DNA of 64,000 nucleotides from the NCBI GenBank assembly GCA_038874355.1, contig JAVZCO010000001.1:231637-295636 (forward strand), given 5' to 3'. Source of the DNA: Candidatus Pacearchaeota archaeon (GTDB taxonomy: Archaea > Nanobdellota > Nanobdellia > Pacearchaeales > GW2011-AR1). This document shows positions 1 to 64,000 of this stretch, in pieces. The position numbers were made by a program, and so were the translations under genes. The notes below the pieces were generated by a model that saw nothing but the letters and a program-made list of their open reading frames with translations, did not search any database and was not told the origin of the DNA. How positions within the stretch are numbered: the first letter of the stretch is position 1; each line of letters begins with the position of its first letter.

Positions 1-1
1 T

Positions 2-301
2 TTAGATTTAGCAAGTATAGCAGCTATATTAACAACAATTGGAACAGGTGTAGATCAACAAATAATTATTATTGATGAAACCAGATCAAAAAAAGAAATT
101 TCCTTTATACAAAAAATAAAAAGAGCACTATTCATTATTTTTGGAGCTTATTTTACTGTCTTGGCATCATTAATCCCATTATACTGGGTTGGCGCAGGAT
201 TATTAAGAGGTTTTGCTTTCACAACAATATTAGGAATAACTATAGGAGTGTTTATAACCAGACCAGCTTTCGCAGAAATTTTAACAAAATTAGAAAAATA
301 A
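2..301 (+). CDS. SecD/SecF-family protein-export membrane protein, C-terminal fragment (5' end cut by window edge)
   Basis: Frame-2 translation ...LDLASIAAILTTIGTGVDQQIIIIDE...RGFAFTTILGITIGVFITRPAF... matches the conserved C-terminal TM region of SecD/SecF. Stop TAA at 299-301. Confidence 0.55.
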   Translation, partial: LDLASIAAILTTIGTGVDQQIIIIDETRSKKEISFIQKIKRALFIIFGAYFTVLASLIPLYWVGAGLLRGFAFTTILGITIGVFITRPAFAEILTKLEK

Positions 302-302
302 A

Positions 303-725
303 ATGTTTCCTTCAAAACATATATTATATAGTTTTATTCTTTGTTTAGTCTTTTATATAATTCTTCCTTATGGAGAAATTTTTCCTTATATTATAATATT
401 TTTGTCTTCTGTTTTGATTGACATAGATCATTATTTTATTTATGTGTATAGAAAAAAAGATTTTTCTTTGCTTAATTCTTGGAGATGGCATATGATGTTA
501 AATAAAAATGAAAAAGAAAGAAATAAAGAAATTCCTTTTTTACATATCTTTCATACTTTTGAATTTATCTTGCTTACATTTATTTTATCTTTTTTCTTTA
601 AGATATTTTTATGGATTTTTTTTGGCTTAATTTTTCATTCTTTTTTAGACTTAAAAGACATGAAAAGAAGAAAACTTTATAATACCAGAGAATACCTTTT
701 AATTAAAGCATTATTGAAGAGATAG
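303..725 (+). CDS. small polytopic membrane protein; possible DUF457-like membrane-bound metal-dependent hydrolase
   Basis: 140 aa, four hydrophobic helices, DIDHYF and HxF motifs. No strong family signature. Confidence 0.3.
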   Translation: MFPSKHILYSFILCLVFYIILPYGEIFPYIIIFLSSVLIDIDHYFIYVYRKKDFSLLNSWRWHMMLNKNEKERNKEIPFLHIFHTFEFILLTFILSFFFKIFLWIFFGLIFHSFLDLKDMKRRKLYNTREYLLIKALLKR

Positions 726-758
726 GTATTTATATATCTCTCTTTTTTTAAAATAAAT

Positions 759-2261
759 ATGGAAAATGAAATCTTAAAAAAGGAAATAATAACAAATACA
801 CGTTGGAATTTTTTTTCTTCATTTTTAAGTAAATTAGGCGCTGTAATTTTTACAATATTAATAGCCAGAATATTACAACCAGAAAAATATGGAATTTATA
901 ATCTTGCTATTTCTTTATCTTTATTTTTTGTAACATTTGCAGATTTAGGAATTAACGCTGTTCTTGTTAAAACATTATCTTATTTATCTTTAAAAAATAA
1001 AAAGAAAATTAAATCTTATTTTAATTATCTTATAAGGCTAAAATTTATTTTAAGTTTGTCATTTTCTTTATTATTAATATTTTTATCTTATCCTTTATCT
1101 AATTTCGTTTTTAATAAACCAAATCTTTATTTGCCTTTATTAATAAGCGGCTTTTATGTTTTTATTTTATCTTTTGAGAATTTTTTTACATCTTTGTTTT
1201 ATGTTATAAAAAAAGTGAAATATATAACAATTAAAGAAACAATATTTCAACTTGGAAGAATATTTTTAGCTTTATTTTTATTTTATTTTATTTTAGAAAA
1301 ATATAGAGTAGAAGGATTGTTTTTTGGCTTAATTTTTATATCTTTATTAATTATAATTTATTCTATTTTTTATCAAAAAAAATTCTTTCCTTATATATTT
1401 GAAAAAGAAAAATATTTCTTAACAATAGAAGAAAAGAAAAAAATAAAAAATTTAATTTTAACTTTAACTATAATAAATATATCTGTAATATTTTTTTCTT
1501 ATATAGATACAATTATGCTTGGAATTTTTGTTACATCAGAATATATCGGTTATTATAGAGCTGCTTTTTCTGTTATTTTTAGTTTAGTTGCTTTATTCTA
1601 TTTTCATTCTTTATTTTTACCTTATTTTACTCAGCTTAAAGAAAAAAAATTAGAAAAAATAATAAATAAACTTTTATACTATTCATTTATTTTAGTTTTT
1701 CCTGTAATCTTTTTAATATTTTTATTTTCAAACTACATTATATATTTATTATTTGGCTATTCTTATTTATCATCTTCTTTAACATTAAAAATATCTGTTT
1801 TATTGATCATAGAATATTTTATAACTCAATTATTATCCTCTCTTTTTACAGCAAAAGATAAACAAAATTTGCTAATTAAACCAATCTTAATATCTACTTT
1901 TATTAATATTTTATTAAATTATATTTTAATAACAAGATTTTTAAGAATTTCTCAGCTTGCTGCAATAAATGGAGCAGCAATAGCAACAATAATAAGCAGA
2001 TATTTTTATCTTTTTTTTGTGCTAAAAATAACAAAAGAAAAACTAAAAATAAATTTAAAATTTAATTTTATTAAGCAACTAATTGCAAGTTTAGTTTCAG
2101 CAATAATTTTATTCTTTATTAAATCAAAAATTGTTGATATGAATTTAATTTATGGACTTCTTTTAGTTATCCTTTATATGATAATTTATGCTTTATTTGT
2201 TTTTATTTTTAAAGTAATAAAAAAAGAAGATATTATGCTTTTATTAAATAAAAAGATATAA
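759..2261 (+). CDS. polysaccharide/oligosaccharide flippase (Wzx-like, MOP superfamily)
   Basis: 500 aa with about 12-14 predicted TM helices and a Wzx-like N-terminus (TRWNFFSSFLSKLGAVIFTILIARIL). Sits in the glycosylation cluster. Confidence 0.55.
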   Translation: MENEILKKEIITNTRWNFFSSFLSKLGAVIFTILIARILQPEKYGIYNLAISLSLFFVTFADLGINAVLVKTLSYLSLKNKKKIKSYFNYLIRLKFILSLSFSLLLIFLSYPLSNFVFNKPNLYLPLLISGFYVFILSFENFFTSLFYVIKKVKYITIKETIFQLGRIFLALFLFYFILEKYRVEGLFFGLIFISLLIIIYSIFYQKKFFPYIFEKEKYFLTIEEKKKIKNLILTLTIINISVIFFSYIDTIMLGIFVTSEYIGYYRAAFSVIFSLVALFYFHSLFLPYFTQLKEKKLEKIINKLLYYSFILVFPVIFLIFLFSNYIIYLLFGYSYLSSSLTLKISVLLIIEYFITQLLSSLFTAKDKQNLLIKPILISTFINILLNYILITRFLRISQLAAINGAAIATIISRYFYLFFVLKITKEKLKINLKFNFIKQLIASLVSAIILFFIKSKIVDMNLIYGLLLVILYMIIYALFVFIFKVIKKEDIMLLLNKKI

Positions 2262-2285
2262 ATATGATGAAAATAGAAAAATAAA

Positions 2286-2936
2286 ATGAAATATAATCAA
2301 TTTTATCACTCTTGTGTTCATAATTACTTAATTAATGATATAGAATATTATTTAATTAGAGCAAAAATCTCTTTTTTGAGATATTTTTCTAATATCCCTT
2401 TAAAGAATAAAAAAATATTAGAATATGGTTGTGGAATGGGTCAAAATATTTTTTTAATAAAAAATCAAGCAAAAGGATATGATATTTCAAAATTTGCTTT
2501 AAAATTTTGTAAACAGAAAGGAATTAAAATAATAAATAATAAAAAATTTATTAAAAATAATTTTTATGATATAATACTTAGTAGTCATGTTCTGGAACAT
2601 TTAGAGAATCCATTAAATAATTTAAAATTCTTAAATAGAAAATTAAAAAAAGGAGGACTTTTAATACTGATAATTCCCTTAGAAAAAAATAATAAATCTT
2701 CTTTAAATCCAGATCTTAAAAATTATCATCTTTACTCCTGGACTTTTAAAACAATTAATAATCTCCTTCATAAAGCAGGTTTCAAAGTTTTAAGAAATGA
2801 AGTTTTTTATGGAACAGCATATCATAAACTCAAATTTTTAGCTAGGATAAGGTTTTTTCTTTACTTATCATTAACTACTTTAATTGGTAGGCTTTTAGGG
2901 AGTTCAGAGCTTAAAATAATCGCAGAAAAGAAATAA
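2286..2936 (+). CDS. class I SAM-dependent methyltransferase
   Basis: Motif I LEYGCGMGQN, acidic motif II (YDISK) and a LSSHVLEHL motif, as in Methyltransf_11/23. Confidence 0.6.
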   Translation: MKYNQFYHSCVHNYLINDIEYYLIRAKISFLRYFSNIPLKNKKILEYGCGMGQNIFLIKNQAKGYDISKFALKFCKQKGIKIINNKKFIKNNFYDIILSSHVLEHLENPLNNLKFLNRKLKKGGLLILIIPLEKNNKSSLNPDLKNYHLYSWTFKTINNLLHKAGFKVLRNEVFYGTAYHKLKFLARIRFFLYLSLTTLIGRLLGSSELKIIAEKK

Positions 2937-3028
2937 AATCTTATATATCTAAAAAAATTTTATTTTCAAAAAAGTCTTTAATATTTTTTAGTAAAAATTA
3001 ATGCTTTTTTAAATTTAAAAATGAAAAA

Positions 3029-3640
3029 TTATTTTCTTCTTATTTTTCTTTTCATCTTTTTATTTAACCACCAAAAGAAACCAAAATTTCTTATAAGTTT
3101 TCTTCCAATTGCTTTATAAAAAGGATAGTCATCATAATAATAAACTATTTCCCCCCACCTTTCTTTAAATTTATTTATTCCAATAAGATTTCCTCTTGGT
3201 TTTATTTGATATCCTCCTAAATCTAATTTTTTATAACCATTCTTTTTACTCCACAATATTAAATTCCAATATAATAAATTATTAGGATGAAAACTTAAAT
3301 ACTCTTTCAATGAAGCATTTCTTGTTAATGTTGGAATGTTATTTTTTATTTTTAGAGTAGCTCCAGCAATTATTTTATTATCTTTTTTACAAACAAATAA
3401 AATGTCCATATTTTCTTTTAAATGCTCAAATGTTTCAACTCTTATTATCTTTTCTTTCAATTCTTTTTCATAGATTTTATAAAATTCTTTCAAATCTTCT
3501 TCTTTATTAGTTTCTTCTACTATTAAATTATTTTTAATTGCCTTTTTTATCCCCCAACGCGCATCTTTATCAAGATTTTTCATTATTTCTTCTTCATTAG
3601 GTGTTAAATCAACAATTACTGTAGCATTAATATCTTTCAT
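3029..3640 (-). CDS. FemAB-like / BioF2-like (Acetyltransf_6) GNAT-fold acyltransferase
   Basis: DKDARWGIKKA ... YYLYGAS-like ... KFKERWG pattern typical of FemAB-family aminoacyl/acetyl transferases. 203 aa. Confidence 0.45.
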   Translation of the reverse strand: MKDINATVIVDLTPNEEEIMKNLDKDARWGIKKAIKNNLIVEETNKEEDLKEFYKIYEKELKEKIIRVETFEHLKENMDILFVCKKDNKIIAGATLKIKNNIPTLTRNASLKEYLSFHPNNLLYWNLILWSKKNGYKKLDLGGYQIKPRGNLIGINKFKERWGEIVYYYDDYPFYKAIGRKLIRNFGFFWWLNKKMKRKIRRK

Positions 3641-3692
3641 ATAAAGTAATGGTCCAATTATATTTATAAATGTTGTTTATCCTATACTTATA

Positions 3693-4316
3693 ATGGATAT
3701 AAAAGAAAGATTTTTAAGAAAAATTACAGAAAGAATATTACCACTCTTCAAAAAACTAAATATACCTTCTGAAATCTTAACTTTATTTAGAATAATTTTT
3801 GCTATTTATGTTTCTATAATTCTCTTGTTAGGTAATCGTATTCTTTCAATTATATCTCTTACAATATACCAATTTATATTCCTATTAGACTATATAGATG
3901 GTAAATTAGCAAGATACCAAAGAAGATTTTCTTTAAGATGGGTAAAAATAGATATTTTATCTCATTATATTATTTCTTCTTTTTTTATTTTATCTATATC
4001 ATTATCATATTTCATAAAAACTAAAAATTTTATTCTACTTTATAGTGGACTTTTTTGTTTTTTATTAATTCTTTCATCTTTTTTTATTGAATTAATAAAT
4101 TTTAAAAAAATAAGATTAAATAATAAACAAAACAAAAATAATAGAACATCATTTCCTTTCTATTCTTTTTTTGGAATAGATAACCCATTCAATATATTTT
4201 ATTTTCTTGTTTTATTAAATTTAATTTCTTTTCTTATAATTTTTTATACTATCCTGTATATATTACTTTTACTTATAAAAATTAAACGAATAACCTTTAT
4301 TTCAAATTATAAATAA
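3693..4316 (+). CDS. CDP-alcohol phosphatidyltransferase family protein
   Basis: DYIDGKLARYQRR... resembles the D-G-x2-A-R...G...D...D signature. Polytopic membrane protein. Confidence 0.5.
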   Translation: MDIKERFLRKITERILPLFKKLNIPSEILTLFRIIFAIYVSIILLLGNRILSIISLTIYQFIFLLDYIDGKLARYQRRFSLRWVKIDILSHYIISSFFILSISLSYFIKTKNFILLYSGLFCFLLILSSFFIELINFKKIRLNNKQNKNNRTSFPFYSFFGIDNPFNIFYFLVLLNLISFLIIFYTILYILLLLIKIKRITFISNYK

Positions 4317-4323
4317 ATTAAAA

Positions 4324-5037
4324 ATGAAATCAAAAAAGAAGATTAAAGAAGAATTAGCAAATCAATATTTTGGAAAAGAAGCCGAAGAATATGATTATGT
4401 TAGAGAAAAAGATCCAAGAAGAAAAGCTGTAATTGAAATACAAAAAGAAATAACATCCTCTTTTTTAAAAGATACTGGGAAAAAAAATATTTTAGATGTA
4501 GCTTGTGGGACAGGTAGATTTTTTGGACTTTATACCCCTAGAGAAATTTATGGTATAGATATTTCTCCGGATATGTTAAAACAAGCGAGAAAAAAGAAAG
4601 GTGTTAAAAAAATTGTAATTGCAGATGCGGAAAAAATTCCCTTTCCAAATAATATGTTTGATGTTGTAATTACTTCTCAATTTATAATGCACACCCCTTT
4701 TTATATGAAAGTTATAAAAGAAATGGTAAGGGTGGCAAAAAAGGGAGGATCTATTATTATTGATTTTCCAAATAAATATTCTTTATCTTACCTTTCCACA
4801 AAAATAAGGTTATTAAAAGGAAAATTGAGATATTATAATCTATTTACAAAAAAACAAATACTTAAAATAGCAAAAGATAATAATCTCGAAATTAAACAAA
4901 TAAGAGGAACGGTTATTTTTTCTCCAATGTTCCTACCAAAATCTTTTACTAAACTTTCAATAAAACTTAATTCATTTTTATTAAAATTATTTCCCGAATT
5001 ATCTTATGTCTATTATGTTCATTTTATAAAAAAATGA
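4324..5037 (+). CDS. class I SAM-dependent methyltransferase
   Basis: Motif I ILDVACGTGRF, motif II IYGIDIS, post-I acidic residue. Stop overlaps the next start (ATGA). Confidence 0.65.
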   Translation: MKSKKKIKEELANQYFGKEAEEYDYVREKDPRRKAVIEIQKEITSSFLKDTGKKNILDVACGTGRFFGLYTPREIYGIDISPDMLKQARKKKGVKKIVIADAEKIPFPNNMFDVVITSQFIMHTPFYMKVIKEMVRVAKKGGSIIIDFPNKYSLSYLSTKIRLLKGKLRYYNLFTKKQILKIAKDNNLEIKQIRGTVIFSPMFLPKSFTKLSIKLNSFLLKLFPELSYVYYVHFIKK

Positions 5038-5801
5038 AAATAATATCTTTTACAATAGATGTTGAACCGGATTTACATTCTAATACTTATAAAGGTATAA
5101 CAGAAGGGATTCCAAAAATTTTAAGCTTATTAAATAAATATAAAATAAAGGCAACTTTTTTTGTTACATGCGATTGTATTGAAAAATATCCAGAAGTGTT
5201 TAAAAAATTAATAAAAGAAGGTCACGAAATTGCTTTACATGGTTATAGACATGTAAGATTTGATGAGTTAACTTATAAAGAAAAAGAAGAAAATATAAAA
5301 AAATCCATAGAATGTTTTAAAAAATATCTTAAAATAAAACCAAAAGGATTCAGAGCACCTCAGCACAGTATAGATAAAGAAACTTTATTCTTATTAAAAA
5401 AATATAAATTTGAATATGATTCAAGTATTACTCCATGGAATTTTTATCATTTATTATTCTTTTGGAAAATAAAATTAAAACTCGTGCATAATTTTAGGAA
5501 AATGAAACCTCATTTTTGGGGAGGATTAAAAGAAATACCTATAAGTTCTTTTATAATGCCCTTTTCTTCAGTGACTTTAAGAATATTGCCAAAATACCTA
5601 TTAATGATTTATTTATTTTTTATATCTATTTATAAAAAACCTATATTTATGATACATTCATGGGATCTAATTAACATTCCTAATTCAAAAATTTATAAAT
5701 TATCCAAAAAAGAAAAGTTTATATCTCAATTAGAAATTTTATTATTATTTTTCTCAAAAAAAAGAAAATTTGTTACATTAAATAATTTACCACCAATCTA
5801 G
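5034..5801 (+). CDS. polysaccharide deacetylase (NodB-homology, CE4-like)
   Basis: ATFFVTCD (TFxxxD motif) and HEIALHGYRH (His-His metal motif), RAPQ motif. Confidence 0.6.
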   Translation: MKIISFTIDVEPDLHSNTYKGITEGIPKILSLLNKYKIKATFFVTCDCIEKYPEVFKKLIKEGHEIALHGYRHVRFDELTYKEKEENIKKSIECFKKYLKIKPKGFRAPQHSIDKETLFLLKKYKFEYDSSITPWNFYHLLFFWKIKLKLVHNFRKMKPHFWGGLKEIPISSFIMPFSSVTLRILPKYLLMIYLFFISIYKKPIFMIHSWDLINIPNSKIYKLSKKEKFISQLEILLLFFSKKRKFVTLNNLPPI

Positions 5802-6815
5802 ACTTGAATCAAATGAGTTATCGCAATTATTACAAAGAGGTATACTAAAATCATTTTTGAGATGTTTATTTCTTATTATTTTTATTTTCTTTTCAATTTC
5901 TCTATAATTATCTTTAAGTAAATTCCCAAATTTAACTTTTGATTCGTAGTCTCTACAACATATTATAACATTACCCTCAACATCTACAGTAATATTTTTC
6001 CATAAAGCTATACAGGGCCATCTTTTGTTTTTGAAAGAAGGTTTTATGATAATTCTTTTATTTTTCAATTGGCCGGCCCAGTCAGATGCTGTATATGCCA
6101 TTACCGAATCAACTTTATCTTCCCAAAAATCTATAACTTTATTAATTTCTTTTTTATTTTCTTTTAATATCATTAAAGAAATATTTGTTAAAGGATAAAT
6201 CTTTTTTAATTCTTTTTTTCTTTTAAGAAAATTTAAAATATTTTTTTTAGTTCTTTCATATTCTAATCCCATAATTTTCTTATATGTTTTTTCTGTACCG
6301 TTTATACTAAAATTTATTTTGTGTAATCTTAATTTAAGTAATCTTTCAGTCACTTCTGAATTTAAAAGAGAAGCGTTAGTATATATATCAATATCAATGC
6401 TAGGATAATTTTCATTTATCCACTTTACTTTTTTGTCCAATTCTTTATCTATTAACGGTTCTCCGAACCCTGTTAATGTTATTAAATTTATTTTTGAATA
6501 AGGTAAAACATTTTTACAAATTTTTACAAATTGTTCTTGCTTCATAATTTTTTGTTTTCTTTTCATATAAATATGAGGACACATAATACATCTTGCATTA
6601 CAAATATTAGTATTTTCTATCTGGAGAATAGAGGGATTTAATTTTTTTCCCTTATTTTTTATTAACGAATTATAAAATAAATTATAAAAAGAAGAATTAA
6701 CTGTAAAAGAAAGAGGAGTTTTTGCTAGTAAAAATTTGATTAACATCCTCCTTAAGTGACCTTTACCAAGATTTCTATAGTATTTTGCTTCTTTTACAAG
6801 ATAAGATAAATACAT
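5787..6815 (-). CDS. radical SAM enzyme with C-terminal SPASM/twitch Cys-rich domain
   Basis: CNARCIMC = Cx3Cx2C radical-SAM cluster site. C-terminal CIALW...CCRDY...CNNCDNS gives extra Cys ligands typical of SPASM. Confidence 0.7.
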   Translation of the reverse strand: MYLSYLVKEAKYYRNLGKGHLRRMLIKFLLAKTPLSFTVNSSFYNLFYNSLIKNKGKKLNPSILQIENTNICNARCIMCPHIYMKRKQKIMKQEQFVKICKNVLPYSKINLITLTGFGEPLIDKELDKKVKWINENYPSIDIDIYTNASLLNSEVTERLLKLRLHKINFSINGTEKTYKKIMGLEYERTKKNILNFLKRKKELKKIYPLTNISLMILKENKKEINKVIDFWEDKVDSVMAYTASDWAGQLKNKRIIIKPSFKNKRWPCIALWKNITVDVEGNVIICCRDYESKVKFGNLLKDNYREIEKKIKIIRNKHLKNDFSIPLCNNCDNSFDSSLDWW

Positions 6816-6867
6816 AAAAATTATATGCTCTAAATATTTTTAAAGATATCTTTTCTTATCTAATAAA

Positions 6868-7983
6868 ATGACAAAAAAGATATTAGAATTATGTGAATTT
6901 TCTTCTGGAATATGTGGAGTATGGACAAGAGTAAAACAAGAATCTTTAGAGCTTGTTAAAAGAGGATATGATGTTTATGTTTTTTCTTCTAATATAGAAA
7001 AAGGAACAAATAAAATAGTTTCTTCTTATGAAGAAGTAGAAGGAATAAAAATATATAGATTTCCTATAAAATTTAGAATAGGAGAAAATGCTTTATTTTG
7101 GGATTTTTTAAAAAAAGGAATAGAGATTTCTCCAGATATAATAATAGCTCACGTATATAGACACCCTCATACAAACCAAGCTTTAAAACTTGCTAAAATA
7201 TTAAAAAAAAGAAAAAATTGTAAAATATTTTTAGTAACTCATGCACCATTCGTTTCTCAAGAAATAAGAGGGCTAAAATTAACATTATTAACAAAAATTT
7301 ATGATTTTTTTTATTCTAAAAACTTGAATAAATTCGATAGAGTAATAACAATAACAAAATGGGAAATTCCACATCTATTAAAATTAGGAACAAAAAAAGA
7401 AAAAATTGTTTATATTCCAAATGGCATACCAAATGAATTTTTTAAAACAAAACCTAATAAATATAAATTTAAGAACATAATTTTTTTAGGAAGAATAGCA
7501 CCTATAAAAAATCTCGAAACTTTATTTAAAGCATTTGAAATTGTTTATAATAAAAATAAAAAAATAAAATTAGAAATAATCGGCCCTATAGAAGAAGGCT
7601 ATAACATTAAAGACAATTTCAAATCAATAAAATTTTTACCTCCAATTTATGATTTAAATCAAAAAATTAAAAAATTAAATTTTTCTGATATTTTTGTATT
7701 GCCAAGCATTAGAGAAGCAATGCCACAAGCATTAATTGAAGCAATGTCTTTGGGAAAAATTGTAATTTCTTCTAAAACAGATGGTGGAAAAGAAATAATT
7801 GAAGATGGAAAAAATGGATTTTTATTTAATATAAGTAATGAAAAAGAACTTTCAGAAAAAATTTTATTTTGTTTAGATAAAAAAAATTCAAAAATAATAG
7901 AAAAAATAAGAAAAAATGCAAGAAAAAAAGCATACGAATTTAATTTAGATAATTTAATTAATAAATTAATAAGTTTATTTTAA
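6868..7983 (+). CDS. glycosyltransferase family 4 (GT-B, group 1)
   Basis: C-terminal EAMPQALIEAMSLGKIVISS (E-x7-E motif) and GFLF motif. Confidence 0.7.
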   Translation: MTKKILELCEFSSGICGVWTRVKQESLELVKRGYDVYVFSSNIEKGTNKIVSSYEEVEGIKIYRFPIKFRIGENALFWDFLKKGIEISPDIIIAHVYRHPHTNQALKLAKILKKRKNCKIFLVTHAPFVSQEIRGLKLTLLTKIYDFFYSKNLNKFDRVITITKWEIPHLLKLGTKKEKIVYIPNGIPNEFFKTKPNKYKFKNIIFLGRIAPIKNLETLFKAFEIVYNKNKKIKLEIIGPIEEGYNIKDNFKSIKFLPPIYDLNQKIKKLNFSDIFVLPSIREAMPQALIEAMSLGKIVISSKTDGGKEIIEDGKNGFLFNISNEKELSEKILFCLDKKNSKIIEKIRKNARKKAYEFNLDNLINKLISLF

Positions 7984-7984
7984 A

Positions 7985-8663
7985 ATGGAAGGATTTGAAG
8001 GAGATGAAGATTGGGAATTAAAAGAACTCCCAAATATAAACACTCTTTTTAAAGGATGGTTTAAAGAAGGAAAAGGAAAACTACTTGAAGCGGGGTTGTG
8101 GCGTAGGAAATTATGTAATTATTTTTTCAAAATATGGTTATAAAGTTACAGGAATTGAAATTTCAAAATCAAGATTAGATATAGCAAGAAAAAATTGTAG
8201 AAAATATAAAGTAAAAGCAAAATTAATTCTCGGAGATATTAAAAAAATGCCTTTTAAAAATGAAAGTTTTGATATTGTTTTTTGCCATGGTGTTGTTGAG
8301 CATTTTCCAGATTCAGAAAAAGGAGTAAGAGAATTATATAGAGTTTTAAAGAAAAATGGGAAAGCAATGATTTCCGTTCCTAATAAGATAACTTTTTTCG
8401 AAATTAACAAATATTTACAAATTTTATTAGGGAAGATACTTCATAAAAAAATATGGAGAGCTGGATATGAAAGAAGTTTTACTAAAAATCAATTTGAAAA
8501 AATTCTTATAAAAGAAGGATTTAAGATTAAAGATTTTTATAAAGTAGAAGTAGGAAAAGGAAGAAAATATCCTTTTGTAGGAATAATATTAAGAATTTTA
8601 GATAAACCTCTTTTATTATTTGATCAAGGAGGGCATTTTATGATTTGGCTTTGTGAAAAATAA
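7985..8663 (+). pseudogene. SAM-dependent methyltransferase disrupted by a +1 frameshift in a G-run (or a sequencing error)
   Basis: ATG at 7985 gives MEGFEGDEDWELKELPNINTLFKGWFKEGKGKLLEAG in frame 2. After the gggg run (~8093-8098) frame 0 continues CGVGNYVIIFSKYGYKVTGIEIS... Removing one G restores a perfect motif I LLEAGCGVGNY. Confidence 0.55.
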
Positions 8664-8857
8664 TTATTCAGATGCATGATTAATTTTAATATCTTTAAAA
8701 CCAATCCCAGTTTCTTCTACAATTTTATTTTTTATAGAAATTCTTTGTTTGTCTAATTCTCTAATTGTTATTGCTCTATCTACAATTTTAGATGAAAATA
8801 TTTCTATAATTTTTTAAAACTACTAAAGTTTAAATATTTTATTTATTTTATAAAATT

Positions 8858-9739
8858 ATGATAAGTATAATTATAACTTCATTTAAAGAACCAAAAACAA
8901 TAGGAAAAGCTATAGAATCTTTTATCAATCAAAAAATAAAAGAAAAATATGAATTAATTGTTTGCGCTCCTGATGAGGAAACATTAAATGTTGCAAGAAA
9001 ATATTCTAAAAAAAATAAAAAGATAAAAATTTTTCAAGATCCTGGAAAAGGAAAGAGTTATGCTTTAAATTTGTTATTGCCAAAAATTAAAGGAAGAATA
9101 ATAATTTTAAGTGACGGAGATGTTTATGTTTCTAGAAATTCTATTAATGAGATTTTAGAAAAATTTGAAGATGATAAAATTGGGTGTGTAACAGGAAGAC
9201 CAATATCTATTAATTCTAAAAATGATTTATTTGGTTATTGGTCTCATGTTTTATTTGATGCTGCTCATAAATTAAGATTAAAAAATTATAAACAAGGAAA
9301 ATTTATAGAATGTTCTGGTTATTTATGGGCATTTAGAAATGGAATTATTAAAGATTTTCCTATTAATGTTAGTGAAGATTCAATTGTGCCAATATTATTT
9401 TGGAAAAAGGGATATAAAATTGCTTATGCTGAAAAAGCAGAGGTTTATGTAAAAAACCCAAATAATTTACATGATTTTATTGAACAGAAAAAAAGAAATA
9501 TTAAAGGACATGAATCTTTATCTTTACATGTAAAAAATCCACCAAGAATGAAAACCTTTTTTTCAGAAATAAAAAATTCTTATTTTTTATTATTTTATCC
9601 AAAAAATTTTAAAGAATTTCTCTTTACTTTAATATTATTTCCTTTAAGATTATATATTTGGTTATTAACTTTCTATCATATAAAAATAAAAAAACAACCT
9701 TATAAAGATGGATGGAAAAGAATAGAGAGTACAAAATAA
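8858..9739 (+). CDS. glycosyltransferase family 2 (GT-A)
   Basis: ISIIITSFKEP N-terminus, LSDGD (DxD) motif and a GT2 fold pattern. Confidence 0.6.
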   Translation: MISIIITSFKEPKTIGKAIESFINQKIKEKYELIVCAPDEETLNVARKYSKKNKKIKIFQDPGKGKSYALNLLLPKIKGRIIILSDGDVYVSRNSINEILEKFEDDKIGCVTGRPISINSKNDLFGYWSHVLFDAAHKLRLKNYKQGKFIECSGYLWAFRNGIIKDFPINVSEDSIVPILFWKKGYKIAYAEKAEVYVKNPNNLHDFIEQKKRNIKGHESLSLHVKNPPRMKTFFSEIKNSYFLLFYPKNFKEFLFTLILFPLRLYIWLLTFYHIKIKKQPYKDGWKRIESTK

Positions 9740-9790
9740 TATATAATAATATGAATAAATCTTTTTAAATAATTCTTTTTTTACTTCTTA

Positions 9791-10771
9791 ATGAAAAATT
9801 TAATAGAAAAAATAAAAAATTTTAAATCAAAAAAGATATTAGTAATAGGAGATTTAATTTTAGATGAATATATAGAAGGGTATTCAGAAAGATTATCTCC
9901 AGAAGCACCAGTTCCGGTAATTAATTTTCAAAAACAAGTTTATTGTTTAGGAGGAGCTGGAAATACTTCTTTGAATATAAAAAAATTAAATTCAGAACCA
10001 ATTCTAATCGGGGTGTTGGGAAATGATAAAGAAAGCAAAATTTTTAAGAATTTATTAGAAAATAATGAAATAAAATATAATTATATCCTAACTTCAAAAA
10101 ATAATAGGACTATAAATAAAGAAAGGATTATTTCTAATAATCAACAAATATGTAGAATAGACAAAAATGATAAAATAATTTTGTCAAAAAAAGAAGAAAA
10201 ATATTTGATTAATTCATTTTATGATAATTTAGATTCAGATGTCATTGTTATTTCTGATTATGGAAAAGGAACTGTGACAAAATATTTACTAAAAGTAATA
10301 ATTGAGGAAGGTAATAAAACAAAAAAAACAATAATAATAGATCCTAAACCAAAAAATACTTTATATTATAAAAATGCTTCCTTTATAACTCCAAATTATA
10401 AAGAAGCACAAGAGATGTTGAAATTGAATTTTCAATTTAATTTGCAAAATGCCGAGATATTAGCAGAAAAATTATATAGATTTCTTAATTCTAATGTTTT
10501 ATTAACTCTTTCAGAAAATGGAATTTATTATTATTCTAAAAAATTAAAAAAACATTTTCCTACACACAAAAGAGAAGTTAGAGACGTTTCTGGTGCAGGA
10601 GATGTAGTTGTGGCATCTTTAGCTGTTGGTATTGCAAATAAATTAAAGATAAAAGATTCAATTTTTTTGGCAAATCATGCAGCAGGAGTTAAAGTTCAAA
10701 AATATGGAGTACAACCAGTTTCTTTAGAAGAAGTAATTTATGATATAAAACTTTATAATAATATAAAATAA
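9791..10771 (+). CDS. PfkB-family sugar kinase, RfaE/HldE domain-I-like (D-glycero-D-manno-heptose 7-phosphate kinase)
   Basis: N-terminus ILVIGDLILDEYIEGYSERLSPEAPVPV matches the RfaE domain I signature. C-terminal GAGD motif. No adenylyltransferase domain. Confidence 0.6.
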   Translation: MKNLIEKIKNFKSKKILVIGDLILDEYIEGYSERLSPEAPVPVINFQKQVYCLGGAGNTSLNIKKLNSEPILIGVLGNDKESKIFKNLLENNEIKYNYILTSKNNRTINKERIISNNQQICRIDKNDKIILSKKEEKYLINSFYDNLDSDVIVISDYGKGTVTKYLLKVIIEEGNKTKKTIIIDPKPKNTLYYKNASFITPNYKEAQEMLKLNFQFNLQNAEILAEKLYRFLNSNVLLTLSENGIYYYSKKLKKHFPTHKREVRDVSGAGDVVVASLAVGIANKLKIKDSIFLANHAAGVKVQKYGVQPVSLEEVIYDIKLYNNIK

Positions 10772-10848
10772 TTTTTCTTTACCCTTAGAAATTTATTTGC
10801 AATTAATAAAATAAAAAAGAATAAAAACTATATTTTCTTTTCTTTTTT

Positions 10849-12399
10849 ATGAAAGAAGAAATTAAAGAAGAAAAAGAAGATAAAGCAGAAAATAAGGAAA
10901 AAAAATTAAAAAAAGAAAAAATAAAGGTTTGGTTAAAAGATCCTTATAACCTTGCATTTTTAATAATTCTTTTATTTGCTTTTTCCTTGCGTTTATATTA
11001 TTTCTTTCTAACAAGAAATCAGCCTTTATGGTGGGATGAGGCAGAATATATGTTAAAAGCTAAAAATATAGCATTTAATACTCCAGATACTGGATGGTGG
11101 TATGGAAGACCTATATTATTTCCATTAATTTCTGCCTTTTTTTTTAAATTAGGATTTAATGAAGTTGGAATTAGATTTTTATTTGTTCTAATATCTACTC
11201 TAAATGTTTTTTTTATTTATACCATAGGAAAAATTTTATTTAATAAAAGAGTAGGTTTAATCTCATCATTATTAATATCTTTTTCTTATATAGACTTATT
11301 TTATACTAACAGATTATTAGTCAATCTTCCAGAAATCTTTTTTTCACTTTTTGTTTACTTTCTATTTTTAGAAACAGAATTTTATAACAAATCTAAAAAA
11401 TTAATATATTTTATATTTCCTTTAATTATTATTGGAACATTAATTAGGTTTACAATTGGTCTTATTGTAATAATCTTATTCTTTTATTTCATATTTACTA
11501 ATCATTTTAAATTTTTTAAAATTCGTGAATGGTATATCTCTATCTTTCTTGGGATTCTTTTATTTTTACCATATGCTATTTATTCTTATATTAAATATAA
11601 TAATCCGTTTTATGTAATAATATCTGTATTAATTGGTAGTACTAAAGATAGAGCAATAGGAGATACTCCAATAAAGGTATTTATAGATTATATAAAATAT
11701 CTACCTAATTATACTAACATTTTATTATTCATTTTTTTCTTAATAGGATTTTTTCTTTTGTTATTGGAGATTATTTTAGGATTTGATAAAATAAAAGAAA
11801 GTAAAAAACTTAAAAAATATCTTTGGCTTTTTTTAGCCTTTATTATTCCATTAATTTATTTTGGTTTTTTTGTTAATCATTTTGAAGATAGATATTTAGC
11901 TATTGCTTTACCTTGTATTTTTATCTTAACTTCAAAAGGAATAGAAAATACATATTCTTTTATAAAAAAATATCTAGGAAAATTTTTTTCTATATTAATT
12001 ATTTTAGCAATTTTATTATTTGGAATATACCAAATGTATAATCATTCAAATGAGATAATAAGAATAAAATTAAATTCATATCAAGACTTAAAATTTGCTG
12101 GTTTGTGGATAAAAGAAAACTCCAATCCTGATGATATTATAATTTCTACAGCTATTCCTCAAATAACTTATTATAGTGAAAGAGCAACTTATAACTTTCC
12201 AGAAAATGAAAGCAAATTTTTATCATTTCTAGAAGAGAAAAAACCAAAGTATATGATTTTATCAATTTGGGAAAAATCCCCTCCTTGGGCTTATGTTTGG
12301 CCAGAAAATAATTCTGATAAAGTTAGGATAATACAAGTTTATTTTTTAGATAAAGAAAAAAAACAAGTTTCAACTATAATTTATGAAATTATTTACTAA
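10849..12399 (+). CDS. GT-C fold membrane glycosyltransferase (ArnT/PMT-like, GT39/GT83-type)
   Basis: 516 aa, about 11 TM helices and a soluble C-terminal domain. KE-rich N-terminal tail. Typical dolichyl-phosphate-sugar-dependent GT topology. Confidence 0.5.
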   Translation: MKEEIKEEKEDKAENKEKKLKKEKIKVWLKDPYNLAFLIILLFAFSLRLYYFFLTRNQPLWWDEAEYMLKAKNIAFNTPDTGWWYGRPILFPLISAFFFKLGFNEVGIRFLFVLISTLNVFFIYTIGKILFNKRVGLISSLLISFSYIDLFYTNRLLVNLPEIFFSLFVYFLFLETEFYNKSKKLIYFIFPLIIIGTLIRFTIGLIVIILFFYFIFTNHFKFFKIREWYISIFLGILLFLPYAIYSYIKYNNPFYVIISVLIGSTKDRAIGDTPIKVFIDYIKYLPNYTNILLFIFFLIGFFLLLLEIILGFDKIKESKKLKKYLWLFLAFIIPLIYFGFFVNHFEDRYLAIALPCIFILTSKGIENTYSFIKKYLGKFFSILIILAILLFGIYQMYNHSNEIIRIKLNSYQDLKFAGLWIKENSNPDDIIISTAIPQITYYSERATYNFPENESKFLSFLEEKKPKYMILSIWEKSPPWAYVWPENNSDKVRIIQVYFLDKEKKQVSTIIYEIIY

Positions 12400-13085
12400 A
12401 ATTTTTGGTATGCTTGATAAATTTCAGTAAATGCATTTTCATTAAAAGTAGGTATCTTAAAAATAAATCTTCTTTTAAAAATTTTAATAAATAAGCCATT
12501 GATAGAGAAAGGATCTAAACCACCTTTCAAAATAAGTTTTATATCTTTAATATTATTTTTTGTTTTTTGAAATAATTTATTGTGAGTATAATTTTCTTCA
12601 TAACCATGTTTCCAATTCTTCCCATGAAAAAATCTAAATAATTGCCATAAACTGTATCTGCCGGGTACAAAATTTAATATTATTCCATCTTTTTTAGTTA
12701 CCCTAATCATTTCTTTTATTATTCCTTCTGGTTTATGAAAATGTTCTAATAATCCTGCTGAAAAAACAATATCAAAACTTTCATTTTTAAAAGGTAAGTT
12801 AAATGCATTACCAACAAAAGAATTTTTTAAATCCTTTTTAATTTTATTAATCACAACTTTACTTTTATCTAAACAATATACATCAAATTTTTCTTTTAAT
12901 AAAAGTCTACTATTTGAAGCAAATCCGCATCCCACTTCCAAAATTTTTATTCTTCTTTTATTTTTTTTATTAATTAAATTAATTAACTTCATTAAAACTT
13001 TATGTCTTTCTTCTATTAACCAATTCTCTGCTTCAGAAGGTTTTTCGTATTCTTTCCAAAATTTATTCCATGTTTGTTTCTTCAT
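12396..13085 (-). CDS. class I SAM-dependent methyltransferase
   Basis: ILEVGCGFASNS motif I, DVYCLDKS motif II, FDIVFSAGLLEH. Confidence 0.65.
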   Translation of the reverse strand: MKKQTWNKFWKEYEKPSEAENWLIEERHKVLMKLINLINKKNKRRIKILEVGCGFASNSRLLLKEKFDVYCLDKSKVVINKIKKDLKNSFVGNAFNLPFKNESFDIVFSAGLLEHFHKPEGIIKEMIRVTKKDGIILNFVPGRYSLWQLFRFFHGKNWKHGYEENYTHNKLFQKTKNNIKDIKLILKGGLDPFSINGLFIKIFKRRFIFKIPTFNENAFTEIYQAYQKF

Positions 13086-13086
13086 T

Positions 13087-14160
13087 TTATATTTTTTTCA
13101 TTATTTCTAAAAATTTATTTGCAGATTTTTTCCAAGAAAAATTTTTTGCCCATTTTATTGCATTTTTTTCTAATTTTTTTCTTAATTTTTTATTTTCTAT
13201 TAATAGTTTAATTTTTCCTGCAAGTTCTTTATAATTTCCATATTCAAATAATAAGCCTGTTTTATTATTTATTATGGAATCTTTAATTCCATTAACATTA
13301 CTTCCTATTACTACTGTTCCACAAGCATTTGCTTCTATATTAGTTATACTCCATCCTTCAATCATACTTGGATTTATAACAATCCATGCTTTTTGTAATC
13401 TTTTTATTTTTTCTTCTTCATCTATAAATCCTTTAAAAATAACATTTTTTAATTTTAATTCTCTTGTTATTTTTTTTAATCTTTTTTCATCATCTCCACT
13501 TCCTAATATATATGTAGTTAAATTTTCTTTTTTTAATAAACTTAAAGCTTTTAATAAAATATCAACACTTTTATATTTTTTTAGTCTACCTATAAAAACT
13601 ATTTCGGGATTTTTTGCTTTTTTCCCAGGAATATACTTATTTAGGTTTACCCCGTTGTATATAATTTCAGCTTCTTTTTTGAATAATTTTTTTATTTCTT
13701 CATTGCTACTATAAGATACAGTAATTATTCTTACATTTTTATATACTAATGGCATCAATTTCATTTCTAAAAAATATCCTATTAAAGATAAAGGAAATTT
13801 TTTTTCTTTTTTCCAAACATCTTTATGTATATGGTGAATAATTAATATTTTCTTTTTTTTAGCAAAAAGAGGAGTAAAAAAAGGAATTCCATTTTCAGCA
13901 TCTATTATAATATCAAAATTTTTTCTTATTTTTAAATACATTAATGGTGCAAGAAAATATAAACTAAAAGAATTTCCAATTCTTATAAATTCAATTCCAT
14001 CAATAATTTCTCTTTTTTTACAATTTTTAAAACCTCCACAAATCCAACTAACTTTATGTCCTTTTTTTGTCCATATTTTTGCTTGCTCATTTAAATAAAG
14101 TTCTGCTCCCCCAGCTTGTGGGTTTTTTAAATCCCTCCAATTAAAAATTAAAATTCTCAT
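13087..14160 (-). CDS. glycosyltransferase family 4
   Basis: MRILIFNWRDLKNPQAGGAELY N-terminus. C-terminal E...E (NPSMIEGWSITNIEANACG) motif. Confidence 0.7.
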   Translation of the reverse strand: MRILIFNWRDLKNPQAGGAELYLNEQAKIWTKKGHKVSWICGGFKNCKKREIIDGIEFIRIGNSFSLYFLAPLMYLKIRKNFDIIIDAENGIPFFTPLFAKKKKILIIHHIHKDVWKKEKKFPLSLIGYFLEMKLMPLVYKNVRIITVSYSSNEEIKKLFKKEAEIIYNGVNLNKYIPGKKAKNPEIVFIGRLKKYKSVDILLKALSLLKKENLTTYILGSGDDEKRLKKITRELKLKNVIFKGFIDEEEKIKRLQKAWIVINPSMIEGWSITNIEANACGTVVIGSNVNGIKDSIINNKTGLLFEYGNYKELAGKIKLLIENKKLRKKLEKNAIKWAKNFSWKKSANKFLEIMKKI

Positions 14161-14945
14161 TTTAATTTTCTATATATAAATCCTCCAATAGGTTTTAATA
14201 TTTTATAAAATATTTTTGCTTTTGAATTTAAAATTCTTAATTGAATAATTGCAAAAAACATTTGTAAGCTAGCTTTTTTTAAATTTATCTTGCTATATTT
14301 TTTATCTGCCCAAATTGTAAAATGCTCTTTAATTTTAAATCCTGATTTTTGTATTTTATACAACAAGTCAACGTCAAAAGCCCATTCGGTTATTCCAATT
14401 TGTGGTAAAATTTTTTCTATAACTTTTCTTTTAAATATTTTTGCTCCACACTGAGTATCTTTATAAGGCAATAAAAACAAAAATCTTACTAAAAAATTAA
14501 AAATTCTTGAAACGATTATTCTTTGTATAGATTGTTTTGGTTTAACAATCGATCCTTTAACATATCTACTAGCAATAATTCCATCATAATCGTTGATATT
14601 TTTTAATAACTTATAATATTCTTCTGCAGATGTTGAAGCATCCGCATCCACAAAACCTATAAAAAAATTTTTTTTATCTTTCAAAGCTTCTTTAAATCCT
14701 TCAATAATCGCAAAACCTTTACCGCCTTGTTTAAAATTTAAGTATTTTAATTCTTTATATTGTTTTTGATAATTTTTAACTATATCTTCTGTTCTGTCAG
14801 TTGTGTTATTTATTACAACAATAATTTCAAAATCAATTTCTTTATTTTTTTTCTTTTCCTGAAAAAAAGAACAATATTCTTTTAATGTTTTACTTATTCT
14901 TTTTTCTTCATTATATGCAGGAATTATTATACTCAACTTTTTCAT
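14157..14945 (-). CDS. GT2 glycosyltransferase, dolichyl-phosphate sugar synthase-like (Dpm1/AglD-like)
   Basis: LSIIIPAYNEEKRI, VDADAS (DxD) and QCGAK motifs. Confidence 0.65.
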   Translation of the reverse strand: MKKLSIIIPAYNEEKRISKTLKEYCSFFQEKKKNKEIDFEIIVVINNTTDRTEDIVKNYQKQYKELKYLNFKQGGKGFAIIEGFKEALKDKKNFFIGFVDADASTSAEEYYKLLKNINDYDGIIASRYVKGSIVKPKQSIQRIIVSRIFNFLVRFLFLLPYKDTQCGAKIFKRKVIEKILPQIGITEWAFDVDLLYKIQKSGFKIKEHFTIWADKKYSKINLKKASLQMFFAIIQLRILNSKAKIFYKILKPIGGFIYRKLK

Positions 14946-15010
14946 TTTTTTACTACTATTATTCTTTATTATCTAATTTAAATATATTACTAAAATATCA
15001 AAAAATAAAA

Positions 15011-16252
15011 CTATTTTCTTATTAAATAAATTAAACTATAAACAAAAATTAAAAAACAACAAAATAGAATTATTAATGAAAATTGGAAAATATTATAGTG
15101 AAATAAATTTAATAATAAGATAAATAAAAATAATATAAAAATAGTGAAAAAAGGAAATCTTTTTATTTTATTTATAGAAAAAAGATATAAAAAAATTATA
15201 TAAGAGAAAGATAAAAAAACAAAAGAAATTCCTAAAATAAATAAAATATTTGATGCTTCTAAATACTTATTAGAACCTAAAGATAATATTTTAATAATTT
15301 GTTTAGGAACAAAAAAATAAAGAGAAAGAATAACAAAAGAGATTAATAAATTTAATAAAATTGCCTTCTTAAATAAGTTTTTAGTTTGTTTTTTTCCATT
15401 AAATTTTTCTAAACTTAAAGGAAACATTACTTTTCCTATTGAAAAGCCTATAAAAAGATTAATTTTTCCTACTAAAGAAACAAAAGAATATTGACCAGAT
15501 AAAGTCGGATCAAAAAATTTTCTAGCAAATAAAACATCCAAGCTGTAAAAAATAGTAATTATCATTGTAATTAAAAGAATTATACAATTATCAAAGTTAT
15601 TATTCCTTATTTCTGCTTTATCTTCTTTTTTTAATAAAATATCTTTAATGAATAAAAAACCTAAAAGAAAAGAAAGGAAAGAAGATAAAATTACAGCAGT
15701 TATTGCTCCATAAACTTTTAATCCAAAATACAAAAAAATAGAAGTTAATATTATTTTTATTAATCCTTCGCTGATAATATTAAATCCTAATAGGTCAAAT
15801 TTCTTCTTTCCTTGTAAAATACCTCTAATTACAGGAGTAATAAAGCTAATAAAAATAAAAATACCAGTTAAAAAAAGCAATAAAAAATTTATCTTTAAGT
15901 TATAAGATAAAAATAAAGAAATAAATAAAAAACAAATAAAAAAGACAAAGGCAAAAAAAAGACATTTTTTTAAAATCTTTTTTAATAAATTTTTTATTTT
16001 TCCATCATTCTTTTTATTGAAAAAACTAACATTTTTAGTTATTATTGTTTGTATAGATTCTGAAGGTATACTAAAAATATAAATCAAAGCCATTAAAGAA
16101 GCCAAAATACCATAATCAGCAGCATCTAACATTCTCGCACTTAACATATGAAAAAAATAATTAAACAGATTAAAAATAAAAATTGAAAAAATTAATAAAA
16201 AACTTCCTTTTAATAATTCATCTTTCTTTAAATTTTTTATCTTATTAAACAT
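15011..16252 (-). CDS. polytopic membrane protein, Wzx/MOP flippase-like
   Basis: 413 aa, about 12 TM helices, in the glycan cluster. Confidence 0.45.
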   Translation of the reverse strand: MFNKIKNLKKDELLKGSFLLIFSIFIFNLFNYFFHMLSARMLDAADYGILASLMALIYIFSIPSESIQTIITKNVSFFNKKNDGKIKNLLKKILKKCLFFAFVFFICFLFISLFLSYNLKINFLLLFLTGIFIFISFITPVIRGILQGKKKFDLLGFNIISEGLIKIILTSIFLYFGLKVYGAITAVILSSFLSFLLGFLFIKDILLKKEDKAEIRNNNFDNCIILLITMIITIFYSLDVLFARKFFDPTLSGQYSFVSLVGKINLFIGFSIGKVMFPLSLEKFNGKKQTKNLFKKAILLNLLISFVILSLYFFVPKQIIKILSLGSNKYLEASNILFILGISFVFLSFSYIIFLYLFSINKIKRFPFFTIFILFLFILLLNLFHYNIFQFSLIILFCCFLIFVYSLIYLIRK

Positions 16253-16264
16253 TTTAAAAAATCT

Positions 16265-17248
16265 TTAACCAAAAATGTGATTCCTAAAAATTATAAAAGC
16301 AATAATTATAATTATTATTTGAAATATATTTATAGCTAAAACAACATCTCTTTCATAAACTTTTTTACTTGGTTTTATTTTTTTCAATAAAATTATAGCT
16401 AAATGATTTAAACTATAAATTTTATCATATAATAAATCTAGACTATTATCTTTTTTTGGCTTACCAAAAGATTGTTTTTCTAAATTTCCTCTTAATTTTA
16501 AAAATACTTCTATAAAATAAGGAATAAAAATAAATAAAGCAAATTTTTCTAATCTGCTTAAAATAGCGATTATTGCTATTAATCCGCCAACCGAATAAGT
16601 TAAAATATCTCCTGGAAAAATTTTTGCAGGGTATTTATTATAGAATAAAAATGCAATAAGAGAAGATATCATTGTTAATGCTATTAACGAAACCCATCTT
16701 ACATTAGTAAAATAAGAAGCAATAGCTAAAGCTCCTAGAAGAAGTATTCCTTGTCTTGCTTCTAGTCCATTCATTCCAGCTAAAAAATTAAAAGTTGTAG
16801 CACATCCAGTTATACCTATCGGAACAATAAATAATAAATAAAAAAAACCATATCCATTTTTTATATTAATAACCATTAGAGGTATTGCAGAAATAATACA
16901 TAAAAAAATCCTTATTCTTTTACTTAATCCTTTCCTATGCCAACCCAATAAATCATCTATTAAACCAGTCATTCCCAATAATAAAATAGATGTTAATAGT
17001 GCTAATATTTCTATAACATTTTCTGTAGTTTTAAAATAAAAAGTTTTTATTGCTACATATAATAAAGTGGAAATAACAAAAACAAATAGAACTATAATAC
17101 CACCAGAACCAGCAACATATACTTCTTTATTTTTATTACAATCTTTCCATTTTAAACCTATTTCATGAGCTTTTTTTATCCATTTTGGAAGAATAATTAA
17201 AGTTAAAAAAAAACTTAACATAACAGGAAATAAAATTAGATATTCCAT
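16265..17248 (-). CDS. polyprenyl-phosphate HexNAc-1-phosphate transferase (MraY/WecA/Alg7 family; AglH-like)
   Basis: 327 aa with about 10 TM helices and WecA-like loop motifs (NxxNxxDGIDGL-like LIDDLLG). Confidence 0.5.
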   Translation of the reverse strand: MEYLILFPVMLSFFLTLIILPKWIKKAHEIGLKWKDCNKNKEVYVAGSGGIIVLFVFVISTLLYVAIKTFYFKTTENVIEILALLTSILLLGMTGLIDDLLGWHRKGLSKRIRIFLCIISAIPLMVINIKNGYGFFYLLFIVPIGITGCATTFNFLAGMNGLEARQGILLLGALAIASYFTNVRWVSLIALTMISSLIAFLFYNKYPAKIFPGDILTYSVGGLIAIIAILSRLEKFALFIFIPYFIEVFLKLRGNLEKQSFGKPKKDNSLDLLYDKIYSLNHLAIILLKKIKPSKKVYERDVVLAINIFQIIIIIIAFIIFRNHIFG

Positions 17249-17249
17249 T

Positions 17250-20012
17250 TTAAAAATTCCAGGTTATTTCAGGTGGTTGAGAAGTTCTTAAATAAGTTTC
17301 ATTTATCTTTTCATCTCCGTTATAATTTATTTTCCATATCTTTATTGGCCCTCTTATTCCATAATAATAAATAAAATCTCCAACATAAATATCAGAATTT
17401 TGTCTTAAATAACTAACTAAAAGATCATCTTCTTTATGTACTAATTCAAAATTATCAAATCTATTAAAAGGATCATTCAAAATATATTTTTGAGCAAAAA
17501 AAGTCCTCATAACTCTAGGAGACAAATATATTCCAGCTCCAATTTCTTCCATTTTAATATTACCTGTTTCAGTTTGATAAAATTCTTGTATTAACACAAA
17601 ACCTCCTTCTAATCCAGATTTAAAATCTAATATTTCATCTTTATAAAATATATACCTTAAAGGAATTTTATACTGTTTTCCTTGGTAATAATAAATTACT
17701 ATCGGTTGTTTAAATGATATTATGGTATTATTACTTTTAATACTTTCTAATATTATACCTATAATATAGGCATTAAATTTTATATTATCTTTAGAATCAG
17801 AATAAACACCAGGAATAAAAATTTTATTATTATTCTCTTGGTAATTAATGTCGTCTTCTACTATACCATTTAAGTAATAATAAATAATTGTTCCATTTTT
17901 CGTTTCTTGTATGTTCTTTTTATCTGCTAAAGCAATTAAGGGCCCATAAGAGAATCTATCATAATTTTTATCACTACCAATTTTTGAAAAAGCCCCATAT
18001 TTTCCAATATCAGTAGAATCTATAAGAAGATAAGTTGCATTGTGGTTGTATAAAAATTCTAACGCTTCTTTTTCATTGTTTCCTGTTAAAACATATCTTC
18101 CTGTTAAATAATTCCACCAAACTATAGCATTACCCCCATCAGTTACAGTAGCTCGATTTCCCATTGACTGCGTCCAATATCCATAATCCCACCAATGAGC
18201 AAAAACAGCATTTTCCGATGTATTTTCTCTTACCCATTTCATTGCAAGTTGCCATTGATATCTATAAGAATCTGGAACATAATTATATGCCTGTTTTTTA
18301 CTTTCTTTTAAAAAACTAATAAAAGCAAAAAAGCTTAAATAAAAAATTAAAATAAATAACAACATATAAAGTATTTTAGAATCTTTTTTTGAATTTAAAA
18401 CTTTATCAAATGTCTCTGTTATTAAATAAGCAACAAAAATAACAGCGACGGGAGCTAATGTCATAATTAATCTTACTGCACTTCTTGCCGTAAATAAACA
18501 TAAAATAAAAAAAGAAAACAAAAATATATAATTAAATTTTATTTTTTCAAATGCATTATTTTTTTCTTTATAATACTTTGTATAATAATATAGTAAAAAA
18601 CTTATTAATAATAAAGAAGAAGAATAATAAAATAATTTACTTATAAAATTAGTTCCATTAAAAATACTATCTTCAGAATAGCGAGAAAATATTAATCCAA
18701 TTAAAAAGAAAATATAGAATAAAGTTAAAATATTTCTATCTCTTTTCTTTAGATTCCCTATTACATTATAAAATAATAATATAGATCCTATAAAAAATAA
18801 CCAAAATATTATAGGAAATTTTCCTATGATAGGACCAAATTCATTAGCCCATTCATTAAAATAAGGCTGTCTATTTTCTGCAACTGTTGTAGACCATCTC
18901 CCTGTTATAGGATTAAATAATATATGATTTAAAGCATCTATTTTTTCAATAATAAAAGAAAATCCGAAAAAAATAATGATAATAATTAAAATTAAAATAA
19001 AAGAGATTATTAAAGAAAATAAATTTTTAGGTATTTTTATTTCTCTTATTTTTTTTTCTAAAGGGGTTTTCCATAAAATAAAATGAATACAAAGGATAAA
19101 AAAAATAATAAAAGATAATCCACTATCCAGAGAAGTCAATAATCCTTTCAAAGAATATTTTTTTGAAAAAATTAAAAGAAACATATAAGAAAAGATAATC
19201 CAAAGACTATAAACAATAAATTCTTTTTTTTCAATTTTGTTTAATATAAAGGAAATAAAAATAAATATAGAAATAGTAGTAAAAATATATATTACTCCTC
19301 CCCAAATCAATCCCATTATAGAAGTAGATATTCCAGATAATATACCAAATATTATGTAACTATATCCCTTATTAGATCTTAATGCTCTTAGAAAGAGGAA
19401 AAAACTAAGAAACATAAATAAAAATCCAGCAGATTCTTTTTCTGGAATTCCAGCTATGGTTCTTGGTAAAAGAACAGGAATTACAATCATAAAAAATGTA
19501 GAGATTAATGCAATAATATCAGCTTTTTTATCTTTTTTATTAATTAAAAAAATCTCTCTCACAAAAAAGAAAAAGACAATAATTGTAAAAAAAAACATAA
19601 TAACAGGAAATACAACAGCAGCATATTCTACATTTATATCTTTAAATTTGCTTATAAAAAAATAGGTCCAACTTATCATGTAAGGAAGTAATCTCGTTTC
19701 TTCTCTAGTATCAAATCCTAAAGGAACATATCTCATTTCATCATGAATTGGTAAATATCCGTTATTATTAACTATAGTTTTAGCATATCTTAAAAAAAGA
19801 AAAGGATCTAAATCAGGTCCTAATGTCCAAGTATTTGTTGTTATATCCCACAAACCAGGTTTTCCATTATGATCTTTCATAGGTAAACTTCTAATATAAA
19901 TTCCTAAAATTATAGCAATTAATAAGAAAAAAATAATTAGAAACTTACCATTCTTTAAAAAATTAATTAACCTCTTTTTTCTTTCTTCAATAATTTTTTC
20001 TTCTTCATTCAT
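17250..20012 (-). CDS. aglB: oligosaccharyltransferase AglB (STT3 family)
   Basis: 920 aa, N-terminal 13-TM domain plus a C-terminal soluble domain carrying the diagnostic WWDYGYW motif (FAHWWDYGYWTQ). Confidence 0.85.
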   Translation of the reverse strand: MNEEEKIIEERKKRLINFLKNGKFLIIFFLLIAIILGIYIRSLPMKDHNGKPGLWDITTNTWTLGPDLDPFLFLRYAKTIVNNNGYLPIHDEMRYVPLGFDTREETRLLPYMISWTYFFISKFKDINVEYAAVVFPVIMFFFTIIVFFFFVREIFLINKKDKKADIIALISTFFMIVIPVLLPRTIAGIPEKESAGFLFMFLSFFLFLRALRSNKGYSYIIFGILSGISTSIMGLIWGGVIYIFTTISIFIFISFILNKIEKKEFIVYSLWIIFSYMFLLIFSKKYSLKGLLTSLDSGLSFIIFFILCIHFILWKTPLEKKIREIKIPKNLFSLIISFILILIIIIIFFGFSFIIEKIDALNHILFNPITGRWSTTVAENRQPYFNEWANEFGPIIGKFPIIFWLFFIGSILLFYNVIGNLKKRDRNILTLFYIFFLIGLIFSRYSEDSIFNGTNFISKLFYYSSSLLLISFLLYYYTKYYKEKNNAFEKIKFNYIFLFSFFILCLFTARSAVRLIMTLAPVAVIFVAYLITETFDKVLNSKKDSKILYMLLFILIFYLSFFAFISFLKESKKQAYNYVPDSYRYQWQLAMKWVRENTSENAVFAHWWDYGYWTQSMGNRATVTDGGNAIVWWNYLTGRYVLTGNNEKEALEFLYNHNATYLLIDSTDIGKYGAFSKIGSDKNYDRFSYGPLIALADKKNIQETKNGTIIYYYLNGIVEDDINYQENNNKIFIPGVYSDSKDNIKFNAYIIGIILESIKSNNTIISFKQPIVIYYYQGKQYKIPLRYIFYKDEILDFKSGLEGGFVLIQEFYQTETGNIKMEEIGAGIYLSPRVMRTFFAQKYILNDPFNRFDNFELVHKEDDLLVSYLRQNSDIYVGDFIYYYGIRGPIKIWKINYNGDEKINETYLRTSQPPEITWNF

Positions 20013-20063
20013 TTTTATATTCCTATTTAAGATATCTTTTATTTATTTCAATTAATTTTTATT

Positions 20064-20201
20064 TTACTCTTCCAATCCTTCTAATAATTCTTCTGCTGTT
20101 TCTTCTTCTTTAATAGAAGATTCACCACAATAAGGGCATTTTAAAGGTTTTTTTTCTCTTTCAAATCTGTAGTTACAGGATTTGCATACAAATCTTCCCA
20201 T
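20064..20201 (-). CDS. small zinc-ribbon protein (45 aa)
   Basis: MGRFVCKSCNYRFEREKKPLKCPYCGESS... has two CxxC pairs. Missing from the ORF track because it is short. Confidence 0.3.
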   Translation of the reverse strand: MGRFVCKSCNYRFEREKKPLKCPYCGESSIKEEETAEELLEGLEE

Positions 20202-20250
20202 TCTTATCAAAAATTTTTTTAATATTTAAATTTAATTATTAATCAATTTG

Positions 20251-21105
20251 TTATTTTTCAAAAATTAAAGGAGTAATATAAACTTCTATAAATCCAGCAA
20301 TAATTAAAATAATAACAGCTAATATTATTAATAATAAAATATTTTGTAAGATATTAAAAAATCTCCCTGTTTTATAATCTTTTTTTGTTATTGCTATACT
20401 TAAAATTCCTCCAGCTAAAAGTCCAAAAAAATAAGCAGCAATTTCAGGAATACCATGGATCATATATCTTCCGAGGCCCAAAAAAATTTTATTAAATTGA
20501 GATTTTGTGTATATTCCTATAGCAGCAGCAATAACAGAAGCATTCCATGCGAGAACAAACATCCCACCAGCACCAAAAATTAATGAAAATATAATAGTAA
20601 ATATTAATACATATATATTATTAGAGAATATGGCTAAAAATCTATCTTTTGATGTTACAAAACCGGTAGTTTTTGATGTTAATCCATACTCTTTTATACA
20701 ATTTTGGAAATTATTTGGTTTATTTATACTACAATAAGTCTCTATTTGTGTAGCAAAAGTTTCTTTTGATAATCCAATATACATTAAACTATACCCTACT
20801 AATAACCCTAAAAATAAAAATAATAAAGCAGCCATACTTTTTTGATGTTCTTTCAAAACTCTAAAAAAACTTTCTTCAATAAATTCTTTTTTTTCTTCTA
20901 TTCTAAACAAAAAATAAACGAAAGGTGTGCAAAACATTACACTAAAAGTAACAATTATAATACCAAGATGCTTAGCCATTATAATATCATGTGCAAAAAA
21001 AAATCTTGCTAATAAAACGGAAATAATACCATAAAATAAACCAATAAAAAACATATACCAACTTTTTTGTTTTGCTTTAATTGGACTTAAAAGCATTTCT
21101 AACAT
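20251..21105 (-). CDS. SpoIIM-like (DUF95) integral membrane protein
   Basis: Six TM helices. The HGIPEIAAYFFG motif resembles the stage II sporulation protein M family. Confidence 0.4.
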   Translation of the reverse strand: MLEMLLSPIKAKQKSWYMFFIGLFYGIISVLLARFFFAHDIIMAKHLGIIIVTFSVMFCTPFVYFLFRIEEKKEFIEESFFRVLKEHQKSMAALLFLFLGLLVGYSLMYIGLSKETFATQIETYCSINKPNNFQNCIKEYGLTSKTTGFVTSKDRFLAIFSNNIYVLIFTIIFSLIFGAGGMFVLAWNASVIAAAIGIYTKSQFNKIFLGLGRYMIHGIPEIAAYFFGLLAGGILSIAITKKDYKTGRFFNILQNILLLIILAVIILIIAGFIEVYITPLIFEK

Positions 21106-21155
21106 AAATTAACAAAATAAATAAGATATTTAAATCTTGTTTATCTATTAAATAA

Positions 21156-21971
21156 ATGAAAAAAGAGGAAATAATAAATAAAATAATAAAAGATATAAAA
21201 TCTGTAAAGATTCAAGGAGCAACAAATATTGCAAAATCTGCTCTTTATGCATATTCTTTATCAAAAACAAAAAAAACAAAAAATAAATTAATAAATGCAC
21301 GACCTACAGAACCTTTACTTATTAATATTTTAAAAAAATTTGACGAAGGTATGACAAAAAAAGAAATTTTAAATCATTTTATAGAAACACAAAATAAAAT
21401 TAATAATTTTGTTTTTAAATTAATAAAAGATGGAGATATTATTATGACTCATTGTCATTCTACTTCAGTTGTCCAAGCTTTAATTTATTGTAAGAAAAAA
21501 GGAAAAAAATTTCAGGTTTATAATACAGAAACTAGACCATTGTATCAGGGAAGAAAAACCTCAAAAGAGTTAAGTAAAGTAGGAATAAAAGTAACTATGT
21601 TTATTGATAGTGCAATAAATATTGCGCTAGAAAAAAAACAAGGGACAAAAAAAGTTAATAAAGTTTTTTTAGGAGCAGATGCCATCTTAGATAATTTTGT
21701 AATAAATAAAGTAGGATCAGAAGTAATTTCTAAGTTAGCTTTTTATAATAAAATTCCAGTTTATCTTTTAGCAGATTCTTGGAAATATTATCCTAAAAAA
21801 ATAAAAATAGAAGAAAGAAATATAAATGAGATTTGGAATAATGCCCCAAAAAATGTAAAAATAAGAAATCCTGCCTTTGAAATAGTAAATAAAAAATATA
21901 TTAAAGCAATAATTTCTGAATATGGAATATTGAGTTATGATAAATTTTTAAAAAAAGTTAAAAATAAATAA
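21156..21971 (+). CDS. eIF-2B alpha/beta/delta-like (e2b2) family protein; candidate ribose-1,5-bisphosphate isomerase
   Basis: IMTHCHSTSVVQAL and GADAI motifs of the IF-2B/MtnA/R15P isomerase family. Confidence 0.55.
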   Translation: MKKEEIINKIIKDIKSVKIQGATNIAKSALYAYSLSKTKKTKNKLINARPTEPLLINILKKFDEGMTKKEILNHFIETQNKINNFVFKLIKDGDIIMTHCHSTSVVQALIYCKKKGKKFQVYNTETRPLYQGRKTSKELSKVGIKVTMFIDSAINIALEKKQGTKKVNKVFLGADAILDNFVINKVGSEVISKLAFYNKIPVYLLADSWKYYPKKIKIEERNINEIWNNAPKNVKIRNPAFEIVNKKYIKAIISEYGILSYDKFLKKVKNK

Positions 21972-21972
21972 T

Positions 21973-22368
21973 TTAATTTTTTATTTTTTTATTTTCATTA
22001 ATTTTTTCAATAATTTTTTCTAATTCTAAACTTAATATTTCTATGTTAATAACTATTTGATTTTTTAATCTTTCAAGTTCTTCTAATTGTTTGTTAATAA
22101 TTTCCTTTGTTTCTTCTATAGTTTTTTTTAAAACTACACCATTTCCAACATTAACAAATAATTCTTTATTCTTTATCTCAGTTTCTACAAATATACCCTT
22201 TCCTAAAGATAACAAAGTTTTTTTGTTTTTTTCTTTAATGTATTTTAAGGATTCTTTTATACTCATAAATTCCATTATTTGTTGATTTATTATTGAAAGT
22301 TGTTCTTCTAATTTTCTTGCTTCTTCTTGTATTAAACTTATTTGTAAAATATAATTTTCATTTACCAT
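21973..22368 (-). CDS. pfdA: prefoldin alpha subunit
   Basis: Coiled coil - beta hairpin (GKGIFVETEI...VNVGNGVVL) - coiled coil, ~130 aa. Confidence 0.5.
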   Translation of the reverse strand: MVNENYILQISLIQEEARKLEEQLSIINQQIMEFMSIKESLKYIKEKNKKTLLSLGKGIFVETEIKNKELFVNVGNGVVLKKTIEETKEIINKQLEELERLKNQIVINIEILSLELEKIIEKINENKKIKN

Positions 22369-22369
22369 T

Positions 22370-22774
22370 TTATTCTGTTTTTAAAATTTTTTTAAATATT
22401 AAGTTAAAAATTAAACTAAAAAGAATATACCACCAAATCCAAGATTTTTCTAATGGTGTATTAATAAAAACATTTTTTAACCAACTAAATAAAACTAATA
22501 GGGGAATTAAAGTAAAAATCATAGGTTTAAAACTATACTTCATAAGTTCACTGCTATATAACATTATTTCTTTTTGTATTTCTAAAATTTTTTCTTTATT
22601 ATTTCTATTTTTTTTTAATTCTTCTTGTAATTTTTTTTGTTTTTCTTTTATTTCTTTTATCTTTTGTTGATTAGTAGTATATTTATTTATTAAAGTTACG
22701 ATAATAGTAACTATTAAAGAAATTATTAAGATACCTAATTTTGGGTTTTTTCCTATAAATTCTTCTATGTTCAT
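22370..22774 (-). CDS. DUF106/EMC3-like (archaeal YidC/Oxa1-type) membrane insertase candidate
   Basis: Topology TM1 - long coiled coil - TM2 - TM3 as in the Mj0480 family, directly beside secY. Call rests on topology only. Confidence 0.3.
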   Translation of the reverse strand: MNIEEFIGKNPKLGILIISLIVTIIVTLINKYTTNQQKIKEIKEKQKKLQEELKKNRNNKEKILEIQKEIMLYSSELMKYSFKPMIFTLIPLLVLFSWLKNVFINTPLEKSWIWWYILFSLIFNLIFKKILKTE

Positions 22775-22814
22775 TTTTATTTTTAAAATTTTTTTAGTTT
22801 TTAAATAATTGCTT

Positions 22815-24227
22815 TTATTGTATAAATCTCTTTAAAGCAGGATACATATCCATTGCATGTTGTTGTGCAATATTCTGATAAAATTGATATATTATCATTA
22901 CACCTAATAAAATTGCTGTTCCAGAGACTATCGCTCCTAACATGTTTGCTAATGAAGCTAATAATCCTATAGCAGCACCTCCCATAATTGTTAAAGGAAG
23001 GATATATCTATCTAATACACTTTCTAAAATCCTCTCGTCTTTTCTAAAACCAGGTATTTGTAATCCAGAAGAAATTATATTTTTTGCTTGAGAAGCAGCA
23101 TCTAATCCAGAAGTTTTAACCCAAAAAAATGCAAATAAAACAGAGAAGAAAATATAACACAAAATATGAATTATCATTTGTGAAACACTTCTTGCATTTA
23201 GAGTTGATGTTATCATTTGTTGAATCAAATTAGGATTTGGATCAGATATCCAATATGCTAAACCACCTACAGCTTTTCCACCTTCAAATACTCCTAGAAA
23301 AGTTCCATGACCTCTCCAGTTTTGAAGTAATCCTCCAAATAATTGCAAATTAGCAATTAAAGCAGCTGTTAGAATAACAGGTATAACCGATGTATAAAAA
23401 AAAGCGAGAGGCCATCTTATACTATAACCTCTTAATCTATCAAAACTTAAAGGAACCTCTACTTTTAAAGATTGTGCCCAAACAACAATACCAAATATGA
23501 TGGTGGTAACAATTATTACTATTAAAGCTTGTAATGCACCTTGTGGATTTTGATTTACTAAAGATTGTAAAAAAACTAAAACTTTACCACCGCATTCTAC
23601 AACTTCTCCAGACTGCCCACTAAATTTAATTAAACAATTTCCACCATCAATACTAATAAATTGAAATAATCCATTAAATAATCTCCATCCAACTCCAGCA
23701 GCAATAAATAAACTTACACCAGAACCAAAACCCCATTTCTGTACTAAATCATCTAATAACATTATTGCTAAACCTCCAAGAATAAGTTGAAATATAACTA
23801 TTGCTGTATAACCAGGAATTGCCTCTAAACCTTTCATTAAAACGTAAACACATGCTTCAAATATTATAAAAAATATTATAGCTATTTTTTGTAAACCTTG
23901 AAAGTATTTTTTTCCTTCTTCTTTTGTTAAATCTATATTTAATATTTTACTTCCTACGAGTAATTGTAATACAATAGAAGCCATAACTATTGGCCCTATA
24001 CCCAAACTAATTATACTACCAAAATCTGTTCCAAATATAATCGCAAGATATTGGAATCTTTGTAAAGCATTTTCTTTTAATCCGAATAAAGGAATATTTG
24101 CTAAAACAAAAAAACATACCAAAACAATTAATGTCCATTTTAATTTTATGTTGAAAGCTAATCTTTTCTCTGAAGGTTTTTTTACTTCTGGTATAAAGGT
24201 CAATATCTTCTCAAGCACCATTTTCAA
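22815..24227 (-). CDS. secY: preprotein translocase subunit SecY
   Basis: 470 aa, 10 TM helices, conserved SecY/Sec61alpha plug and gate regions. Lies at the end of the ribosomal operon. Confidence 0.9.
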   Translation of the reverse strand: MKMVLEKILTFIPEVKKPSEKRLAFNIKLKWTLIVLVCFFVLANIPLFGLKENALQRFQYLAIIFGTDFGSIISLGIGPIVMASIVLQLLVGSKILNIDLTKEEGKKYFQGLQKIAIIFFIIFEACVYVLMKGLEAIPGYTAIVIFQLILGGLAIMLLDDLVQKWGFGSGVSLFIAAGVGWRLFNGLFQFISIDGGNCLIKFSGQSGEVVECGGKVLVFLQSLVNQNPQGALQALIVIIVTTIIFGIVVWAQSLKVEVPLSFDRLRGYSIRWPLAFFYTSVIPVILTAALIANLQLFGGLLQNWRGHGTFLGVFEGGKAVGGLAYWISDPNPNLIQQMITSTLNARSVSQMIIHILCYIFFSVLFAFFWVKTSGLDAASQAKNIISSGLQIPGFRKDERILESVLDRYILPLTIMGGAAIGLLASLANMLGAIVSGTAILLGVMIIYQFYQNIAQQHAMDMYPALKRFIQ

Positions 24228-24274
24228 AATATCATAAAAAATTTAATTCTCTAATAATATTATAAATATTAAAA

Positions 24275-24712
24275 TTATTCTTTTTTTAAATTTTCACATT
24301 TACCCCCAGCTTTTTCTATTTTTTCCTTTGCTTTTTTTGAGAAAGAATAAGCTTTGATTATTAATTTATCTTTTATATCTCCTCTACCTAATATTTTATA
24401 ATCTTCTAAATTTAAAAAAATTCCTTCGTTAGTTATTTTTGCTTTACCTTCTTTAATAAATTTTTCTAATTTATCCTGTAATTCATCAATATTAATTGTT
24501 GTTTTTTTTTCTTTTTTTGATTTAAATCCTCTTTTCCCGAAATAATTATCATAATATCTTAAAATATATGTTTTTCGCTGGTCTGCTCTTTTTCCAGTTC
24601 CGGCCATTCCCTTTCCACCTCTATTTCCAGAGCCCTTAGCTTTTTTTGAATTTTTTCCCCACAATCTTGTTCCATGAAATCTTCTAGATCTTTTTCTTTT
24701 TACTAATTTCAT
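24275..24712 (-). CDS. rpl15: 50S ribosomal protein uL15
   Basis: GTRLWGKNSKKAKGSGNRGGKGMAGTGKRADQ Gly/Lys-rich uL15 signature. Operon position. Confidence 0.85.
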   Translation of the reverse strand: MKLVKRKRSRRFHGTRLWGKNSKKAKGSGNRGGKGMAGTGKRADQRKTYILRYYDNYFGKRGFKSKKEKKTTINIDELQDKLEKFIKEGKAKITNEGIFLNLEDYKILGRGDIKDKLIIKAYSFSKKAKEKIEKAGGKCENLKKE

Positions 24713-24713
24713 T

Positions 24714-25157
24714 TTATAACATTCTTTTTATTAATTCATTTATTTTTTCTTTTCTGTCACCTAAATCTCCTTTAGGATAGTGTTGTTTTATATTTTTTAA
24801 TCCACCTCGAGGAGGATGTAATCTAAAAAATGGTTTTATTGTTTTTATTTTATTATTTTTTATTTCTTCTATAATCTTATTTATTTCCTCTTTTTTTACT
24901 AGTTTATTACCAACTTTTTTACCTCTTTTTTCTATCAATAATTTTAAAGTATCCTCATTTATTTTTCCATAAGTAACATAATTTCTTATTTTTTTTAAAA
25001 TTCCTTCTATTTGTTTATTTTCATTAACAACTACACAAGAAAATTTTTTTCTTAGCCTTAATCTATAAAGAGCTTCTTTTATATCTCTTCTTACATCTAC
25101 TAAGCCCCTTATTCTTATTATAGCTATCATTTTAATTTTTTTAAAGCATTTATGCAT
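24714..25157 (-). CDS. rpl30: 50S ribosomal protein uL30
   Basis: IAIIRIRGLVDVRRDIKEALYRLRLRK. Operon position between uS5 and uL15. Confidence 0.8.
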   Translation of the reverse strand: MHKCFKKIKMIAIIRIRGLVDVRRDIKEALYRLRLRKKFSCVVVNENKQIEGILKKIRNYVTYGKINEDTLKLLIEKRGKKVGNKLVKKEEINKIIEEIKNNKIKTIKPFFRLHPPRGGLKNIKQHYPKGDLGDRKEKINELIKRML

Positions 25158-25876
25158 GCTTTTGCAAAATTTATTGTTGTTCTTGTTTGCCCAAAGCTTC
25201 TACTATAAATATCTTTTATTCCAGCTAATCTTAATATCTTTTTTATTTCATCCCCAGCAACCAAACCTGTACCTTGAGGAGCAGGTATTAAAATAATCTC
25301 TGCACTTCCACATTTACCATTAACCTTAAATGGAATACTATGTGATTCTTTACAATTACAATCAAAACTACCACACCCTCTTTTTATTTTTATTATATTT
25401 AGTTTTGCTTTCCTTATTGCTTTTTCTCTGGCAGGTAAAGTTTCTTTAGCTTTTCCGTAACCAATTCCAACATGTCCATTTTCATCTCCAACAACAGCCA
25501 TACATGCAAAAGTAGGAACATTACCCTCTGCTGTTTTCTTTTGTGTTTGCTTCCAAATTCTTCTTTTTCCACCACCAAATTTTCCTTTTGATTGTCCTAT
25601 TTTTAATAATTCTATTTTAAGATCTAATAAAGAATCTATAATTTCTACTTCTAATATCTTATACTTATCTAAAATTTCATCAATGTCTTTAATTTTTCCT
25701 TCTTTTACTAACTTACCTATTTCTGTTTTAGGTTTCCAATTAACTAATCTTTCTTTTATTTTTTCCTTTTCTTCTATTTCTTCTTTTTCTAATTCTTCAA
25801 TACTACTATCTACTTCCTTTAAAACTTCCTCTATTTCTTCTTCCTTATCATTCATTTTATCTTCCTTCAAATTCAT
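25127..25876 (-). CDS. rps5: 30S ribosomal protein uS5 with acidic N-terminal extension
   Basis: The GRRIWKQTQ...VVGDENGHVGIGYGKAKE core is uS5. A 40-aa E/K-rich N-terminal tail precedes it. Confidence 0.85.
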   Translation of the reverse strand: MNLKEDKMNDKEEEIEEVLKEVDSSIEELEKEEIEEKEKIKERLVNWKPKTEIGKLVKEGKIKDIDEILDKYKILEVEIIDSLLDLKIELLKIGQSKGKFGGGKRRIWKQTQKKTAEGNVPTFACMAVVGDENGHVGIGYGKAKETLPAREKAIRKAKLNIIKIKRGCGSFDCNCKESHSIPFKVNGKCGSAEIILIPAPQGTGLVAGDEIKKILRLAGIKDIYSRSFGQTRTTINFAKACINALKKLK

Positions 25877-26342
25877 TTTCTATTTTATTTTTTATATATT
25901 CAAAAAATTTATTTTTTACTATTCTTTCTTCTTTAGGAAACATTTCTTCTTTACATTTAATTTTTATACCGCTTTCTTTTAATCCTTTAACAAAAGAATA
26001 TATTTTTGAACCTTTAATATTTCTTAATAATCCTATGTCTAATATACATTCTTTACTAATATCTTTTTTTATTATTTTTTTTCCTAATAAAAATCCGCTT
26101 AGATAACAAGCTGTAAGATTTTTGGCATTATAATCATTCCATCCATATTTTCTTAATTCTTTTGAATTAACGCTTACAATAACAAAATCTTGTGCATTTT
26201 TTGATATTACATAAGATCCAATTATGTACCTATTTGTTTTTCTAAAAACTATCCTCGGTAAATTACTTTTTAACATCTCTATTCTTGCTTTGTAATCTGT
26301 TTTTCCTTCTCTTCTTCTTTTCATTTTTACTACAATCTTCAT
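25857..26342 (-). CDS. rpl18: 50S ribosomal protein uL18
   Basis: RRREGKTDYKARIEML, PRIVFRKTNRYII. Confidence 0.8.
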   Translation of the reverse strand: MKIVVKMKRRREGKTDYKARIEMLKSNLPRIVFRKTNRYIIGSYVISKNAQDFVIVSVNSKELRKYGWNDYNAKNLTACYLSGFLLGKKIIKKDISKECILDIGLLRNIKGSKIYSFVKGLKESGIKIKCKEEMFPKEERIVKNKFFEYIKNKIENEFEGR

Positions 26343-26737
26343 TTTTTTAATTCCTCCATTAAGTGCTTAATATCTTTAAATTTATTTTGTTTTATTTTTT
26401 TTCTTATTTCATTATACCTTTCTTTTGATATTTTTCCTTGTTCTTTTAATTTTTTTAAATGATTTCTTTGTTTTCTTACCCTTATAACATATTCTTTTTT
26501 TCTATTCTTTATTTTCTTTTTTATTTTTCCAGGCCCTCTCCTTCTTTTTCTTTTTTCTTTTTTTCTTCTCCCTTTTTTTTCTTTTATTATAATTGCTTTA
26601 TCTTTAATTAAATCGATTATGTCTTTTCTTGTTATTGCTTCTTTTATCTCATCTAATCTTGTTTCATTGAATATAATTCTATCTATTCCGACATTCATAA
26701 CCCTTGCAACTAATTTCTTCTTTTTTTTAAGATTCAT
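26339..26737 (-). CDS. rpl19e: 50S ribosomal protein eL19
   Basis: LKKKKKLVARVMNVGIDRIIF N-terminus typical of L19e. Confidence 0.8.
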   Translation of the reverse strand: MNLKKKKKLVARVMNVGIDRIIFNETRLDEIKEAITRKDIIDLIKDKAIIIKEKKGRRKKEKRKRRRGPGKIKKKIKNRKKEYVIRVRKQRNHLKKLKEQGKISKERYNEIRKKIKQNKFKDIKHLMEELKK

Positions 26738-27092
26738 TTTTTTCTCCTTTTTTTATATTTAAGATTTCTATATTTTTGTTCTTTGCTTCTTCTATAATTT
26801 GTTTTCTTTTCTTTTTTCCAATTTTTGAAGATATTATAACTATATTTTTTTCTTTATCAACTTTCTTTAAATCATAAATATTATTTACTAAGATTGGTAA
26901 TTTTCCTTTAAGTAAAAATTTATTTTTTTTACTTTTTCCAAAACCAATTTGAACTTTTTTTAACCTACCTTTTTTTCTTACTCTTATTTTACTATGCCTT
27001 CCTCTTTGTCTTCTCCATTTTTGTTTTTTTTTCTGCCTTTTTCCTAATCTTATATAATAAGTTGTTCCTCTTCTTAGAAATTTTCTTTTCAT
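26727..27092 (-). CDS. rpl32e: 50S ribosomal protein eL32
   Basis: WRRQRGRHSKIRVRKKG motif of L32e. Operon position. Confidence 0.75.
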   Translation of the reverse strand: MKRKFLRRGTTYYIRLGKRQKKKQKWRRQRGRHSKIRVRKKGRLKKVQIGFGKSKKNKFLLKGKLPILVNNIYDLKKVDKEKNIVIISSKIGKKKRKQIIEEAKNKNIEILNIKKGEKNES

Positions 27093-27093
27093 T

Positions 27094-27636
27094 TTATTTT
27101 CTCCTCCCTTTACATTTTTCTATAATAAAAATTCCATCTTGAAAAATTCTTCTATCTCTTTTCGTTATTCTAGTAGCTTGTTCTATATTTGCTGCTGTTT
27201 GGCCAGCTTTTTCTTTATCATGGCTTTCTACAATTATAATATCTTTTTCAATTCTTACATTAACGTCATCTAATATAAGAGCTTTTCTTTCTTTTTTTTC
27301 TCCAAGAAAATTTTTTATTATCAAATAATTATCTTTAATACTAACGGATATCGGAAAATGGACATAACAAATCTGTAATTTATAAACATATTTTTCTCTT
27401 AATCCTTCTATAGCGTTTTTTATTTTTGCTTTAATTGTTTTTATATCTCTTTTATTTTTTCTTGTTGCCTTTTCTTTAAATAAGACTATTTTATTTTTTT
27501 CTTTTATTATATCAAAATTTCCTTTCAATAATATTTTATCTTCTTTATCATTACTTTTTATTTTTAATATTTTCCCATCTATTTCAAAATTCATTCCTTC
27601 TGGTATTTCTATTATTTCTTCAATTTTTGTTTTCAT
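27094..27636 (-). CDS. rpl6: 50S ribosomal protein uL6
   Basis: Two-domain L6 pattern with PEGMNFEIDGKILKIKS... Operon position. Confidence 0.8.
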   Translation of the reverse strand: MKTKIEEIIEIPEGMNFEIDGKILKIKSNDKEDKILLKGNFDIIKEKNKIVLFKEKATRKNKRDIKTIKAKIKNAIEGLREKYVYKLQICYVHFPISVSIKDNYLIIKNFLGEKKERKALILDDVNVRIEKDIIIVESHDKEKAGQTAANIEQATRITKRDRRIFQDGIFIIEKCKGRRK

Positions 27637-27638
27637 TT

Positions 27639-28016
27639 TTAATAAAAATATGCAATAAGAGAACCGCCTAAGTTTTTTTCTAAAGCTTCATAATGTGTCA
27701 TTATCCCTTTACTTGTAGATATAATAATAATTCCAAAATTTCTTGCAGGCAAATATCTCCTAACATATTTTTCTATATCCTTAATTTGTACATCAAATCG
27801 AGGTTTAATTGCTTTACACTCATTTAATTCTCCTATTGTAATTCTTAATTTTTTTTCTTTATCAATAAAATAATCTTTTATATAGTTATTTTTTTTAGCT
27901 AATTCCAAAATAGATAAAAGAAGTTTGGAGTAATAACTAACTAAAACTTCTTTTTTTCTCGCTTTTTTCGCATTCATTATCTTACATAATCCATCAGCAA
28001 CAACATCATGTGACAT
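27639..28016 (-). CDS. rps8: 30S ribosomal protein uS8
   Basis: MSHDVVADGLCKIMNAKKARKKEV N-terminus. Confidence 0.8.
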   Translation of the reverse strand: MSHDVVADGLCKIMNAKKARKKEVLVSYYSKLLLSILELAKKNNYIKDYFIDKEKKLRITIGELNECKAIKPRFDVQIKDIEKYVRRYLPARNFGIIIISTSKGIMTHYEALEKNLGGSLIAYFY

Positions 28017-28019
28017 TTT

Positions 28020-28250
28020 CTATGAGTATTTTTTAAATCCCAATTCATTAGCAATTTCTCTAAAGCATTGCCTACACAAATCTAACCCGTAAGACGATAT
28101 ATGTGCACCAAATCTTCCACATCTAAAACATTTTTTTGAAGCTATTCCGGTTTTTCTTTCTTTTGGTTTATTATGTCTAATAAATTTTTCTTTTTTTGCA
28201 GGTTTTTTTTCTATTTGTTTTAATATTTTTTTCCAATCACTTGCTGTCAT
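28020..28250 (-). CDS. rps14: 30S ribosomal protein uS14 (type Z, zinc-binding)
   Basis: [25 protein letters not shown] has the CxxC...CxxC motif. N-terminal ~20-aa extension. Confidence 0.8.
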
Positions 28251-28753
28251 TTTATTTTTGTTTTAAAATTTTCCTCCATAAATTTAATTATTTCCTCTTT
28301 AGAGACATTTTGTTTAGCAGGTAATTTTCCTTTTTTTATTTTTCTTATACTAACTCTTTTTCCACTTCTACAAAAACTTACACTAACATCCAATCCTATT
28401 ATTCCTACATCTCTTTGATAAGATATTCCAGGTATTTCTATATACTCTTTTATTCCAAAAGAAAAAGAGTTCTCTGAAATTTGTTTTTTATTTAAAGTAT
28501 TATCTTTTGCAACTAATAATTTTTTTAGTAATTCAATTGCTTCTTTTTTTCTTAGTGTTACAAAAGCTCCAACTTCTAATCCCGGTCTAACATTTAAAGA
28601 AGGTATTCTCTTTTTTGATTTTACTTTTTTTGGTTTTTTTCCTGTAATTCTTTCTAATAATTTTACTCCCCTTTCAAGTTTATCTCCACTACCACCTATA
28701 CTTAAAACAACTTTTTCTATTTCTATATTTCTCATTATATTATTATTTTTCAT
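28247..28753 (-). CDS. rpl5: 50S ribosomal protein uL5
   Basis: [30 protein letters not shown]... uL5 N-terminus. Confidence 0.8.
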
Positions 28754-29394
28754 TTTTCTACCATTATATAATCTAACAAAGCATTTATTTTTTCTTGAGA
28801 AATTTTTATGGTTGCTATATTTTTTTCTTTATCTATTTTTTCTATTATTCCTCTCTTTCCAATATGTTTTCCATTAATTACTAAAACTTTACTCCCTTCT
28901 TTTAATGGTAATATCTCAATTATTTTTTTATTATTTAAATCAAATAAAACAGAATCTCCTATCTTTATGTTTTTATTTTCTTTATAATCTATTAAATAAT
29001 TTCTTCCATTTGTACAATTTATTTGTATTTTATTTTTATCAATCTTTTTCTTATTTAGAATTTTTGCAATAATTTCTTTTTTTTCATTTAAAATTTCTTT
29101 TATTGTTAATTTTTTATTTTCGTTTAAATCCAGAGTATAAATTTTCTTATCTATTTCTATTATATCTTTCAATTGTACTGGAAATTTTTCATCTTTAATT
29201 TTTTTATTATTAACAAAAATTCTTCCCTCTTTTATTATTTTTTTTACATCCTTTCTATTATTAACAATTCTTATTATATCTCTTATAATAACATATACAG
29301 GAATAGAGAGAAAGTTTCCACTAGAAGAAATATATTTAGTACCTTTTCTTGGTAAAGGCCATGTTTTAGGCATTGATTGTCTTTTTCTGTGCAT
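28750..29394 (-). CDS. rps4e: 30S ribosomal protein eS4
   Basis: HRKRQSMPKTWPLPRKGTKYI S4e N-terminal signature. Confidence 0.8.
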   Translation of the reverse strand: MHRKRQSMPKTWPLPRKGTKYISSSGNFLSIPVYVIIRDIIRIVNNRKDVKKIIKEGRIFVNNKKIKDEKFPVQLKDIIEIDKKIYTLDLNENKKLTIKEILNEKKEIIAKILNKKKIDKNKIQINCTNGRNYLIDYKENKNIKIGDSVLFDLNNKKIIEILPLKEGSKVLVINGKHIGKRGIIEKIDKEKNIATIKISQEKINALLDYIMVEK

Positions 29395-29773
29395 TTTTAT
29401 CTTCTAGTTTTTTTAATCTTTTTTTATCTTCTAAATTTAATTCAATTATTTGTAATTTAGATGGATCAAACCAAATATTTATTTTAGTTCCATCTTTCTT
29501 TTGTTTTTGTATTCCTTCGATACTTACTTTTAATTTTTTTAAATTAATTTTTTCTATTTTTCCACTTTTCCCTTTAAAAGATCCTCTCATAATTTTAACT
29601 AGATCCCCCTTTCTTAAAGGAAAACTTCTTCTATTATACTTTTTTCTCAATTCTTTTGATAAATTCGCCGAAATTAATTTTTTTCTTATGTGAAGAGGAG
29701 CATTAAATCTATACTTTCTTTGTTTTCTTTTTTGCTTACTCGATTTCCACTTAATTGAAAATTTTTTTTTCAT
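29366..29773 (-). CDS. rpl24: 50S ribosomal protein uL24 (KOW)
   Basis: RKGDLVKIMRGSFKGKSGKIEKI KOW motif. Confidence 0.8.
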   Translation of the reverse strand: MKKKFSIKWKSSKQKRKQRKYRFNAPLHIRKKLISANLSKELRKKYNRRSFPLRKGDLVKIMRGSFKGKSGKIEKINLKKLKVSIEGIQKQKKDGTKINIWFDPSKLQIIELNLEDKKRLKKLEDKNAQKKTINA

Positions 29774-29774
29774 T

Positions 29775-30176
29775 TTAAACTATTATTAATGCTATTTTAG
29801 CTATTTCTTTCCATCTTTCTGAAATTTCCCTTGGTATAGGACCTTTTATTTGAGTCCCTTTTGGATTTCCCTTTTCATCTTTTAGTAATACAACAGCATT
29901 ATCTGTAAAAGCTATTCTTTCTCCATTTTTTCTTCTTATTGGTTTTTTTTGTCTTATGACAACGGCATCAAATACTTTTCCTTTCATTTCAGGATTACCT
30001 TCCCTTACACTAACCTTTACCCAATCTCCAATTCCGCAACGAGCTTGCCTACCTTTTCTAGATTTTTTTTTCTTTACCCCAATAATCTTAACTATTCTTG
30101 CGCCAGAATTATCAGCAGCTATAACATAACTTCCTATATTTAATGCATTAGGTATTTTTGAAGATATTGCTTTCAT
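29775..30176 (-). CDS. rpl14: 50S ribosomal protein uL14
   Basis: ADNSGARIVKIIGV... FDAVVIRQKKPIRRKNG. Confidence 0.85.
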   Translation of the reverse strand: MKAISSKIPNALNIGSYVIAADNSGARIVKIIGVKKKKSRKGRQARCGIGDWVKVSVREGNPEMKGKVFDAVVIRQKKPIRRKNGERIAFTDNAVVLLKDEKGNPKGTQIKGPIPREISERWKEIAKIALIIV

Positions 30177-30559
30177 TTTTTATTTCCTTCTTTTATTATA
30201 TCTAATAAAACAAAATGAATAATTTTACTTAAAGGCCTACACTCTTGTATTAATACATAATCCCCTATTTTTACTTTTTCTTCCATACATTTAGGTAATC
30301 TAGCATGCAATCTTGTTTTCTTTTTTAAATATCTTTCATACTTTTTTATATAAACTGTTCTCTCAAATTCTATAACAATTCTTCTCGGAAATTTTTTTAT
30401 AACATACCCCTCAAATTTTCTTCCTCTAACTTTTAGATATCCATGGATAGGACAATCTTTATCATTACATTTTTCTTTATTCTTGCTATCAATTTTCTTT
30501 TTTTCTATATTTTCATCTATCTTTTCTTTCTCTTCTTCTTTTATTTCTTTATTTTCCAT
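30173..30559 (-). CDS. rps17: 30S ribosomal protein uS17 with 29-aa KE-rich N-terminal extension
   Basis: C-terminal RKFEGYVIK...GDYVLIQECRPLSK is uS17. N-terminal MENKEIKEEEKEKIDENIEKKKIDSKNKE is identical to the uL22 N-terminus. Confidence 0.75.
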   Translation of the reverse strand: MENKEIKEEEKEKIDENIEKKKIDSKNKEKCNDKDCPIHGYLKVRGRKFEGYVIKKFPRRIVIEFERTVYIKKYERYLKKKTRLHARLPKCMEEKVKIGDYVLIQECRPLSKIIHFVLLDIIKEGNKK

Positions 30560-30574
30560 TTTATTATTATTTTA
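30471..30574. repeat. 104-nt perfect direct repeat, copy A (uS17 5' end plus 17 nt upstream)
   Basis: Identical to 32158-32261 base for base by manual alignment. Confidence 0.8.
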
Positions 30575-30863
30575 TATTACCCTCCTTAAATCCAAGATTT
30601 ATTAATATTTCTTTAATTTTTTTACTATGATCCCCTTGTAATTCTATAATATTATTTTTTATTGTTCCTCCACATGCAAGTTTTTTCTTTAATTCTTTTA
30701 ATATCTCTTTTATATTCACACTTTTATCAAATCCGCTAACTACTGTTATTATTTTTCCAAATTTTCTTTTTTCTGTTATTACTTTAATTTCTTGATTTTC
30801 TCTGCTTATTTCACTGCATATACATATATTTTTTGGTAATCCGCACTTTGGACAGATATCCAT
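30567..30863 (-). CDS. sui1: translation initiation factor SUI1 (aSUI1/eIF1)
   Basis: GKIITVVSGFD...LACGGTIKNNIIELQGDH matches the SUI1 family. Canonical archaeal position between L29 and S17. Confidence 0.8.
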   Translation of the reverse strand: MDICPKCGLPKNICICSEISRENQEIKVITEKRKFGKIITVVSGFDKSVNIKEILKELKKKLACGGTIKNNIIELQGDHSKKIKEILINLGFKEGNIK

Positions 30864-31036
30864 TATTTAATACTAAGCAATCTCGCGATCGCTCTTTTTA
30901 TTTCTTTTATTTTTATTTTATTTTGTTTATTAGCAGGATTTTTTCTTTTTATTAATTCTAATCTTAATTCTTTTAATTTTTCTTCTCTTTCTTTTTTATT
31001 CATATTTTTTATTTCTTTTTTATTCAAAACAGCCAT
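30863..31036 (-). CDS. rpl29: 50S ribosomal protein uL29 (57 aa, not in the ORF track)
   Basis: Manual translation gives MAVLNKKEIKNMNKKEREEKLKELRLELIKRKNPANKQNKIKIKEIKRAIARLLSIK. Stop overlaps the SUI1 start. Expected operon position after uS3. Confidence 0.6.
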   Translation of the reverse strand: MAVLNKKEIKNMNKKEREEKLKELRLELIKRKNPANKQNKIKIKEIKRAIARLLSIK

Positions 31037-31037
31037 T

Positions 31038-31712
31038 TTATTTTTTACTCTTCTTATTTTTCTCTTCTTTTTCTTTTATGTTTATTCTATTTATATTTTC
31101 TTCTATTTTTCTCTTTATTTCTTCATTTATCAATATTTGATCATGTATTTTTTCATTTGGAGGTAATATACTAACCTTTATTCCTATAGTTCCTGCTATA
31201 GTTTGTGCAGTTGCTTTTGCTTTTTTTACTACCTTAACAGTATCTCCAGTTTTTTTTAAATATCCAAAAGCAAATCTCCAAGATTTTGCCCTTGCACTAG
31301 GCAATTTTCCACTTAATCTTATTTCAGCTCCTAATGCTCCAGCTTTTTGTATTTTTTCTAAAGTTTTATATGCTATTAATTTAAATTTTGAACTTCCTAA
31401 TCTCTCTAAAGAAAGGGCAATTTCATCAGCTATTGTTACAGCATCAAATTCCGGTTTTTGTATCTCTCTAATTTCTATTATAGGATTTTCTAATTTGAAT
31501 ATTTTTTTTAGATTATTTGTTAATTCATTAATTTTCTCTCCTTTTTTTCCTATAATAAATCCAGGCTTTGTTGTAGAGATTATTATTTTTTCTCCTATAG
31601 GAGTATATTCTACACTGATAGAACTAAATCTTCCCTTTCCTAAAGACTTTTTTATATACTCTTTTATTCCATATTCATCTTTTTTTAAAGTTATAAATTT
31701 TTTTTCTTCCAT
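31038..31712 (-). CDS. rps3: 30S ribosomal protein uS3 (KH domain)
   Basis: KH motif IIGKKGEKINELT and a conserved uS3 C-terminal domain. Confidence 0.85.
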   Translation of the reverse strand: MEEKKFITLKKDEYGIKEYIKKSLGKGRFSSISVEYTPIGEKIIISTTKPGFIIGKKGEKINELTNNLKKIFKLENPIIEIREIQKPEFDAVTIADEIALSLERLGSSKFKLIAYKTLEKIQKAGALGAEIRLSGKLPSARAKSWRFAFGYLKKTGDTVKVVKKAKATAQTIAGTIGIKVSILPPNEKIHDQILINEEIKRKIEENINRINIKEKEEKNKKSKK

Positions 31713-31715
31713 TTT

Positions 31716-32246
31716 TTATTCTAATTCTAATTTACCTTTTGCTTTAATTAAAATATGAGTTCTCTTAAACCTTCTTGTTCCAAATCTTCTATAAGGTCTT
31801 GAAGCTTTATCTGCTTTTGCAAAAAAGATAAATGGTTCTTCTATGTTATGATAAACAGCATTTGCATTTAAATTTTTTAATAATTTTATAAAAGTTTTTG
31901 TAGCTTTTATTGGATATCTGCCACTTTTCATATTCTTTCTATGTGGAATTTCTCCTTTCATTGGTACAGCTTTTTTAAATTTTAAAACCAATTCTAAATC
32001 CTTTAATGCTTTTTTTATTTCTTTTCCTTTAATAAATTTACATAATGCTACCGAATGTTTTGTTGATATTGATAAATCTCTTCCTCTAACAATTACTTCT
32101 TTAATTTTTTTTTCTTCTTTCTTTGTGTCATTGTTATGTGATTCTTTGTTTTCTAAATTTTCTTTATTCTTGCTATCAATTTTCTTTTTTTCTATATTTT
32201 CATCTATCTTTTCTTTCTCTTCTTCTTTTATTTCTTTATTTTCCAT
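31716..32246 (-). CDS. rpl22: 50S ribosomal protein uL22 with ~50-aa KE-rich N-terminal extension
   Basis: VRGRDLSISTKHSVALCKFIKG is the uL22 core. The first 29 aa are identical to the uS17 N-terminus. Confidence 0.75.
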   Translation of the reverse strand: MENKEIKEEEKEKIDENIEKKKIDSKNKENLENKESHNNDTKKEEKKIKEVIVRGRDLSISTKHSVALCKFIKGKEIKKALKDLELVLKFKKAVPMKGEIPHRKNMKSGRYPIKATKTFIKLLKNLNANAVYHNIEEPFIFFAKADKASRPYRRFGTRRFKRTHILIKAKGKLELE

Positions 32247-32261
32247 TTTATTATTATTTTA
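32158..32261. repeat. 104-nt perfect direct repeat, copy B (uL22 5' end plus 17 nt upstream, including the S19 stop codons)
   Basis: Identical to 30471-30574. Confidence 0.8.
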
Positions 32262-32652
32262 CTGACATAAAAGCAGAGCTTCTTGTAGCTCCGATACCAG
32301 GTGCCCCATGTTTAACACCTTTTCTTGTTACGGAAAATTCTCCTAATCTATGTCCTAACATATCTTCTGTTATTTTTACAGCGACAAATTCTTTTCCATT
32401 ATGAACATATATTGTTAATCCAACCATTTGTGGTACTATTATCATATCTCTATAAAGAGTTCTTATAGGTTTTCCCTTTTCATTATATTTTTTCCACCTT
32501 TTTATTATTTTTTCAATTTCTGAAAAATTTCTTAATATAGTTCTCCTTTCCCTAGATGTTATATATTTTGCAAATTCACGAATATCCATTTCTTTCAATT
32601 CTTCTAAAGTTTTTCCTCTTAATGTAAATTTTTTCTTTTCTATTTCTATCAT
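32254..32652 (-). CDS. rps19: 30S ribosomal protein uS19
   Basis: [27 protein letters not shown], a highly conserved S19 core. Confidence 0.85.
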
Positions 32653-32653
32653 T

Positions 32654-33361
32654 TTATTTTTTTCTTAAACCAGTTCTTCTAGGTCTTATATGTCCTACTT
32701 TAGCCCCAGGAGGAGCATTTCTTTTTGCTATTTTACTTTTAATTCTTTTTCCTCTTCCCCCTCCAAATGGATGATCTACAGCATTCATCTTTACAGCAGA
32801 AGTTCTTGGCCATAATTTATTTCTTGATTTCATTTTATAATATTTATTTCCTGCTTTTACAAATGGTTTTTCTAATCTTCCTTGGCCAGCTATAATTCCT
32901 ATTGTTGCCCTACATTTTTCATTAAACCATTTTTCTTTTTTACTTGGCATTAGAACAGCAACTTTTCCATTTACTTTTTTTGTTATTTTAGCACTATTTC
33001 CAGAAGTTCTAACAAATTTTCCACCATCATTTGGATTATTTTCTAAATTAAAAACATTTGTTCCCGTTGGTATATCCTTTAACATCAATATATTACCTTC
33101 CTTTATTTCATTTTCATTAATTTTTATAATCTGTCCTTCATATAAACCATTTGAAGCAATATTATAAAATATTTTTCTATCAGAAGTTTGAATTTTAACT
33201 AACGGAGCAGTATGTGCACTAGAATTAATTATTTCTATTATTTTTGCTTCCCCTTTATAATTTGAAGAGGGATATGCCACTTTATATTTGTAAGCACTAG
33301 GCCTAACTCTATATGTCAAACTTCCATGCCCTCTTGCTTGTTGTATAATTCTTTTTCCCAT
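32654..33361 (-). CDS. rpl2: 50S ribosomal protein uL2
   Basis: [13 protein letters not shown] and GHIRPRRTG motifs. Confidence 0.9.
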
Positions 33362-33362
33362 T

Positions 33363-33614
33363 TTATAATACTCCTAATTTAGTTGCTAAGTCAATTGCAA
33401 GATTTTCTTTTTTCAATTTTATATATGCTCTTTTTTTATTATCTTTTATTAGAGTTCTTATTTTTTCTACTTTAAAATTAAAAATCTTTTCAAATTCTCT
33501 TTTTATTTCATTTTTTTTTGCTCTTCTATCTACTTCAAATACAAGTGTATTTTCACTTTCAATTAGTCTTATTGTTTTTTCTGTTACTATTGGTTTAATT
33601 ATCATTTTTTTCAA
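33363..33614 (-). CDS. rpl23: 50S ribosomal protein uL23
   Basis: IIKPIVTEKT...LVFEVDRRAKKNEIKREFEKIFNFKVEKI. Confidence 0.8.
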   Translation of the reverse strand: MKKMIIKPIVTEKTIRLIESENTLVFEVDRRAKKNEIKREFEKIFNFKVEKIRTLIKDNKKRAYIKLKKENLAIDLATKLGVL

Positions 33615-34398
33615 ACCTTTCTTTTAATTCTTTTAAAGAATTTTCTGTATAAATTGTTAATCTTCCTAAAGGCCATAAATTTTTTATATTAAGCTCATTT
33701 ACTTTTACAACTTCTATTCCTTTAATTTTAAATTTTTCATTTTTTCCTAATATTAAAAGAACACCGGAATTTTTCTTGTATTTTCTACTCCTTAATTTAC
33801 CCTTACCAGCTCTAATTTTCTTTTTTTGAATTGCAATATCCTTTAATTCTTTAAATACTTTCTCTAAAAGTTTAAAGAAATCTTTAGTTTTTAATTCCAA
33901 AACGTCAGATTTTATTACTACCGGAAGATTTATTTTTAAGTTGATATCTTTTAATTTTTCATACCTTTCTTTTATTTTTTCTAAAGATGCAGTTGCTGCA
34001 AGTGCAGATTTTAATGCAATCTCTTTTTCTTTTTTATTTATTTTTTTCTTTACTAAAAAATGTTCAATTTTTGTAGGGTGTGCTCTTCTACCACCACGAG
34101 TATTTGCCACTTCTGCACCAATCCAATAAAATTGCGAACCACGTCTCCATAATATCTTTCTAGGAGTTCTTGACATTTCTCTTCCATAACTTGTTTTCCA
34201 TTTATGCCTAGCTCTTCTTATTATACCAGAAGCACTATGTCTTTTTCCTGCTTCTTTATATGGTGCGTGAGGTTGTATATAAACAAGAGAATGAAAATAC
34301 TTTTGGCAAATATCCTCTCTTATTGGAAAAGAAAAAAAATTAGGCAAATTTATTTCCCCTTCTAGTTCTCCTTTTTTATTGATTAATTTTGTTTTCAT
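33595..34398 (-). CDS. rpl4: 50S ribosomal protein uL4
   Basis: Archaeal L4/L1e pattern (RRGSQFYWIGAE..., GRRAHP). Operon position. Confidence 0.8.
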   Translation of the reverse strand: MKTKLINKKGELEGEINLPNFFSFPIREDICQKYFHSLVYIQPHAPYKEAGKRHSASGIIRRARHKWKTSYGREMSRTPRKILWRRGSQFYWIGAEVANTRGGRRAHPTKIEHFLVKKKINKKEKEIALKSALAATASLEKIKERYEKLKDINLKINLPVVIKSDVLELKTKDFFKLLEKVFKELKDIAIQKKKIRAGKGKLRSRKYKKNSGVLLILGKNEKFKIKGIEVVKVNELNIKNLWPLGRLTIYTENSLKELKERFEKNDN

Positions 34399-34399
34399 T

Positions 34400-35371
34400 T
34401 TAAATTATTTTTATTAGTTGGTAATTTTCTTTTCTTGATTTTTTATTCTCTCTTAAAGGTAATGTTAATATAAGACAAGCTTTTTCGTTGCCAGGAACAC
34501 TTCCTTTTATTATTACATAATTTGTTCTAATTTTTCCAAAATGTTCAAATCCTCCTTTTGGATTTATATCTTTTTGTTCTATTTTTCCTATATCCAATAC
34601 TTTTAAATTATAAACACTTCTATGAAAATATCCAAGTTGCCCTGCCATAGGTGTTCTAAATGTTACATGAGAAGGTTTCCATGGACCTAAACTACCAGGC
34701 CTTCTTACACCCTTTTCAGACTTATGTTGTCTTAAAGAAATACCAAATCTTTTTACAGGCCCAGCTGTTCCATACGCTTTTGTTATCCCTCTAACATCAA
34801 CAGTTTGATTAATCTTTAGAAAATCTCCTATACAAATATCTTTATTAAGATATTCTTTAATAAAATTAATTTTTTCTTCTAAAGAACCATTAAGTCCAAT
34901 TTCTAATATGTCTGGAGTTTTTTTTATTCCAGTTTTCTTTACATTAGAATAAACTATTATTCTTATATCATCTATTTCCTTTTTTATTTCTTCAAATTCT
35001 TTATTTAAATCAATTTTTTTCTTTTCCTTAGGTATTTTAACTTTTCTTTTTAATTCTTTATCAAGATTTTCATTTAAAATTTCTTTTATTATCTTTTTGT
35101 TTTTATAAAATCTAATAGAAAAAATTTTCATAGGAGGAACCTCTAAAATTGTTATTGGTAAAATTATATTTTTTCCTTTTGTTAAACTTTCAGGTGTATT
35201 ATCTTTTACAAGAGCCGATTTCATTCCAACTTTATAACACAAGAAACCTAAAATTTTATCTTCTTCTTTTTTTTGTAATGCTTCCCAGTTCACTCTAGGT
35301 AAAACTTTTCTTACTCTCTTCCTAGGCCAATATTGTAAGCTCCCATCTCTAGCTTTACTTAATGATGCCAT
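34400..35371 (-). CDS. rpl3: 50S ribosomal protein uL3
   Basis: First gene of the cluster. FxxGQ-like motifs (TKAYGTAGPVKRFG..., HVTFRTPMAGQLGYFHR). Confidence 0.85.
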   Translation of the reverse strand: MASLSKARDGSLQYWPRKRVRKVLPRVNWEALQKKEEDKILGFLCYKVGMKSALVKDNTPESLTKGKNIILPITILEVPPMKIFSIRFYKNKKIIKEILNENLDKELKRKVKIPKEKKKIDLNKEFEEIKKEIDDIRIIVYSNVKKTGIKKTPDILEIGLNGSLEEKINFIKEYLNKDICIGDFLKINQTVDVRGITKAYGTAGPVKRFGISLRQHKSEKGVRRPGSLGPWKPSHVTFRTPMAGQLGYFHRSVYNLKVLDIGKIEQKDINPKGGFEHFGKIRTNYVIIKGSVPGNEKACLILTLPLRENKKSRKENYQLIKII

Positions 35372-35569
35372 CTTATAAATATATACTTTATTTAATCTTT
35401 TATTTTATATTTTATATTAAAAAATATTTATAATATGCCCTTCTATAAAAGAACCGTGAACCCTCAAATTTAATAAAATTAAAATTTTGTAGCTTTATAA
35501 ATTTTATTCTTTTTTAATTAAATTAAAAAGATTTTCAATTTAATATATTAATTTAAATGAATTTTCTTC

Positions 35570-36232
35570 TTAGATTTCAAATTCTTTTTCTATTATTTTC
35601 TCTTTTTTATCTACTATAATCTTTCTTATTATTTTTCCTTTTCTTTTTGCTAATTCTCTTATTTTTGCAAAATCTTTTTCATTTGGTGGGAAAATTATTT
35701 GATTTATTTCATAATTATGAGATATTTTTGCTTCTTTAAAATTATTTAAATCCCAAAAAAAGTAATCTTTAATTTTATCTAGATATTTTAAATCTGCTTC
35801 TAAGATACAAAATTTATCATCTATTTTTAATTCTCCAGATTTTCCTGGCTTAGGCAATTTATTTTTTATTTTTAATTTTAACTTTTCAGAATCTACGTTT
35901 AATAACATAAAATATGCTTTTTTTGAATATTCTTTAAGTTTTTCCGAATTTCCTTTAAATTCATAAATATTTATTTCTGTTTTTTCTTTCCCAATTAAAT
36001 CTAATTTTTCTTTACTCAATATATTTCCATAAAAATTAAAATCTCCCAATTCCATAACTAAATTAACAAAATCATTTGCATATTCAAAACTTCCAGAAAT
36101 TTTAATTTTATTAGAAATTTTTATAGATAATACAGCTCTATTTTCATACTTTCCTTTTCCAAATCTTATAAATTGTCTATGGGCTTCTTTAGTTTCTTTT
36201 CCATAAAAAATATCTTTTATGAAACAACTCAT
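35570..36232 (-). CDS. hypothetical protein
   Basis: 220-aa ORF with typical codon usage and no recognisable motif. Confidence 0.3.
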   Translation of the reverse strand: MSCFIKDIFYGKETKEAHRQFIRFGKGKYENRAVLSIKISNKIKISGSFEYANDFVNLVMELGDFNFYGNILSKEKLDLIGKEKTEINIYEFKGNSEKLKEYSKKAYFMLLNVDSEKLKLKIKNKLPKPGKSGELKIDDKFCILEADLKYLDKIKDYFFWDLNNFKEAKISHNYEINQIIFPPNEKDFAKIRELAKRKGKIIRKIIVDKKEKIIEKEFEI

Positions 36233-36280
36233 TTTATAATTAACAAAATTTATAAATAAAATTTTCCTTTAGTAATTAAA

Positions 36281-37294
36281 ATGAATACAAAAAATGAATT
36301 TAAAAATATATCTATTATAATAATTATAATTATTTTACTTATTTTAGCTATTATTTTGTTATATCCAATTTTACAACCTATTTTAATTGGTTTTTTACTT
36401 GTTTATTTATTTTACCCCCTTTACAAAAAAATATTAAAAATAACGAAAGAAAAAAATTTAGCTGCTTTTATTATTATATTAATAATTTTACTTTTTTTAA
36501 TTTTACCTATGTGGTTCTTATTCCCAAAAATATTAAAACAATCTTTTGAAATTTATTTATACTTACAAAAGTTGGATATAGGAGCAATTTTAAACAGATT
36601 CGTTCCTTATTTAACTTCAACAATAATTTACCAAGAGTTGATAATTAATATAAATAAAATTTTTTCTTCAAGTGCTAACTTACTTTTTAATTCTTTAACA
36701 AATTTTATTCTTAATATTCCCCTTTTATTAATGAAAATAGCAATTGTCTTTATATTATTATTTTTTGGGCTTAGAGATAGTGAAAATATAAAAAATTTTC
36801 TTAAATCTATCTCTCCATTTGAGAAGGATGTAGAAGATAAATTAATAAAAAATTTTGGGGATATAACAAAATCTGTTATTTATGGGCAAATTATAATAGG
36901 TTTAATTCAAGGGATTCTAACTGGTATAGGATTATTTATTTTTAAAACCCCACAAGCATTATTTTTAACACTAATAGCTATAATTTGTGGAATAATACCT
37001 ATATTAGGTCCATGGATTATTTGGATTCCATTAAGTACATATTTCTTTTTATCAGGTAATATTCTAAAAGCAATTGGAATTTTCTTATGGGGTGCTATAT
37101 TAGTTTCATGGATAGATAATTTTTTAAGACCTTATATTGTTTCAAAAAAATCAAAAGTTTCAACAGCTTCTGTATTCATAGGAATGATAGGAGGATTAAT
37201 AACTTTAGGTTTGATTGGATTAATAATTGGCCCATTATTATTATCCTACTTATTTTTATTAATAGAATTTTATAAAAATAAAAAGAATAATTAA
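36281..37294 (+). CDS. AI-2E family transporter (UPF0118/PerM-like)
   Basis: 337 aa, 8 TM helices. The GIIPILGPWIIWIP motif is typical of the AI-2E family. Confidence 0.55.
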   Translation: MNTKNEFKNISIIIIIIILLILAIILLYPILQPILIGFLLVYLFYPLYKKILKITKEKNLAAFIIILIILLFLILPMWFLFPKILKQSFEIYLYLQKLDIGAILNRFVPYLTSTIIYQELIININKIFSSSANLLFNSLTNFILNIPLLLMKIAIVFILLFFGLRDSENIKNFLKSISPFEKDVEDKLIKNFGDITKSVIYGQIIIGLIQGILTGIGLFIFKTPQALFLTLIAIICGIIPILGPWIIWIPLSTYFFLSGNILKAIGIFLWGAILVSWIDNFLRPYIVSKKSKVSTASVFIGMIGGLITLGLIGLIIGPLLLSYLFLLIEFYKNKKNN

Positions 37295-37295
37295 A

Positions 37296-38765
37296 ATGAA
37301 TTTAAAAGTAAAATTTTTGAATTTTTCAGCAGGAAGGCCGATAATAATTTTAAATAAAACTTTTGCTAAAAATAATGCAATTCACGTAGATAGTAGAATT
37401 AATATAATCTATAAAAATAAAGAAATAATTGCAGTTGTAGATTTAGCTTCTAATTTCATTAAAGAAAATGAAGCAATAATATCTTCAGAAGTTGTTAATT
37501 ATTTAAATATACATGAAGGAGAAGAAATAAAAATAACATTGGCAAAAAAACCTATAAGTACTAAATATATTTTAAAAAAATTAAATAATAAAAAACTTAA
37601 TAAAGAAGAGATAAGAAGTATAATAAAAGATATATCTATAAATGCTTTAACAGAATCTGAAATTGCTTTTTTTGTTTCTGCTGTATATAAGTGTGGAATG
37701 TCTTTTAAAGAACTTATTTATATGATAGAAGCAATCGTAGAAACTGGAAAAAAATTAAATCTCGGAAATAAAATAGTTGTAGATAAACATAGCATAGGTG
37801 GAATTCCAGGAAGAGTTACTCCAATTATAGTTTCTATTTGTGCTGCAGCTGGATTAACTATACCAAAAACTTCTTCAAGAGCAATAACAACCCCTTCTGG
37901 AACAGCCGATGCATTAGAAACTATCTGTAAAGTAGATTTTTCTTTGAAAGAAATAAAGGAAATAATAAAAAAAACAAATGCATGTTTTGTTTGGGGCGGT
38001 TCTTTAGATTTAGCCCCAGCAGATGATAAAATTATACAGATAGAAAAAATAATTAATTTAGATCCAGAAGCTCAATTATTAGCTTCAATTATATCAAAGA
38101 AAATTGCTGTAGGAGCAAAATATGTTGTTATAGATATTCCTTACGGAAAATTTGCTAAAGTTTCTTTTTCTAAAGCAATAAAATTAGAAAAAAAATTTTT
38201 AGAAATAGCAAAATATTTTAAAATAATTTTAAAATGTTCTTTAAAAGAAATAAATGAGCCTCTTGGTAATGGAATTGGTCCAGCACTAGAAATACAAGAT
38301 GTAATAAAAGTTTTATCTTTAAAAGACTCGTGCAATAAATTAGAAGAAAGAGCTTTAGAATTATCTTCAATTATTTTAGAAATGACAGGAAAAGCAAAAA
38401 TAGGAAAAGGTAAAGAATTAGCAAAAAAAATATTGTATTCAGGAAAAGCTTTTGAGAAATTTAATGAAATAATAAAAGCACAGAAAGGAGATATAAATTT
38501 TAAGTTTAAAGAAGCACAATATAAAAAAGATATCCTAGCAGAAAAAAAAGGAATTATTAAAGAAATAAATATAAAATTAATTAATTACCTCGCTATTTTA
38601 GCAGGATGCCCTATGGACAAATATGCAGGAATCTATTTACATAAACATCTAAATCAAGAAGTAAAGAAAGGAGAAAAAATATTAACAATATATTCTGAAA
38701 ATGAAGAACAATTGAATAATGTAATAAAAATTTATAACGAAAATAATCCAATAATAATAAAATGA
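37296..38765 (+). CDS. deoA: AMP phosphorylase / thymidine phosphorylase family (glycosyl transferase family 3)
   Basis: N-terminus MNLKVKFLNFSAGRPIIILN (AMP phosphorylase-type). HSIGGIPGRVTP and TSSRAITTPSGTADALE motifs. Confidence 0.75.
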   Translation: MNLKVKFLNFSAGRPIIILNKTFAKNNAIHVDSRINIIYKNKEIIAVVDLASNFIKENEAIISSEVVNYLNIHEGEEIKITLAKKPISTKYILKKLNNKKLNKEEIRSIIKDISINALTESEIAFFVSAVYKCGMSFKELIYMIEAIVETGKKLNLGNKIVVDKHSIGGIPGRVTPIIVSICAAAGLTIPKTSSRAITTPSGTADALETICKVDFSLKEIKEIIKKTNACFVWGGSLDLAPADDKIIQIEKIINLDPEAQLLASIISKKIAVGAKYVVIDIPYGKFAKVSFSKAIKLEKKFLEIAKYFKIILKCSLKEINEPLGNGIGPALEIQDVIKVLSLKDSCNKLEERALELSSIILEMTGKAKIGKGKELAKKILYSGKAFEKFNEIIKAQKGDINFKFKEAQYKKDILAEKKGIIKEINIKLINYLAILAGCPMDKYAGIYLHKHLNQEVKKGEKILTIYSENEEQLNNVIKIYNENNPIIIK

Positions 38766-40474
38766 TGAGTAGTTTTATACAACTTAGTTTAATTCTTTTT
38801 ATTGTTTTATTTATTTCTACTATCTTAAGAATTTTAAAACAACCATTAATAGTAGGATATATATTGTGTGGTATTTTATTAGGACCCTCCTTCTTAAACA
38901 CCGTTAAAAATAATGAAATAATATTAACATTTTCAGAAATTGGAGTCTCTTTTCTTTTATTTTTAGTTGGTATGTATTTAAATCCAAAAAAAATAAAAGA
39001 ATTTGGTAAAATTTCTTTAATAACTGGTATAGGTCAATTTGTTTTTACTTCTTTAATAGGATATTTTATATCCCGTCTATTAAATTTTTCAATATTAACT
39101 TCTATTTATGTTTCAATAGCATTAACTTTTTCTTCTACAATTATAATAACAAAACTCTTATCAGATAAAGAGTCTCTTGATAAATTATATGGAAAAATAT
39201 CGATAGGATTTTTACTAGTTCAAGATTTGATTGCAATGTTCCTTTTGATTTTTCTTTCATCTTATTCAGAACAAACTACTTCGTTAATTTTTTTTTATAA
39301 GATGATAATAAGAGGAATACTAATAATTCTAATAATCATTCCAATTAGTATATTTGTTATAAATAAATTTAGTCAATTTTTTGCAAAATCACAAGAGTTA
39401 TTATTTATTTTTGCTATATCCTTTGGTCTACTCTTTTCTTCTTTATTTTTTTATTTAGGATTCTCAATTGAAGTTGGAGCTTTAGTTGCAGGAATAATTA
39501 TTTCTACTTCTCCTTATAGTTATGAAATAAGTTCTAGACTAAAACCTCTAAGAGATTTTTTTATTATTTCTTTTTTTATTGTTCTTGGAAGTAAAATGAC
39601 TTTGCCTAACCTTTCTGTTCACATTATCCCTATAATTATTTTTTCTTTTTTTATTCTAATAGGAAATCCTTTAATTGTTATGATTTTAATGGGGATTTTT
39701 GGTTATAGTAGAAATACTAGTTTTATGTGTGGTTTAACAGTTGCTCAAATAAGCGAATTTTCTTTAGTATTAATTTCTTTGGGAGTTAAATTAGGACATA
39801 TATCAGAAGATATTCTTTCTCTTGTAACCGCAGTAGGTTTAATTACTATATTATGCTCTACTTATTTAATAATTTATTCTGAAAAGATCTATTTTAAAAT
39901 ATCTAAATATTTGTCTGTATTTGAAAGAAAAAGAATAAGAGAAATACAATATAAAGATAAAGAAAAAAAATATGAATACATCCTTTTAGGAGAAAATAGA
40001 ATAGGTTTTTCTATAATGAATTATTTTATTAATTCAAATAAGAATTATCTTATTGTAGATTTTAATCCAGAAAGAATAACAAGATTAAAAAAACAAGGAA
40101 TTAATTGTATTTATGGAGATGTTTCGAATGTAGAATTTTTAGATAATCTAAATCTTAAAAATGCAAAATTAGTTGTTTCTACAATACCAGAAAAAGAAAT
40201 TAGTTTATTAATTTTAGAAAGAACAAAAAAGAAAAATAAAAATATTGTTGTTATATTAACTGCAAGACAAATAAGAGAAGCATTAGAATTGTATAAAGAA
40301 GGGGCAGATTATGTTATATTACCACATTTTTTAGGAGGAGAATATACTTCTCAATTAATATCTAGATATAATATAAATTTAAAAAAATATGAAGAAGAAA
40401 AAATAAAGCATATAAAAGAATTAAAAAAAAGATTAATAGAAAAACAAGAACATCCATATACAGAGAGAGATTAA
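38762..40474 (+). CDS. CPA2 cation:proton antiporter (Kef-type) with C-terminal TrkA-N/RCK domain
   Basis: 13 TM helices with the Na_H_Exchanger pattern, then a Rossmann-like region (ILLGENRIGFSIMNYF...DVS). Confidence 0.7.
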   Translation: MMSSFIQLSLILFIVLFISTILRILKQPLIVGYILCGILLGPSFLNTVKNNEIILTFSEIGVSFLLFLVGMYLNPKKIKEFGKISLITGIGQFVFTSLIGYFISRLLNFSILTSIYVSIALTFSSTIIITKLLSDKESLDKLYGKISIGFLLVQDLIAMFLLIFLSSYSEQTTSLIFFYKMIIRGILIILIIIPISIFVINKFSQFFAKSQELLFIFAISFGLLFSSLFFYLGFSIEVGALVAGIIISTSPYSYEISSRLKPLRDFFIISFFIVLGSKMTLPNLSVHIIPIIIFSFFILIGNPLIVMILMGIFGYSRNTSFMCGLTVAQISEFSLVLISLGVKLGHISEDILSLVTAVGLITILCSTYLIIYSEKIYFKISKYLSVFERKRIREIQYKDKEKKYEYILLGENRIGFSIMNYFINSNKNYLIVDFNPERITRLKKQGINCIYGDVSNVEFLDNLNLKNAKLVVSTIPEKEISLLILERTKKKNKNIVVILTARQIREALELYKEGADYVILPHFLGGEYTSQLISRYNINLKKYEEEKIKHIKELKKRLIEKQEHPYTERD

Positions 40475-40552
40475 TTAATAATATTTCCTTATAAAAATAA
40501 ATAATTTTTATAGATTAGTAATCTTTATATATATCTATATTTTTTCTTTTTT

Positions 40553-40825
40553 ATGGAAACAAAAAGTTATATTGAAGAGATAAAAAGATATCTTGAAAAA
40601 AATCTTGTTAAAGGATATAAATTAGAAGATTTAAAAATACAGCTAAAAAAACAAGGATATAGTGTTAGTGCTATTTCAAGAGCAATAAAAGAATTAGCAG
40701 AAAAATCAAAAGAACAACAGATTAAAGAAATAAAAAAACAAGAAATAAAAGAAGAAAAAGTTGAACCAATAAAAGAAGAAAAAATAGGATTTTTTTCAAG
40801 ATTAAAAAAATTATTTAAAATATAA
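40553..40825 (+). CDS. hypothetical small K/E-rich protein
   Basis: 90-aa ORF. Possible HTH (GYSVSAISRAIKELAEK). Confidence 0.3.
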   Translation: METKSYIEEIKRYLEKNLVKGYKLEDLKIQLKKQGYSVSAISRAIKELAEKSKEQQIKEIKKQEIKEEKVEPIKEEKIGFFSRLKKLFKI

Positions 40826-41400
40826 TGAAAAATAGAATTATAAGAAAAATAATTCATATATTGTTTGGGATAAATATTATTTTATTATTTTATATGAATA
40901 TATTAACAACAAGAATTCTTTTTTATTTTCTTTTATTAAGTATTTTTTTATCTATTTTGAGTTTAAAAATAGATATTCCTATTGTAAAAAAATTAATTAT
41001 TCATTATAAAAAAGAAAATGAAATGCCTCCTGGAAGAGGCTTTATTTTTTTCTTATTTGGTAGTTTACTTGTTTTGAAACTATTTGAAAAAGACATAGCT
41101 TTAGCTTCTATTACTATATTAACTTTCTCTGATTCTTTTGCATGTATTTTTGGTTCTTTATTTGGAAAAATTAAAATATTAAATGAAAATAAGACAATAG
41201 AAGGAACCATTTTAGGTATAATAATAGGAACAATATTAGCATCTTTTTTTGTTAATTTTATAGAATCTTTTTTGGCGTGTTCTATTGCTATGTTAGGAGA
41301 ACATTTAGAATTTAAAATATCTAAAAACACTATAGATGATAATTTAATTATTCCTTTAATTTCTGGAACAACAATTTATATATTAAGGTTATTAGTATAA
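40825..41400 (+). CDS. CTP-transferase-1 family membrane protein (CDP-archaeol synthase CarS / dolichol kinase-like)
   Basis: FSDSFACIFGSLFGKIKILNENKTIEGTILG fits the cytidylyltransferase family 1 signature. 191 aa with 5 TM helices, like CarS. Confidence 0.5.
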   Translation: MKNRIIRKIIHILFGINIILLFYMNILTTRILFYFLLLSIFLSILSLKIDIPIVKKLIIHYKKENEMPPGRGFIFFLFGSLLVLKLFEKDIALASITILTFSDSFACIFGSLFGKIKILNENKTIEGTILGIIIGTILASFFVNFIESFLACSIAMLGEHLEFKISKNTIDDNLIIPLISGTTIYILRLLV

Positions 41401-41476
41401 AAATTAAAAATATTATTTAATATTATAACTGCCTTATTTTTTATCTTTTAAATTTTTATAAATTATTAATATTTTA

Positions 41477-41556
41477 CGCCGCCGCCCGGAGTCGAACCGG
41501 GATGCCCGAAGGGCCCTGCTCTCAAGGCAGGTGGAGTACCGTTGTCCCACGGCGGC
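41477..41556 (-). tRNA. tRNA-Ser (anticodon UGA), type II with long variable arm
   Basis: Reverse complement GCCGCCG-UG-GGAC...anticodon stem CCUGC/GCAGG with loop CUUGAGA (anticodon UGA). Variable arm GCCCUUCGGGCAUC, T-arm CCCGG-UUCGACU-CCGGG, acceptor CGGCGGC+G. GC-rich island in AT-rich DNA. Confidence 0.8.
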
Positions 41557-41669
41557 ATATTTTTTAATTTATTTTTATATTTTTATATTTTTCTCTTAAA
41601 TATGGAATAAATTTAATTAGAATTAAAATTAAGAAATTGTTCGGATATTTATAAAAAAATAAAAAAACT

Positions 41670-41957
41670 TTATCCGAACAAAGCTGCCAATCCCTCTGCC
41701 GCTTCTTCTGGCTTTACTTCTTCTTTTTCTTCTTTCTCTTCTTTTTTAATTTCTTGTTGTGAGGTTGCTGTTGTGGTTACGAAACTTGCAGATTCTAATT
41801 CTTTGTCAATATCTACCCCTTTTAAAGATGCAACTATTGCTTTAATTTTTGATTCATCAATCTCCCCACCAGCTGCTTCAATAATTTTTTTTAAATTATT
41901 TTCATCTATAGGTTTTCCAAGTTTATGCAAAAGTAAAGCCGCATATATATATTCCAT
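41670..41957 (-). CDS. rpl12: 50S ribosomal stalk protein P1 (aL12)
   Basis: MEYIYAALLLHKLGKPIDENNLKKII N-terminus and acidic tail ...EEAAEGLAALFG. Confidence 0.8.
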   Translation of the reverse strand: MEYIYAALLLHKLGKPIDENNLKKIIEAAGGEIDESKIKAIVASLKGVDIDKELESASFVTTTATSQQEIKKEEKEEKEEVKPEEAAEGLAALFG

Positions 41958-41967
41958 TTTTTATCAT

Positions 41968-42735
41968 TTATTTAATTAATTTATTTAAAATATCAAAATG
42001 TGATTTTGCTTTAGCTAATAAATACTTTATATTTTCTTTGCATATATAATTTATCTTTATTGATAAAGTTAACGATTTAGATTTATTTGTTATCAATTTT
42101 TCTATGATATCTTTTCTACTAAAGTTAAGATTATTATAAATTTTATTTTCTTTTTTATAATAAGCTGCAATTGGTTTCAATCCAACATAAAATGGTTTTA
42201 TATCTAGTTTCGACATTAGTCCAGCTTTTTCTTCTGTTATTATTTCATTTTTTTTTACTATTAAACTTCTTTCTTTTATAGATATCTTTCCATCTTCTAT
42301 AACAAATTTTATTTTTAAAGAATTTAATTCAGAGATAACAGGTCCAGGGACTAAATCTGTTGGTCCAGCTTCAGCATAAATATCCTCTTCTGCAATTTGT
42401 CCTACTTTAGCTTTTACAGGATTCTTTTTTTCACTAAGTTCTATAGACAAATCAAAAGGATCTTCATTAGAAAATATTATAACACTATTTTCTTCTATAA
42501 AATCTTTCAATTTTTCTAGATTTTTGTCCTCGAAAGCCATAAACATAATTTTCTTTTTTATAACCTTAATTATTGCTTTTTCTCTCATATCTTTTTTTAT
42601 TTGTTGTAGCTGTTTATCTGGTAAACTTTTAGTAGAAGCAATTAAAATAGTATTATATTTTTTTTCTAATTCCTTTAGTTCATTAAGTAATTTTACTTTT
42701 TTTTCATTAACTTTTTTAATTTTTTTTCGTTCCAT
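41968..42735 (-). CDS. rpl10: 50S ribosomal protein uL10 (P0)
   Basis: L10/P0-like N-terminal domain (ILIASTKSLPDKQLQQIKKDMREKAIIKV). Position between L1 and L12. Confidence 0.7.
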   Translation of the reverse strand: MERKKIKKVNEKKVKLLNELKELEKKYNTILIASTKSLPDKQLQQIKKDMREKAIIKVIKKKIMFMAFEDKNLEKLKDFIEENSVIIFSNEDPFDLSIELSEKKNPVKAKVGQIAEEDIYAEAGPTDLVPGPVISELNSLKIKFVIEDGKISIKERSLIVKKNEIITEEKAGLMSKLDIKPFYVGLKPIAAYYKKENKIYNNLNFSRKDIIEKLITNKSKSLTLSIKINYICKENIKYLLAKAKSHFDILNKLIK

Positions 42736-42736
42736 T

Positions 42737-43357
42737 TTATAATTTTATAGGCTTACTCATTGTTAATTTAATTAAAATATTTTTTATATTTTGTTCTTTT
42801 TTTGGCAAAATTTCTTTAATAACATTTATTGCTTTTATTATATTTTCTGCTATTTCTTCATCTTTCATACTTCTTTTTCCTACAACAAATTTTAAACTTG
42901 GTTCTTTACTTTTTATTCTAACAGATCTTTCCATCAAAGATAAAATCTTTTTTATTTCCTCTTCTGTTTCGTTAGTAGTTATTCCTAATTGAGGTGAAGG
43001 CATTTTTCCAGCTTGCCCTAAAAATTTTCCAAGTTTTGTAGCTACTAAAGGCATTAAATTATTGCTAACAATGAAAAAATCATAACTTTTTACAAGTTTT
43101 TTTATAATTTTTTTATCATTATACTTATTCAAATCTTCTTTAGTTATACTATCTATAATAGATGTTTTTTTGTTTAATATTGCAAAAACTTTAGGCTTTT
43201 TTATAGCATAAGGAAAATTTATTATAATATTAATGCTATCTTTTTTTACATCAAAATTTTTTAAATTTATAATTAAATCAACACTCTCATCAAATTTTCT
43301 TTCTTTCGCTTCTTTTTTTAGAGTCTTAATTATTTCTAAAATTCTATCTTTATTCAT
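42737..43357 (-). CDS. rpl1: 50S ribosomal protein uL1
   Basis: FDESVDLIINLKNFDVKKD, GKFLGQAGKMP, PSLKFVVGKRSM motifs. Confidence 0.8.
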   Translation of the reverse strand: MNKDRILEIIKTLKKEAKERKFDESVDLIINLKNFDVKKDSINIIINFPYAIKKPKVFAILNKKTSIIDSITKEDLNKYNDKKIIKKLVKSYDFFIVSNNLMPLVATKLGKFLGQAGKMPSPQLGITTNETEEEIKKILSLMERSVRIKSKEPSLKFVVGKRSMKDEEIAENIIKAINVIKEILPKKEQNIKNILIKLTMSKPIKL

Positions 43358-43415
43358 TTTTATTTTTTTATTAATTTATCTACTACCAACGCGCCTTCGC
43401 CAGAAAATTAGCTTC

Positions 43416-43451
43416 GGCGATGTAGTTAGATATGGCGATGTAGTTAGATAT
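43416..43451. repeat. 2 x 18-nt tandem repeat (GGCGATGTAGTTAGATAT) in a GC-rich leader upstream of rpl1
   Basis: Read directly from the sequence. Flanked by a GCGCCTTCGCC stretch, ~60 nt upstream of the L1 start on the minus strand. Confidence 0.7.
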
Positions 43452-43599
43452 TTTTATATCTATTTTATTGATTTATAAATTTATTGTTTTTTAAATTTTT
43501 TATTTTTCATAATAATGGAAATTAAAAATAAAATTAAAATAATAAAATTATTAATTTTAAATATAAATATCTTTATAAATTAAGAATTTATTTATTTTT

Positions 43600-43950
43600 A
43601 TGGAATTTGTAGCTTTATTATCTTCAGGACAGGGAAGTTGGGGCCAAGTTGCTGGTTTAATAAACAGAGGAGAATGGGATAATATAATTTTGTTAGGTTC
43701 AAGTTTTGCGGAAAAGTTTTCTTGTGAAAAAAAACATGATTTTATTAAAATAAATATGAATCAAGGAATTATGAATTTAAAAGAAGAAATGCAAAGTAAA
43801 TTAAAAGATAAAATAAAGGGAACAGAAGTTGCTTTATCTATTGCTTCAGGTGAAGGGAAAGAACATATGGCTTTAATTTCTGCTTTATTATCTTTACCAG
43901 TTGGGGTGCGATTTGTTGTATTAACTAAAGAAGGAATTGTTTGGTTATAA
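43600..43950 (+). CDS. hypothetical protein
   Basis: 116-aa ORF, no motif recognised. Confidence 0.3.
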   Translation: MEFVALLSSGQGSWGQVAGLINRGEWDNIILLGSSFAEKFSCEKKHDFIKINMNQGIMNLKEEMQSKLKDKIKGTEVALSIASGEGKEHMALISALLSLPVGVRFVVLTKEGIVWL

Positions 43951-44109
43951 TAATAGTAAAATATATTATCATTTAAAGTTAAAAAAAGAAAAGAAAAAAA
44001 GAATTTAAAAAATTTATTATATTGAATTGCAAAGACGTAATATTTTATTTTCTCTCTAATTAAATAGCCTATCTTATTTATTTTATACTCTTATCCAAAC
44101 AATAATAAG

Positions 44110-45093
44110 TCAAAATTCATGAGGTTTAATTTTCATTTCTTTTTTGCTTCTTCCTATTAAAACAACTCTTGATTCTTTTTTTTCGTCGAGAATTTTGTAT
44201 TTTGGTTTTAATTCTTTTTCAAGAAGTTTTGCAAAACGTTTTATTTCTTTATGAGAAGGCATTGTTTCATAACCTAATCTTTTTCTTGCATAACCAACGG
44301 ACATATAACCTTTTACTTCTATAAACATTGGACTAGCTTTTTTTATTAATTTTACATATTCTTTTATTTGTTCATCTTTCATATTTAAATTTTTAACAAG
44401 TGTCATTCTTAACACCGTTCTTTGTCCTTTTTTTGTTAATCTATTCATTATTTCTAAGCTTTTGTTAAATTTTTCCCATGCATTTTTTTCTAAAGAATTA
44501 TGCCATTTTTTATAAATTTCTTTATTAGGTGTATTTAAAGAAATGTATAATTGTGTTGGTAGAGCATTTTTTCTTTCTAATTCTAATATTTTTTTAGGAT
44601 TTAAACCATTCGTGACTAAAAAAGAAGTTTTCCCTTCTTTTTTTAATTCTTTTATTAATTCTGAAATATAAGGGTAAATAGTTGGTTCCCCACTAAGAGA
44701 TATAGCAAAATGTTTTGGATTTTGTGCTTCTTCAAATTTTTTAAAATTTACTCTTTTATTTCCTTTAAAGCCAGATAGCAATTTTCTTTGTTGTTTTATA
44801 CTTTCTTCTATAATCTCTTTTGGTTTCTTAACTTCAGACTTTTTTAATTTTTTTCCTAAGTTGTATTCTATAGCACGCCAACAATGTAAACATTTATTTT
44901 GACACCACATAACTGCAGGAGACATTTGACAACATAAATGTGATTTTATTCCATAAAATTTTTCTTTGTAACAAACATTTTTTCCTAATAAAGATTTTTT
45001 TGTCCATCTACATATTTGAATTCCACAACTATCATAGAATATAGCATAATGTTGTTTTTTTAAAATTTTTAAAATTTTTTTAGGAATCTGCAT
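44110..45093 (-). CDS. taw1: tRNA 4-demethylwyosine synthase Taw1/TYW1 (radical SAM)
   Basis: ICRWTKKSLLGKNVCYKEKFYGIKSHLCCQMSPAVMWCQNKCLHCWR matches the TYW1 double-cluster signature (extra N-terminal Cys plus Cx3Cx2C). Confidence 0.8.
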   Translation of the reverse strand: MQIPKKILKILKKQHYAIFYDSCGIQICRWTKKSLLGKNVCYKEKFYGIKSHLCCQMSPAVMWCQNKCLHCWRAIEYNLGKKLKKSEVKKPKEIIEESIKQQRKLLSGFKGNKRVNFKKFEEAQNPKHFAISLSGEPTIYPYISELIKELKKEGKTSFLVTNGLNPKKILELERKNALPTQLYISLNTPNKEIYKKWHNSLEKNAWEKFNKSLEIMNRLTKKGQRTVLRMTLVKNLNMKDEQIKEYVKLIKKASPMFIEVKGYMSVGYARKRLGYETMPSHKEIKRFAKLLEKELKPKYKILDEKKESRVVLIGRSKKEMKIKPHEF

Positions 45094-45337
45094 ATAAAAT
45101 TAAAAAATTAATAACATATAAATTTAACTAAAAAAAATAAAAAAATAGAAAATTAAAAAATTTTATTTCTTTTTCTTTTTCGCTTTTTTCTTTTTTGCTG
45201 CCATTTTTTACCTCTTTTTTGTTTTTTATTAAAAAAATAAACATTCTATTCTTTAAATATTTTTTGTTTTTTATTATTTTATTTGTATCTTTTTAATTTT
45301 TCATTATCTTATATTCCGTCGATAAAAATTTTTAATT

Positions 45338-46720
45338 TTATTTAAAAAAAGAAATAAAAAACCAAATAAAAGTGATTACTAAAAAAATAAAAAGTATTAA
45401 AGAACTTACGATTTTATAGAATTTTTCTGCAAATTTTTTTGATTTTGTTAGAATTAAAATACTAACATAAAAAAACCTACCACCATCTAATACAGAACAA
45501 GGAACCATATTAAAAAAAGCCATTCCAATATTTATTAAAATTATCCAAAATAATAAATTCTTTATAAATAAAATTAGATTATGAGCAAATTTTGGTTTAT
45601 AATCAATAAATGGAATTAAACTATAAATTATTTTAGAAATAAAATTAGATTTTATTTGGTAAGATGATATACCAATATAAGGTTTTGTACTATTTAAAGG
45701 ATGGTTTGCTAAAATTATCTCATAGTCTTCTATAGTATTATTATATAAAGTTTTTATTTTTATTTTTTCTCCAGGAGAATAATTTTTCAAAATTTTTTCT
45801 AATTCTTTAGAATCTTTTATTTTTTCTCCATTTATCTCAATAATATAACCTCTCAATTTATTTTTTAAAGCAGGACTATCTTCTAAAACAGGAATAATAG
45901 AAATATTATTTTCTAATATTTTTTTTAATGTAGAATTATCTATAAAATAACTTTTGTTATTTGCTTTTATTTCTATTAATTCTAGATTATCAATAATAAA
46001 TGTATTATTTGTTATTTTATCTATTGAAGAAACATTTATATAAGAACCGCCATAACCCGTTATTGTTGCCCCCATTGGAGTAAATGTTAAGTGTATAAAA
46101 ATTACAGAAATAAAAATAAAAAAAATTCCTACAATAAGGTTAGCAAAAGTTCCTGCAGCTGTTGCAGCCAATTGTTTACTATTTTTCATTTTTTTAATAT
46201 CTTTTTCTTCTGGATCTACAAAAGCAGCTAAAAAAGGACCTAAAAAAGCAAATCCCGTAGATTTTATTCTAACATTTTCTTTTTTGAAGAATATTCCATG
46301 AAAAAATTCATGACTTATAGAAGCTATTGCAATTATTATTATCCAATATGTAAAATAAAATGGAGGTAATATTTGAATTTTAAAAATTTCTGTAAAATAA
46401 GGTACTAGAGGAAAGATAGGAGGAGCTTTTACTAAATTTGTATATGTTTCTGGAGAAAAAATAAAAATTTTTAAAATAGTATAAATTAAATATATTCCAA
46501 TAATCATCAGTATAAAACCACTTATTATTATTATTTTTTCCAACGGATTTAAAATTTTTTCTTTTTTTGATATCTTATTTATTAGCTTTATGCCAAATTT
46601 TGTTCTATAAAGAATGAAAGGTTTTTCGAATTTTATCTTTTTTCTTTTTTTATAAAGAAAAATAGAAAAAAAAATTACGAAAAGGAAAAAGAATAACCCA
46701 TCATAAAAATAAAAATTCAT
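45338..46720 (-). CDS. M50-family site-2 protease (RseP-like) with PDZ domain
   Basis: HEFFHG (HExxH) lies in a TM helix. A central soluble PDZ-like segment and a C-terminal TM with LDGG-type motif (SVLDGGRFFY). Confidence 0.6.
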   Translation of the reverse strand: MNFYFYDGLFFFLFVIFFSIFLYKKRKKIKFEKPFILYRTKFGIKLINKISKKEKILNPLEKIIIISGFILMIIGIYLIYTILKIFIFSPETYTNLVKAPPIFPLVPYFTEIFKIQILPPFYFTYWIIIIAIASISHEFFHGIFFKKENVRIKSTGFAFLGPFLAAFVDPEEKDIKKMKNSKQLAATAAGTFANLIVGIFFIFISVIFIHLTFTPMGATITGYGGSYINVSSIDKITNNTFIIDNLELIEIKANNKSYFIDNSTLKKILENNISIIPVLEDSPALKNKLRGYIIEINGEKIKDSKELEKILKNYSPGEKIKIKTLYNNTIEDYEIILANHPLNSTKPYIGISSYQIKSNFISKIIYSLIPFIDYKPKFAHNLILFIKNLLFWIILINIGMAFFNMVPCSVLDGGRFFYVSILILTKSKKFAEKFYKIVSSLILFIFLVITFIWFFISFFK

Positions 46721-46732
46721 TTTATTTTTAAT

Positions 46733-46897
46733 TTATTTTTTTCTTATTTGTCTAAAATTTTTTTTCCCACACCTTCTACATTTAACTTTTTTTTCTATTA
46801 TTTTTTTCGGATCGGCTCTTATTTTTGCAGAACAGTTTTTGCAAATAAAAACATTTTTAAATAACCTTATTTGTGCAGCCTGTATTTTTGTTGCCAT
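46733..46897 (-). CDS. rpl40e: 50S ribosomal protein eL40 (54 aa, not in the ORF track)
   Basis: Manual translation MATKIQAAQIRLFKNVFICKNCSAKIRADPKKIEKKVKCRRCGKKNFRQIRKK shows the C4 zinc ribbon and RLF...IC..C...N pattern of L40e. Confidence 0.55.
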   Translation of the reverse strand: MATKIQAAQIRLFKNVFICKNCSAKIRADPKKIIEKKVKCRRCGKKNFRQIRKK

Positions 46898-46898
46898 T

Positions 46899-47336
46899 TT
46901 ATAATTTTCTTTTTATTATTTTACCACATCCCTCTACATCCCAATATTCAACATTATCATTTTCTTTTATATCTTGTTTTAAAGATTCGTCTATTAAAAT
47001 ATCAAAAGTTTCAAATGTTTCTAAATCCATTATACTTGCTTTATTTCCATATAAAGATAAAACTTGTGCTCTAACTTTTTTTATCATTGGAACTTCATAT
47101 CTCTCATGTCCAGAAGCTGCAATAATTTTCTTTTTTCCATCAAAAATATTTATTGCTTCTATTCTAGCTTTTGCTGCTCCATGTTTTCCAGTTTTACTTA
47201 TATCTATACTTTTTACAATACAAGGTTCTTTATCTATCATTATTATATTACCTTCTTTAACATTAGTGGCATCTATAAGTCTTAGTGGCATATAAGTTCT
47301 TAAAAAAATAAGTTTATAAAGTTTGCTAGAATTCAA
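46899..47336 (-). CDS. eif5a: translation initiation factor 5A (aIF-5A)
   Basis: Hypusination loop SKTGKHGAAKARIE. The real start is possibly the internal Met (MPLRLIDATNVKEG). Confidence 0.8.
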   Translation of the reverse strand: MNSSKLYKLIFLRTYMPLRLIDATNVKEGNIIMIDKEPCIVKSIDISKTGKHGAAKARIEAINIFDGKKKIIAASGHERYEVPMIKKVRAQVLSLYGNKASIMDLETFETFDILIDESLKQDIKENDNVEYWDVEGCGKIIKRKL

Positions 47337-47345
47337 AAAAATAAG

Positions 47346-47966
47346 ATGGTATTAAAAAAAGGAGATTTTATTGAAATAGAATTTTTAGGAAAAACAGAAG
47401 ATGGGGAAATATTTGATACAAATATTAAAGAAGAATTAAAAAAAATGAATATAGATTCAGAAAGAAAAACAATCATTTGTATAGGAGAAGGAATGATATT
47501 AAAATCAATAGATAATTTTTTATTAGGAAAAGATTTAGGAGAATATATCTTAAAATTAAAACCAGAAGAAGCATTTGGTTTGAGAAAAAAAGAATTAATA
47601 AAGTTAATGCCTATTTCTGTTTTTAAAAATTCAAAAGAAAAATTGCAACCAGGAATGATTTTTTCTTTTGATAATATTTTAGGAAAAATAATTTCTATAA
47701 GTGGAGGAAGGGTATTAGTTGATTTTAATAATCCTCTTGCAGGAAAAAATATTATTTATGAAATAAATATAAAATCAAAAATTGAAGATATAAATGAAAA
47801 AATAAAAGCATTAATGAATTATTTTTTTAAAAGAGAATTTGAATATGAAATTAAAGATAAAAAATTAATCATTGAAGCAGAAAAAAATTTTTTCAGTTTT
47901 ATTAATTTATTTAAAGATAATTTTAAGAGAATTCTTGATTTAGAAATAGAAATTAAAGAAAAATAA
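47346..47966 (+). CDS. FKBP-type peptidyl-prolyl cis-trans isomerase (SlyD/FkpA-like)
   Basis: MVLKKGDFIEIEFLGKTEDGEIFDTN, a typical FKBP N-terminus, with an insert-in-flap domain. Confidence 0.7.
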   Translation: MVLKKGDFIEIEFLGKTEDGEIFDTNIKEELKKMNIDSERKTIICIGEGMILKSIDNFLLGKDLGEYILKLKPEEAFGLRKKELIKLMPISVFKNSKEKLQPGMIFSFDNILGKIISISGGRVLVDFNNPLAGKNIIYEINIKSKIEDINEKIKALMNYFFKREFEYEIKDKKLIIEAEKNFFSFINLFKDNFKRILDLEIEIKEK

Positions 47967-48039
47967 AGAAGAAAAATAAATTTTTTTACATTAATTATAA
48001 AATATAAAACTTTATAAACTAATTACATTTATTTTTATT

Positions 48040-49134
48040 ATGGCAGCAGAATTGCATATGCTAAATAACGAACTTTCTGAAATTGATAGAGAATTAGAAG
48101 AATTATTAAAGAACCAAGTTTCTAGAATAAAAGTATTTGGTATTGGTGGTGGTGGAGGTAATACTATAACAAGAATGAAAGAAATAGGTATAAAAGGATG
48201 TGAAATGATTGCTGTAAATACAGATGCTCAAGATTTGCTTTATACTAATGCTGATTATAAAATACTAATAGGAAGAGAATTAACAAGAGGATTGGGTGCG
48301 GGTAGTAATCCTAAGATAGGAGAAGAAGCAGCAAAAGAATCAGAACATGAAATAAAGAAAAAATTATCAAATACAGATTTAATTTTTATCACTTGCGGTT
48401 TAGGTGGTGGTACAGGAACTGGTGCAGCTCCAGTTATTGCAGAAATGGCAAAAAAACAAGGAGCTTTAGTAATAGGAGTTGTTACATTCCCATTTACAAT
48501 AGAAGGAAGAAAAAGAATTGAAAATGCAAATTATGGTTTAGAGAAATTAGAGGATTGTGTTGATACATTGATAATAATACCAAATGATAAATTATTAGAA
48601 TTAGCTCCAGAATTACCTTTACAAACCGCTTTTAAAGTAGCAGACGAAATATTGACTAATGCTGTAAAAGGAATAGCAGAATTAATAACAAAAGCCGGAC
48701 TTGTGAACTTAGATTTTGCAGATGTTAAAGCAGTTATGACTAACGGAGGTGTTTCTTTAATTGGTATGGGGGAATCAGATTCACAAGAGAGAGCGGAAGA
48801 AGCTGTAGAAAAAGCGTTAGAAAATCCTTTATTAGATGTAGATATAACAAATGCTACAGGAGCTTTAGTAAATATAGTGGGTGGTCCAGATCTAAGTTTA
48901 GAAGAAGCAAAACTAATAATAGAAAAAGTTGGTTCTAAATTAGATCCAGAAGCAAAATTAATATGGGGTGCTCAAATTAGTGAAGATATGGAAAAAGCAA
49001 TAAGAGTTATGATTATTGTTACAGGAGTTAAATCAAGCCAGATAGTTGGAAAAGAATTATCAAAAACAAAAAAAGAATTAGAAAGTATGGAAGATGAATT
49101 TGGTATAGAATTTTTTGAAGAAAAAAATTTATAA
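48040..49134 (+). CDS. ftsZ: cell division GTPase FtsZ
   Basis: GGGTGTGAAPVIAEMAK tubulin signature, GIGGGGGNTI, NTDAQ. Confidence 0.9.
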   Translation: MAAELHMLNNELSEIDRELEELLKNQVSRIKVFGIGGGGGNTITRMKEIGIKGCEMIAVNTDAQDLLYTNADYKILIGRELTRGLGAGSNPKIGEEAAKESEHEIKKKLSNTDLIFITCGLGGGTGTGAAPVIAEMAKKQGALVIGVVTFPFTIEGRKRIENANYGLEKLEDCVDTLIIIPNDKLLELAPELPLQTAFKVADEILTNAVKGIAELITKAGLVNLDFADVKAVMTNGGVSLIGMGESDSQERAEEAVEKALENPLLDVDITNATGALVNIVGGPDLSLEEAKLIIEKVGSKLDPEAKLIWGAQISEDMEKAIRVMIIVTGVKSSQIVGKELSKTKKELESMEDEFGIEFFEEKNL

Positions 49135-49176
49135 TTTTTTAGTTAAATTTATATTCTCAAATTTTCTTTATTATTT

Positions 49177-50184
49177 ATGGAAAAAGAGGCATTGTTTTAT
49201 AATAAAATTTCTAAAAAAATTGTACAATGTAGATTATGTCCTAATTATTGTACTTTAAATGAAGGAGAGAAAGGAAAGTGTAATGTAAGAATTAATAAAA
49301 ATGGAAAATTAATCTCCTTAGTTTATGAGAGACCATGCTCATTAGCTATAGATCCTATAGAAAAAAAACCATTATTCCATTTTTTACCAGGGAAAAAAAC
49401 TTTAAGTATAGCTACATTTGGTTGTAATTTAAAATGTAAACATTGCCAAAATTATGAAATTTCACAATTAACTAATAACGTAATAAGTTTTAAAGTTAAA
49501 GTAAAAGATGTAGTAAAATATGCAATAAAGAATAAATCAAAAATAATTTCTTATACTTATACTGAACCAACGATATTTTATGAATATATGTTAGATATAT
49601 GTAAAGAAGCAAATAAATCCAAATTAAGGAATGTTACAGTAACAAATGGTTACATCAATAAAGAACCTTTGTTAAAATTATGTAAATATATTGATGCATC
49701 AAATATTGATATAAAAAGTATAAAAAATGAATTTTATGAGACTATTTGTAATGCAAAATTGAACCCTATTTTAGAATCTATAAAGTTAATGAAAAAAGAA
49801 GGCGTTTGGATAGAATTAACTAATCTTATTATTCCTGGATTTAATGATTCTGATGAAGAAATTTTTAAATTATCTTCATGGGTTTTAAGCAATTTAGGTG
49901 ACGAAGTTCCTCTACATTTTTCGGCTTTTTTTCCAAATTATGAGATGCTAAATATTAGACCGACTCCAAAAGAAAAAGTAATAAGAGCTAGAGAAATAGC
50001 CTTATCTTTAGGATTAAAATATGTATACACAGGAAATATAAACTTTGAAGAAGGAGAAACAACATATTGTCCTGATTGTAAAAAACCTTTAATAATAAGA
50101 AGAAGATATAATATAATAGAGAATAAAATTAAGAGAGGAAAATGTCCTTTTTGCAAAAGAGAAATTGCTGGTATTTGGGATTAA
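49177..50184 (+). CDS. AmmeMemoRadiSam-system-type radical SAM enzyme (PFL-activase-like)
   Basis: N-terminal CRLCPNYC...GKC Cys cluster plus canonical Cx3Cx2C (CNLKCKHCQN). C-terminal CPDC...CPFC. Confidence 0.65.
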   Translation: MEKEALFYNKISKKIVQCRLCPNYCTLNEGEKGKCNVRINKNGKLISLVYERPCSLAIDPIEKKPLFHFLPGKKTLSIATFGCNLKCKHCQNYEISQLTNNVISFKVKVKDVVKYAIKNKSKIISYTYTEPTIFYEYMLDICKEANKSKLRNVTVTNGYINKEPLLKLCKYIDASNIDIKSIKNEFYETICNAKLNPILESIKLMKKEGVWIELTNLIIPGFNDSDEEIFKLSSWVLSNLGDEVPLHFSAFFPNYEMLNIRPTPKEKVIRAREIALSLGLKYVYTGNINFEEGETTYCPDCKKPLIIRRRYNIIENKIKRGKCPFCKREIAGIWD

Positions 50185-51260
50185 TTTTTATTATATTTTT
50201 AATGACAATTTGTTATTCTTTAAATGAAAATATAATTTTTGAATATCAAAATGAAGTATATTATGGAAAAGATTTTTTTGTAAATTTAACACTTATTAAT
50301 TTTTCTGATGTTTATGATGTGAAAATTGACATTTTTAGCTTAAACGGAAGCAGATTATCAAAAATATTTAATAATGGAAATTGGGTTTCAACTTATTATT
50401 ATGTCAATAATGCTATTAATACTTCTATTTCAAATTTTTCTAATTTTAATCTTAATATAACAGAACCTTATAATGGAACAGCAATTATAAATATAACATT
50501 AAGAAAATCTTCAACATCTTCAACATATAAATTTGGGTCTTACTTTTTAAATATAATTTATATAAATAATTCTTTAGAAGAGGAAAACAAAACTGAAAAA
50601 GAAAAAGAAATAGAAGAAGATACAGAAAATCTAGATAATGAAGAGAAAATTTTTATTTCTTTAGATTATGAAAAAGAAATAGAAAATGGAAAAGAATTTG
50701 AAGTTAAAGTTAAAGCTTATAATCTAAAAGAAGAATATTATGATATAAAAATTTATATAACGAAGAAAAATACAGAAAACATAATATCAGAGACCTATAA
50801 TGATGAAAAATGGAAATCTTCTAATTATTATGTAAAAAATGTTTTTTATACAAAAGGAAATATATCAGAAATTTTTAAAGTAAGAATAGATTCCGATTAT
50901 TCTGATTTTTATGGAGATGCAGAAATTAAAGCAAAAATAAGAAGAAGCAATTCTTCTACTTATATTTATTTTTATAAAAATGAAATAAAAATACTAAAAA
51001 AAGAAATTTCAGAAAGTAATCTCCAAAAAGAAAAAATTAAAGAAAAAAATATTACAAGTAATATTTCTTTAAATATAAAAAATGCTTCTTATTTAGAAGA
51101 AAATGAAGATATTATAAGATTAAATTCAAAAAAAGAAAATTTAAAAACTAAAGAAAATAAACTTTATTTATCAAAAAATGAATACATAAAAGAGTATTTA
51201 ATATACTTTTTTACTCTTTTTTGTATTTTTGTTATAATATATATTATAAGACAGAAATAA
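50142..51260 (+). CDS. secreted N-rich surface protein with C-terminal TM anchor
   Basis: N-terminal signal-like MSFLQKRNCWYLGLIFIIFLMTICYS and C-terminal TM YLIYFFTLFCIFVIIYII + RQK. Overlaps the upstream gene by 43 nt. Confidence 0.35.
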   Translation: MSFLQKRNCWYLGLIFIIFLMTICYSLNENIIFEYQNEVYYGKDFFVNLTLINFSDVYDVKIDIFSLNGSRLSKIFNNGNWVSTYYYVNNAINTSISNFSNFNLNITEPYNGTAIINITLRKSSTSSTYKFGSYFLNIIYINNSLEEENKTEKEKEIEEDTENLDNEEKIFISLDYEKEIENGKEFEVKVKAYNLKEEYYDIKIYITKKNTENIISETYNDEKWKSSNYYVKNVFYTKGNISEIFKVRIDSDYSDFYGDAEIKAKIRRSNSSTYIYFYKNEIKILKKEISESNLQKEKIKEKNITSNISLNIKNASYLEENEDIIRLNSKKENLKTKENKLYLSKNEYIKEYLIYFFTLFCIFVIIYIIRQK

Positions 51261-51261
51261 A

Positions 51262-51786
51262 ATGGAAGAACAAAAATTAGAAGTAATTTTAATACTAGAA
51301 ATACTTGGGAAACCACCACAATACTTAATAGAGTCTTTATCTAAATTAATAGAAAGTATATCAAAGGAAAATGGTGTTAGTTTAATAAATAAAAAAATAG
51401 CAGAACCAAAAGAAATTGATAAAGAACATAATATTTTTTCTAGTTTTGCAGAAATCGAATTATCAGTAAAAGATGTAACAACTTTAATTATTTTAATCTT
51501 TAATTATATGCCTTCTCATGTAGAATTAATAAGCCCATCTTCCATAGAAATAAAAAATTATGATTTGAATAATTTTTTTAATGAATTGACAAGAAGATTG
51601 CATCAATATGATGAAATAGCAAAAATATCTATTTTAGAAAAAAATATATTAATAAATCAATTGAAGCAAATACAAAAGAATATCCAATCACAAAGAAATA
51701 ATACAGAAATAAATAAAGATGAAGAAAAAAAAGAAATTAAAAATAATATTTCAAAAGAAAATAAAAAAAAGTTAGGGAAAAAATAA
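51262..51786 (+). CDS. hypothetical protein
   Basis: 174-aa ORF, start 1 nt after the previous stop. Confidence 0.3.
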   Translation: MEEQKLEVILILEILGKPPQYLIESLSKLIESISKENGVSLINKKIAEPKEIDKEHNIFSSFAEIELSVKDVTTLIILIFNYMPSHVELISPSSIEIKNYDLNNFFNELTRRLHQYDEIAKISILEKNILINQLKQIQKNIQSQRNNTEINKDEEKKEIKNNISKENKKKLGKK

Positions 51787-51814
51787 AAAGAAGTAATGGA
51801 AAAATAAAGAACAT

Positions 51815-53125
51815 CTATCTTTCTAAACTTTCCTTCGTCTCTTTTAAATCAAATTTTTCTTCATATCTTTTTGTTCTTTCTTTTAATATTTCTTTTGCTT
51901 CTTTTTTCTTTATCTTCGTCTTTTTTATAATAAAAAATATTAAACCACCTAAAATAATTATTAAAATAAATACAACAAAATTAGTATTCTTATTATTTTT
52001 ATCTTTTATTAATTTTACACATTCTGCATTTAAACAACATTTTTTTTCATAAGGATATTCTAAACTTTTTTCTAAGCTACTATTACAATATTCATCTTGG
52101 TTACATATTTTCCCAATTTCATAACAATGCTTCAAATATTCTTTACTTTCATTAACTAAAGATTCGTTTTCTGTTAATTTTATAAAAAATTTCATTTCTG
52201 TAAAATAATAAGGATAAAAACTTTCTGCTGCTATATTACCATATAAATCATTTGGTGGGGATATAATTCCTATTTCTATTTCTGAATAATTTTTAGAAGG
52301 AATAATATTTATTTTTTTAGGATATATATCGACATAATCATTTAATTCAGAAGATATTGTAATTTTTATTTCTTTAATGTCAAATGTTCCATTATTAAAA
52401 AGATAGATTTTTTTATTTATTTGAGAATTATTTTTAATATATATAGTTTCATTTAAAGGGTAAAAAATTAATATATTTGTAAAATTAGAAAAATTTTCTA
52501 TATTATTATTCGTTAAATTATGGTATGGGTAAATAAGAATTGGGATTTCGTACTTTTGATTTTCACATTCAATAATTATTTTTTTCATAGAATTATTTTT
52601 AATATCTTTTATAGAAAAAAGAATATTTTTTTCTTCTCCAGCTTTAAGAGAAAAATTTTTTATTTCTTTCTCAAAAGTTGTTTTTACATTAATATTCCCT
52701 TTATTAGAAATAACTTTTATAAAAAAATCTTTATTAGTAATAATAAAGCCAGGATTTATACTACACAAAGAAATATTTCCTTTAACAGAAAAATTAAATT
52801 TTAAATCTTCTTTTTTTATTTTTCCCTCTTCAAAGTAATATACATCTTTTATTATTAATGTATAATTTCTTTCTTTGTTTGGTAAAATAGCATATAAATA
52901 ATAAGAATTTTCTATTTTATTTATATCATATATCATAGATATAAAAATTCCATCCGAATAAAAAAATATATTATCTGCTTTTATATTTTCTAAAAAATTA
53001 CCATCTATTTTTATTATTAAAGTTTCTAATGGAGAATATTCATTCTTTAAATTAGTTTCTATACCCAAACTTAACGGAATAACAAATAAGAAAAATGATA
53101 AAATAAAAAATATTTTTATTCTCAT
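51815..53125 (-). CDS. secreted surface protein with Cys-rich stalk module and C-terminal TM anchor
   Basis: Signal peptide MRIKIFFILSFFLFVIPLSLG. C-terminal CYEIGKICNQDEYC...KKCCLNAEC then TM FVVFILIIILGGLIFFII + KK-rich tail. Confidence 0.4.
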   Translation of the reverse strand: MRIKIFFILSFFLFVIPLSLGIETNLKNEYSPLETLIIKIDGNFLENIKADNIFFYSDGIFISMIYDINKIENSYYLYAILPNKERNYTLIIKDVYYFEEGKIKKEDLKFNFSVKGNISLCSINPGFIITNKDFFIKVISNKGNINVKTTFEKEIKNFSLKAGEEKNILFSIKDIKNNSMKKIIIECENQKYEIPILIYPYHNLTNNNIENFSNFTNILIFYPLNETIYIKNNSQINKKIYLFNNGTFDIKEIKITISSELNDYVDIYPKKINIIPSKNYSEIEIGIISPPNDLYGNIAAESFYPYYFTEMKFFIKLTENESLVNESKEYLKHCYEIGKICNQDEYCNSSLEKSLEYPYEKKCCLNAECVKLIKDKNNKNTNFVVFILIIILGGLIFFIIKKTKIKKKEAKEILKERTKRYEEKFDLKETKESLER

Positions 53126-53180
53126 AAATGAAAAAAGAAGAATATATTAATAAACTTTTTGTATAGGTATTGGTATTATA

Positions 53181-55073
53181 TTATTCTTTGCTTAATTCCC
53201 TCAATTTTTTCATTGTTTCTTCTAATTCTTCATCTTTTTTAGAAGATTGTGCAGGCTTTTTTATCGGTTGTTGTATAGTCCTTAAAGGAGTAATTTGTTT
53301 TTGTTGATATTGCTGTTTTGGCAAACTTCCTAAACCATATCTTTGTAATGGTAAATAAGATTTTGAAGTAGGATAAGTTGTTGAAGTTGAAGGTGGAAAT
53401 GGAGGTCTTTTTGTTTTTATAACACTACTTTCTTTATAACCACTTCTTCTTTTAAAAAGAACAATCCTTATTCTGTTTCTGAAAATTATTAATAAGATTA
53501 CTATTATTATCATCAGTACTAATAAAAAGATTAATAATCCCTTTCCTTTCTTAGGTTCTTCTTTTTCTGAACAACATACTTTATTATCATTACATTCATA
53601 ATCTTTTTCTTCTTCATAATCTTTACAAGAAATTCTACAAGTATAATTATAACTTTCACATTCACTTTCTTCTTCTTTCTTTTCGCATTCTCCTAAACAA
53701 CAATAATTAGTATCAGCTGCATTAACAGTAGAAATAGAACATATTTCATCATTTTTACATATTTCTCCATAGCCATAATAACCAGATAGTTTTTGCATTT
53801 CGGAACATTTTTTCAAAATTATATTTTTTGAGCAACATTTATTTAATCCACTACAATAATATTGACTTAAAACTTCTCCTCCAACATCTTCACAATCTAA
53901 TGCAGACAAACAAAAATACCCTTTATCTATACAATTTTCTTTTTGAGGTATCTCATCACTACTTACTACAGATGGTCTTGGCCACCCAGCCCACAGTAAA
54001 AAAGAAGTATCTCTTATATTACCATTATTCCAGCATCCATCTTGTTGTTGCATTTCTTTTAACCATTCTTCTAATTTATTAAATGATTCATAAGACTTTG
54101 TTTTTATAGAAAATAAAGCAATAGCACTATCATAAAATTTTCCCTTTCCACTATTTAAATCCCAATAACCTTGACTTTTTTGTAAAGAAAGAATGTTTTC
54201 TATGTAATCATCAGTTTTAGTAAAATAATACAAAAAAGCATCTGGAAATAATTTTTGATTATCATCAGAATAAATAACTAAATATGGAATAAAATTTTTT
54301 ATATCATAACCGGCTTGTTGTAAAGCTAAAGAAGCAAATAAAGAAGCTTCATAATTACAATTATTTTTATCATCAGAAAAACAAAAATAGTTAATATTAT
54401 GAGTGACTTCGCTATTAGCAGAACCGGAATTTACTTCACTAGAAACATACCATACGTCGCTAATTATAGATTTTTTGTATAATAAAGTTGTAATAAAATT
54501 TTCGCTACAAGAAATAGTGAAATTATTGTCGAAACAACTCTCTTTAATTCTTAACCAATATCCATTATTTGCAATTTCTAAACAAGAACTAGAAGTAAAA
54601 GTAATTTTTTTATCTTCATTTATTATTAGTTTTGTATTGCCATTGTTCCATTTAACACTACAATTGCTTTTTTTTTCACTATCTATTACTAAATAAACCT
54701 GAATATCTTTTGCCTTTATTTTTTTACTTATTAACCATTCTTCTAATTTTAAAGTATTCTGATTGGAGTAATGTAAAGCTAATGTTGCTAAAGCAGTATC
54801 TTTAACTTTACAAGAATTTTTTGGGAAACAGTCATTAGATTTTTCTTTATTTATTTCTGTAACTAATTTGGAATTAAAAGAAGAATCATGAGCTAATGCA
54901 AGTAAAGAAAAACTTTTTTCTTCTAAGGATAAAGAATTTATTTTTTCATTTACTTTTTGTTTTAAACAAGAATATGCTTTTTCTTCCATCGTTTCATTAG
55001 AAGTAGCTATTACTAAATTTAAACAAAAAATTATAAAAAGAAAGGATAACATAAAACTTACTCTTTTTTTCAT
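53181..55073 (-). CDS. secreted surface protein with prenyltransferase/squalene-oxidase-like repeats, Cys-rich stalk, TM anchor and Pro/Gln-rich cytoplasmic tail
   Basis: Signal MKKRVSFMLSFLFIIFCLNLVIA. QSQGYWDLNSG and QQQDGCWNNGNIRDTSFLLWAGW resemble QW/PFTB repeats. Cys-rich block (GEICKNDEICS...CCLGEC), TM LLIFLLVLMIIIVILLIIF, ~100-aa tail. Confidence 0.45.
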   Translation of the reverse strand: MKKRVSFMLSFLFIIFCLNLVIATSNETMEEKAYSCLKQKVNEKINSLSLEEKSFSLLALAHDSSFNSKLVTEINKEKSNDCFPKNSCKVKDTALATLALHYSNQNTLKLEEWLISKKIKAKDIQVYLVIDSEKKSNCSVKWNNGNTKLIINEDKKITFTSSSCLEIANNGYWLRIKESCFDNNFTISCSENFITTLLYKKSIISDVWYVSSEVNSGSANSEVTHNINYFCFSDDKNNCNYEASLFASLALQQAGYDIKNFIPYLVIYSDDNQKLFPDAFLYYFTKTDDYIENILSLQKSQGYWDLNSGKGKFYDSAIALFSIKTKSYESFNKLEEWLKEMQQQDGCWNNGNIRDTSFLLWAGWPRPSVVSSDEIPQKENCIDKGYFCLSALDCEDVGGEVLSQYYCSGLNKCCSKNIILKKCSEMQKLSGYYGYGEICKNDEICSISTVNAADTNYCCLGECEKKEEESECESYNYTCRISCKDYEEEKDYECNDNKVCCSEKEEPKKGKGLLIFLLVLMIIIVILLIIFRNRIRIVLFKRRSGYKESSVIKTKRPPFPPSTSTTYPTSKSYLPLQRYGLGSLPKQQYQQKQITPLRTIQQPIKKPAQSSKKDEELEETMKKLRELSKE

Positions 55074-55149
55074 AAATATTTATAGTAGAATAGTATTTAA
55101 AATACTTTCGTTTAAAAAATTTTATAAATATATTATTCTATATAATTTC

Positions 55150-55479
55150 ATGAGACTCGGCGATTTAATCTCTTTAATTTTTGAAGAATACAGAAAGGGA
55201 GAAGAAAATCTAAAAGATCCTTTATTAGAAATTACAAGAGAATTAATAAATATAGAAAATATAGTGCAAGAAACTTATCCGTTTTTTAAAATATCAAATG
55301 TCTATTTATTCTCTTTAGATATCAGTTTAAAAAAATATGAAGAAATTCAAAATAAATCAAATTTGATTAATTTTATTGAAACTCTTAATTTAAGAGAAGA
55401 ATTAAGAGAATATCTGGAGAATAAAGTTATAGAAAATTACAAAAATAAATATCCATTTATTAACAAATTTTTAAAATGA
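55150..55479 (+). CDS. hypothetical protein
   Basis: 109-aa ORF, convergent with and overlapping the Cas4-like gene end by 9 nt. Confidence 0.3.
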   Translation: MRLGDLISLIFEEYRKGEENLKDPLLEITRELINIENIVQETYPFFKISNVYLFSLDISLKKYEEIQNKSNLINFIETLNLREELREYLENKVIENYKNKYPFINKFLK

Positions 55480-56271
55480 ATTTTCATTAAAACAAATATT
55501 TTTAAAATTACACATTTGACATTTTTTAAAATTACTGATTATTGGTATACTTTTCTTTTCTTTTAATACATTTTTAATTTCTTCCAAAATTTCTAAAAAT
55601 TCTTTCTTTAATTTATCATTAATTTCAATTTTCTTTTCTTCTTTTTTTGTTTCTATAAAGCCAAAATTAACTTTTCTATCAAATTTCTCTTCTAACAATA
55701 AGGCATATCCAACCAATTGCAGTTTATCTTCTTCATAAATTCTATCTTTATTTTTTATTTCATAAGGAATAATATTATCATTTATCTCCACCCTATCTAT
55801 TCTTCCCTTTAAAAATAATTTTTTAGAAATTATCTCAATTTCTGAATAATATTTTCTTGGTAAATTTTCCCATAATTTTTCTTCAAAATATCCTTTATTT
55901 ATTCCTTCTTCCAGAGAAGATACTCTCAACAAAATTTCCCTTTCTAATTTATTTAAAATATTTTTCTTTAATTCAAATACATTTATATTATATTTTAAAA
56001 TTTTTTCTTCATTTATTTTTATTATTTCACTTAATATTTTTAATACTTCAAATTTATACATCTTTAATATTTCTTCTCTGCCTATTTTTTTTCTTATTCT
56101 TGTTATTATTTCTTTTTCATTTTTATTAAATATATCAAAAATATCATGTTTAATCTTTCCTTCAATCATTCTAGGTGTTGGTTTTTCTTTAATTTTCATT
56201 ATTCTTTTTATATACATCTTTCTTGGGCAATATAGATAAGAAGCAATTTCTGTAACATTTAAAAATCTCAT
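55471..56271 (-). CDS. Cas4-like PD-(D/E)XK nuclease (DUF83) with Fe-S cysteines
   Basis: N-terminal ASYLYCPRKMYI (Cas4 YxxCPR motif). RIDRVE...YEIKN (D..EhK catalytic motif). C-terminal CQMCNFKNIC (three Cys). Confidence 0.6.
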   Translation of the reverse strand: MRFLNVTEIASYLYCPRKMYIKRIMKIKEKPTPRMIEGKIKHDIFDIFNKNEKEIITRIRKKIGREEILKMYKFEVLKILSEIIKINEEKILKYNINVFELKKNILNKLEREILLRVSSLEEGINKGYFEEKLWENLPRKYYSEIEIISKKLFLKGRIDRVEINDNIIPYEIKNKDRIYEEDKLQLVGYALLLEEKFDRKVNFGFIETKKEEKKIEINDKLKKEFLEILEEIKNVLKEKKSIPIISNFKKCQMCNFKNICFNENSF

Positions 56272-57500
56272 TTTTTTTTCATTATTTTATTTTTTAGTAT
56301 AGTATAATTAATAGGATTTTTTATCTTTTTACAAAAATCATCAGAATAACATATATCTATATCCTTGTAATAAGATTTATCACAATTAGGAGGTAATATT
56401 CCCTTGTGTAAAAAATTATATTTTATTTGTTGTAATAAATAATTTTCTTTTAAAGGTTTTTTATTTTTTAAATTCCATTCCTCTACTTTTTTTAATATTT
56501 CTTCTTTTGTAAAATTTAAACTTCTATAATAATTTATTAAAATAAAAAGAGCTCTTTTTCTTCCATCATCTAAGCCTTCTAATATTTTTTTTATACACGG
56601 AGGGTAATATATTGTAGATTTGTCTATTTCTATTTTTTCAAAATTTTTTGTATAAATTTTTTCTTCTTTTTTTATACTTTCTTTCCAATCTAATGCTTGT
56701 ATTAGTAATTCCTTTGCTTCATTTTTTCTAGCTTCTGGATAAAAATTTTTTACTTTTATTTTTAAGTAATGAGCATCCTTCGGTTCAAATGAATCTAATT
56801 CTTTTTTTTCTATAACAACAGAAACTAAACCAGTTTTTTCATGTAAAGAATAAGGAGTTCTGAATAAATGTCTTGAGGAAACTAGAACTAAGTCGGGAAT
56901 AACTCTTTTTGCTTCTTGTTCGTCCCTTATGTAATCTTTTTTTGTTGTTATCCTTGAAATTTCTTTTATTAATTCTTTTTCAACAAACTTATGTAAATAA
57001 GAAATTATTGTCCTAGGAAATTCTGGGAACATCTTCCTTATTTCAATATTGTTTATTTTTTCTGGAAAAGCTTTCCATGGAATTATTATGTGGAATCCTT
57101 TGCTTCCAGAAAATTTTATTCCATAATTTTTTATATCATGGAATTCTAAGGTTTTTATTATTAGCTTAGTCATTATTTTACTATATTCAAAGTATTTACT
57201 ATCGATATCTAAAATTAAATCCCAACCAATTCTTAATTCATCCATTTCTTTTCTATCTAAATTTTTACTTAAATCTAAAGGATTTTTCCATAATTCTTCG
57301 GAACAATGGAAACTTGTAGCACCTTTTTTAACTTCTTGTAAGATTTCATCTTCATATTCTATTATATTTGGCCTTTTTCCAAAATTTTCTTGATATTTTG
57401 TTATCGTTTCTCTGTTTTTACAAAAATCTTTTATTGCTTTTTGTATCTCTTTTCTAGAATAATAAATCTTGCTTATTTCTTTTATACTCTCTTTTTTCAT
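56268..57500 (-). CDS. DNA primase, fused PriS (catalytic) - PriL C-terminal Fe-S domain (Nanoarchaeum-type)
   Basis: Central WDLILDIDSK (primase DxD catalytic motif). C-terminal YYPPCIKKIL...PPNCDKSYYKDIDICYSDDFC resembles the PriL 4Fe-4S domain (PPC motif). Stop overlaps the Cas4-like start (ATGA). Confidence 0.5.
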   Translation of the reverse strand: MKKESIKEISKIYYSRKEIQKAIKDFCKNRETITKYQENFGKRPNIIEYEDEILQEVKKGATSFHCSEELWKNPLDLSKNLDRKEMDELRIGWDLILDIDSKYFEYSKIMTKLIIKTLEFHDIKNYGIKFSGSKGFHIIIPWKAFPEKINNIEIRKMFPEFPRTIISYLHKFVEKELIKEISRITTKKDYIRDEQEAKRVIPDLVLVSSRHLFRTPYSLHEKTGLVSVVIEKKELDSFEPKDAHYLKIKVKNFYPEARKNEAKELLIQALDWKESIKKEEKIYTKNFEKIEIDKSTIYYPPCIKKILEGLDDGRKRALFILINYYRSLNFTKEEILKKVEEWNLKNKKPLKENYLLQQIKYNFLHKGILPPNCDKSYYKDIDICYSDDFCKKIKNPINYTILKNKIMKKK

Positions 57501-57555
57501 TTTTATATAAAAAATAATAACAAAGCTTTTAAACTCTTCCTTTTATTTATTTATT

Positions 57556-58278
57556 ATGTTATTAAAATTTATTAATCCTAAATTATTTGTAGATATAATA
57601 AGTATAATTTCAGAATTAGTCACAGAAGTGAAAATAAAAATAAATAAAGATGGTTTAACAATAATAGCAATAGATCCCGCTAATGTTTCTCTGGTTTATT
57701 TTAAAATTCCACCATCCGCATTTTCTATTATAGATATTGAAGAAGAAGAAATATTAGGAGTTAATTTAGATAATCTAAAAACAATACTTAAAAGATATTC
57801 AGCAGGAGATTTAATTTTTCAAACAGAAGAAAATTCTCTAATCATAGAAATACAAGAAAAAATAAAAAGGACTTTTAATCTAGCATTAATAAGTTTGGAT
57901 GAAGAGGAAAAATCAATTCCTACTTTAGATTTCAAAGCAAATGTTCAAATGAGTAGTGTAGATTTTGATATAGCAATACAAGATTGTTCTATAGTTTCAG
58001 AATCTTGTGCATTTATAATTAAAGATAATAAATTTGTCATAGAAGCTCATAGCTTAAATTCAGCAAAATTAGAATTTTCCTCTGATGAAGTTAAAGTGGC
58101 AGGAATCGCTAAATCTAAATATTCTTTAGAATATTTAAAAAAATTTACTAAAGCTTGCAAATTAACAGATAGTGTTTCAATAAGTTTTGCTGATGATTAT
58201 CCATTACAATTAAAATTTTATTCTTCTTCCTTTGAATTAATTTTTATTTTAGCCCCAAGAGTTGAGACAGAAGATTAA
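57556..58278 (+). CDS. pcn: DNA polymerase sliding clamp PCNA
   Basis: 240 aa. MLLKFINPKLFVDIISIISELVTEVKIKINKDGLTIIAIDPANVSLV is a typical PCNA N-terminus, two-domain length. Confidence 0.8.
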   Translation: MLLKFINPKLFVDIISIISELVTEVKIKINKDGLTIIAIDPANVSLVYFKIPPSAFSIIDIEEEEILGVNLDNLKTILKRYSAGDLIFQTEENSLIIEIQEKIKRTFNLALISLDEEEKSIPTLDFKANVQMSSVDFDIAIQDCSIVSESCAFIIKDNKFVIEAHSLNSAKLEFSSDEVKVAGIAKSKYSLEYLKKFTKACKLTDSVSISFADDYPLQLKFYSSSFELIFILAPRVETED

Positions 58279-58433
58279 TTTTTAATTTAAAATAAATTAA
58301 TTCTTTCTATTCCTGGAAAGATTTATATACTTATAATTTTTATTATTATGTATTATTTAGTAATAAAAAATAAATAAAATATTACAAAGTAATATAAAAT
58401 AATACGAAGTTAGAATAAAAAAGAGGAAAAATA

Positions 58434-58580
58434 ATGAAATTAAGAATTTCTGCAACTATAGAAAAAGAAACTCTAGAAAAAATTAAAAAAATTCTTAATA
58501 AAGGAAAGTATCGTAATTTATCTCATTTTATAGAGGAGGCAATAAAAGATTTTTATGAGAGAAATAAAGGTGGAAGATAA
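58434..58580 (+). CDS. ribbon-helix-helix (CopG/Arc-like) small DNA-binding protein (48 aa)
   Basis: MKLRISATIEKETLEKIKKILNKGKYRNLSHFIEEAIKDFYERNKGGR shows a beta-strand ISATIEKE plus two helices, the RHH pattern. Not in the ORF track. Confidence 0.5.
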   Translation: MKLRISATIEKETLEKIKKILNKGKYRNLSHFIEEAIKDFYERNKGGR

Positions 58581-58581
58581 T

Positions 58582-58806
58582 ATGCTCTTTAAAAAATTCT
58601 TAGGAATAACAAAAGAAATGGAAATATCTTGTTTAGAAGGATTAATTTCAAGATTAGAACATAATCCAAATGATAAAAAACTAATAGATAGAATTCGAAT
58701 AGGATTAAATGAATGTAAAAGAGATTATGGAATAGAATCAATATCTTATTATGAAAAAAAATATTACGAAATATTAAAAAACTTAATAGAAAAAAATGAA
58801 AAATAA
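58582..58806 (+). CDS. small hypothetical protein (74 aa) coupled to the RHH gene
   Basis: ATG at 58582 follows aaggtgg one nt after the RHH stop. The ORF track lists a longer out-of-frame start at 58555. Confidence 0.35.
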   Translation: MLFKKFLGITKEMEISCLEGLISRLEHNPNDKKLIDRIRIGLNECKRDYGIESISYYEKKYYEILKNLIEKNEK

Positions 58807-59587
58807 ATCTCAAACAACTTTGTTTGTTATAGTATCAATTCTTATAGTTTCTACAATTCTTTTATTTTTTTTTATTACAAGAGGAAAAACAATATTAAAA
58901 CCAGAAATTTCTTATATAGAACCTGAAGAATATATAAAAAAATGTGCAAAAGATTCTGTTACAGATGCTATAAATATTTTATTAGATCAAGGTGGAAATT
59001 TAAATCCAAAAAATTATCTTATTTTTGAAAATAAAAAAGTTTCTTTTTTATGTTACAATAGAAATTATTATTCTTCTTGTATTATACAATATCCTTTACT
59101 TGTAAATCATATAGAAAATGAAATTATAGATTATTCTCTTCCTAAAATAAAAGATTGTCTTTATAATTTATCTAAAAATTATAAGGAAAGAGGTTATGAA
59201 ATAGATTATGATCAACCAAAATTAGAAATAAAATTAAAACCAAATAAAGTTGATATAAATATTCTTTTTCAAAAAGGATTAATTATATCAAAAGAAGATA
59301 GCTTAAAAAAGTATGATGAGATTAAAACATATATTAGTTCTCCAATATATGATTTAGCAGATTTGGCATTAGAAATAGCAAGTCAAGAAGCAAAGTATTG
59401 TTATTTTTCAGTTTTAGGTTATTCTTTGTTATATCAAAGAATAGAAGTTAAAGTAACTCCATCGTTAAGAACATTAAATAATCCAGAAAGAATAGAAAGA
59501 GGGAAAATTTATATTTTAAAAGATATTTATAGTGGTAAGAAATTTTATTTTGCTGTTCGTGGATGCGAAATCCCACCTGGAATATAA
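58796..59587 (+). CDS. prepilin-like protein with class III (archaeal type IV pilin) signal peptide
   Basis: MKNKS/QTTLFVIVSILIVSTILLFFF = basic N-region, S-Q junction, hydrophobic stretch. Paralogous to the ORF starting at 63733 (shared C...GGNLNPKNY...LCY motifs). Confidence 0.4.
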   Translation: MKNKSQTTLFVIVSILIVSTILLFFFITRGKTILKPEISYIEPEEYIKKCAKDSVTDAINILLDQGGNLNPKNYLIFENKKVSFLCYNRNYYSSCIIQYPLLVNHIENEIIDYSLPKIKDCLYNLSKNYKERGYEIDYDQPKLEIKLKPNKVDINILFQKGLIISKEDSLKKYDEIKTYISSPIYDLADLALEIASQEAKYCYFSVLGYSLLYQRIEVKVTPSLRTLNNPERIERGKIYILKDIYSGKKFYFAVRGCEIPPGI

Positions 59588-59811
59588 AAAATAAAAATGA
59601 GAAAAGTAGAAGAAAGAAAATAAAATAACATATAGGAAAGAGGTGACAAAAAATAGATAGAAAAATATGTGTGAAGAGAAGAAAAAGTAAAAAAATAAAT
59701 AAAATAAAAAAGAAAAGCGTATAAAAAAGATTAAGAGAAGTAAAAATCAATAAAAGAAAATAAAAAAGATGTGATAAAGAAAAATAAAAAGAAAAAAATC
59801 CAGAATAAAAA
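59588..59811 (+). other. ~220-nt polypurine (A/G, almost C/T-free) tract upstream of the giant ORF
   Basis: The top strand is almost exclusively A and G (e.g. gagaaaagtagaagaaagaaaat...). The antisense ORF 59448-59852 is a translation artefact of this tract. Confidence 0.6.
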
Positions 59812-62800
59812 ATGAGAAATAAAAGAGGAAAAAAAGATAAAATAATAAGCATATTTGAAATTCTCTTACTTTTAACAGCAACTTTTGCTTTTGCTTATTT
59901 AATAGGAATAGCAACAAATTCTATTACTATTGTAAGTGCTTCCCAAGATATTATTAATTGTTGTCCAGAAACAAAAAATGGTCAAATATGTCAAGAAATT
60001 CCTTATGCAAAATGTAGTGAAGAATGTAATCAATTATGCTCATATTCAAGATGTTCGGAAGTTAGCGAATGTAAATTAGGATGTTGTATAGATAAACAAG
60101 AAGGAAATTGTATTCCAAATACACCAGAAATTTTATGTAGAGAATCTAATACCGAATGGAAGGATGATGCTTCTTGTAATTATAATGAATGTAAACCAGG
60201 ATGTTGTATTATAGGAGATAAAACAATCTTTGTTAACGCAAAAAAATGTGAAATTTTGACTTTGCTTAATGGATTATCAACAATAACAAATTATGACTTC
60301 AGGCAGGGAATGACAGAAATTGAATGTATCGCCTTAGAAAAAAGTACAATTAAAGGAGCATGTTTATTTGTTACAGATGAAAAAACAAATTGTAAAATTT
60401 TAACAAAAGAGGAATGTATAAGACAAACAGGGAGTTATTCTTATTTTTATGAAAATTATTTATGTACAGCTGCAGAATTAAACACTACTTGTAATCCAAC
60501 AACAAATACAACTTGTGTTGATGGAAAAGATGAAGTATATTTTGTTGATTCTTGTGGAAATATAGCAAATATTTACGATTCATCAAAAATTTATAATCCA
60601 AATGACAACAGTTCTATAGAATATTGGACAAAAATTTTTTCAAAAGAAGAATCTTGCAATAATAACTCAGGAAATATTAATTCTGCTTCATGTGGAAATT
60701 GTAATTATCTATTAGGTAGTAGATGCGGAAATTATATTGAAGGAAGATCTCCACAAAATGCTAAGCCAAATTATGGAAATTTTTATTGTAAGGATTTAAA
60801 TTGTTATGATGTTCCTCTTGCCATAAACACAAAAGGAGAAGTTTTGTTAAAAGGAGATAAAAAACATGGGGAACAATGGTGTATCTATGAAACAACAATT
60901 GGAAATGAAACCCAAGATTTAATTATCGGGTATAAAAGAGAAAGAATTAATCCTTTTATATCTAGGGATGTTCCAATAGTTCACAAGACAATTTCTGGAA
61001 GTGATCCTGTAGGTTCTCGTCATTATATAGCAACTTGTTATAATGGAGAATTTTCAATACAGCCTTGTGATGAATATAGAGATAAAATATGTATTCAATC
61101 AGATATAATTATAAATAACATAACTAATGAAAACTTTTCTTCTGCTTCATGTATAGTCAATTTATGGCAAGATTGTTTAAATTATAATTTTCAAATTAAT
61201 AATAATGTAGAAGGGCAAACAACAAATGATATGATGAATGAGTGTTTAAAAAATGAATTTTGTTATGTGAAACAAATAGATATAGATAAATATTTTAATT
61301 TTCCAATATGTCTACCTAAATATAAACCAGCATTTGATTTAACAAATAGAGAGGGTTCTTCTAAAGAAATATGTTCTATGGCATCTCAAACTTGTAAAGT
61401 TATTTATGTGAAAAAATTTTCTGGATGGAAATGCAAAGCCAATTGTGATTGTCTTACAAAAGAATTTACATTAAAAATGAATGAATTTTGTAGAAGTTTA
61501 GGTGATTGTGGAGCTCAAATTAATGTTGCTGGTGAAGTTACAACAAGTAGTTTTAAAGTTTCACGAGCACCACCAATAACCGCTCAAGATATAAAAAATC
61601 TTAATTACTCAAATTTATTAAATATAGAGATAGGAGAATATGCTAGTATTGAAAATTTAAGTTATATTATCAATAGGATGAATATCCCTCCAGAAATGTT
61701 AGAATCAGAAAAATTATTTTCCTCTTCTTTCTTAGGAAGTATCATTGGTGGAACAGGAATACTTTATGCTATTTCCTTACATAATTTAGCAGGAACTGGG
61801 GCAACTCTTTCTCAAATATTTGAATTAGCATTCACAGGAGTTACTACTGTTAAAGAAGCAATATTTTCTTTACCATTTCTTTCAAAGTTATCAAGTCTTC
61901 TTGCAGGTTTTTCAATAGGTTATATGCTATCAAAATTTTTTGGGCTAAGTGAAGGAGCAGCAATTGCAATTGGAGTAATAGGAGCTGTAGTTGCTTTTTA
62001 TGGAATTACTCAAGGATGGTTTAGCATTACAACTTTAGGATTTATTGGTTTAACTATAATAATTTTAAGTTTTTTATTTGGAATAGGAAAAAAGAAAGTA
62101 GTGCAAGTTACTTCAACATGCTCTCCTTATCAAGTTCCAATTGGAGGAGAAAATTGCGATTTTTGTAATAAAAATGAATACCTCCCTTGCAATAGATATA
62201 AATGTACTTCTTTAGGAACAGCATGTAAATTCATAAATGAAGGAACACCACAGGAAAAATGTATAGCAAGTATTAATGATCATACTGCTCCAATCATTTC
62301 TCCATTAAAATTTGATAATTATACTTATAATGAACTTCAAAATGGTTATGAAATAAAAACAAAAAATAACGAATGCTTTGAAGCATGGCAAGATATTTTA
62401 TTAGGAATAACAACTAATGAAGTTTCTCAATGTAAAATTTCTTTAAATCCTGGAAGTTCTCCTACATATTTTGATAATATTCCAGAATATTTTCCCAATA
62501 CAATTTACCAAGAAAATCACACTTTATTATATAAATTACCTTCTGCAGATTTATTAGGAGCAATCGGTTTTAGTCCAACTAGAACAGGAACAATTAATTT
62601 TTATATAAGATGTCAAGATGATTGGGGAAATAAAAATACTGTAGATTATATAATAAAAACATGTGTAAAACCAGAACCAGATAAAACACCACCTATAATA
62701 AATAAATTTTCTCCAGAAGAAGAAAATGCTTATTTAGGTTTTGAAAAAAATAATTTTTCTTTAACAATTTTCACAAACGAACCAGCAGAATGTAAGTATA

Positions 62801-63687
62801 GTTTTATTAATAAAAATTATGATGAAATGGAATATAATTTTAGTTGCTCCTCAAATAAAATACTTTCTCCAGAAGAACTTTTTTCTTCAATCAACGAAAC
62901 AGAAGATGAAACAGAAGTAGAAATAAATTTTTCTGAGATATCTTACACAAAAGAAGATATTTTAAATTCTTATCTTTCTATGCAAACAATATTTGGTTTT
63001 CCTTGTTATGCAGAAATAAATACAAAAGACAATTATACAATATTTATAAAATGCAAAGATCAACCATGGTATGAAGAAGAAAATGAATCTTTAAGAAATG
63101 TAAATTTACAACCTCAACCATTAAATGGTTATACAATAAAAAAATCTTTATCTCAATTAAATATAGATTCTATTCTACCTAAAGGTGAAATTTTAGCAGG
63201 AACATCTCCATTTACTATAGAATTAATTGCAACAACTTCTGGTGGGGTTGATGGAAAAGCTACATGCTATTACTCTTTTAATGGTAAAGATTTTTCAATG
63301 TTTTATGAAACTGGTTCAACAAAACACAAACAAACTTTTAATCAAATTATTGAAGGGGATTATACAATATATGTTAAGTGTATAGATAAGGCAGGAAATA
63401 TTGCTTTAAACAGCACAACTTTTTACTTACAGACAGATACAAAAGCCCCAAAAGTAATTAGAACTTATTCTTCTCTTGGAATTTTAACAATAATAACAGA
63501 TGAAGAATCTTATTGTAGTTATTCTGCATCTAATTGTAACTTTATGTATGAAAACGGAACTTCGATGGAAAATTACGGGAAAATTCATACTACCCCAGTT
63601 CAATATGGCAAAACATATTACATAAAATGTAAGGATATTTATGGAAATTTACCTTCTCAATGTAGCATAATTATAAGAAATATATAA
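59812..63687 (+). CDS. giant (1291 aa) Cys-rich secreted/surface protein with a central polytopic membrane segment
   Basis: N-terminal signal/anchor KIISIFEILLLLTATFAFAYLIG. More than 80 Cys in CxxxC / CC-containing modules. Residues ~640-760 form 4-5 hydrophobic helices (GTGILYAISL...GLTIIILSFLFGIGKKK). C-terminal Cys-rich beta-like repeats. Confidence 0.5.
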   Translation: MRNKRGKKDKIISIFEILLLLTATFAFAYLIGIATNSITIVSASQDIINCCPETKNGQICQEIPYAKCSEECNQLCSYSRCSEVSECKLGCCIDKQEGNCIPNTPEILCRESNTEWKDDASCNYNECKPGCCIIGDKTIFVNAKKCEILTLLNGLSTITNYDFRQGMTEIECIALEKSTIKGACLFVTDEKTNCKILTKEECIRQTGSYSYFYENYLCTAAELNTTCNPTTNTTCVDGKDEVYFVDSCGNIANIYDSSKIYNPNDNSSIEYWTKIFSKEESCNNNSGNINSASCGNCNYLLGSRCGNYIEGRSPQNAKPNYGNFYCKDLNCYDVPLAINTKGEVLLKGDKKHGEQWCIYETTIGNETQDLIIGYKRERINPFISRDVPIVHKTISGSDPVGSRHYIATCYNGEFSIQPCDEYRDKICIQSDIIINNITNENFSSASCIVNLWQDCLNYNFQINNNVEGQTTNDMMNECLKNEFCYVKQIDIDKYFNFPICLPKYKPAFDLTNREGSSKEICSMASQTCKVIYVKKFSGWKCKANCDCLTKEFTLKMNEFCRSLGDCGAQINVAGEVTTSSFKVSRAPPITAQDIKNLNYSNLLNIEIGEYASIENLSYIINRMNIPPEMLESEKLFSSSFLGSIIGGTGILYAISLHNLAGTGATLSQIFELAFTGVTTVKEAIFSLPFLSKLSSLLAGFSIGYMLSKFFGLSEGAAIAIGVIGAVVAFYGITQGWFSITTLGFIGLTIIILSFLFGIGKKKVVQVTSTCSPYQVPIGGENCDFCNKNEYLPCNRYKCTSLGTACKFINEGTPQEKCIASINDHTAPIISPLKFDNYTYNELQNGYEIKTKNNECFEAWQDILLGITTNEVSQCKISLNPGSSPTYFDNIPEYFPNTIYQENHTLLYKLPSADLLGAIGFSPTRTGTINFYIRCQDDWGNKNTVDYIIKTCVKPEPDKTPPIINKFSPEEENAYLGFEKNNFSLTIFTNEPAECKYSFINKNYDEMEYNFSCSSNKILSPEELFSSINETEDETEVEINFSEISYTKEDILNSYLSMQTIFGFPCYAEINTKDNYTIFIKCKDQPWYEEENESLRNVNLQPQPLNGYTIKKSLSQLNIDSILPKGEILAGTSPFTIELIATTSGGVDGKATCYYSFNGKDFSMFYETGSTKHKQTFNQIIEGDYTIYVKCIDKAGNIALNSTTFYLQTDTKAPKVIRTYSSLGILTIITDEESYCSYSASNCNFMYENGTSMENYGKIHTTPVQYGKTYYIKCKDIYGNLPSQCSIIIRNI

Positions 63688-63732
63688 TAAATTAACAAAA
63701 ATGTTTATAAATAAGAAAGAATTTATACTAAA

Positions 63733-64000
63733 ATGAAAAACAAAAAAGCACAATTAACTTTATTTATAATTATTTCTATTTTTATTGTTGCTTTATTATT
63801 AATAATTTTTTGGCCAAAAGTAAAAACAATCTTTATCTCATCCTCCCCGGAAATTGATTTTCAAAAATGTATAGAAAATGATTTGAAAAAAGAAATTTCT
63901 TTAATTGCTTCAAATGGAGGGAGTAAAAATCCTAAACTATATTATTCTTATCAAGGAGATAAAATAGAATATTTATGTTACACTAACGAAAATTATAAAA
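63733..64000 (+). CDS. prepilin-like protein (paralog of 58796-59587), 3' end cut by window edge
   Basis: MKNKKA/QLTLFIIISIFIVALLLIIF class III-like signal. Downstream ...CIENDL...NGGSKNPKLYYSYQGDKIEYLCY is conserved with the upstream paralog. Confidence 0.4.
   Translation, partial: MKNKKAQLTLFIIISIFIVALLLIIFWPKVKTIFISSSPEIDFQKCIENDLKKEISLIASNGGSKNPKLYYSYQGDKIEYLCYTNENYK

Follow-up and report, generated by a model that had tools for sequence, protein, structure and literature searches.

Probable recent copying of the rpl22 5′ end onto rps17 within a Pacearchaeota ribosomal protein operon

Ectopic, or non-allelic, gene conversion is known in prokaryotes, where it has homogenised duplicated tuf genes and rRNA operons. 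Classical gene conversion requires homology, and the donor and recipient considered here, rpl22 and rps17, are unrelated genes. The locus that we describe resembles ectopic gene conversion in having a perfectly identical, sharp-edged tract between otherwise unrelated flanks. It also resembles it in the one-way nature of the copying, with an ancestral state in the donor rpl22 and a derived state in rps17, and in that the two genes lie close together in the same orientation. It differs from the conversion of tuf genes and rRNA operons in that rpl22 and rps17 are non-homologous and have in common only A-rich microhomologies of 5-16 nt, and in that the event alters a protein N-terminus together with a translation start region. 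With only microhomologies to work from, microhomology-mediated template switching or templated insertion seems a closer match than the RecA/RadA-type conversion of paralogues. A second comparison is with the eukaryote- and archaeon-specific tails of ribosomal proteins (r-proteins) in solved ribosomes. As in those, a charged low-complexity sequence is added to a conserved core and is predicted to stand detached from the fold and, as in other lineage-specific extensions, its length and sequence vary between relatives. Unlike other r-protein extensions, however, this tail is identical at the nucleotide level on proteins of both subunits, and its origin can be traced to another r-protein gene. A literature search found no account of r-proteins with a common tail, or of conversion events within the r-protein operons of DPANN archaea, an absence that is weak evidence.

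In the 64-kb stretch of DNA that we analysed, hereafter the window, base-by-base comparison confirms the perfect direct repeat of the original prediction. Positions 30471-30574 and 32158-32261 are identical at 104 of 104 nt, lie on the same strand and have their starts 1687 nt apart. The bases adjoining both outer edges differ, exact extension being zero, and the flanks of the two copies match at about the chance level for A+T-rich DNA; a looser alignment around them covers 133 nt at 90% overall. An identical tract with an abrupt loss of similarity at both edges is what a conversion tract should look like, and it is what the repeat displays. Within the window there is no third copy: blastn-short returns the two copies and short low-complexity matches, and the 20-mers of the repeat have no further occurrence on either strand. 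The 104-mer is a low-complexity, A-rich sequence (71 of its 104 bases are A). Exact direct repeats other than this one reach no more than 24 nt in the window and, in 90 windows simulated with Markov models of orders 1, 3 and 5, no more than 25 nt. The chance of 28 identical codons, drawing only from the 10 codon types present in the tail, is about 6e-23. The simulated maximum and this codon probability together place the 104-nt identity far beyond chance. We consider that the repeat probably arose when a short ectopic gene conversion or template switch, recent and in one direction, carried sequence from rpl22 to rps17, which lies at a distance of 1.7 kb within the same operon. The identity, the edges and the orthologue comparison described below all support the original prediction in tracing the common 5′ module to gene conversion or duplication in the very recent past.

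The repeat and the genes around it are on the minus strand. In gene orientation, the repeat consists of TAAAA, a TAA stop, the 7-nt spacer TAATAAA, an ATG, 28 further codons plus 2 nt from codon 30. At the 5′ edge, TAAAA belongs to the upstream gene, being 2 nt of its penultimate codon followed by its last codon, for Lys. The original description of this anatomy needs slight correction: of the three TAAs assigned to the upstream gene, only one is its stop, while the other two lie in frame within the spacer, and the TAAAA and the 2 nt of codon 30 have to be added. Copy B (32158-32261), the putative donor in its native context, comprises the end of rps19, the spacer, the ATG and rpl22 codons 2-29 plus 2 nt. 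Copy A (30471-30574), the putative recipient, comprises the end of the SUI1 gene, the spacer, the ATG and rps17 codons 2-29 plus 2 nt. The two upstream genes, SUI1 of the aSUI1/aIF1 family (30567-30863, Pfam PF01253) and rps19, encoding uS19 (32254-32652, PF00203), each have their last 5 coding nt and stop inside the respective copy. As a result, uS17 and uL22 have a 29-residue peptide in common, MENKEIKEEEKEKIDENIEKKKIDSKNKE, and 87 of the 104 nt are coding sequence required by both genes. An internal 10-nt direct repeat, AATAAAGAAA, occurs at 30544-30553 (5′ copy) and 30472-30481 (3′ copy), the two being 72 nt (24 codons) apart; the 3′ copy may have served as the microhomology at the 3′ junction.

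Both genes are intact beyond the repeat. The rps17 gene (30173-30559) encodes a chimeric uS17 of 128 aa, in which the 29-aa uL22-type tail is followed from K30-C31 (CNDKDCPIHG) by the S17 core. This core is matched by Pfam PF00366 over residues 56-119 (E 1.2e-17) and by archaeal uS17 in the PDB (E 6.5e-26), and C31, D33, C36 and H39, the invariant residues of the archaeal CxDxxCPxHG motif, are all present. The rpl22 gene (31716-32246) encodes a uL22 of 176 aa with a K/E-rich N-terminal extension of about 50 aa, the first 29 of which come from the repeat; its core is matched by PF00237 over residues 54-166 (E 6.8e-08, above the gathering score) and by archaeal uL22 in the PDB (E 1.2e-12). After the ATG of the repeat, the first in-frame ATG, GTG or TTG is at codon 84 of uS17 and codon 86 of uL22, in each case inside the core. 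Since no such codon occurs earlier than the conserved cores, both proteins depend on the ATG of the repeat, and internal starts for uS17 and uL22 are ruled out. The deposited NCBI proteins MEM3405650.1 (uS17, 128 aa) and MEM3405654.1 (uL22, 176 aa) are 100% identical to the window ORFs and have the same starts, showing that the repeat is present in the public record, where it belongs to a 575,629-bp contig from a MAG assigned to Candidatus Pacearchaeota. The upstream SUI1 protein ends in ...GNIK, matching the ...ENIK and ...ENIR of its orthologues, and is thus unchanged; the uS19 C-terminus, ...FMSVK, is identical in the related operons L014 and L015. The two junctions resemble r-protein translational coupling by termination and reinitiation, with a stop, an ATG 7 nt further on and no Shine-Dalgarno sequence at the canonical distance, and most junctions here are alike in this respect. 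An ancestral SD-like GGAGG inside SUI1 is now 21 nt from the rps17 ATG, as against about 10 nt. Unlike ordinary coupling junctions, SUI1|S17 and S19|L22 appear to be identical by copying rather than by convergence.

It may be asked whether the two copies form a functional 5′ module that selection or concerted evolution keeps identical, either for equal initiation or for a role of the K/E helix on both subunits. Such a function would add to conversion, not replace it, and we regard it as doubtful. In its favor, the sharing of leaders and first codons between different r-protein genes recurs in related genomes, in which identical stretches of 22-97 nt link uL22 with uS5, uS17 with uL24, uL24 with uS5 and several intergenic leaders. 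In L015, the leader and the first 9-11 codons are common to uL22 and uS5 over 88 nt (76 exact), and the same two genes show such sharing in L016. The starts of uS17 and uL24 in L014 have 29 nt in common, uL24/uS5 and uL30/uL15 share starts or leaders in L024, and shared spacers are found both in L024 and in L004, where the spacer is 97 nt long. In the window itself, two otherwise diverged methyltransferase paralogues have a 34-nt exact patch in common, and this patch, like the sharing in L015, L014, L004 and L024, speaks for conversion or template switching as the source of the repeat. The copying of gene starts thus looks recurrent in related operons. With regard to the earlier suggestion that tail acquisition is an ongoing process in the lineage, this sharing in related genomes speaks for it, but the extensions of uS5 and uS14 prove to be lineage-wide and not recent. 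Also compatible with a functional module are the fully unstructured state of the 104-mer as RNA, a property that favours translation initiation, and the retention of the uL22 extension across the lineage. However, the pairs of genes involved are not the same in every genome, and the uS17/uL22 module is missing from the closest relatives. Selection on initiation would not need two genes to agree at all 87 coding nt, synonymous sites among them, and most junctions in the operon are already alike in a generic A-rich ...ATAAA-ATG context but not identical. The same generic context, in the form ...ATAAA-ATG-RAA-AAT... found at most operon genes, probably accounts for a weaker "third copy" at the S4e|L5 junction (28711-28754, 82% over 44 nt), which was rejected. 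A wider proposal is that 5′ modules, consisting of the leader or junction, the start codon and the first K/E-tail codons, evolve in concert again and again in the r-protein operons of Pacearchaeota, with one start region and one helical tail moving repeatedly from gene to gene, and that this exchange is selectively useful, by giving equal initiation for 1:1 proteins or a common surface tail on both subunits, and is not a mere by-product of low complexity. We find this proposal rather improbable.

An error of assembly, gap-filling or polishing, in which the true rps17 5′ end is short and an rpl22 segment was misplaced there, is an explanation to which we give little credence. The population is known from a single assembly, a MAG, and neither of two specific oligomers, a 27-mer from the repeat and a 24-mer from the S17 core, has an exact match in the JGI metagenome contig collection; the next-closest uS17 among 5.8 billion proteins is 78% identical. 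In addition, 100% identity is the expected product of a copy-paste error, and low-complexity A-rich sequence is hard to assemble and polish. Against this, the gene order S19-L22-S3-L29-SUI1-S17-L14, with uS3 at 31038-31712, uL29 at 30863-31036 and uL14 at 29775-30176 (all recognized by Pfam), is canonical and the same in at least 10 related operons, which argues against mis-resolution of the repeat. The inserted sequence is in frame, supplies the sole available start codon and stops 1-2 codons ahead of the conserved core. A graph mis-join would need k-mers common to both edges, but the flanks have only about 5 nt in common, at the 5′ edge, and analogous repeats in relatives were assembled independently in other studies. 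Common read lengths and maximum k values exceed 104 nt, and a repeat of this size is normally resolved, not invented, by assemblers. Instead of the broken gene order, broken frames and junctions at common k-mers that would betray an artefact, we found both ORFs intact and in frame. An assembly artefact, which had been allowed for from the beginning, is unlikely in view of this gene order, the intact reading frame and the need of both genes for the ATG of the repeat.

If the sequence was copied, its direction can be read from the orthologues. Every related Pacearchaeota uL22 examined has a K/E-rich N-terminal extension of 40-60 aa, and the window uL22, with 57 aa ahead of the conserved motif, is close to the median of its relatives (62). 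In contrast, the closest uS17 orthologues have a lead of only 7-13 aa ahead of the Cys motif, ending in ...EKIEC, a motif that is lost here. The lead of the window uS17 is 30 aa, compared with a median of 18 among 117 homologues. Its homology to orthologues picks up exactly at the repeat edge, at AATGTAATGAT. The closest uL22 orthologues begin M-x-EENK-x-IEEK and so resemble the tail, and protein scoring of the tail is best against uL22 N-termini (z 6.0 for P0143 and z 4.1 for P0122), while no uS17 N-terminus exceeds z 3. The same contrast is seen at the DNA level. The whole 104-mer is collinear with the S19|L22 junction and the L22 5′ end of L014 (z 3.9, 0 of 300 shuffles) and L015 (z 4.1, 1 of 300), but gives no alignment with the S17 5′ ends of these two operons (z 0.5 and 1.9). 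The K/E-rich sequence runs on past the repeat edge in rpl22 only, where the remainder of the native extension, NLENKESHNNDTKKEEKKIKE (codons 30-50, 32097-32159), is not duplicated; in rps17 the conserved core begins immediately. A donor in the ancestral state and a recipient in the derived state, as judged against orthologues, are to be expected of a conversion tract, and rpl22 and rps17 show these two states. Because the uL22 extension is lineage-wide and only uS17 gained the tail, the direction is from rpl22 to rps17. The original prediction, which treated the identical tail as appended to both proteins, therefore holds for uS17 but not for uL22, where the tail is the first part of a lineage-wide extension. 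The reverse direction, with the tail and junction native to rps17 and copied onto rpl22, could appeal to the presence of K/E-rich N-termini on both proteins in the lineage, to the 7 of 117 S17 homologues with leads of at least 30 aa, and to the S17 homologue P0056, whose start, MENKEKCND, is equivalent to the two tail ends joined; set against the orthologue evidence, it is very improbable. The nearest relatives are at 72-78% identity, and an intermediate with a long S17 lead may have existed.

That the repeat is a transposable element, a miniature mobile element or a regulatory RNA leader acting in cis, placed at two junctions, is scarcely credible in spite of the two identical copies at equivalent positions ahead of two genes and the small hairpins within repeated intergenic spacers of some relatives. 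The segment has neither terminal inverted repeats nor a target-site duplication, is present in only two copies on one strand in 64 kb, consists mostly of coding sequence that both genes need and has a minimum free energy of 0 kcal/mol (z 0.25), and the window gives no Rfam match at the gathering threshold. The mobile-element reading was accordingly rejected for want of any hallmark in the window, and the regulatory RNA reading was rejected on the lack of structure and of an Rfam match there. The term "mobile", first applied to the module, can be kept only in the sense of recombinational copying.

Returning to a conversion or template switch from rpl22 to rps17, we propose that rps17, which lies 1.7 kb downstream of rpl22 in the same orientation, would have received at its 5′ end a copy of about 100 nt from the rpl22 5′ end. 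The copied sequence would have been the S19|L22 stop-spacer-start junction (TAA-TAATAAA-ATG) with the first 29 codons of the K/E-rich extension of uL22. In rps17, it would have replaced the native SUI1|S17 junction and a short native lead of about 7-13 codons, the copied tract ending 1-2 codons ahead of the CxDxxCPxHG motif. The 5′ edge may lie in the A-rich microhomology TAAAA(T), with which both upstream genes natively end, possibly with the involvement of similar native starts of the form ATG-RAA-AAT-AAA-G, and the 3′ edge may lie in the A-rich microhomology (AATAAA)GAAAA. The microhomologies reconstructed from relatives at 72-78% identity are TAAAA(T), the starts ATG-AAA-AAT-AAA-G and ATG-GAA-AAT-AAA-G, and AATAAAGAAA at both tail ends. 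These A-rich stretches of 5-16 nt reflect the relatives rather than the true ancestor. The outcome would be a chimeric and intact uS17 that is translated from the initiation region of uL22 and bears its first 29 residues.

Structure prediction gives some indication of what the tail may look like. AlphaFold2 models it in both proteins as an isolated helix of low confidence (pLDDT 50-66), spanning residues 3-26 in uS17 and 5-32 in uL22, against cores with pLDDT above 90 in uS17 and of 97-98 in uL22. Solved archaeal structures are without the tail: residue 13 of Pyrococcus uS17 aligns to query residue 28, and residue ~20 of uL22 to query residue ~54. On the basis of these models, the tail is probably flexible, helical and solvent-exposed. 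With 9 E and 9 K among its 29 residues (62% K+E), a near-neutral net charge of -2 and one isolated predicted helix, it resembles the E/K-rich single alpha-helices (ER/K, SAH). Unlike established members, however, it is short and predicted with low confidence, which makes it a candidate only. Most likely, the tail is tolerated in uS17 rather than needed there.

The uS17/uL22 repeat does not point to a new molecular system; it is probably an example of short-tract gene conversion that is neutral. If real, it represents an unusually clean natural case of a universal r-protein gaining an N-terminal extension, in one step by copying rather than by slow expansion of low-complexity sequence or by horizontal transfer, and the sequences themselves reveal the donor, the recipient, the edges and the ancestral states. 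In practice, the N-termini of uS17, uL22 and uS5 in these lineages should be masked in marker-gene phylogenies and in start annotation, and exact repeats of about 100 nt within an r-protein operon can confuse assembly and binning. The sharing seen in related DPANN operons suggests that purine-rich DNA encoding K/E tails makes such exchanges frequent. Frequent exchange would help to explain why r-protein extensions in reduced archaeal genomes are patchy and fast-evolving.

Two stretches of the ribosomal protein operon, at the starts of rps17 (uS17; window 30471-30574, minus strand) and rpl22 (uL22; window 32158-32261, minus strand), are identical at 104 of 104 nt, as the original prediction had it, and the identity ends sharply, with mismatches immediately beyond either end and no exact extension. 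A repeat search of the window returns the same pair, and over 133 nt the identity drops to 90%, which places the flank beyond the 104-mer near background for DNA of 23% G+C. Neither strand of the 64-kb window has a further 20-mer of the repeat, and blastn-short finds only short A-rich matches beyond the two copies. The 104-mer consists of 71 A, 17 G, 15 T and 1 C. The runner-up among exact direct repeats of the window measures 24 nt, none of 90 windows simulated at Markov orders 1, 3 and 5 has one above 25 nt, and the chance of 28 identical codons is about 6e-23 when drawing only from the ten codon types of the shared peptide. The deposited sequence does contain the repeat, which is no coincidence of low complexity. 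The S4e|L5 junction (window 28711-28754) resembles the repeat's 5' part at 82% over 44 nt; it is probably not a third copy, since most junctions of the operon carry a generic ...ATAAA-ATG-(A/G)AA-AAT... start-site context that explains the similarity.

The ribosomal protein genes of the window are all on the minus strand and follow the canonical order of archaea, L3-L4-L23-L2-S19-L22-S3-L29-SUI1-S17-L14-L24-S4e-L5-S14-S8-L6-L32e-L19e-L18-S5-L30-L15-SecY. Read in gene orientation, each copy of the repeat opens with TAAAA, which comprises 2 nt of the penultimate codon and the last Lys codon of the upstream gene (uS19 before rpl22, SUI1 before rps17), followed by the TAA stop codon of that gene, a 7-nt spacer TAATAAA containing two further in-frame TAAs, the ATG start codon of rps17 or rpl22, and 28 codons plus 2 nt that make up the remainder of the common coding segment. 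Both proteins share the peptide MENKEIKEEEKEKIDENIEKKKIDSKNKE, whose 29 residues include 9 E and 9 K (net charge -2). Past this tail, uS17 enters its conserved core at once (K-CNDKDCPIHG...), and uL22 has 21 further K/E/N-rich residues and then its core (...EVIVRGRDLSISTKHS). No in-frame ATG, GTG or TTG lies between the repeat ATG and the core in either gene, the next being at codon 84 in uS17 and codon 86 in uL22, so that both proteins must begin inside the repeat. The NCBI proteins MEM3405650.1 and MEM3405654.1, from a Candidatus Pacearchaeota MAG contig of 575,629 bp, have the same starts and are both 100% identical to the window ORFs.

Comparison with orthologous operons of related Pacearchaeota and Nanoarchaeota (loci L001-L006 and L014-L024), all of which have the same gene order, indicates which copy is the original. 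Every relative carries a long K/E-rich N-terminal extension on uL22, with a median of 62 aa ahead of the L-x-I-S-x-K-H motif in the 120 best homologues and 57 aa in the window, and the closest orthologues begin MVEENKKIEEKEE, MEEENKEVIE, MAEENKQEKIEE and MEEETKEIIEE, visibly resembling MENKEIKEEEKE. In contrast, the closest uS17 orthologues (72-78% identical) have leads of just 7-13 aa ending in ...EKIEC, such as MKNKNNEKIEC, MKNKAKQEEKIEC and MKEEKIEC; the median lead across 117 uS17 homologues is 18 aa, as against 30 aa in the window. When scored against shuffles that preserve composition, the tail comes closest to uL22 N-termini (homologues P0143, z 6.0, and P0122, z 4.1), whereas no uS17 N-terminus exceeds z 3. 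At the DNA level, the S19|L22 junction and L22 5' end in L014 (z 3.9, 0/300 shuffles) and L015 (z 4.1, 1/300 shuffles) align collinearly with the whole 104-mer, but the S17 5' ends of these two loci do not (z 0.5 and 1.9). In global alignments, homology of the window rps17 to its orthologues starts precisely at the repeat edge (AATGTAATGAT...), while rpl22 matches its orthologues through the junction and over the whole 104-mer. The lead lengths, similarity tests and alignments therefore show that the segment belongs originally to rpl22 and is a derived feature of rps17.

The original prediction of a recent conversion or duplication is thus supported and can be refined: the 5' end of rpl22 was probably copied recently and one way onto rps17, yielding a chimeric uS17. 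The upstream proteins end as they do in relatives (uS19 in ...FMSVK, SUI1 in ...NIK), so the TAAAA of the 5' edge pre-existed at both loci. SUI1 and rps17 overlap in L015 and L016; in L015 the overlap reads ...ATA AAA TGA with the S17 ATG inside, and the S17 start, ATG AAA AAT AAA G, is identical at 12/13 positions to the rpl22 start, ATG GAA AAT AAA G. The 10-mer AATAAAGAAA is present at either end of the tail, 72 nt apart, and the S17 homologue P0056 begins MENKEKCND, which equals the two tail ends joined. The two sites are co-oriented and 1.7 kb apart, and we infer that template switching or short-tract conversion guided by microhomology would produce just what is seen, with about 16-24 extra codons and a replaced rps17 junction. 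Ectopic conversion or template switching, together with tail evolution of ribosomal proteins, are known processes and not a new system; a limited literature search found no published description of the event. An SD-like AAGGAGGG in the SUI1 3' end (window 30575-30600) precedes the rps17 ATG by 21 nt, and the equivalent GGAGG inside the SUI1 end of L015 sits about 10 nt upstream of the S17 ATG. The copied junction has thus moved a possible ribosome-binding site too far from the start codon, and rps17 is now predicted to start from rpl22's SD-less stop-7 nt-start junction.

AlphaFold2 models built with homologue alignments have confident uS17 and uL22 cores (pLDDT above 90), and they show the tail of each protein as one isolated helix of low confidence (pLDDT 50-66), with a linker to the core that is also of low confidence. 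The tail is absent from solved archaeal ribosomes, in which Pyrococcus uS17 residue 13 aligns to window uS17 residue 28 and archaeal uL22 residue ~20 to window uL22 residue ~54. The simplest reading is that the tail is a flexible, solvent-exposed appendage tolerated by uS17.

That the repeat is an assembly artefact, a possibility raised from the outset, is unlikely. Gene order is canonical, both ORFs are intact, and the inserted segment is in frame, provides the sole start codon and ends 1-2 codons ahead of the conserved core. The flanks also have too little common sequence for a graph mis-join, and comparable repeats occur in independently assembled relatives. The repeat lacks any hallmark of a transposable element. 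As RNA the 104-mer is wholly unstructured (MFE 0 kcal/mol), and Rfam at the gathering threshold gave no match in the whole 64-kb window, whether to tRNA, rRNA or any other known RNA family.

Several related operons contain exact repeats longer than the simulated maxima of 17-23 nt. In L015, the closest syntenic relative (JGI 3300037067 Ga0378408_0007953), uL22 and uS5 share 76 nt exactly, or about 88 nt with one mismatch (L015:7256-7343 and L015:13876-13963), covering a ~62-nt leader and the first 9-11 codons, so that both proteins start MEEETKEIIEE; this is the same phenomenon as in the window, with another partner gene. The uL24 and uL18 leaders of L015 have at least 23 nt in common, and the uS17 and uL24 starts of L014 have 29 nt in common. 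Borderline cases are uL22/uS5 of L016 (22 nt across the ATG, both MEEENK) and the uL24/uS5 leaders of L024 (23 nt, equal to the simulated maximum). The L024 spacers before uL30 and uL15 share 28 nt exactly and a second 21-nt match, and by eye seem similar over most of ~110 nt allowing a ~6-nt shift. In L004, from a Nanoarchaeota MAG, the L22|S3 spacer recurs at L19e|L18 (L004:5908-6004 and L004:12300-12396; 97 nt, a single mismatch, as far as ATGG). This spacer has a hairpin (GGATCACC-N5-GGTGATC) and GGAGG 11 nt ahead of the ATG, and resembles a leader or regulatory module that has been repeated. Where L024 (L024:17440-17555 / 17975-18130 and L024:12588 / 16705), L015 (L015:9796 / 13311) and L014 (L014:9678 / 10465) have intergenic spacers, these are common to different junctions within one operon. 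In many of them a small A/T-rich hairpin precedes TTTAAATTT and the ATG follows about 20 nt later, and the two L024 hairpins, unlike in sequence, both still pair; such spacers are candidate terminator-promoter or leader modules inside the operon.

The window also holds a 34-nt exact inverted repeat (8250-8283, plus, and 12761-12794, minus), longer than the 25 nt reached by chance in the simulations, inside two head-on and otherwise diverged methyltransferase-like paralogues (8085-8663, plus, and 12396-13085, minus) that both encode PFKNESFDIVF there. It may be another short conversion patch, consistent with active short-tract conversion in this genome. Other extensions noted in the original prediction, on uS5 (window 25127-25876; ~45 aa, E-rich) and uS14 (window 28020-28250), are present but not recently acquired: that of uS5 is variable yet found in all relatives, and uS14 has 76 aa here and at every related locus where called. 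Some related Pacearchaeota clusters contain non-ribosomal genes (L021:8072-8653; L023:7455-8084, 9412-9999, 12180-12557; L019:17788-18117), with an RNase_T-type exonuclease gene between L4 and L23, an HD-domain protein gene between S19 and L22, a NUDIX gene between S17 and L14 and a MazG gene between L30 and L15, none of which is inserted in the window operon.

The proposal of an ongoing process gains support from the uL22/uS5, uS17/uL24 and leader repeats of relatives, and the 5' modules of ribosomal protein genes appear to have been repeatedly exchanged or homogenised in this lineage. Since the partner genes vary by genome, a single fixed functional pairing is argued against. The clean example is known from a single MAG, and its recurrence across the lineage hints at more.

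Follow-up and report, generated by a model that had tools for sequence, protein, structure and literature searches.

We found that the three genes at the centre of this DNA, which encode a Cas4-type nuclease, a fused primase and the sliding clamp PCNA, are all of known kinds. They form a replication-gene cluster of the usual chromosomal type, and the host is a tiny DPANN archaeon. We consider it probable that this is a normal replication neighbourhood in which the solo Cas4, inherited vertically, does housekeeping work as a nuclease and is expressed together with the replicative primase. The stretch analysed, hereafter the window, is 64 kb long and comes from a Candidatus Pacearchaeota MAG (NCBI; contig of 575,629 bp). 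Its GC content is uniform, it also carries FtsZ, SecY, a ribosomal-protein operon and AglB, and an Rfam scan gave no match in it. The three open reading frames (ORFs) lie where the original prediction had placed them, and the ATGA overlap and the 55-bp divergent spacer were likewise confirmed from the sequence (Table 1).

Table 1. Coordinates of the features in the window
Feature	Position	Strand	Basis
Solo Cas4-family PD-(D/E)XK nuclease, four putative Fe-S cysteines, 266 aa	55471-56271	-	TIGR00372, PF01930, PADLOC, invariant residues, AF2/Foldseek
ATGA overlap, primase stop and Cas4 start	56268-56271	-	Read from sequence
Fused PriS-PriL primase, monomeric DPANN type, 410 aa	56268-57500	-	Family models, homologues, invariant residues, structure
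PriS (AEP) catalytic domain, ~aa 1-245	56766-57500	-	PF01896 over aa 107-230, invariant residues, Foldseek
PriL C-terminal helical domain, ~aa 262-410	56271-56717	-	NF002589 3e-5, profile match to 9F26_B, cysteine columns
Divergent primase/PCNA spacer, 55 bp	57501-57555	.	Sequence
PCNA sliding clamp, 240 aa	57556-58278	+	PF00705 and PF02747, NF002222 9e-50
630-aa Cys-rich protein, N-terminal signal/TM and C-terminal TM segment	53181-55073	-	No Pfam match; conserved downstream synteny
436-aa predicted surface/membrane protein, next conserved synteny partner	51815-53125	-	
109-aa ORF, ORFan or spurious	55150-55479	+	No family match, no homologue

The nuclease had been assigned to Cas4/DUF83 on account of its YCPR, D..EIK and CxxCxxxxxC motifs, and family models bear this out: TIGR00372 (cas4) scores 100.3 bits (cutoff 65), PF01930 67.3 bits (2e-18; cutoff 22.7) and the PADLOC Cas4 model 3e-29, while PF12705 (3e-15) and the Dna2 model PF08696 (31.7 bits; cutoff 22.4) match as well. 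The motifs Y14-C15-P16-R17, D159, E171-I-K173, Q185...Y189 and C251-x2-C254-x5-C260 are invariant among 35 homologues, and so are H42 and E144. Judged by its sequence, with scores above the cutoffs, the RecB-type D/ExK/QxxxY signature and four cysteines, the protein is a member of the Cas4 family (COG1468/PF01930/TIGR00372), in which C15, C251, C254 and C260 are the putative ligands of an Fe-S cluster. A helical insert of about 90 residues (aa 33-125) separates the first cysteine from the catalytic core. When the AF2 model (pLDDT 93.6) was compared with the PDB by Foldseek, the Dna2 nuclease domain was the best match (8e-9) and type I-C Cas4 followed with 1e-7; Cas4-Cas1, Pcal_0546, MGME1, AddB/AdnAB and EXO5 were also among the best.

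Cas4 proteins are known above all for their part in CRISPR adaptation, and DPANN and CPR organisms without CRISPR are particularly rich in solo cas4 genes. The original prediction that the locus holds no CRISPR array or other cas gene stands: Tandem Repeats Finder detected no CRISPR-like array in the whole 64-kb window, no other cas or defence model matched the neighbours of the nuclease gene or the roughly 50 window ORFs scanned with Pfam, and the Pfam annotations of the loci of 11 relatives contained no cas family. Since no adjacent cas1/cas2 or array was found, we count the nuclease as a solo Cas4, a term defined by Hudaiberdiev et al. (2017; PMC5704561) as a Cas4 outside characterised contexts. 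According to these authors, solo cas4 genes are present in most DPANN genomes, are mostly inherited vertically under ordinary selection, and may have uncharacterised defence or repair roles. The window protein resembles their DPANN solo Cas4 in its family (COG1468/PF01930), its four cysteines, the lack of cas1, cas2 and array, its small-genome archaeal host and its vertical inheritance. Restriction-modification genes adjoin some of the DPANN solo cas4 genes (PMC5704561), an adjacency that we counted against our preferred explanation.

Among characterised nucleases, Dna2, MGME1 and EXO5 act on 5' single-stranded DNA and flaps during replication and repair. The window nuclease shares with them a related PD-(D/E)XK fold and, in the case of Dna2 and EXO5, a predicted Fe-S cluster (Dna2, PDB 5EAN: 8e-9, TMq 0.53); unlike Dna2, it has only 266 residues and no SF1B helicase domain, and it is therefore not classed as a Dna2. 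Its identity to Dna2, MGME1 and EXO5 is about 17-18% and its sequence profile is nearer to CRISPR Cas4 (2e-13) than to Dna2 (3e-7); the functional analogy is a putative one. CRISPR Cas4 (type I-C, 8D3L; Pcal_0546, 4R5Q; SSO0001, 4IC1) is its best profile match and has the same catalytic and cysteine motifs; however, the window protein has no Cas1/Cas2 partners and no array, and it is about 50 residues longer, with an enlarged helical region at aa 33-125. Our literature search retrieved one biochemically characterised solo Cas4, that of M. mazei. That enzyme, induced in stationary phase, acts as a general nuclease/nickase on dsDNA (PMC12501428). Both proteins are CRISPR-independent and the M. 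mazei enzyme has a [4Fe-4S] cluster, but the latter reportedly lacks the RecB motif and nicks supercoiled dsDNA as a large oligomer, whereas the window protein keeps D...ExK...QxxxY. The general activity of the M. mazei enzyme was also weighed as a point against our preferred explanation.

The primase had been described as a single 410-aa chain with a catalytic PriS region and a PriL-like Fe-S domain, and we recovered both parts. PF01896 (PriS) matches aa 107-230 (7e-11), PriL models match aa 246-399 weakly (NF002589 3e-5; PF04104 1e-3, below its cutoff), and the profile of the primase family matches P. abyssi PriL (9F26_B, E=3e-6) over the C-terminal Fe-S region. Residues D94, D98, D100, H137, D203, R210, H211 and H220 are invariant in the homologues; the catalytic acidic triad (D98-I-D100 plus D203) and the conserved His/Arg of AEP primases are intact. 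The cysteines C302, C373, C384 and C390 are present; 8 of 45 relatives carry other residues at all four positions. The AF2 model comprises two domains with a low-confidence linker at aa 284-287, and Foldseek matched the PriS domain with human Pri1, the PriS of P. furiosus and S. solfataricus, and LigD PolDom. The fusion is not an artefact of ORF calling, because more than 3600 homologues were found and the 120 listed all span 401-475 aa.

By its domain content, one ORF with an AEP and a PriL C-terminal domain, the protein is the fused PriS-PriL primase of cluster-2 DPANN (NEQ395 type). This fusion is common to all Undinarchaeota and cluster-2 DPANN genomes (PMC7414124) and is regarded as the cellular replicative primase (PMC7414124, PMC10250227), with biochemistry available for the N. 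equitans homologue NEQ395 (PMC10250227). Like NEQ395, the window protein is one chain of about 400 residues with a PriS catalytic domain, a linker helix and a PriL C-terminal domain bearing four predicted Fe-S cysteines, which are spaced by 71/11/6 residues as against 75/12/8 in NEQ395. An operon joining the fused primase with a Cas4 gene is mentioned in neither of these papers (PMC7414124, PMC10250227).

PCNA carries both its N- and C-terminal domains (PF00705, 1e-11; PF02747, 9e-10); at 55 of 57 related loci its gene and that of the primase point away from each other. The adjacency of the two genes is an old archaeal cluster, PCNA-PriS(-Gins15) (Berthon et al. 2008, PMC2643942), which the window resembles in that PCNA directly adjoins the primase gene and from which it differs by the divergent orientation, the fused primase and the lack of a recognised GINS gene nearby; the small ORFs neighbouring PCNA and primase had no Pfam match, and a divergent GINS could go unrecognised among them. 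The original prediction of a dedicated primase-nuclease operon next to PCNA was thus right about the adjacency and overstated the "dedicated module", as the primase belongs to the cellular replicative family and the PCNA-primase cluster is old. In the spacer, the BRE/TATA-like sequence AAAGCTTTTAAA (57522-57533) starts 34 nt upstream of the PCNA ATG and lies 22-33 nt upstream of the primase ATG on the opposite strand. With at most 2 mismatches allowed, 23 of 85 PCNA/primase loci carry this motif at a distance of 34-35 nt from the PCNA start (background 0.36 per kb), and we infer that it acts as a promoter.

On the minus strand, the primase ends in ...AAA AAA AAA TGA, which overlaps the Cas4 start ATG AGA TTT by 4 bp. 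Such overlaps occur in 7 of the 50 same-strand neighbour pairs of the window, and one at 38762-38765 joins the unrelated genes for a nucleoside phosphorylase and a Na+/H+ exchanger. Their frequency, and the fact that they join unrelated genes, were counted against our preferred explanation. Downstream, a gap of 397 bp separates the Cas4 gene from that of the 630-aa Cys-rich protein. This gap holds the 109-aa ORF, which overlaps the 3' end of Cas4 by 9 bp; we treat it as doubtful, with no family match and no homologue in the 171 loci fetched.

The new observation is that this Cas4 subfamily adjoins replication genes in most of the related genomes sampled. We surveyed 80 GTDB species-level loci carrying the subfamily. 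A same-strand primase lies upstream of Cas4 in 30, and 3 more have the downstream 630-aa gene only (two of them on contigs that break off immediately upstream of the Cas4 gene). In 43 species Cas4 is followed by a PRC-barrel gene, with the small subunit of RFC (RFC-S) next in 34 of them; the remaining 4 have another or a truncated context. Hence one of the two main contexts (primase/PCNA, or PRC-barrel usually followed by RFC-S) is found in 73-76 of the 80 species (>90%), and a replisome gene (primase/PCNA or RFC-S) in 63-66, roughly 80%. In contrast, no mention of primase, PCNA or RFC was found in the paper of Hudaiberdiev et al. and its supplementary material, while we found replication contexts at this high frequency. 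A rough NJ tree of Cas4, which is only indicative, has the primase-linked loci basal and paraphyletic with the RFC-linked ones nested inside; it points to an old primase linkage and a later relocation beside another replication gene.

The linkage looks different from the side of the primase. Of the 80 closest metagenomic primase loci, 51 had at least 1 kb downstream, and Cas4 was present at 5 of these; in the others the 630-aa surface-protein gene directly follows the primase. The expectation that Cas4 and primase are linked in other genomes thus holds within the lineage of the window (30-33 of 80 Cas4 loci) and fails as a general rule. That Cas4 is not a general partner of the primase was set against our preferred explanation, and so was the variability of the primase/Cas4 junction, at which relatives have insertions of unrelated genes (HD hydrolase, NT5C, regulators, a nucleotidyltransferase). 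The gene spacing was counted in favour of that explanation: in 13 of the 30 primase-linked loci the primase stop overlaps the Cas4 start or lies within about 90 bp of it. Long primase contigs without an adjacent Cas4 (e.g. 651,920 and 409,447 bp) were compared by length with the contigs hit in a profile search with RFC-linked Cas4, and none matched among the 120 listed of 527 hits. Homologues of the 630-aa gene come immediately after Cas4 or, at loci that lack Cas4, immediately after the primase; this protein is a conserved downstream synteny partner and not a replication protein. The 630-aa and 436-aa surface-protein genes match Cas4 in their degree of synteny with the primase, so a conserved gene order at this locus does not have to reflect a common function, and this equal synteny was again counted against our preferred explanation.

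We rejected the alternative, raised in the original prediction, that the locus is a remnant of a casposon or of a primase-encoding mobile element, and regard it as extremely improbable. A primase and a Cas4-like nuclease do co-occur in many viral and plasmid replication modules, and phage Cas4/RecB-family exonucleases match the nuclease structure well (TMq up to 0.61). However, a search for the proposed terminal inverted repeats, or for direct repeats, over 50-62 kb returned just AT-rich low-complexity pairs of at most 84% identity, not above the AT-rich background, and no Cas1, PolB or integrase was found in the window. The only tRNA of the window, at 41.5 kb, is 14 kb away, and the uniform GC content also speaks against insertion. 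Furthermore, the backbone of PCNA, divergent primase, 630-aa and 436-aa genes is repeated at well over 100 related loci on chromosomes, alignment scans of IMG/VR viral contigs gave no relatives of either Cas4 or primase, and the primase has the fused form that is held to be the cellular replicative enzyme of the clade (PMC7414124).

Two other readings concern the role of the nuclease. It might be a dedicated primer-processing partner, that is, a Dna2/FEN1-like nuclease working with the monomeric primase, PCNA or RFC to remove or trim RNA-DNA primers or long 5' flaps on the lagging strand. The ATGA overlap has the geometry of translational coupling, both main neighbourhoods contain replisome genes, and the Dna2 nuclease domain ranks first among the structural matches, with the Dna2 Pfam model scoring above its cutoff; Dna2, like the related MGME1 and EXO5, handles flaps or 5' single-stranded DNA in replication. 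Nevertheless, we hold this reading to be unlikely. A regular-expression search found no PIP box in the window Cas4, sporadic internal matches only in its relatives and none conserved in the Cas4 family or the primase, so that the suggested PIP box was not recovered, a result also counted against our preferred explanation. In addition, the gene is missing at most of the close primase loci, its profile is nearer to CRISPR Cas4 than to Dna2, and the inference is weakened because synteny with the unrelated surface-protein genes is equally conserved.

Alternatively, the protein could be a defence-type solo Cas4 that degrades or restricts foreign DNA, or serves an uncharacterised immunity, its place in the primase operon being an accident of genome compaction. 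This would agree with the CRISPR fame of the family, with the defence or repair roles and the restriction-modification adjacency reported for DPANN genomes (Hudaiberdiev et al., PMC5704561), with the patchy presence of the gene at the primase locus and with the toxin-antitoxin-like genes inserted at the primase/Cas4 junction of some relatives. We still find it a doubtful reading, as no defence gene is nearby, the gene is absent from viral contigs, solo cas4 genes are inherited vertically under ordinary selection (PMC5704561), and Cas4 keeps a stable position beside housekeeping genes across a deep divergence (identity down to about 30%).

In the housekeeping explanation that we prefer, PCNA and the primase operon would be transcribed divergently from the 55-bp spacer with its conserved BRE/TATA-like element. 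The operon would supply the single-chain PriS-PriL replicative primase typical of the lineage and, from the reading frame that overlaps the primase stop codon, the vertically inherited solo Cas4-family nuclease; the two genes are presumably co-transcribed. With its intact RecB-type active site, four predicted Fe-S cysteines and a fold common to the Dna2 nuclease domain, CRISPR Cas4, MGME1 and EXO5, the nuclease is most likely a metal-dependent ssDNA/5'-end enzyme that serves in housekeeping processing of DNA ends, flaps or stalled forks. Its expression would go along with that of replisome genes, and CRISPR adaptation would not involve it.

A more specific proposal, which we consider improbable, is that the solo Cas4 of Nanoarchaeota-type DPANN is a replisome-associated, helicase-less analogue of Dna2/MGME1. 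In concert with the monomeric primase and the clamp or clamp-loader, it would trim 5' flaps or RNA-DNA primers, or serve to restart forks; selection would have kept the gene by primase/PCNA in one lineage and moved it by RFC in another. If true, this would be the first defined cellular function for a solo Cas4 and a hint of the pre-CRISPR role of the family. The patchy presence of Cas4, the surface-protein synteny and the common ATGA overlaps are at the same time a warning against deducing function from gene order in compact genomes such as these. The replication-gene context of the subfamily nonetheless yields a concrete, testable hypothesis, a replication-coupled or repair nuclease, and the monomeric primase, the small nuclease and PCNA make up a compact system suited to biochemistry.

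We found the three genes of the original prediction precisely where they had been placed, with the primase stop and the Cas4 start sharing an ATGA and with 55 bp separating the start codons of primase and PCNA. NCBI names the two exact proteins 'DNA primase small subunit domain-containing protein' and 'CRISPR-associated protein Cas4'. The surrounding genes of the window (G+C ~22% throughout) are ordinary cellular ones, including a glycosylation cluster with AglB/STT3, SecY, a ribosomal-protein operon, FtsZ and radical-SAM enzymes, together with a single tRNA-Ser. The ATGA should not be over-read, since 4-bp overlaps occur in 7/50 same-strand gene pairs of the window. A nucleoside-phosphorylase-like gene overlaps a Na+/H+ exchanger gene in the same way, indicating that functionally unrelated genes are joined by 4-bp overlaps in this genome.

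Coordinates of features in the window and in related loci collected for comparison (L numbers)
Feature	Sequence	Coordinates	Strand	Length
Cas4-family nuclease	window	55471-56271	-	266 aa
Fused primase	window	56268-57500	-	410 aa
Shared ATGA, primase stop/Cas4 start	window	56268-56271		4 bp
PCNA	window	57556-58278	+	240 aa
Spacer element	window	57522-57533		
Cys-rich protein	window	53181-55073	-	630 aa
Cys-rich protein	window	51815-53125	-	436 aa
Cys-rich protein	window	59812-63687	+	1291 aa
ORF in Cas4/630-aa gap	window	55150-55479	+	109 aa
ORF downstream of PCNA	window	58435-58578	+	~47 aa
Nucleoside-phosphorylase-like	window	37296-38765	+	
Na+/H+ exchanger with TrkA-N domain	window	38762-40474	+	
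ORFs with shared N-terminal extension	window	30173-30559; 31716-32246	-	
Exact duplication	window	~30468-30575; ~32155-32262		~105 nt
Bin of cumulative GC-skew minimum	window	56001-58000		
Primase/Cas4 junction inserts	L001/L014	7456-7986		
	L022	6455-6985		
	L017	3711-4268		
	L012	5698-7938		
Primase broken into two ORFs	L006	4350-5903		230 + 282 aa
	L023	327-1748		
PRC-barrel protein	L007	6911-7174		87 aa

Judged from its sequence and structural model, the nuclease is a bona fide Cas4-family protein and a predicted Fe-S nuclease. It scores above the curated Cas4 cutoffs (100 bits against 65 for TIGR00372; PF01930 also) and clears the Pfam threshold for the Dna2 nuclease as well, while D159, E171, K173, Q185, Y189, H42, E144 and four cysteines are invariant across 35 nuclease homologues. 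The AlphaFold2 model is confident (pLDDT 93.6), has an enlarged helical region (aa 33-125), and best matched in the PDB by Foldseek the Dna2 nuclease domain (8e-9) and type I-C Cas4 (1e-7), with Cas4-Cas1 fusions, Pcal_0546, MGME1, ACE1, AdnAB/AddB, SSO0001 and EXO5 among the other best matches. By sequence profile the protein is closest to CRISPR Cas4 (2e-13), then to Dna2 (3e-7). Thresholds, motifs, fold and profile matches thus identify a genuine Cas4, not a RecB/AddB fragment. As had been predicted, the window contains no CRISPR array, and no other cas or defence genes lie near the nuclease gene, which therefore counts as a 'solo Cas4'. This is an already known kind in DPANN: most DPANN genomes, including Pacearchaeota, encode a solo Cas4 instead of a CRISPR-associated one, and its inheritance is mostly vertical (Hudaiberdiev et al. 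2017, PMC5704561).

The proposed PriS-PriL fusion is likewise real. PriS is recognized by Pfam (PF01896, 7e-11); PriL matches in the C-terminal third are weak, and a profile built from 45 homologues retrieved Pyrococcus abyssi PriL (9F26_B, E=3e-6), the match spanning the C-terminal Fe-S region. Homologues keep the AEP catalytic residues without exception, the protein has the four PriL cysteines (C302, C373, C384, C390), and in the model (pLDDT 89.7) a flexible linker connects two domains, the N-terminal one resembling human, Pyrococcus and Sulfolobus PriS as well as LigD-type AEPs. The >3600 homologues, 401-475 aa long among the 120 matches listed, rule out an ORF-calling artefact. The priS-priL fusion was reportedly described by Raymann et al. 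in 2014. It is present in all analysed Undinarchaeota and cluster-2 DPANN genomes (Dombrowski et al. 2020, PMC7414124), and NEQ395 of N. equitans has been characterised as the cellular replicative primase (PMC10250227); the fused primase is thus an already known kind in DPANN, with nothing new in the primase itself. In 8/45 close homologues all four Fe-S cysteines are swapped together (S, Y/F, aliphatic/T, E), and by their sequences these seem to form a subclade in which the [4Fe-4S] cluster was lost completely, which fits the finding that the cluster of NEQ395 is dispensable in vitro (PMC10250227). Two relatives carry the primase as two ORFs, split in L006 approximately at the PriS/PriL boundary; the explanation may be a frameshift, misassembly or a genuine secondary split.

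Conservation of the nuclease-primase linkage depends on the gene from which it is viewed. Scanning one genome per GTDB species gave 80 Cas4 loci, whose neighbours were typed by tblastn. A same-strand fused primase lies upstream of Cas4 in 30 of these, usually with PCNA divergent from the primase; only the downstream 630-aa gene was detected in 3 (in 2 of them the contig breaks off immediately upstream of Cas4), and 4 have other or truncated contexts beside non-replication genes. The remaining 43 carry a divergent Trp/Tyr-tRNA synthetase, Cas4 and then an 87-aa PRC-barrel gene, followed in 34/43 by the RFC small subunit. In a rough NJ tree, the primase-linked Cas4s are basal and paraphyletic and the RFC-linked ones nested within them, which suggests that the primase linkage is old and the shift next to RFC later. 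The PRC-barrel protein (L007, with equivalents in the Woesearchaeota-type loci L036-L090) is 74-98% identical between species, its neighbours being far less conserved; recent work ties such proteins to cell division by FtsZ in archaea (bioRxiv 10.1101/2023.03.28.534520).

Primase and Cas4 overlap or lie less than ~90 bp apart in 13/30 primase-linked loci, and one to three unrelated genes separate them in the rest. In relatives, this junction is a hot-spot for insertions, which encode an HD phosphohydrolase, an NT5C-type 5'-deoxynucleotidase, Lrp/AsnC regulators, or a minimal nucleotidyltransferase with an uncharacterised 181-aa gene behind it. The nucleotide hydrolases among them bring to mind the linkage of NudF with PCNA that Berthon et al. 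2008 pointed out (PMC2643942).

Seen from the primase, the linkage is weaker. The 80 nearest primase loci from JGI metagenomes have a divergent PCNA upstream of the primase in 55/57 cases, and Cas4 lies beside the primase in only 5/51 loci with enough downstream sequence; in the other 46 a homologue of the 630-aa gene follows at ~50-150 bp. When primases were ordered by NJ, Cas4-positive loci grouped with the window and enclosed a few Cas4-negative ones; another, large clade was wholly Cas4-negative at the locus. Both surveys therefore define a conserved backbone of PCNA divergent from primase, the 630-aa gene and the 436-aa gene, and only the window's lineage has Cas4 between primase and the 630-aa gene. 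PCNA-primase adjacency is itself an already known, ancient archaeal cluster (Berthon et al. 2008, PMC2643942).

The suggestion that the operon is a remnant of a casposon or other mobile element was rejected. We found no flanking repeats above the AT-rich background, no att-type tRNA nearby, and no integrase, Cas1 or PolB in the window; base composition is uniform, and the PCNA/primase/630-aa/436-aa backbone recurs in >100 related chromosomal loci.

We consider it fairly probable that the nuclease is a housekeeping ssDNA/end-processing enzyme, with a predicted Fe-S cluster, that would be co-expressed with the replicative primase. A replication or repair role is favoured by the replisome genes at the centre of both main Cas4 neighbourhoods, by a position stable down to ~30% Cas4 identity, by the vertical inheritance of Cas4, for which no viral-contig relatives were found, and by a fold family that includes Dna2, MGME1 and EXO5. 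These enzymes act on 5' ssDNA and flaps during replication. We consider a defence role unlikely; uncharacterised defence or repair functions have been suggested for solo Cas4 (Hudaiberdiev et al. 2017, PMC5704561). A dedicated primer- or flap-processing partnership, which the primase-nuclease operon beside PCNA had brought to mind, appears less probable again. Several points speak against reading too much into a replication or repair role: there is no conserved PIP box, Cas4 evolves faster than PCNA and primase within the same loci (36-47% against 51-62% identity), the 630-aa and 436-aa genes match Cas4 in synteny with the primase, and the one characterised solo Cas4 found by literature search is a general dsDNA nuclease/nickase (PMC12501428). 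The original observation is correct, its annotations are sound and every component is of a known kind. Modestly new is the systematic siting of this solo-Cas4 subfamily beside primase/PCNA or RFC, which we found neither in the searchable literature nor in Hudaiberdiev et al. 2017 and its supplements (PMC5704561).

The PCNA/primase spacer contains AAAGCTTTTAAA, which starts 34 nt before the PCNA ATG. The motif (<=2 mismatches) recurs at equal distance in 23/85 related PCNA/primase loci (background 0.36 per kb), and we infer from this a putative conserved BRE/TATA element of a leaderless or short-leader PCNA mRNA. Since the window spacer is unusually short (72-380 bp in relatives), the near-palindromic element also falls 22-33 nt ahead of the primase ATG and, speculatively in a genome of 22% G+C, may serve both directions. 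The cumulative GC skew reaches its window minimum at this divergence point, which probably merely mirrors the coding-strand switch.

Neither the 630-aa nor the 436-aa protein has a family match; both are rich in Cys and contain signal and TM segments. A third large protein of this kind (1291 aa) also lacks a Pfam family. All three genes hold their positions around PCNA/primase across the window-lineage relatives, and their products are likely lineage-specific surface proteins. In the unusually long gap (397 bp) between Cas4 and the 630-aa gene, the 109-aa ORF overlaps the 3' end of Cas4 by 9 bp; having no family match and no homologue among 171 related loci, it is an ORFan or spurious. Downstream of PCNA, a small unlisted ORF (MKLRISATIEKETLEKIKKILNKGKYRNLSHFIEEAIKDFYERNKGGR) looks like a ribbon-helix-helix protein, and the gene at this position in relatives weakly matches Pfam RHH_1 (143 aa in L003, 139 aa in L004). 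Finally, the same 29-aa N-terminal extension, MENKEIKEEEKEKIDENIEKKKIDSKNKE, begins two ORFs in the region of the ribosomal-protein operon; it lies within an exact duplication that includes a few nucleotides upstream of both and puts one lysine/glutamate-rich leader on two different proteins.

Follow-up and report, generated by a model that had tools for sequence, protein, structure and literature searches.

The DNA analysed here, a stretch of 64,000 nucleotides referred to below as the window, belongs to a Candidatus Pacearchaeota MAG, and the DPANN-like archaeon surmised in the original prediction is indeed a DPANN archaeon. Towards the end of the window lies a row of genes, all on the forward (+) strand. 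The first (58434..58580) is a gene call for a small RHH (CopG-like) protein of 48 aa, with a weak match to PF01402 RHH_1 in the Logan contig L001, which carries identical DNA. It is followed by a called 74-aa ORF of unassigned function (58582..58806), for which no Pfam or PHROG match was found and whose stop overlaps the start of the next gene at 58796, suggesting translational coupling. This next gene, A1 (58796..59587), was defined by its ORF, paralogy, signal anatomy and a structure model, and it encodes a 263-aa protein of the class III-signal type. G1 (59812..63687), recognised from its ORF, homologs and a hydropathy scan, encodes a giant membrane protein of 1291 aa, and A2 (63733..64000) is an ORF which runs past the window end after the first 89 of its 251 residues, the full protein being P0211 (251 aa, locus tag QW117_01810). 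A1, G1 and A2 form the start of a gene cluster of about 13-14 kb that is kept across Pacearchaeota and Woesearchaeota and that looks like an undescribed cell-surface apparatus, with pilin-type signals and without a pilin fold or a nearby pilus motor.

A1 and A2 are paralogs, as originally predicted, with 39% identity over 93 residues (E 4e-16), and they have in common their N-terminus and a downstream block carrying the motifs GG..NPK.Y and K...LCY. A1 has the leader MKNK, Ser at position -1, Gln at +1 and a TM helix at residues 4-32; in A2 the corresponding sequence is KKA followed by QLTLF. These features recur throughout the family. Among 109 sequences, position -1 is always small (G 56, S 30, A 23), +1 is always Gln and -2 is K or R in 101, and the leader, with a median length of 10 residues, precedes an uncharged stretch with a median of 23 residues. 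The FlaFind pattern in its strict form fits 80/118 members, rising to 106/118 when Ser is permitted at -1. The class III signal proposed for the paralogs therefore stands with regard to its strongly conserved anatomy, but class III and pilin models of Pfam and NCBIfam do not recognise it. At E <= 1, no pilin, archaellin or class III family was matched by A1, A2 or the downstream proteins S1-S4 described below, and no class III or archaellin model is among the 25 Pfam families most frequent in the 118 A members, where Flp1_like (3 members, best E 0.067) is the sole name with a link to pilins.

Beyond the TM helix, A1 is predicted to form an extracytoplasmic alpha/beta domain with four invariant Cys residues (50, 86, 95 and 121). 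The AlphaFold model (pLDDT 89.9) depicts a flexible linker and a non-pilin globular domain, and it has no significant match in the PDB. The pilin fold envisaged after the helix is not seen, nor is the pilin-type architecture in which the N-terminal helix runs into, and packs on, a beta-sheet or Ig-like globular domain.

The product of G1 is the Cys-rich protein that had been noted between the two A genes. Its 68 Cys residues amount to 5.3%, compared with 0.6% in nine other ORFs of the window, although the dozens of CxxC/CC motifs attributed to it reduce to three CC and two CxxC. Near the N-terminus lies a conserved hydrophobic helix, TM0 (IISIFEILLLLTATFAFAYLIGI; 59845..59913, + strand), recognised as a conserved motif in the homologs, with a VSA motif, also conserved, after it (residues 41-43); the combined motif [FL][EQ]I..L....FAFSY...VSA is conserved across 87 G homologs. 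It had been suggested that this N-terminus might itself be class III-like, but there is no G, A or S at the would-be -1 position and G1 is therefore likely to be a poor prepilin peptidase substrate.

The N-terminal ectodomain of G1 (residues 44-640; 59941..61731, + strand) contains 47 Cys residues arranged in tandem small beta-beta-alpha Cys modules, followed by a beta-rich core, and its AlphaFold model (pLDDT 89.4) found no significant match when compared with the PDB. It leads into a central, Cys-free and Gly/Ala-rich hydrophobic region (residues 641-765; 61732..62106, + strand), delimited by a hydropathy scan. Here the hydrophobic centre that had been described is present, but in place of the four to five TM helices assigned to it the scan yielded two strong segments (708-737 and 739-762) and two weaker ones. 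This is the least conserved part of the protein, with a majority-residue frequency of 0.39, and the sole match in a PDB sequence search was to the AopB translocator, at a non-significant E of 0.27.

The C-terminal ectodomain (residues 766-1291; 62107..63684, + strand) is predicted to consist of a membrane-proximal Cys knot, which is the most conserved part of G1 (0.63), and four Ig-like modules. The Cys-rich repeats reported for this region form a fourfold repeat of these putative Ig-like modules, with the motif C.YS...x-C-x-D-x-x-G-N and one conserved Cys pair each (874/934, 994/1081, 1152/1190 and 1235/1273). Pfam searches with 37 sequences, G1 and 36 homologs, detected exclusively Ig-like families, with Big_13 in 16 (best E 3.5e-8), DUF4625 in 8 and Y_Y_Y in 4, and neither DUF2341 nor a PilY1 domain; G1 itself scored 17.4 bits against Big_13, below the cut-off of 27. 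Overall, G is a giant membrane protein in which a hydrophobic hairpin region connects two large ectodomains of the disulfide type, and a conserved helix lies at the N-terminus; the invariant Cys frameworks and the Ig-like modules, each with its conserved Cys pair, argue for an extracytoplasmic placement. Some G2 genes are split into two, the half encoding the N-domain having its own ordinary Sec-type signal and the membrane/Ig half carrying an N-terminal hydrophobic motif that resembles that of fused G, the N-termini having been judged by eye.

In the relatives, the gene order runs from PCNA to a small regulator, one to three A-G pairs, S1-S2-S3-S4 and a wHTH gene on the opposite strand. A G-type gene follows directly after A, within 400 nt, in 106/121 cases, with a median A-to-G gap of 0 nt, and the pairing is cognate: A1-type genes accompany G1-type genes in 55/57 cases and A2-type genes accompany G2-type genes in 60/60. 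Each G paralog is paired with an A gene of its own, which lies immediately 5' of it and co-evolves with it. It follows that A1 and A2 do not flank the giant gene as a pair, as had been supposed; A2 opens a second A-G cassette and, given the tandem cassettes of the relatives, is the partner of another giant gene located past the end of the window. In the nearest relatives, L002 and L093, A2 is followed by G2, of 1349 aa and 1229 aa, respectively. The synteny anticipated for the trio extends far beyond it. PCNA lies upstream of the cluster in 44/58 loci, a wHTH protein of 60-85 aa is encoded immediately 5' of A in 27-28 related loci, and most relatives carry a 60-aa winged-helix regulator at the position of the 48-aa RHH protein. 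Of the 16 loci with enough sequence, 9-11 have S1-S4 and the wHTH gene after the last G. Further conserved neighbours are an S-layer-like gene and two genes for other secreted or membrane proteins.

Word searches yielded >343 full-length homologs of G, all labelled 'hypothetical', and 589 homologs of A, while an exhaustive HMM search for the A family recovered 6051 cluster representatives. The named sources of A and G homologs are Pacearchaeota, Woesearchaeota and Nanoarchaeota MAGs, apart from one record labelled 'bacterium' and one labelled 'Methanosarcinales'. The literature searched offered no account of the cluster, in agreement with the original view that the operon type had not been described.

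A primase, PCNA and a Cas4-like nuclease are encoded directly upstream of the cluster and, together with the small regulators and an MNT/HepT toxin-antitoxin pair inserted within the cluster of L093, they could be taken to indicate a mobile-element or virus-derived module, for example an entry or fusion apparatus. Such an origin is very improbable and is largely refuted by the constancy of the cluster, which occupies the same chromosomal position in most loci of a whole class-level clade. Moreover, base composition is uniform, the primase is of the fused PriS-PriL cellular type, and the cluster proteins matched no PHROG family and had no relative among 2.9 million viral contigs. With the exception of the Ig-like families in G homologs, no Pfam or NCBIfam match was obtained for them.

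The S1-S4 proteins carry variants of the A signal, with a short basic leader, [KR][GAS], Gln (Phe or Tyr in S2) and a hydrophobic helix. In 59/63 sequences, [KR][GAS] is followed by at least 16 uncharged residues starting within 10 residues. The strict FlaFind pattern fits only 2/63, owing to polar residues at +2 to +5; in S1, S3 and S4, three to six polar or charged residues separate the Gln from the hydrophobic core. Outside the leader and helix region the A and S families do not resemble each other, a pattern also seen in pilin-like proteins. Judged by their sequences, the N-termini of A and S1-S4 are built like class III (type IV pilin-like, EppA-type) signals.

The closest known counterparts of A in this respect are archaeal class III proteins processed by EppA or PibD, such as EpdA-E of Methanococcus maripaludis. 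As in A, their leader is short and basic, -1 is a small residue and +1 is invariably Gln; the about 20 hydrophobic residues which class III proteins retain at the mature N-terminus are paralleled by the uncharged stretch of A (PMC4390842, PMC4858521). EppA processing in Methanococcus requires the +1 Gln (PMC4390842). As in the present cluster, several such proteins are encoded together in these systems and similarity between the families is limited to the N-terminus (PMC4390842, PMC4858521). The differences are that the globular domain of A is not pilin-like, that S1, S3 and S4 have the polar insert after the Gln, that no DUF361, Pilin_N or archaellin model is matched, that peptidase, ATPase and platform genes are not linked to the cluster and that cleavage is here a prediction.

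Homologs of PibD, PilB and PilC, for which the original prediction gave reason to look, did not emerge; neither the window nor the sequence within 10 kb of some 90 related loci yielded a prepilin peptidase, a PilB/FlaI-type ATPase or a PilC. No A24 peptidase was present among the five multi-TM window ORFs scanned, and a motif scan for this peptidase over 1.3 Mb of related loci was equally negative, as was a search of the ~90 loci for a GxxGxGK[ST]T ATPase of at least 300 aa. None of the called genes of L009, L011 and L093 carries a T2SSE or T2SSF Pfam annotation.

These results bear on whether the cluster is a classical type IV pilus accessory operon, in which A and S1-S4 would be minor pilins priming a true pilus, with PilB and PilC encoded elsewhere, and G would be the tip adhesin, comparable to Pseudomonas PilY1 with its minor pilins or to the DUF2341 proteins of methanococcal Epd-type loci. 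At least five class III-type families and a large non-pilin protein in one operon do mirror minor-pilin/PilY1 operons such as Pseudomonas FimU-PilVWXE with PilY1, in which about five pilin-signal proteins accompany a single very large surface protein that is not a pilin. The same combination recalls the archaeal clade 1 T4P loci, where a DUF2341 protein is encoded alongside five or more minor pilins (PMC4858521). However, G has a TM hairpin of its own, which makes it an integral membrane protein, and it lacks both DUF2341 and a beta-propeller. With two to four internal TM segments in addition to the N-terminal helix, it could not be lifted from the membrane onto a pilus tip. Further differences are that G is duplicated, each copy with a private A, that A lacks a pilin fold, that the cluster contains no major pilin candidate and that no ATPase, platform or EppA gene is linked to it in the ~90 loci. 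We consider a pilus operon of this kind unlikely.

Another possibility, which we regard as less unlikely but still tentative, is that A, S1-S4 and G constitute a fixed membrane machine of uncleaved signal anchors with nothing pilus-like about it, serving for example in envelope or S-layer anchoring or as an uptake pore formed by the Gly-rich helices of G, and that [KR][GAS]Q and the helices are conserved for packing in the membrane rather than for cleavage. The lack of peptidase, ATPase and platform genes near any locus examined is consistent with this, as are the linker and non-pilin domain of A, the conserved N-terminal helix of G, a poor cleavage substrate in the window protein, and the adjoining S-layer-like gene; type IV pilus components have also been stated to be missing in DPANN genomes in one preprint (10.1101/2020.05.14.094862). 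The G ectodomains, too, show an even and fairly high conservation (0.5-0.63) over a very broad clade, which is more in keeping with a conserved structural role than with a host-specific adhesin. Against it stands the occurrence of an invariant small -1, a basic -2 and Gln at +1 exactly at the cytoplasmic helix end in five unrelated globular families, a pattern which peptidase recognition predicts and which helix packing alone would hardly explain.

Our preferred interpretation, with a probability of roughly one half, is that the cluster encodes a lineage-specific surface complex in which G is displayed and A is its cognate partner, and that it is vertically inherited and specific to Pacearchaeota and Woesearchaeota, the window holding its 5' end. 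The leaders of A and S1-S4 would be trimmed by a prepilin-type peptidase encoded elsewhere, and their conserved N-terminal helices would pack against those that G has in the membrane, giving a single complex or a short stalk as opposed to a long retractile pilus. A would assist the assembly of its cognate G or serve as its partner subunit, and the complex would expose the G ectodomains so that they can contact another cell or some other conserved ligand outside. The interpretation draws on the paralogy, family sizes, synteny and cognate pairing, on the signal anatomy of A and S and the restriction of their likeness to leader and helix, on the extracytoplasmic features of the Cys frameworks and Ig-like modules, on the fission form of G and on the S-layer-like and secreted or membrane proteins among the conserved neighbours. 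Pacearchaeota have also been reported to be strongly host-attached (bioRxiv 10.1101/2020.05.14.094862). Counted against the surface complex are the non-pilin fold of A and the missing HMM matches, the unlinked peptidase, ATPase and PilC, the preprint statement on type IV pilus components in DPANN genomes cited above, the polar insert and FlaFind failure of S1, S3 and S4 and the evenness of G ectodomain conservation.

Non-pilin globular surface proteins can be anchored without a long filament in the Sulfolobus bindosome, where sugar-binding proteins with class III signals depend on BasABC/EF, including a dedicated ATPase and membrane protein (BasEF), and the substrates are solute-binding proteins. 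The present cluster resembles it in placing class III-type signals on such proteins, and differs in having no BasEF-like ATPase or membrane protein and no solute-binding proteins. A further parallel is Module 98 of Castelle et al. 2021, a set of 51 protein families restricted to Pacearchaeota and Woesearchaeota, most without an assigned function and many membrane-bound or extracellular (PMC8204110). As described, the module agrees with the A, G and S families in phyletic pattern and in predicted location, whereas its families are listed in bulk and the cluster is not described there (PMC8204110).

The cluster accounts for roughly 2% of a ~0.6-Mb genome and occurs in hundreds of genomes at species level. 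All of its products are membrane or surface proteins without annotation, and the folds predicted with confidence (A1 and the G1 N-domain) lack a significant PDB match; on these grounds it is a concrete candidate for contact or envelope machinery. Few uncultivated archaea are as widespread as Pacearchaeota and Woesearchaeota, which have tiny genomes and are presumed to live attached to other cells; we know of no attachment apparatus in either group. More speculatively, and with a low likelihood in our estimate, the cluster might represent a new kind of archaeal envelope machine, confined to these lineages and operating without a type IV pilus ATPase. In it, the pilin-like helices of five small proteins and G would form a membrane-anchored stalk or pore. 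A disulfide-rich head, with a fold that has no PDB counterpart, would thereby be held against a partner cell, and the structure would provide the physical basis of episymbiotic attachment, possibly with exchange of material. The cluster raises the question of how class III signals are used without a pilus motor encoded nearby, or possibly without any.

A1 and G1 are separated in the window by an A/G-rich spacer of 224 nt (59588..59811, + strand), where the relatives have a gap of 0-2 nt. Its purine content of 83% is the highest in the 64-kb window, and the Logan contig L001 terminates within it.

The window has a G+C content of about 22%. The cluster at its end begins with the small pilin-signal protein A1 (58796–59587, 263 aa), which is 100% identical to QW117_01800 of a Candidatus Pacearchaeota MAG contig of 575,629 bp. 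It is followed by the giant cysteine-rich membrane protein G1 (59812–63687, 1291 aa) and by A2, which starts at 63733, continues past the window end and is 251 aa long when complete (P0211, QW117_01810). A1 and A2 are paralogs (39% identity, E 4e-16). Relatives carry A-G pairs in tandem. L093, the closest relative that has a long contig, shares the upstream genes, has a G1 61% identical to that of the window and continues in the order A1-G1-A2-(MNT/HepT insertion)-G2-S1-S2-S3-S4-wHTH, where G2 is a second giant and S1 to S4 are small genes; the window therefore ends within a second A-G cassette. The trio of the original prediction, two paralogs bracketing a giant, consists of real genes. The paralogs only seem to flank the giant because the pairs stand in tandem. 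The L093 insertion between A2 and G2 (14757–15534) is a nucleotidyltransferase/HepT-like toxin-antitoxin pair.

Context look-ups, together with a search through a single genome for each GTDB species, yielded about 90 loci, and tblastn confirmed at least 286 loci, with record titles naming MAGs of Pacearchaeota, Woesearchaeota, Nanoarchaeota or an unclassified archaeon, apart from one 'bacterium' and one 'Methanosarcinales'. The usual order is PCNA, a small wHTH gene, one to three A-G cassettes, S1 to S4 and, on the opposite strand, an HVO_A0114-type wHTH gene. A G-type gene lies on the same strand within 400 nt downstream of 106 of the 121 A genes with room downstream (median gap 0 nt), and for most exceptions the next same-strand gene found is also G-type, more than 400 nt away. 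PCNA occurs within 2.5 kb upstream in 44/58 loci, and S1 to S4 with the wHTH gene are present in 9–11 of the 16 loci where the sequence runs on for 3.5 kb or more past the last G. Between PCNA and S1 there is one cassette in seven loci, two in ten and three in three. A1-type genes accompany fused G1-type genes in 55 of 57 cases and A2-type genes accompany G2-type genes in all 60. Synteny thus extends across relatives, in a conserved operon-like cluster of co-evolving A-G pairs that is larger than the trio first reported. In some lineages G2 is fused (1229–1442 aa); most have two genes instead, ~570 aa for the N-domain and ~740 aa for the membrane/Ig part (examples are at L009 14653–19293 and L002 6627–10676), a clear gene fission or fusion which defines the domain boundary; small unrelated ORFs sometimes separate the halves.

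Directly upstream of the cluster is PCNA (57556–58278), together with a Cas4-like nuclease and a single 410-aa protein encoded at 56268–57500 on the minus strand, whose matches to the small-subunit model (above the Pfam cut-off) and the large-subunit model (below it) suggest a fused PriS-PriL primase. Between PCNA and A1, a gene for a small RHH protein precedes a 74-aa ORF (58434–58806 together), and the stop of this ORF overlaps the A1 start; at this position most relatives carry a 60-aa winged-helix regulator that overlaps the A1 start (L009 9049–9231), and the nearest relatives of the window carry a 45–49-aa ORF; the regulator slot appears exchangeable. The 224-nt spacer between A1 and G1 (59588–59811; 151 A, 35 G, 32 T, 6 C) is 83% purine, the maximum within the 64-kb window; the corresponding gap is 0–2 nt in relatives and the Logan contig L001 stops within the spacer, which may have arisen by insertion, serve as a regulatory leader or be a low-complexity tract prone to assembly problems. 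Two further minus-strand neighbours kept in most loci are a 630-aa protein (53181–55073) with a signal peptide, 29 cysteines, a C-terminal TM helix and a Pro/Gln-rich tail, which is unrelated to G, and a 436-aa protein (51815–53125) with an N-terminal signal-like hydrophobic segment; neither has a significant match in Pfam or PHROG.

In class III signals, a charged leader is cut off by an A24 peptidase and about 20 hydrophobic residues stay (PMC4858521); processing by the Methanococcus pilin peptidase EppA requires Gln at +1 (PMC4390842). In the A family, position -2 is Lys or Arg in 101/109 sequences and -1 is Gly, Ser or Ala in 109/109, Gln at +1 and Thr at +3 are present in 109/109, and +5 is Phe or Trp in 106/109; the leader (median 10 residues) precedes an uncharged stretch (median 23 residues). 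Gln6 is invariant in the 118-sequence A alignment, of which 80 fit the FlaFind pattern, or 106 with Ser allowed at -1. S1 to S4 carry conserved variants, respectively K[KR][GA]Q...SFGMIFSIILI, KKG[FY]Q.SFAWLFAII, K[KR][GA]Q.KIQQMAF and K[KR][GAS]QEE.VGF, and fail the strict pattern because of polar residues after Gln. Profile comparison with clean seeds found the A and S families alike only in the leader and helix region. As judged from their motifs, A and S1 to S4 constitute five families with class III-type N-termini.

The A1 model (pLDDT 89.9) has a TM helix (4–32), a low-confidence linker (33–42) and three helix-plus-sheet units. The earlier pilin-like label was only half right, the class III-type signal being present and the pilin fold absent. 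Profile searches of PDB sequences with A and G gave nothing significant, nor do the predicted structures have a significant PDB match, and Pfam, NCBIfam and PHROGs yielded no match for A, S1 to S4 or the G N-domain.

G is a giant membrane protein with disulfide-type ectodomains. G1 contains 68 cysteines, 47 in the N-domain, 21 in the C-domain and none in the hydrophobic centre (641–765), where hydropathy indicates two strong and two weak TM segments. Given this even number, both cysteine-rich domains are predicted, from hydropathy and cysteine content, to be extracellular. Many G homologs match Ig-like families in their C-terminal part (Big_13 in 16/37), where G1 has four repeats, each with a conserved cysteine pair. 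For the Gly/Ala-rich centre (window 61732–62106), a profile search gave a weak, non-significant match to AopB, a translocator of type III secretion (E 0.27), a likeness that is probably compositional. The N-terminus of G shows a conserved helix, [FL][EQ]I..L....FAFSY, followed by a VSA motif, and some homologs carry KKAG|ISY[FL][EQ], which recalls the Glu at +5 of bacterial pilins; the suggestion that this N-terminus is class III-like is not supported for G1 of the window, where the residue at the corresponding -1 is not a small one. In split G2, the membrane/Ig half has an N-terminal hydrophobic motif like that of fused G proteins (N-termini compared by eye) and the N-domain half begins with a Sec-type signal of the ordinary kind, from which we infer that the helix is kept as a functional part of the membrane region and not discarded as a signal.

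We consider it about an even chance (roughly 0.5) that the cluster encodes a class III-signal surface complex with A and G as partners, acting in cell contact. A prepilin-type peptidase would process the leaders of A and S1 to S4, the N-terminal helices and the G membrane helices would assemble into one surface complex or short stalk with A as a dedicated partner of G, and this complex may act in contact with other cells. The cell surface or cell contact is plausibly the site of action, and a preprint describes Pacearchaeota as behaving as strongly host-attached cells and reports DPANN genomes to be devoid of type IV pilus components (10.1101/2020.05.14.094862). No prepilin peptidase was found among five scanned multi-TM ORFs of the window, no T2SSE/T2SSF annotation on called genes of L009, L011 and L093, and a scan of 1.3 Mb of related loci turned up no motif of A24-like or secretion-ATPase-like type. 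The main rival, clearly less likely, takes the motifs for signal anchors that stay uncleaved in a fixed membrane machine with envelope or transport functions. Conservation along the G ectodomains is even (0.50–0.63), highest in the membrane-proximal Cys knot and lowest in the TM region (0.39), a pattern that fits a host-specific adhesin no better than a conserved structural apparatus. A classical pilus carrying G as its tip adhesin is unlikely because G itself is polytopic and a major pilin is absent. Since A lacks a pilin fold, curated pilin and class III sequence models gave no match, no linked ATPase and platform protein occurred at the loci examined and G lacks DUF2341, the cluster is not classed as a type IV pilus system, with which it shares only signal anatomy and operon logic.

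The surface complex favoured here would belong with class III-signal surface assemblies. The closest analogues are archaeal clade 1 (Epd-type) loci, in which five or more minor pilins accompany a large adhesin with DUF2341 (PMC4858521). Minor-pilin/PilY1 operons of bacteria come close as well, and the Sulfolobus bindosome likewise anchors non-pilin proteins through class III signals. No description of the cluster was found in the searchable literature; its families are probably among those of Module 98, a set of Pacearchaeota- and Woesearchaeota-specific families without annotation that was listed in bulk (PMC8204110). Should the genomes prove to have neither an A24 peptidase nor a pilus ATPase, the cluster would be categorically new.

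The A profile detects 6051 representatives of 50%-identity clusters at E <= 1e-3; with the cut-off at E <= 1e-10 the number is 2105. In the same loci, identity to the window copies is ~52% for PCNA and primase and 32–34% for A1 and G1. No relative was found among 2.9 million viral contigs, and a mobile-element origin is essentially excluded.

An S-layer-like gene is often next after the cluster; it lies directly 3' at L009 (22623 onward), L069 (18232–20754) and L086 (19120–20748), and in several genomes shows a faint S_layer_C match and the N-terminus MRLNFKRISA.... A few kb upstream of the cluster, several genomes encode a small secreted protein (L045 3473–4018, L064 2840–3418, L020 3084–3635) with a helix-hairpin-helix motif (INTASLEELDKLSGIGPVKA) that is ComEA-like by eye only.
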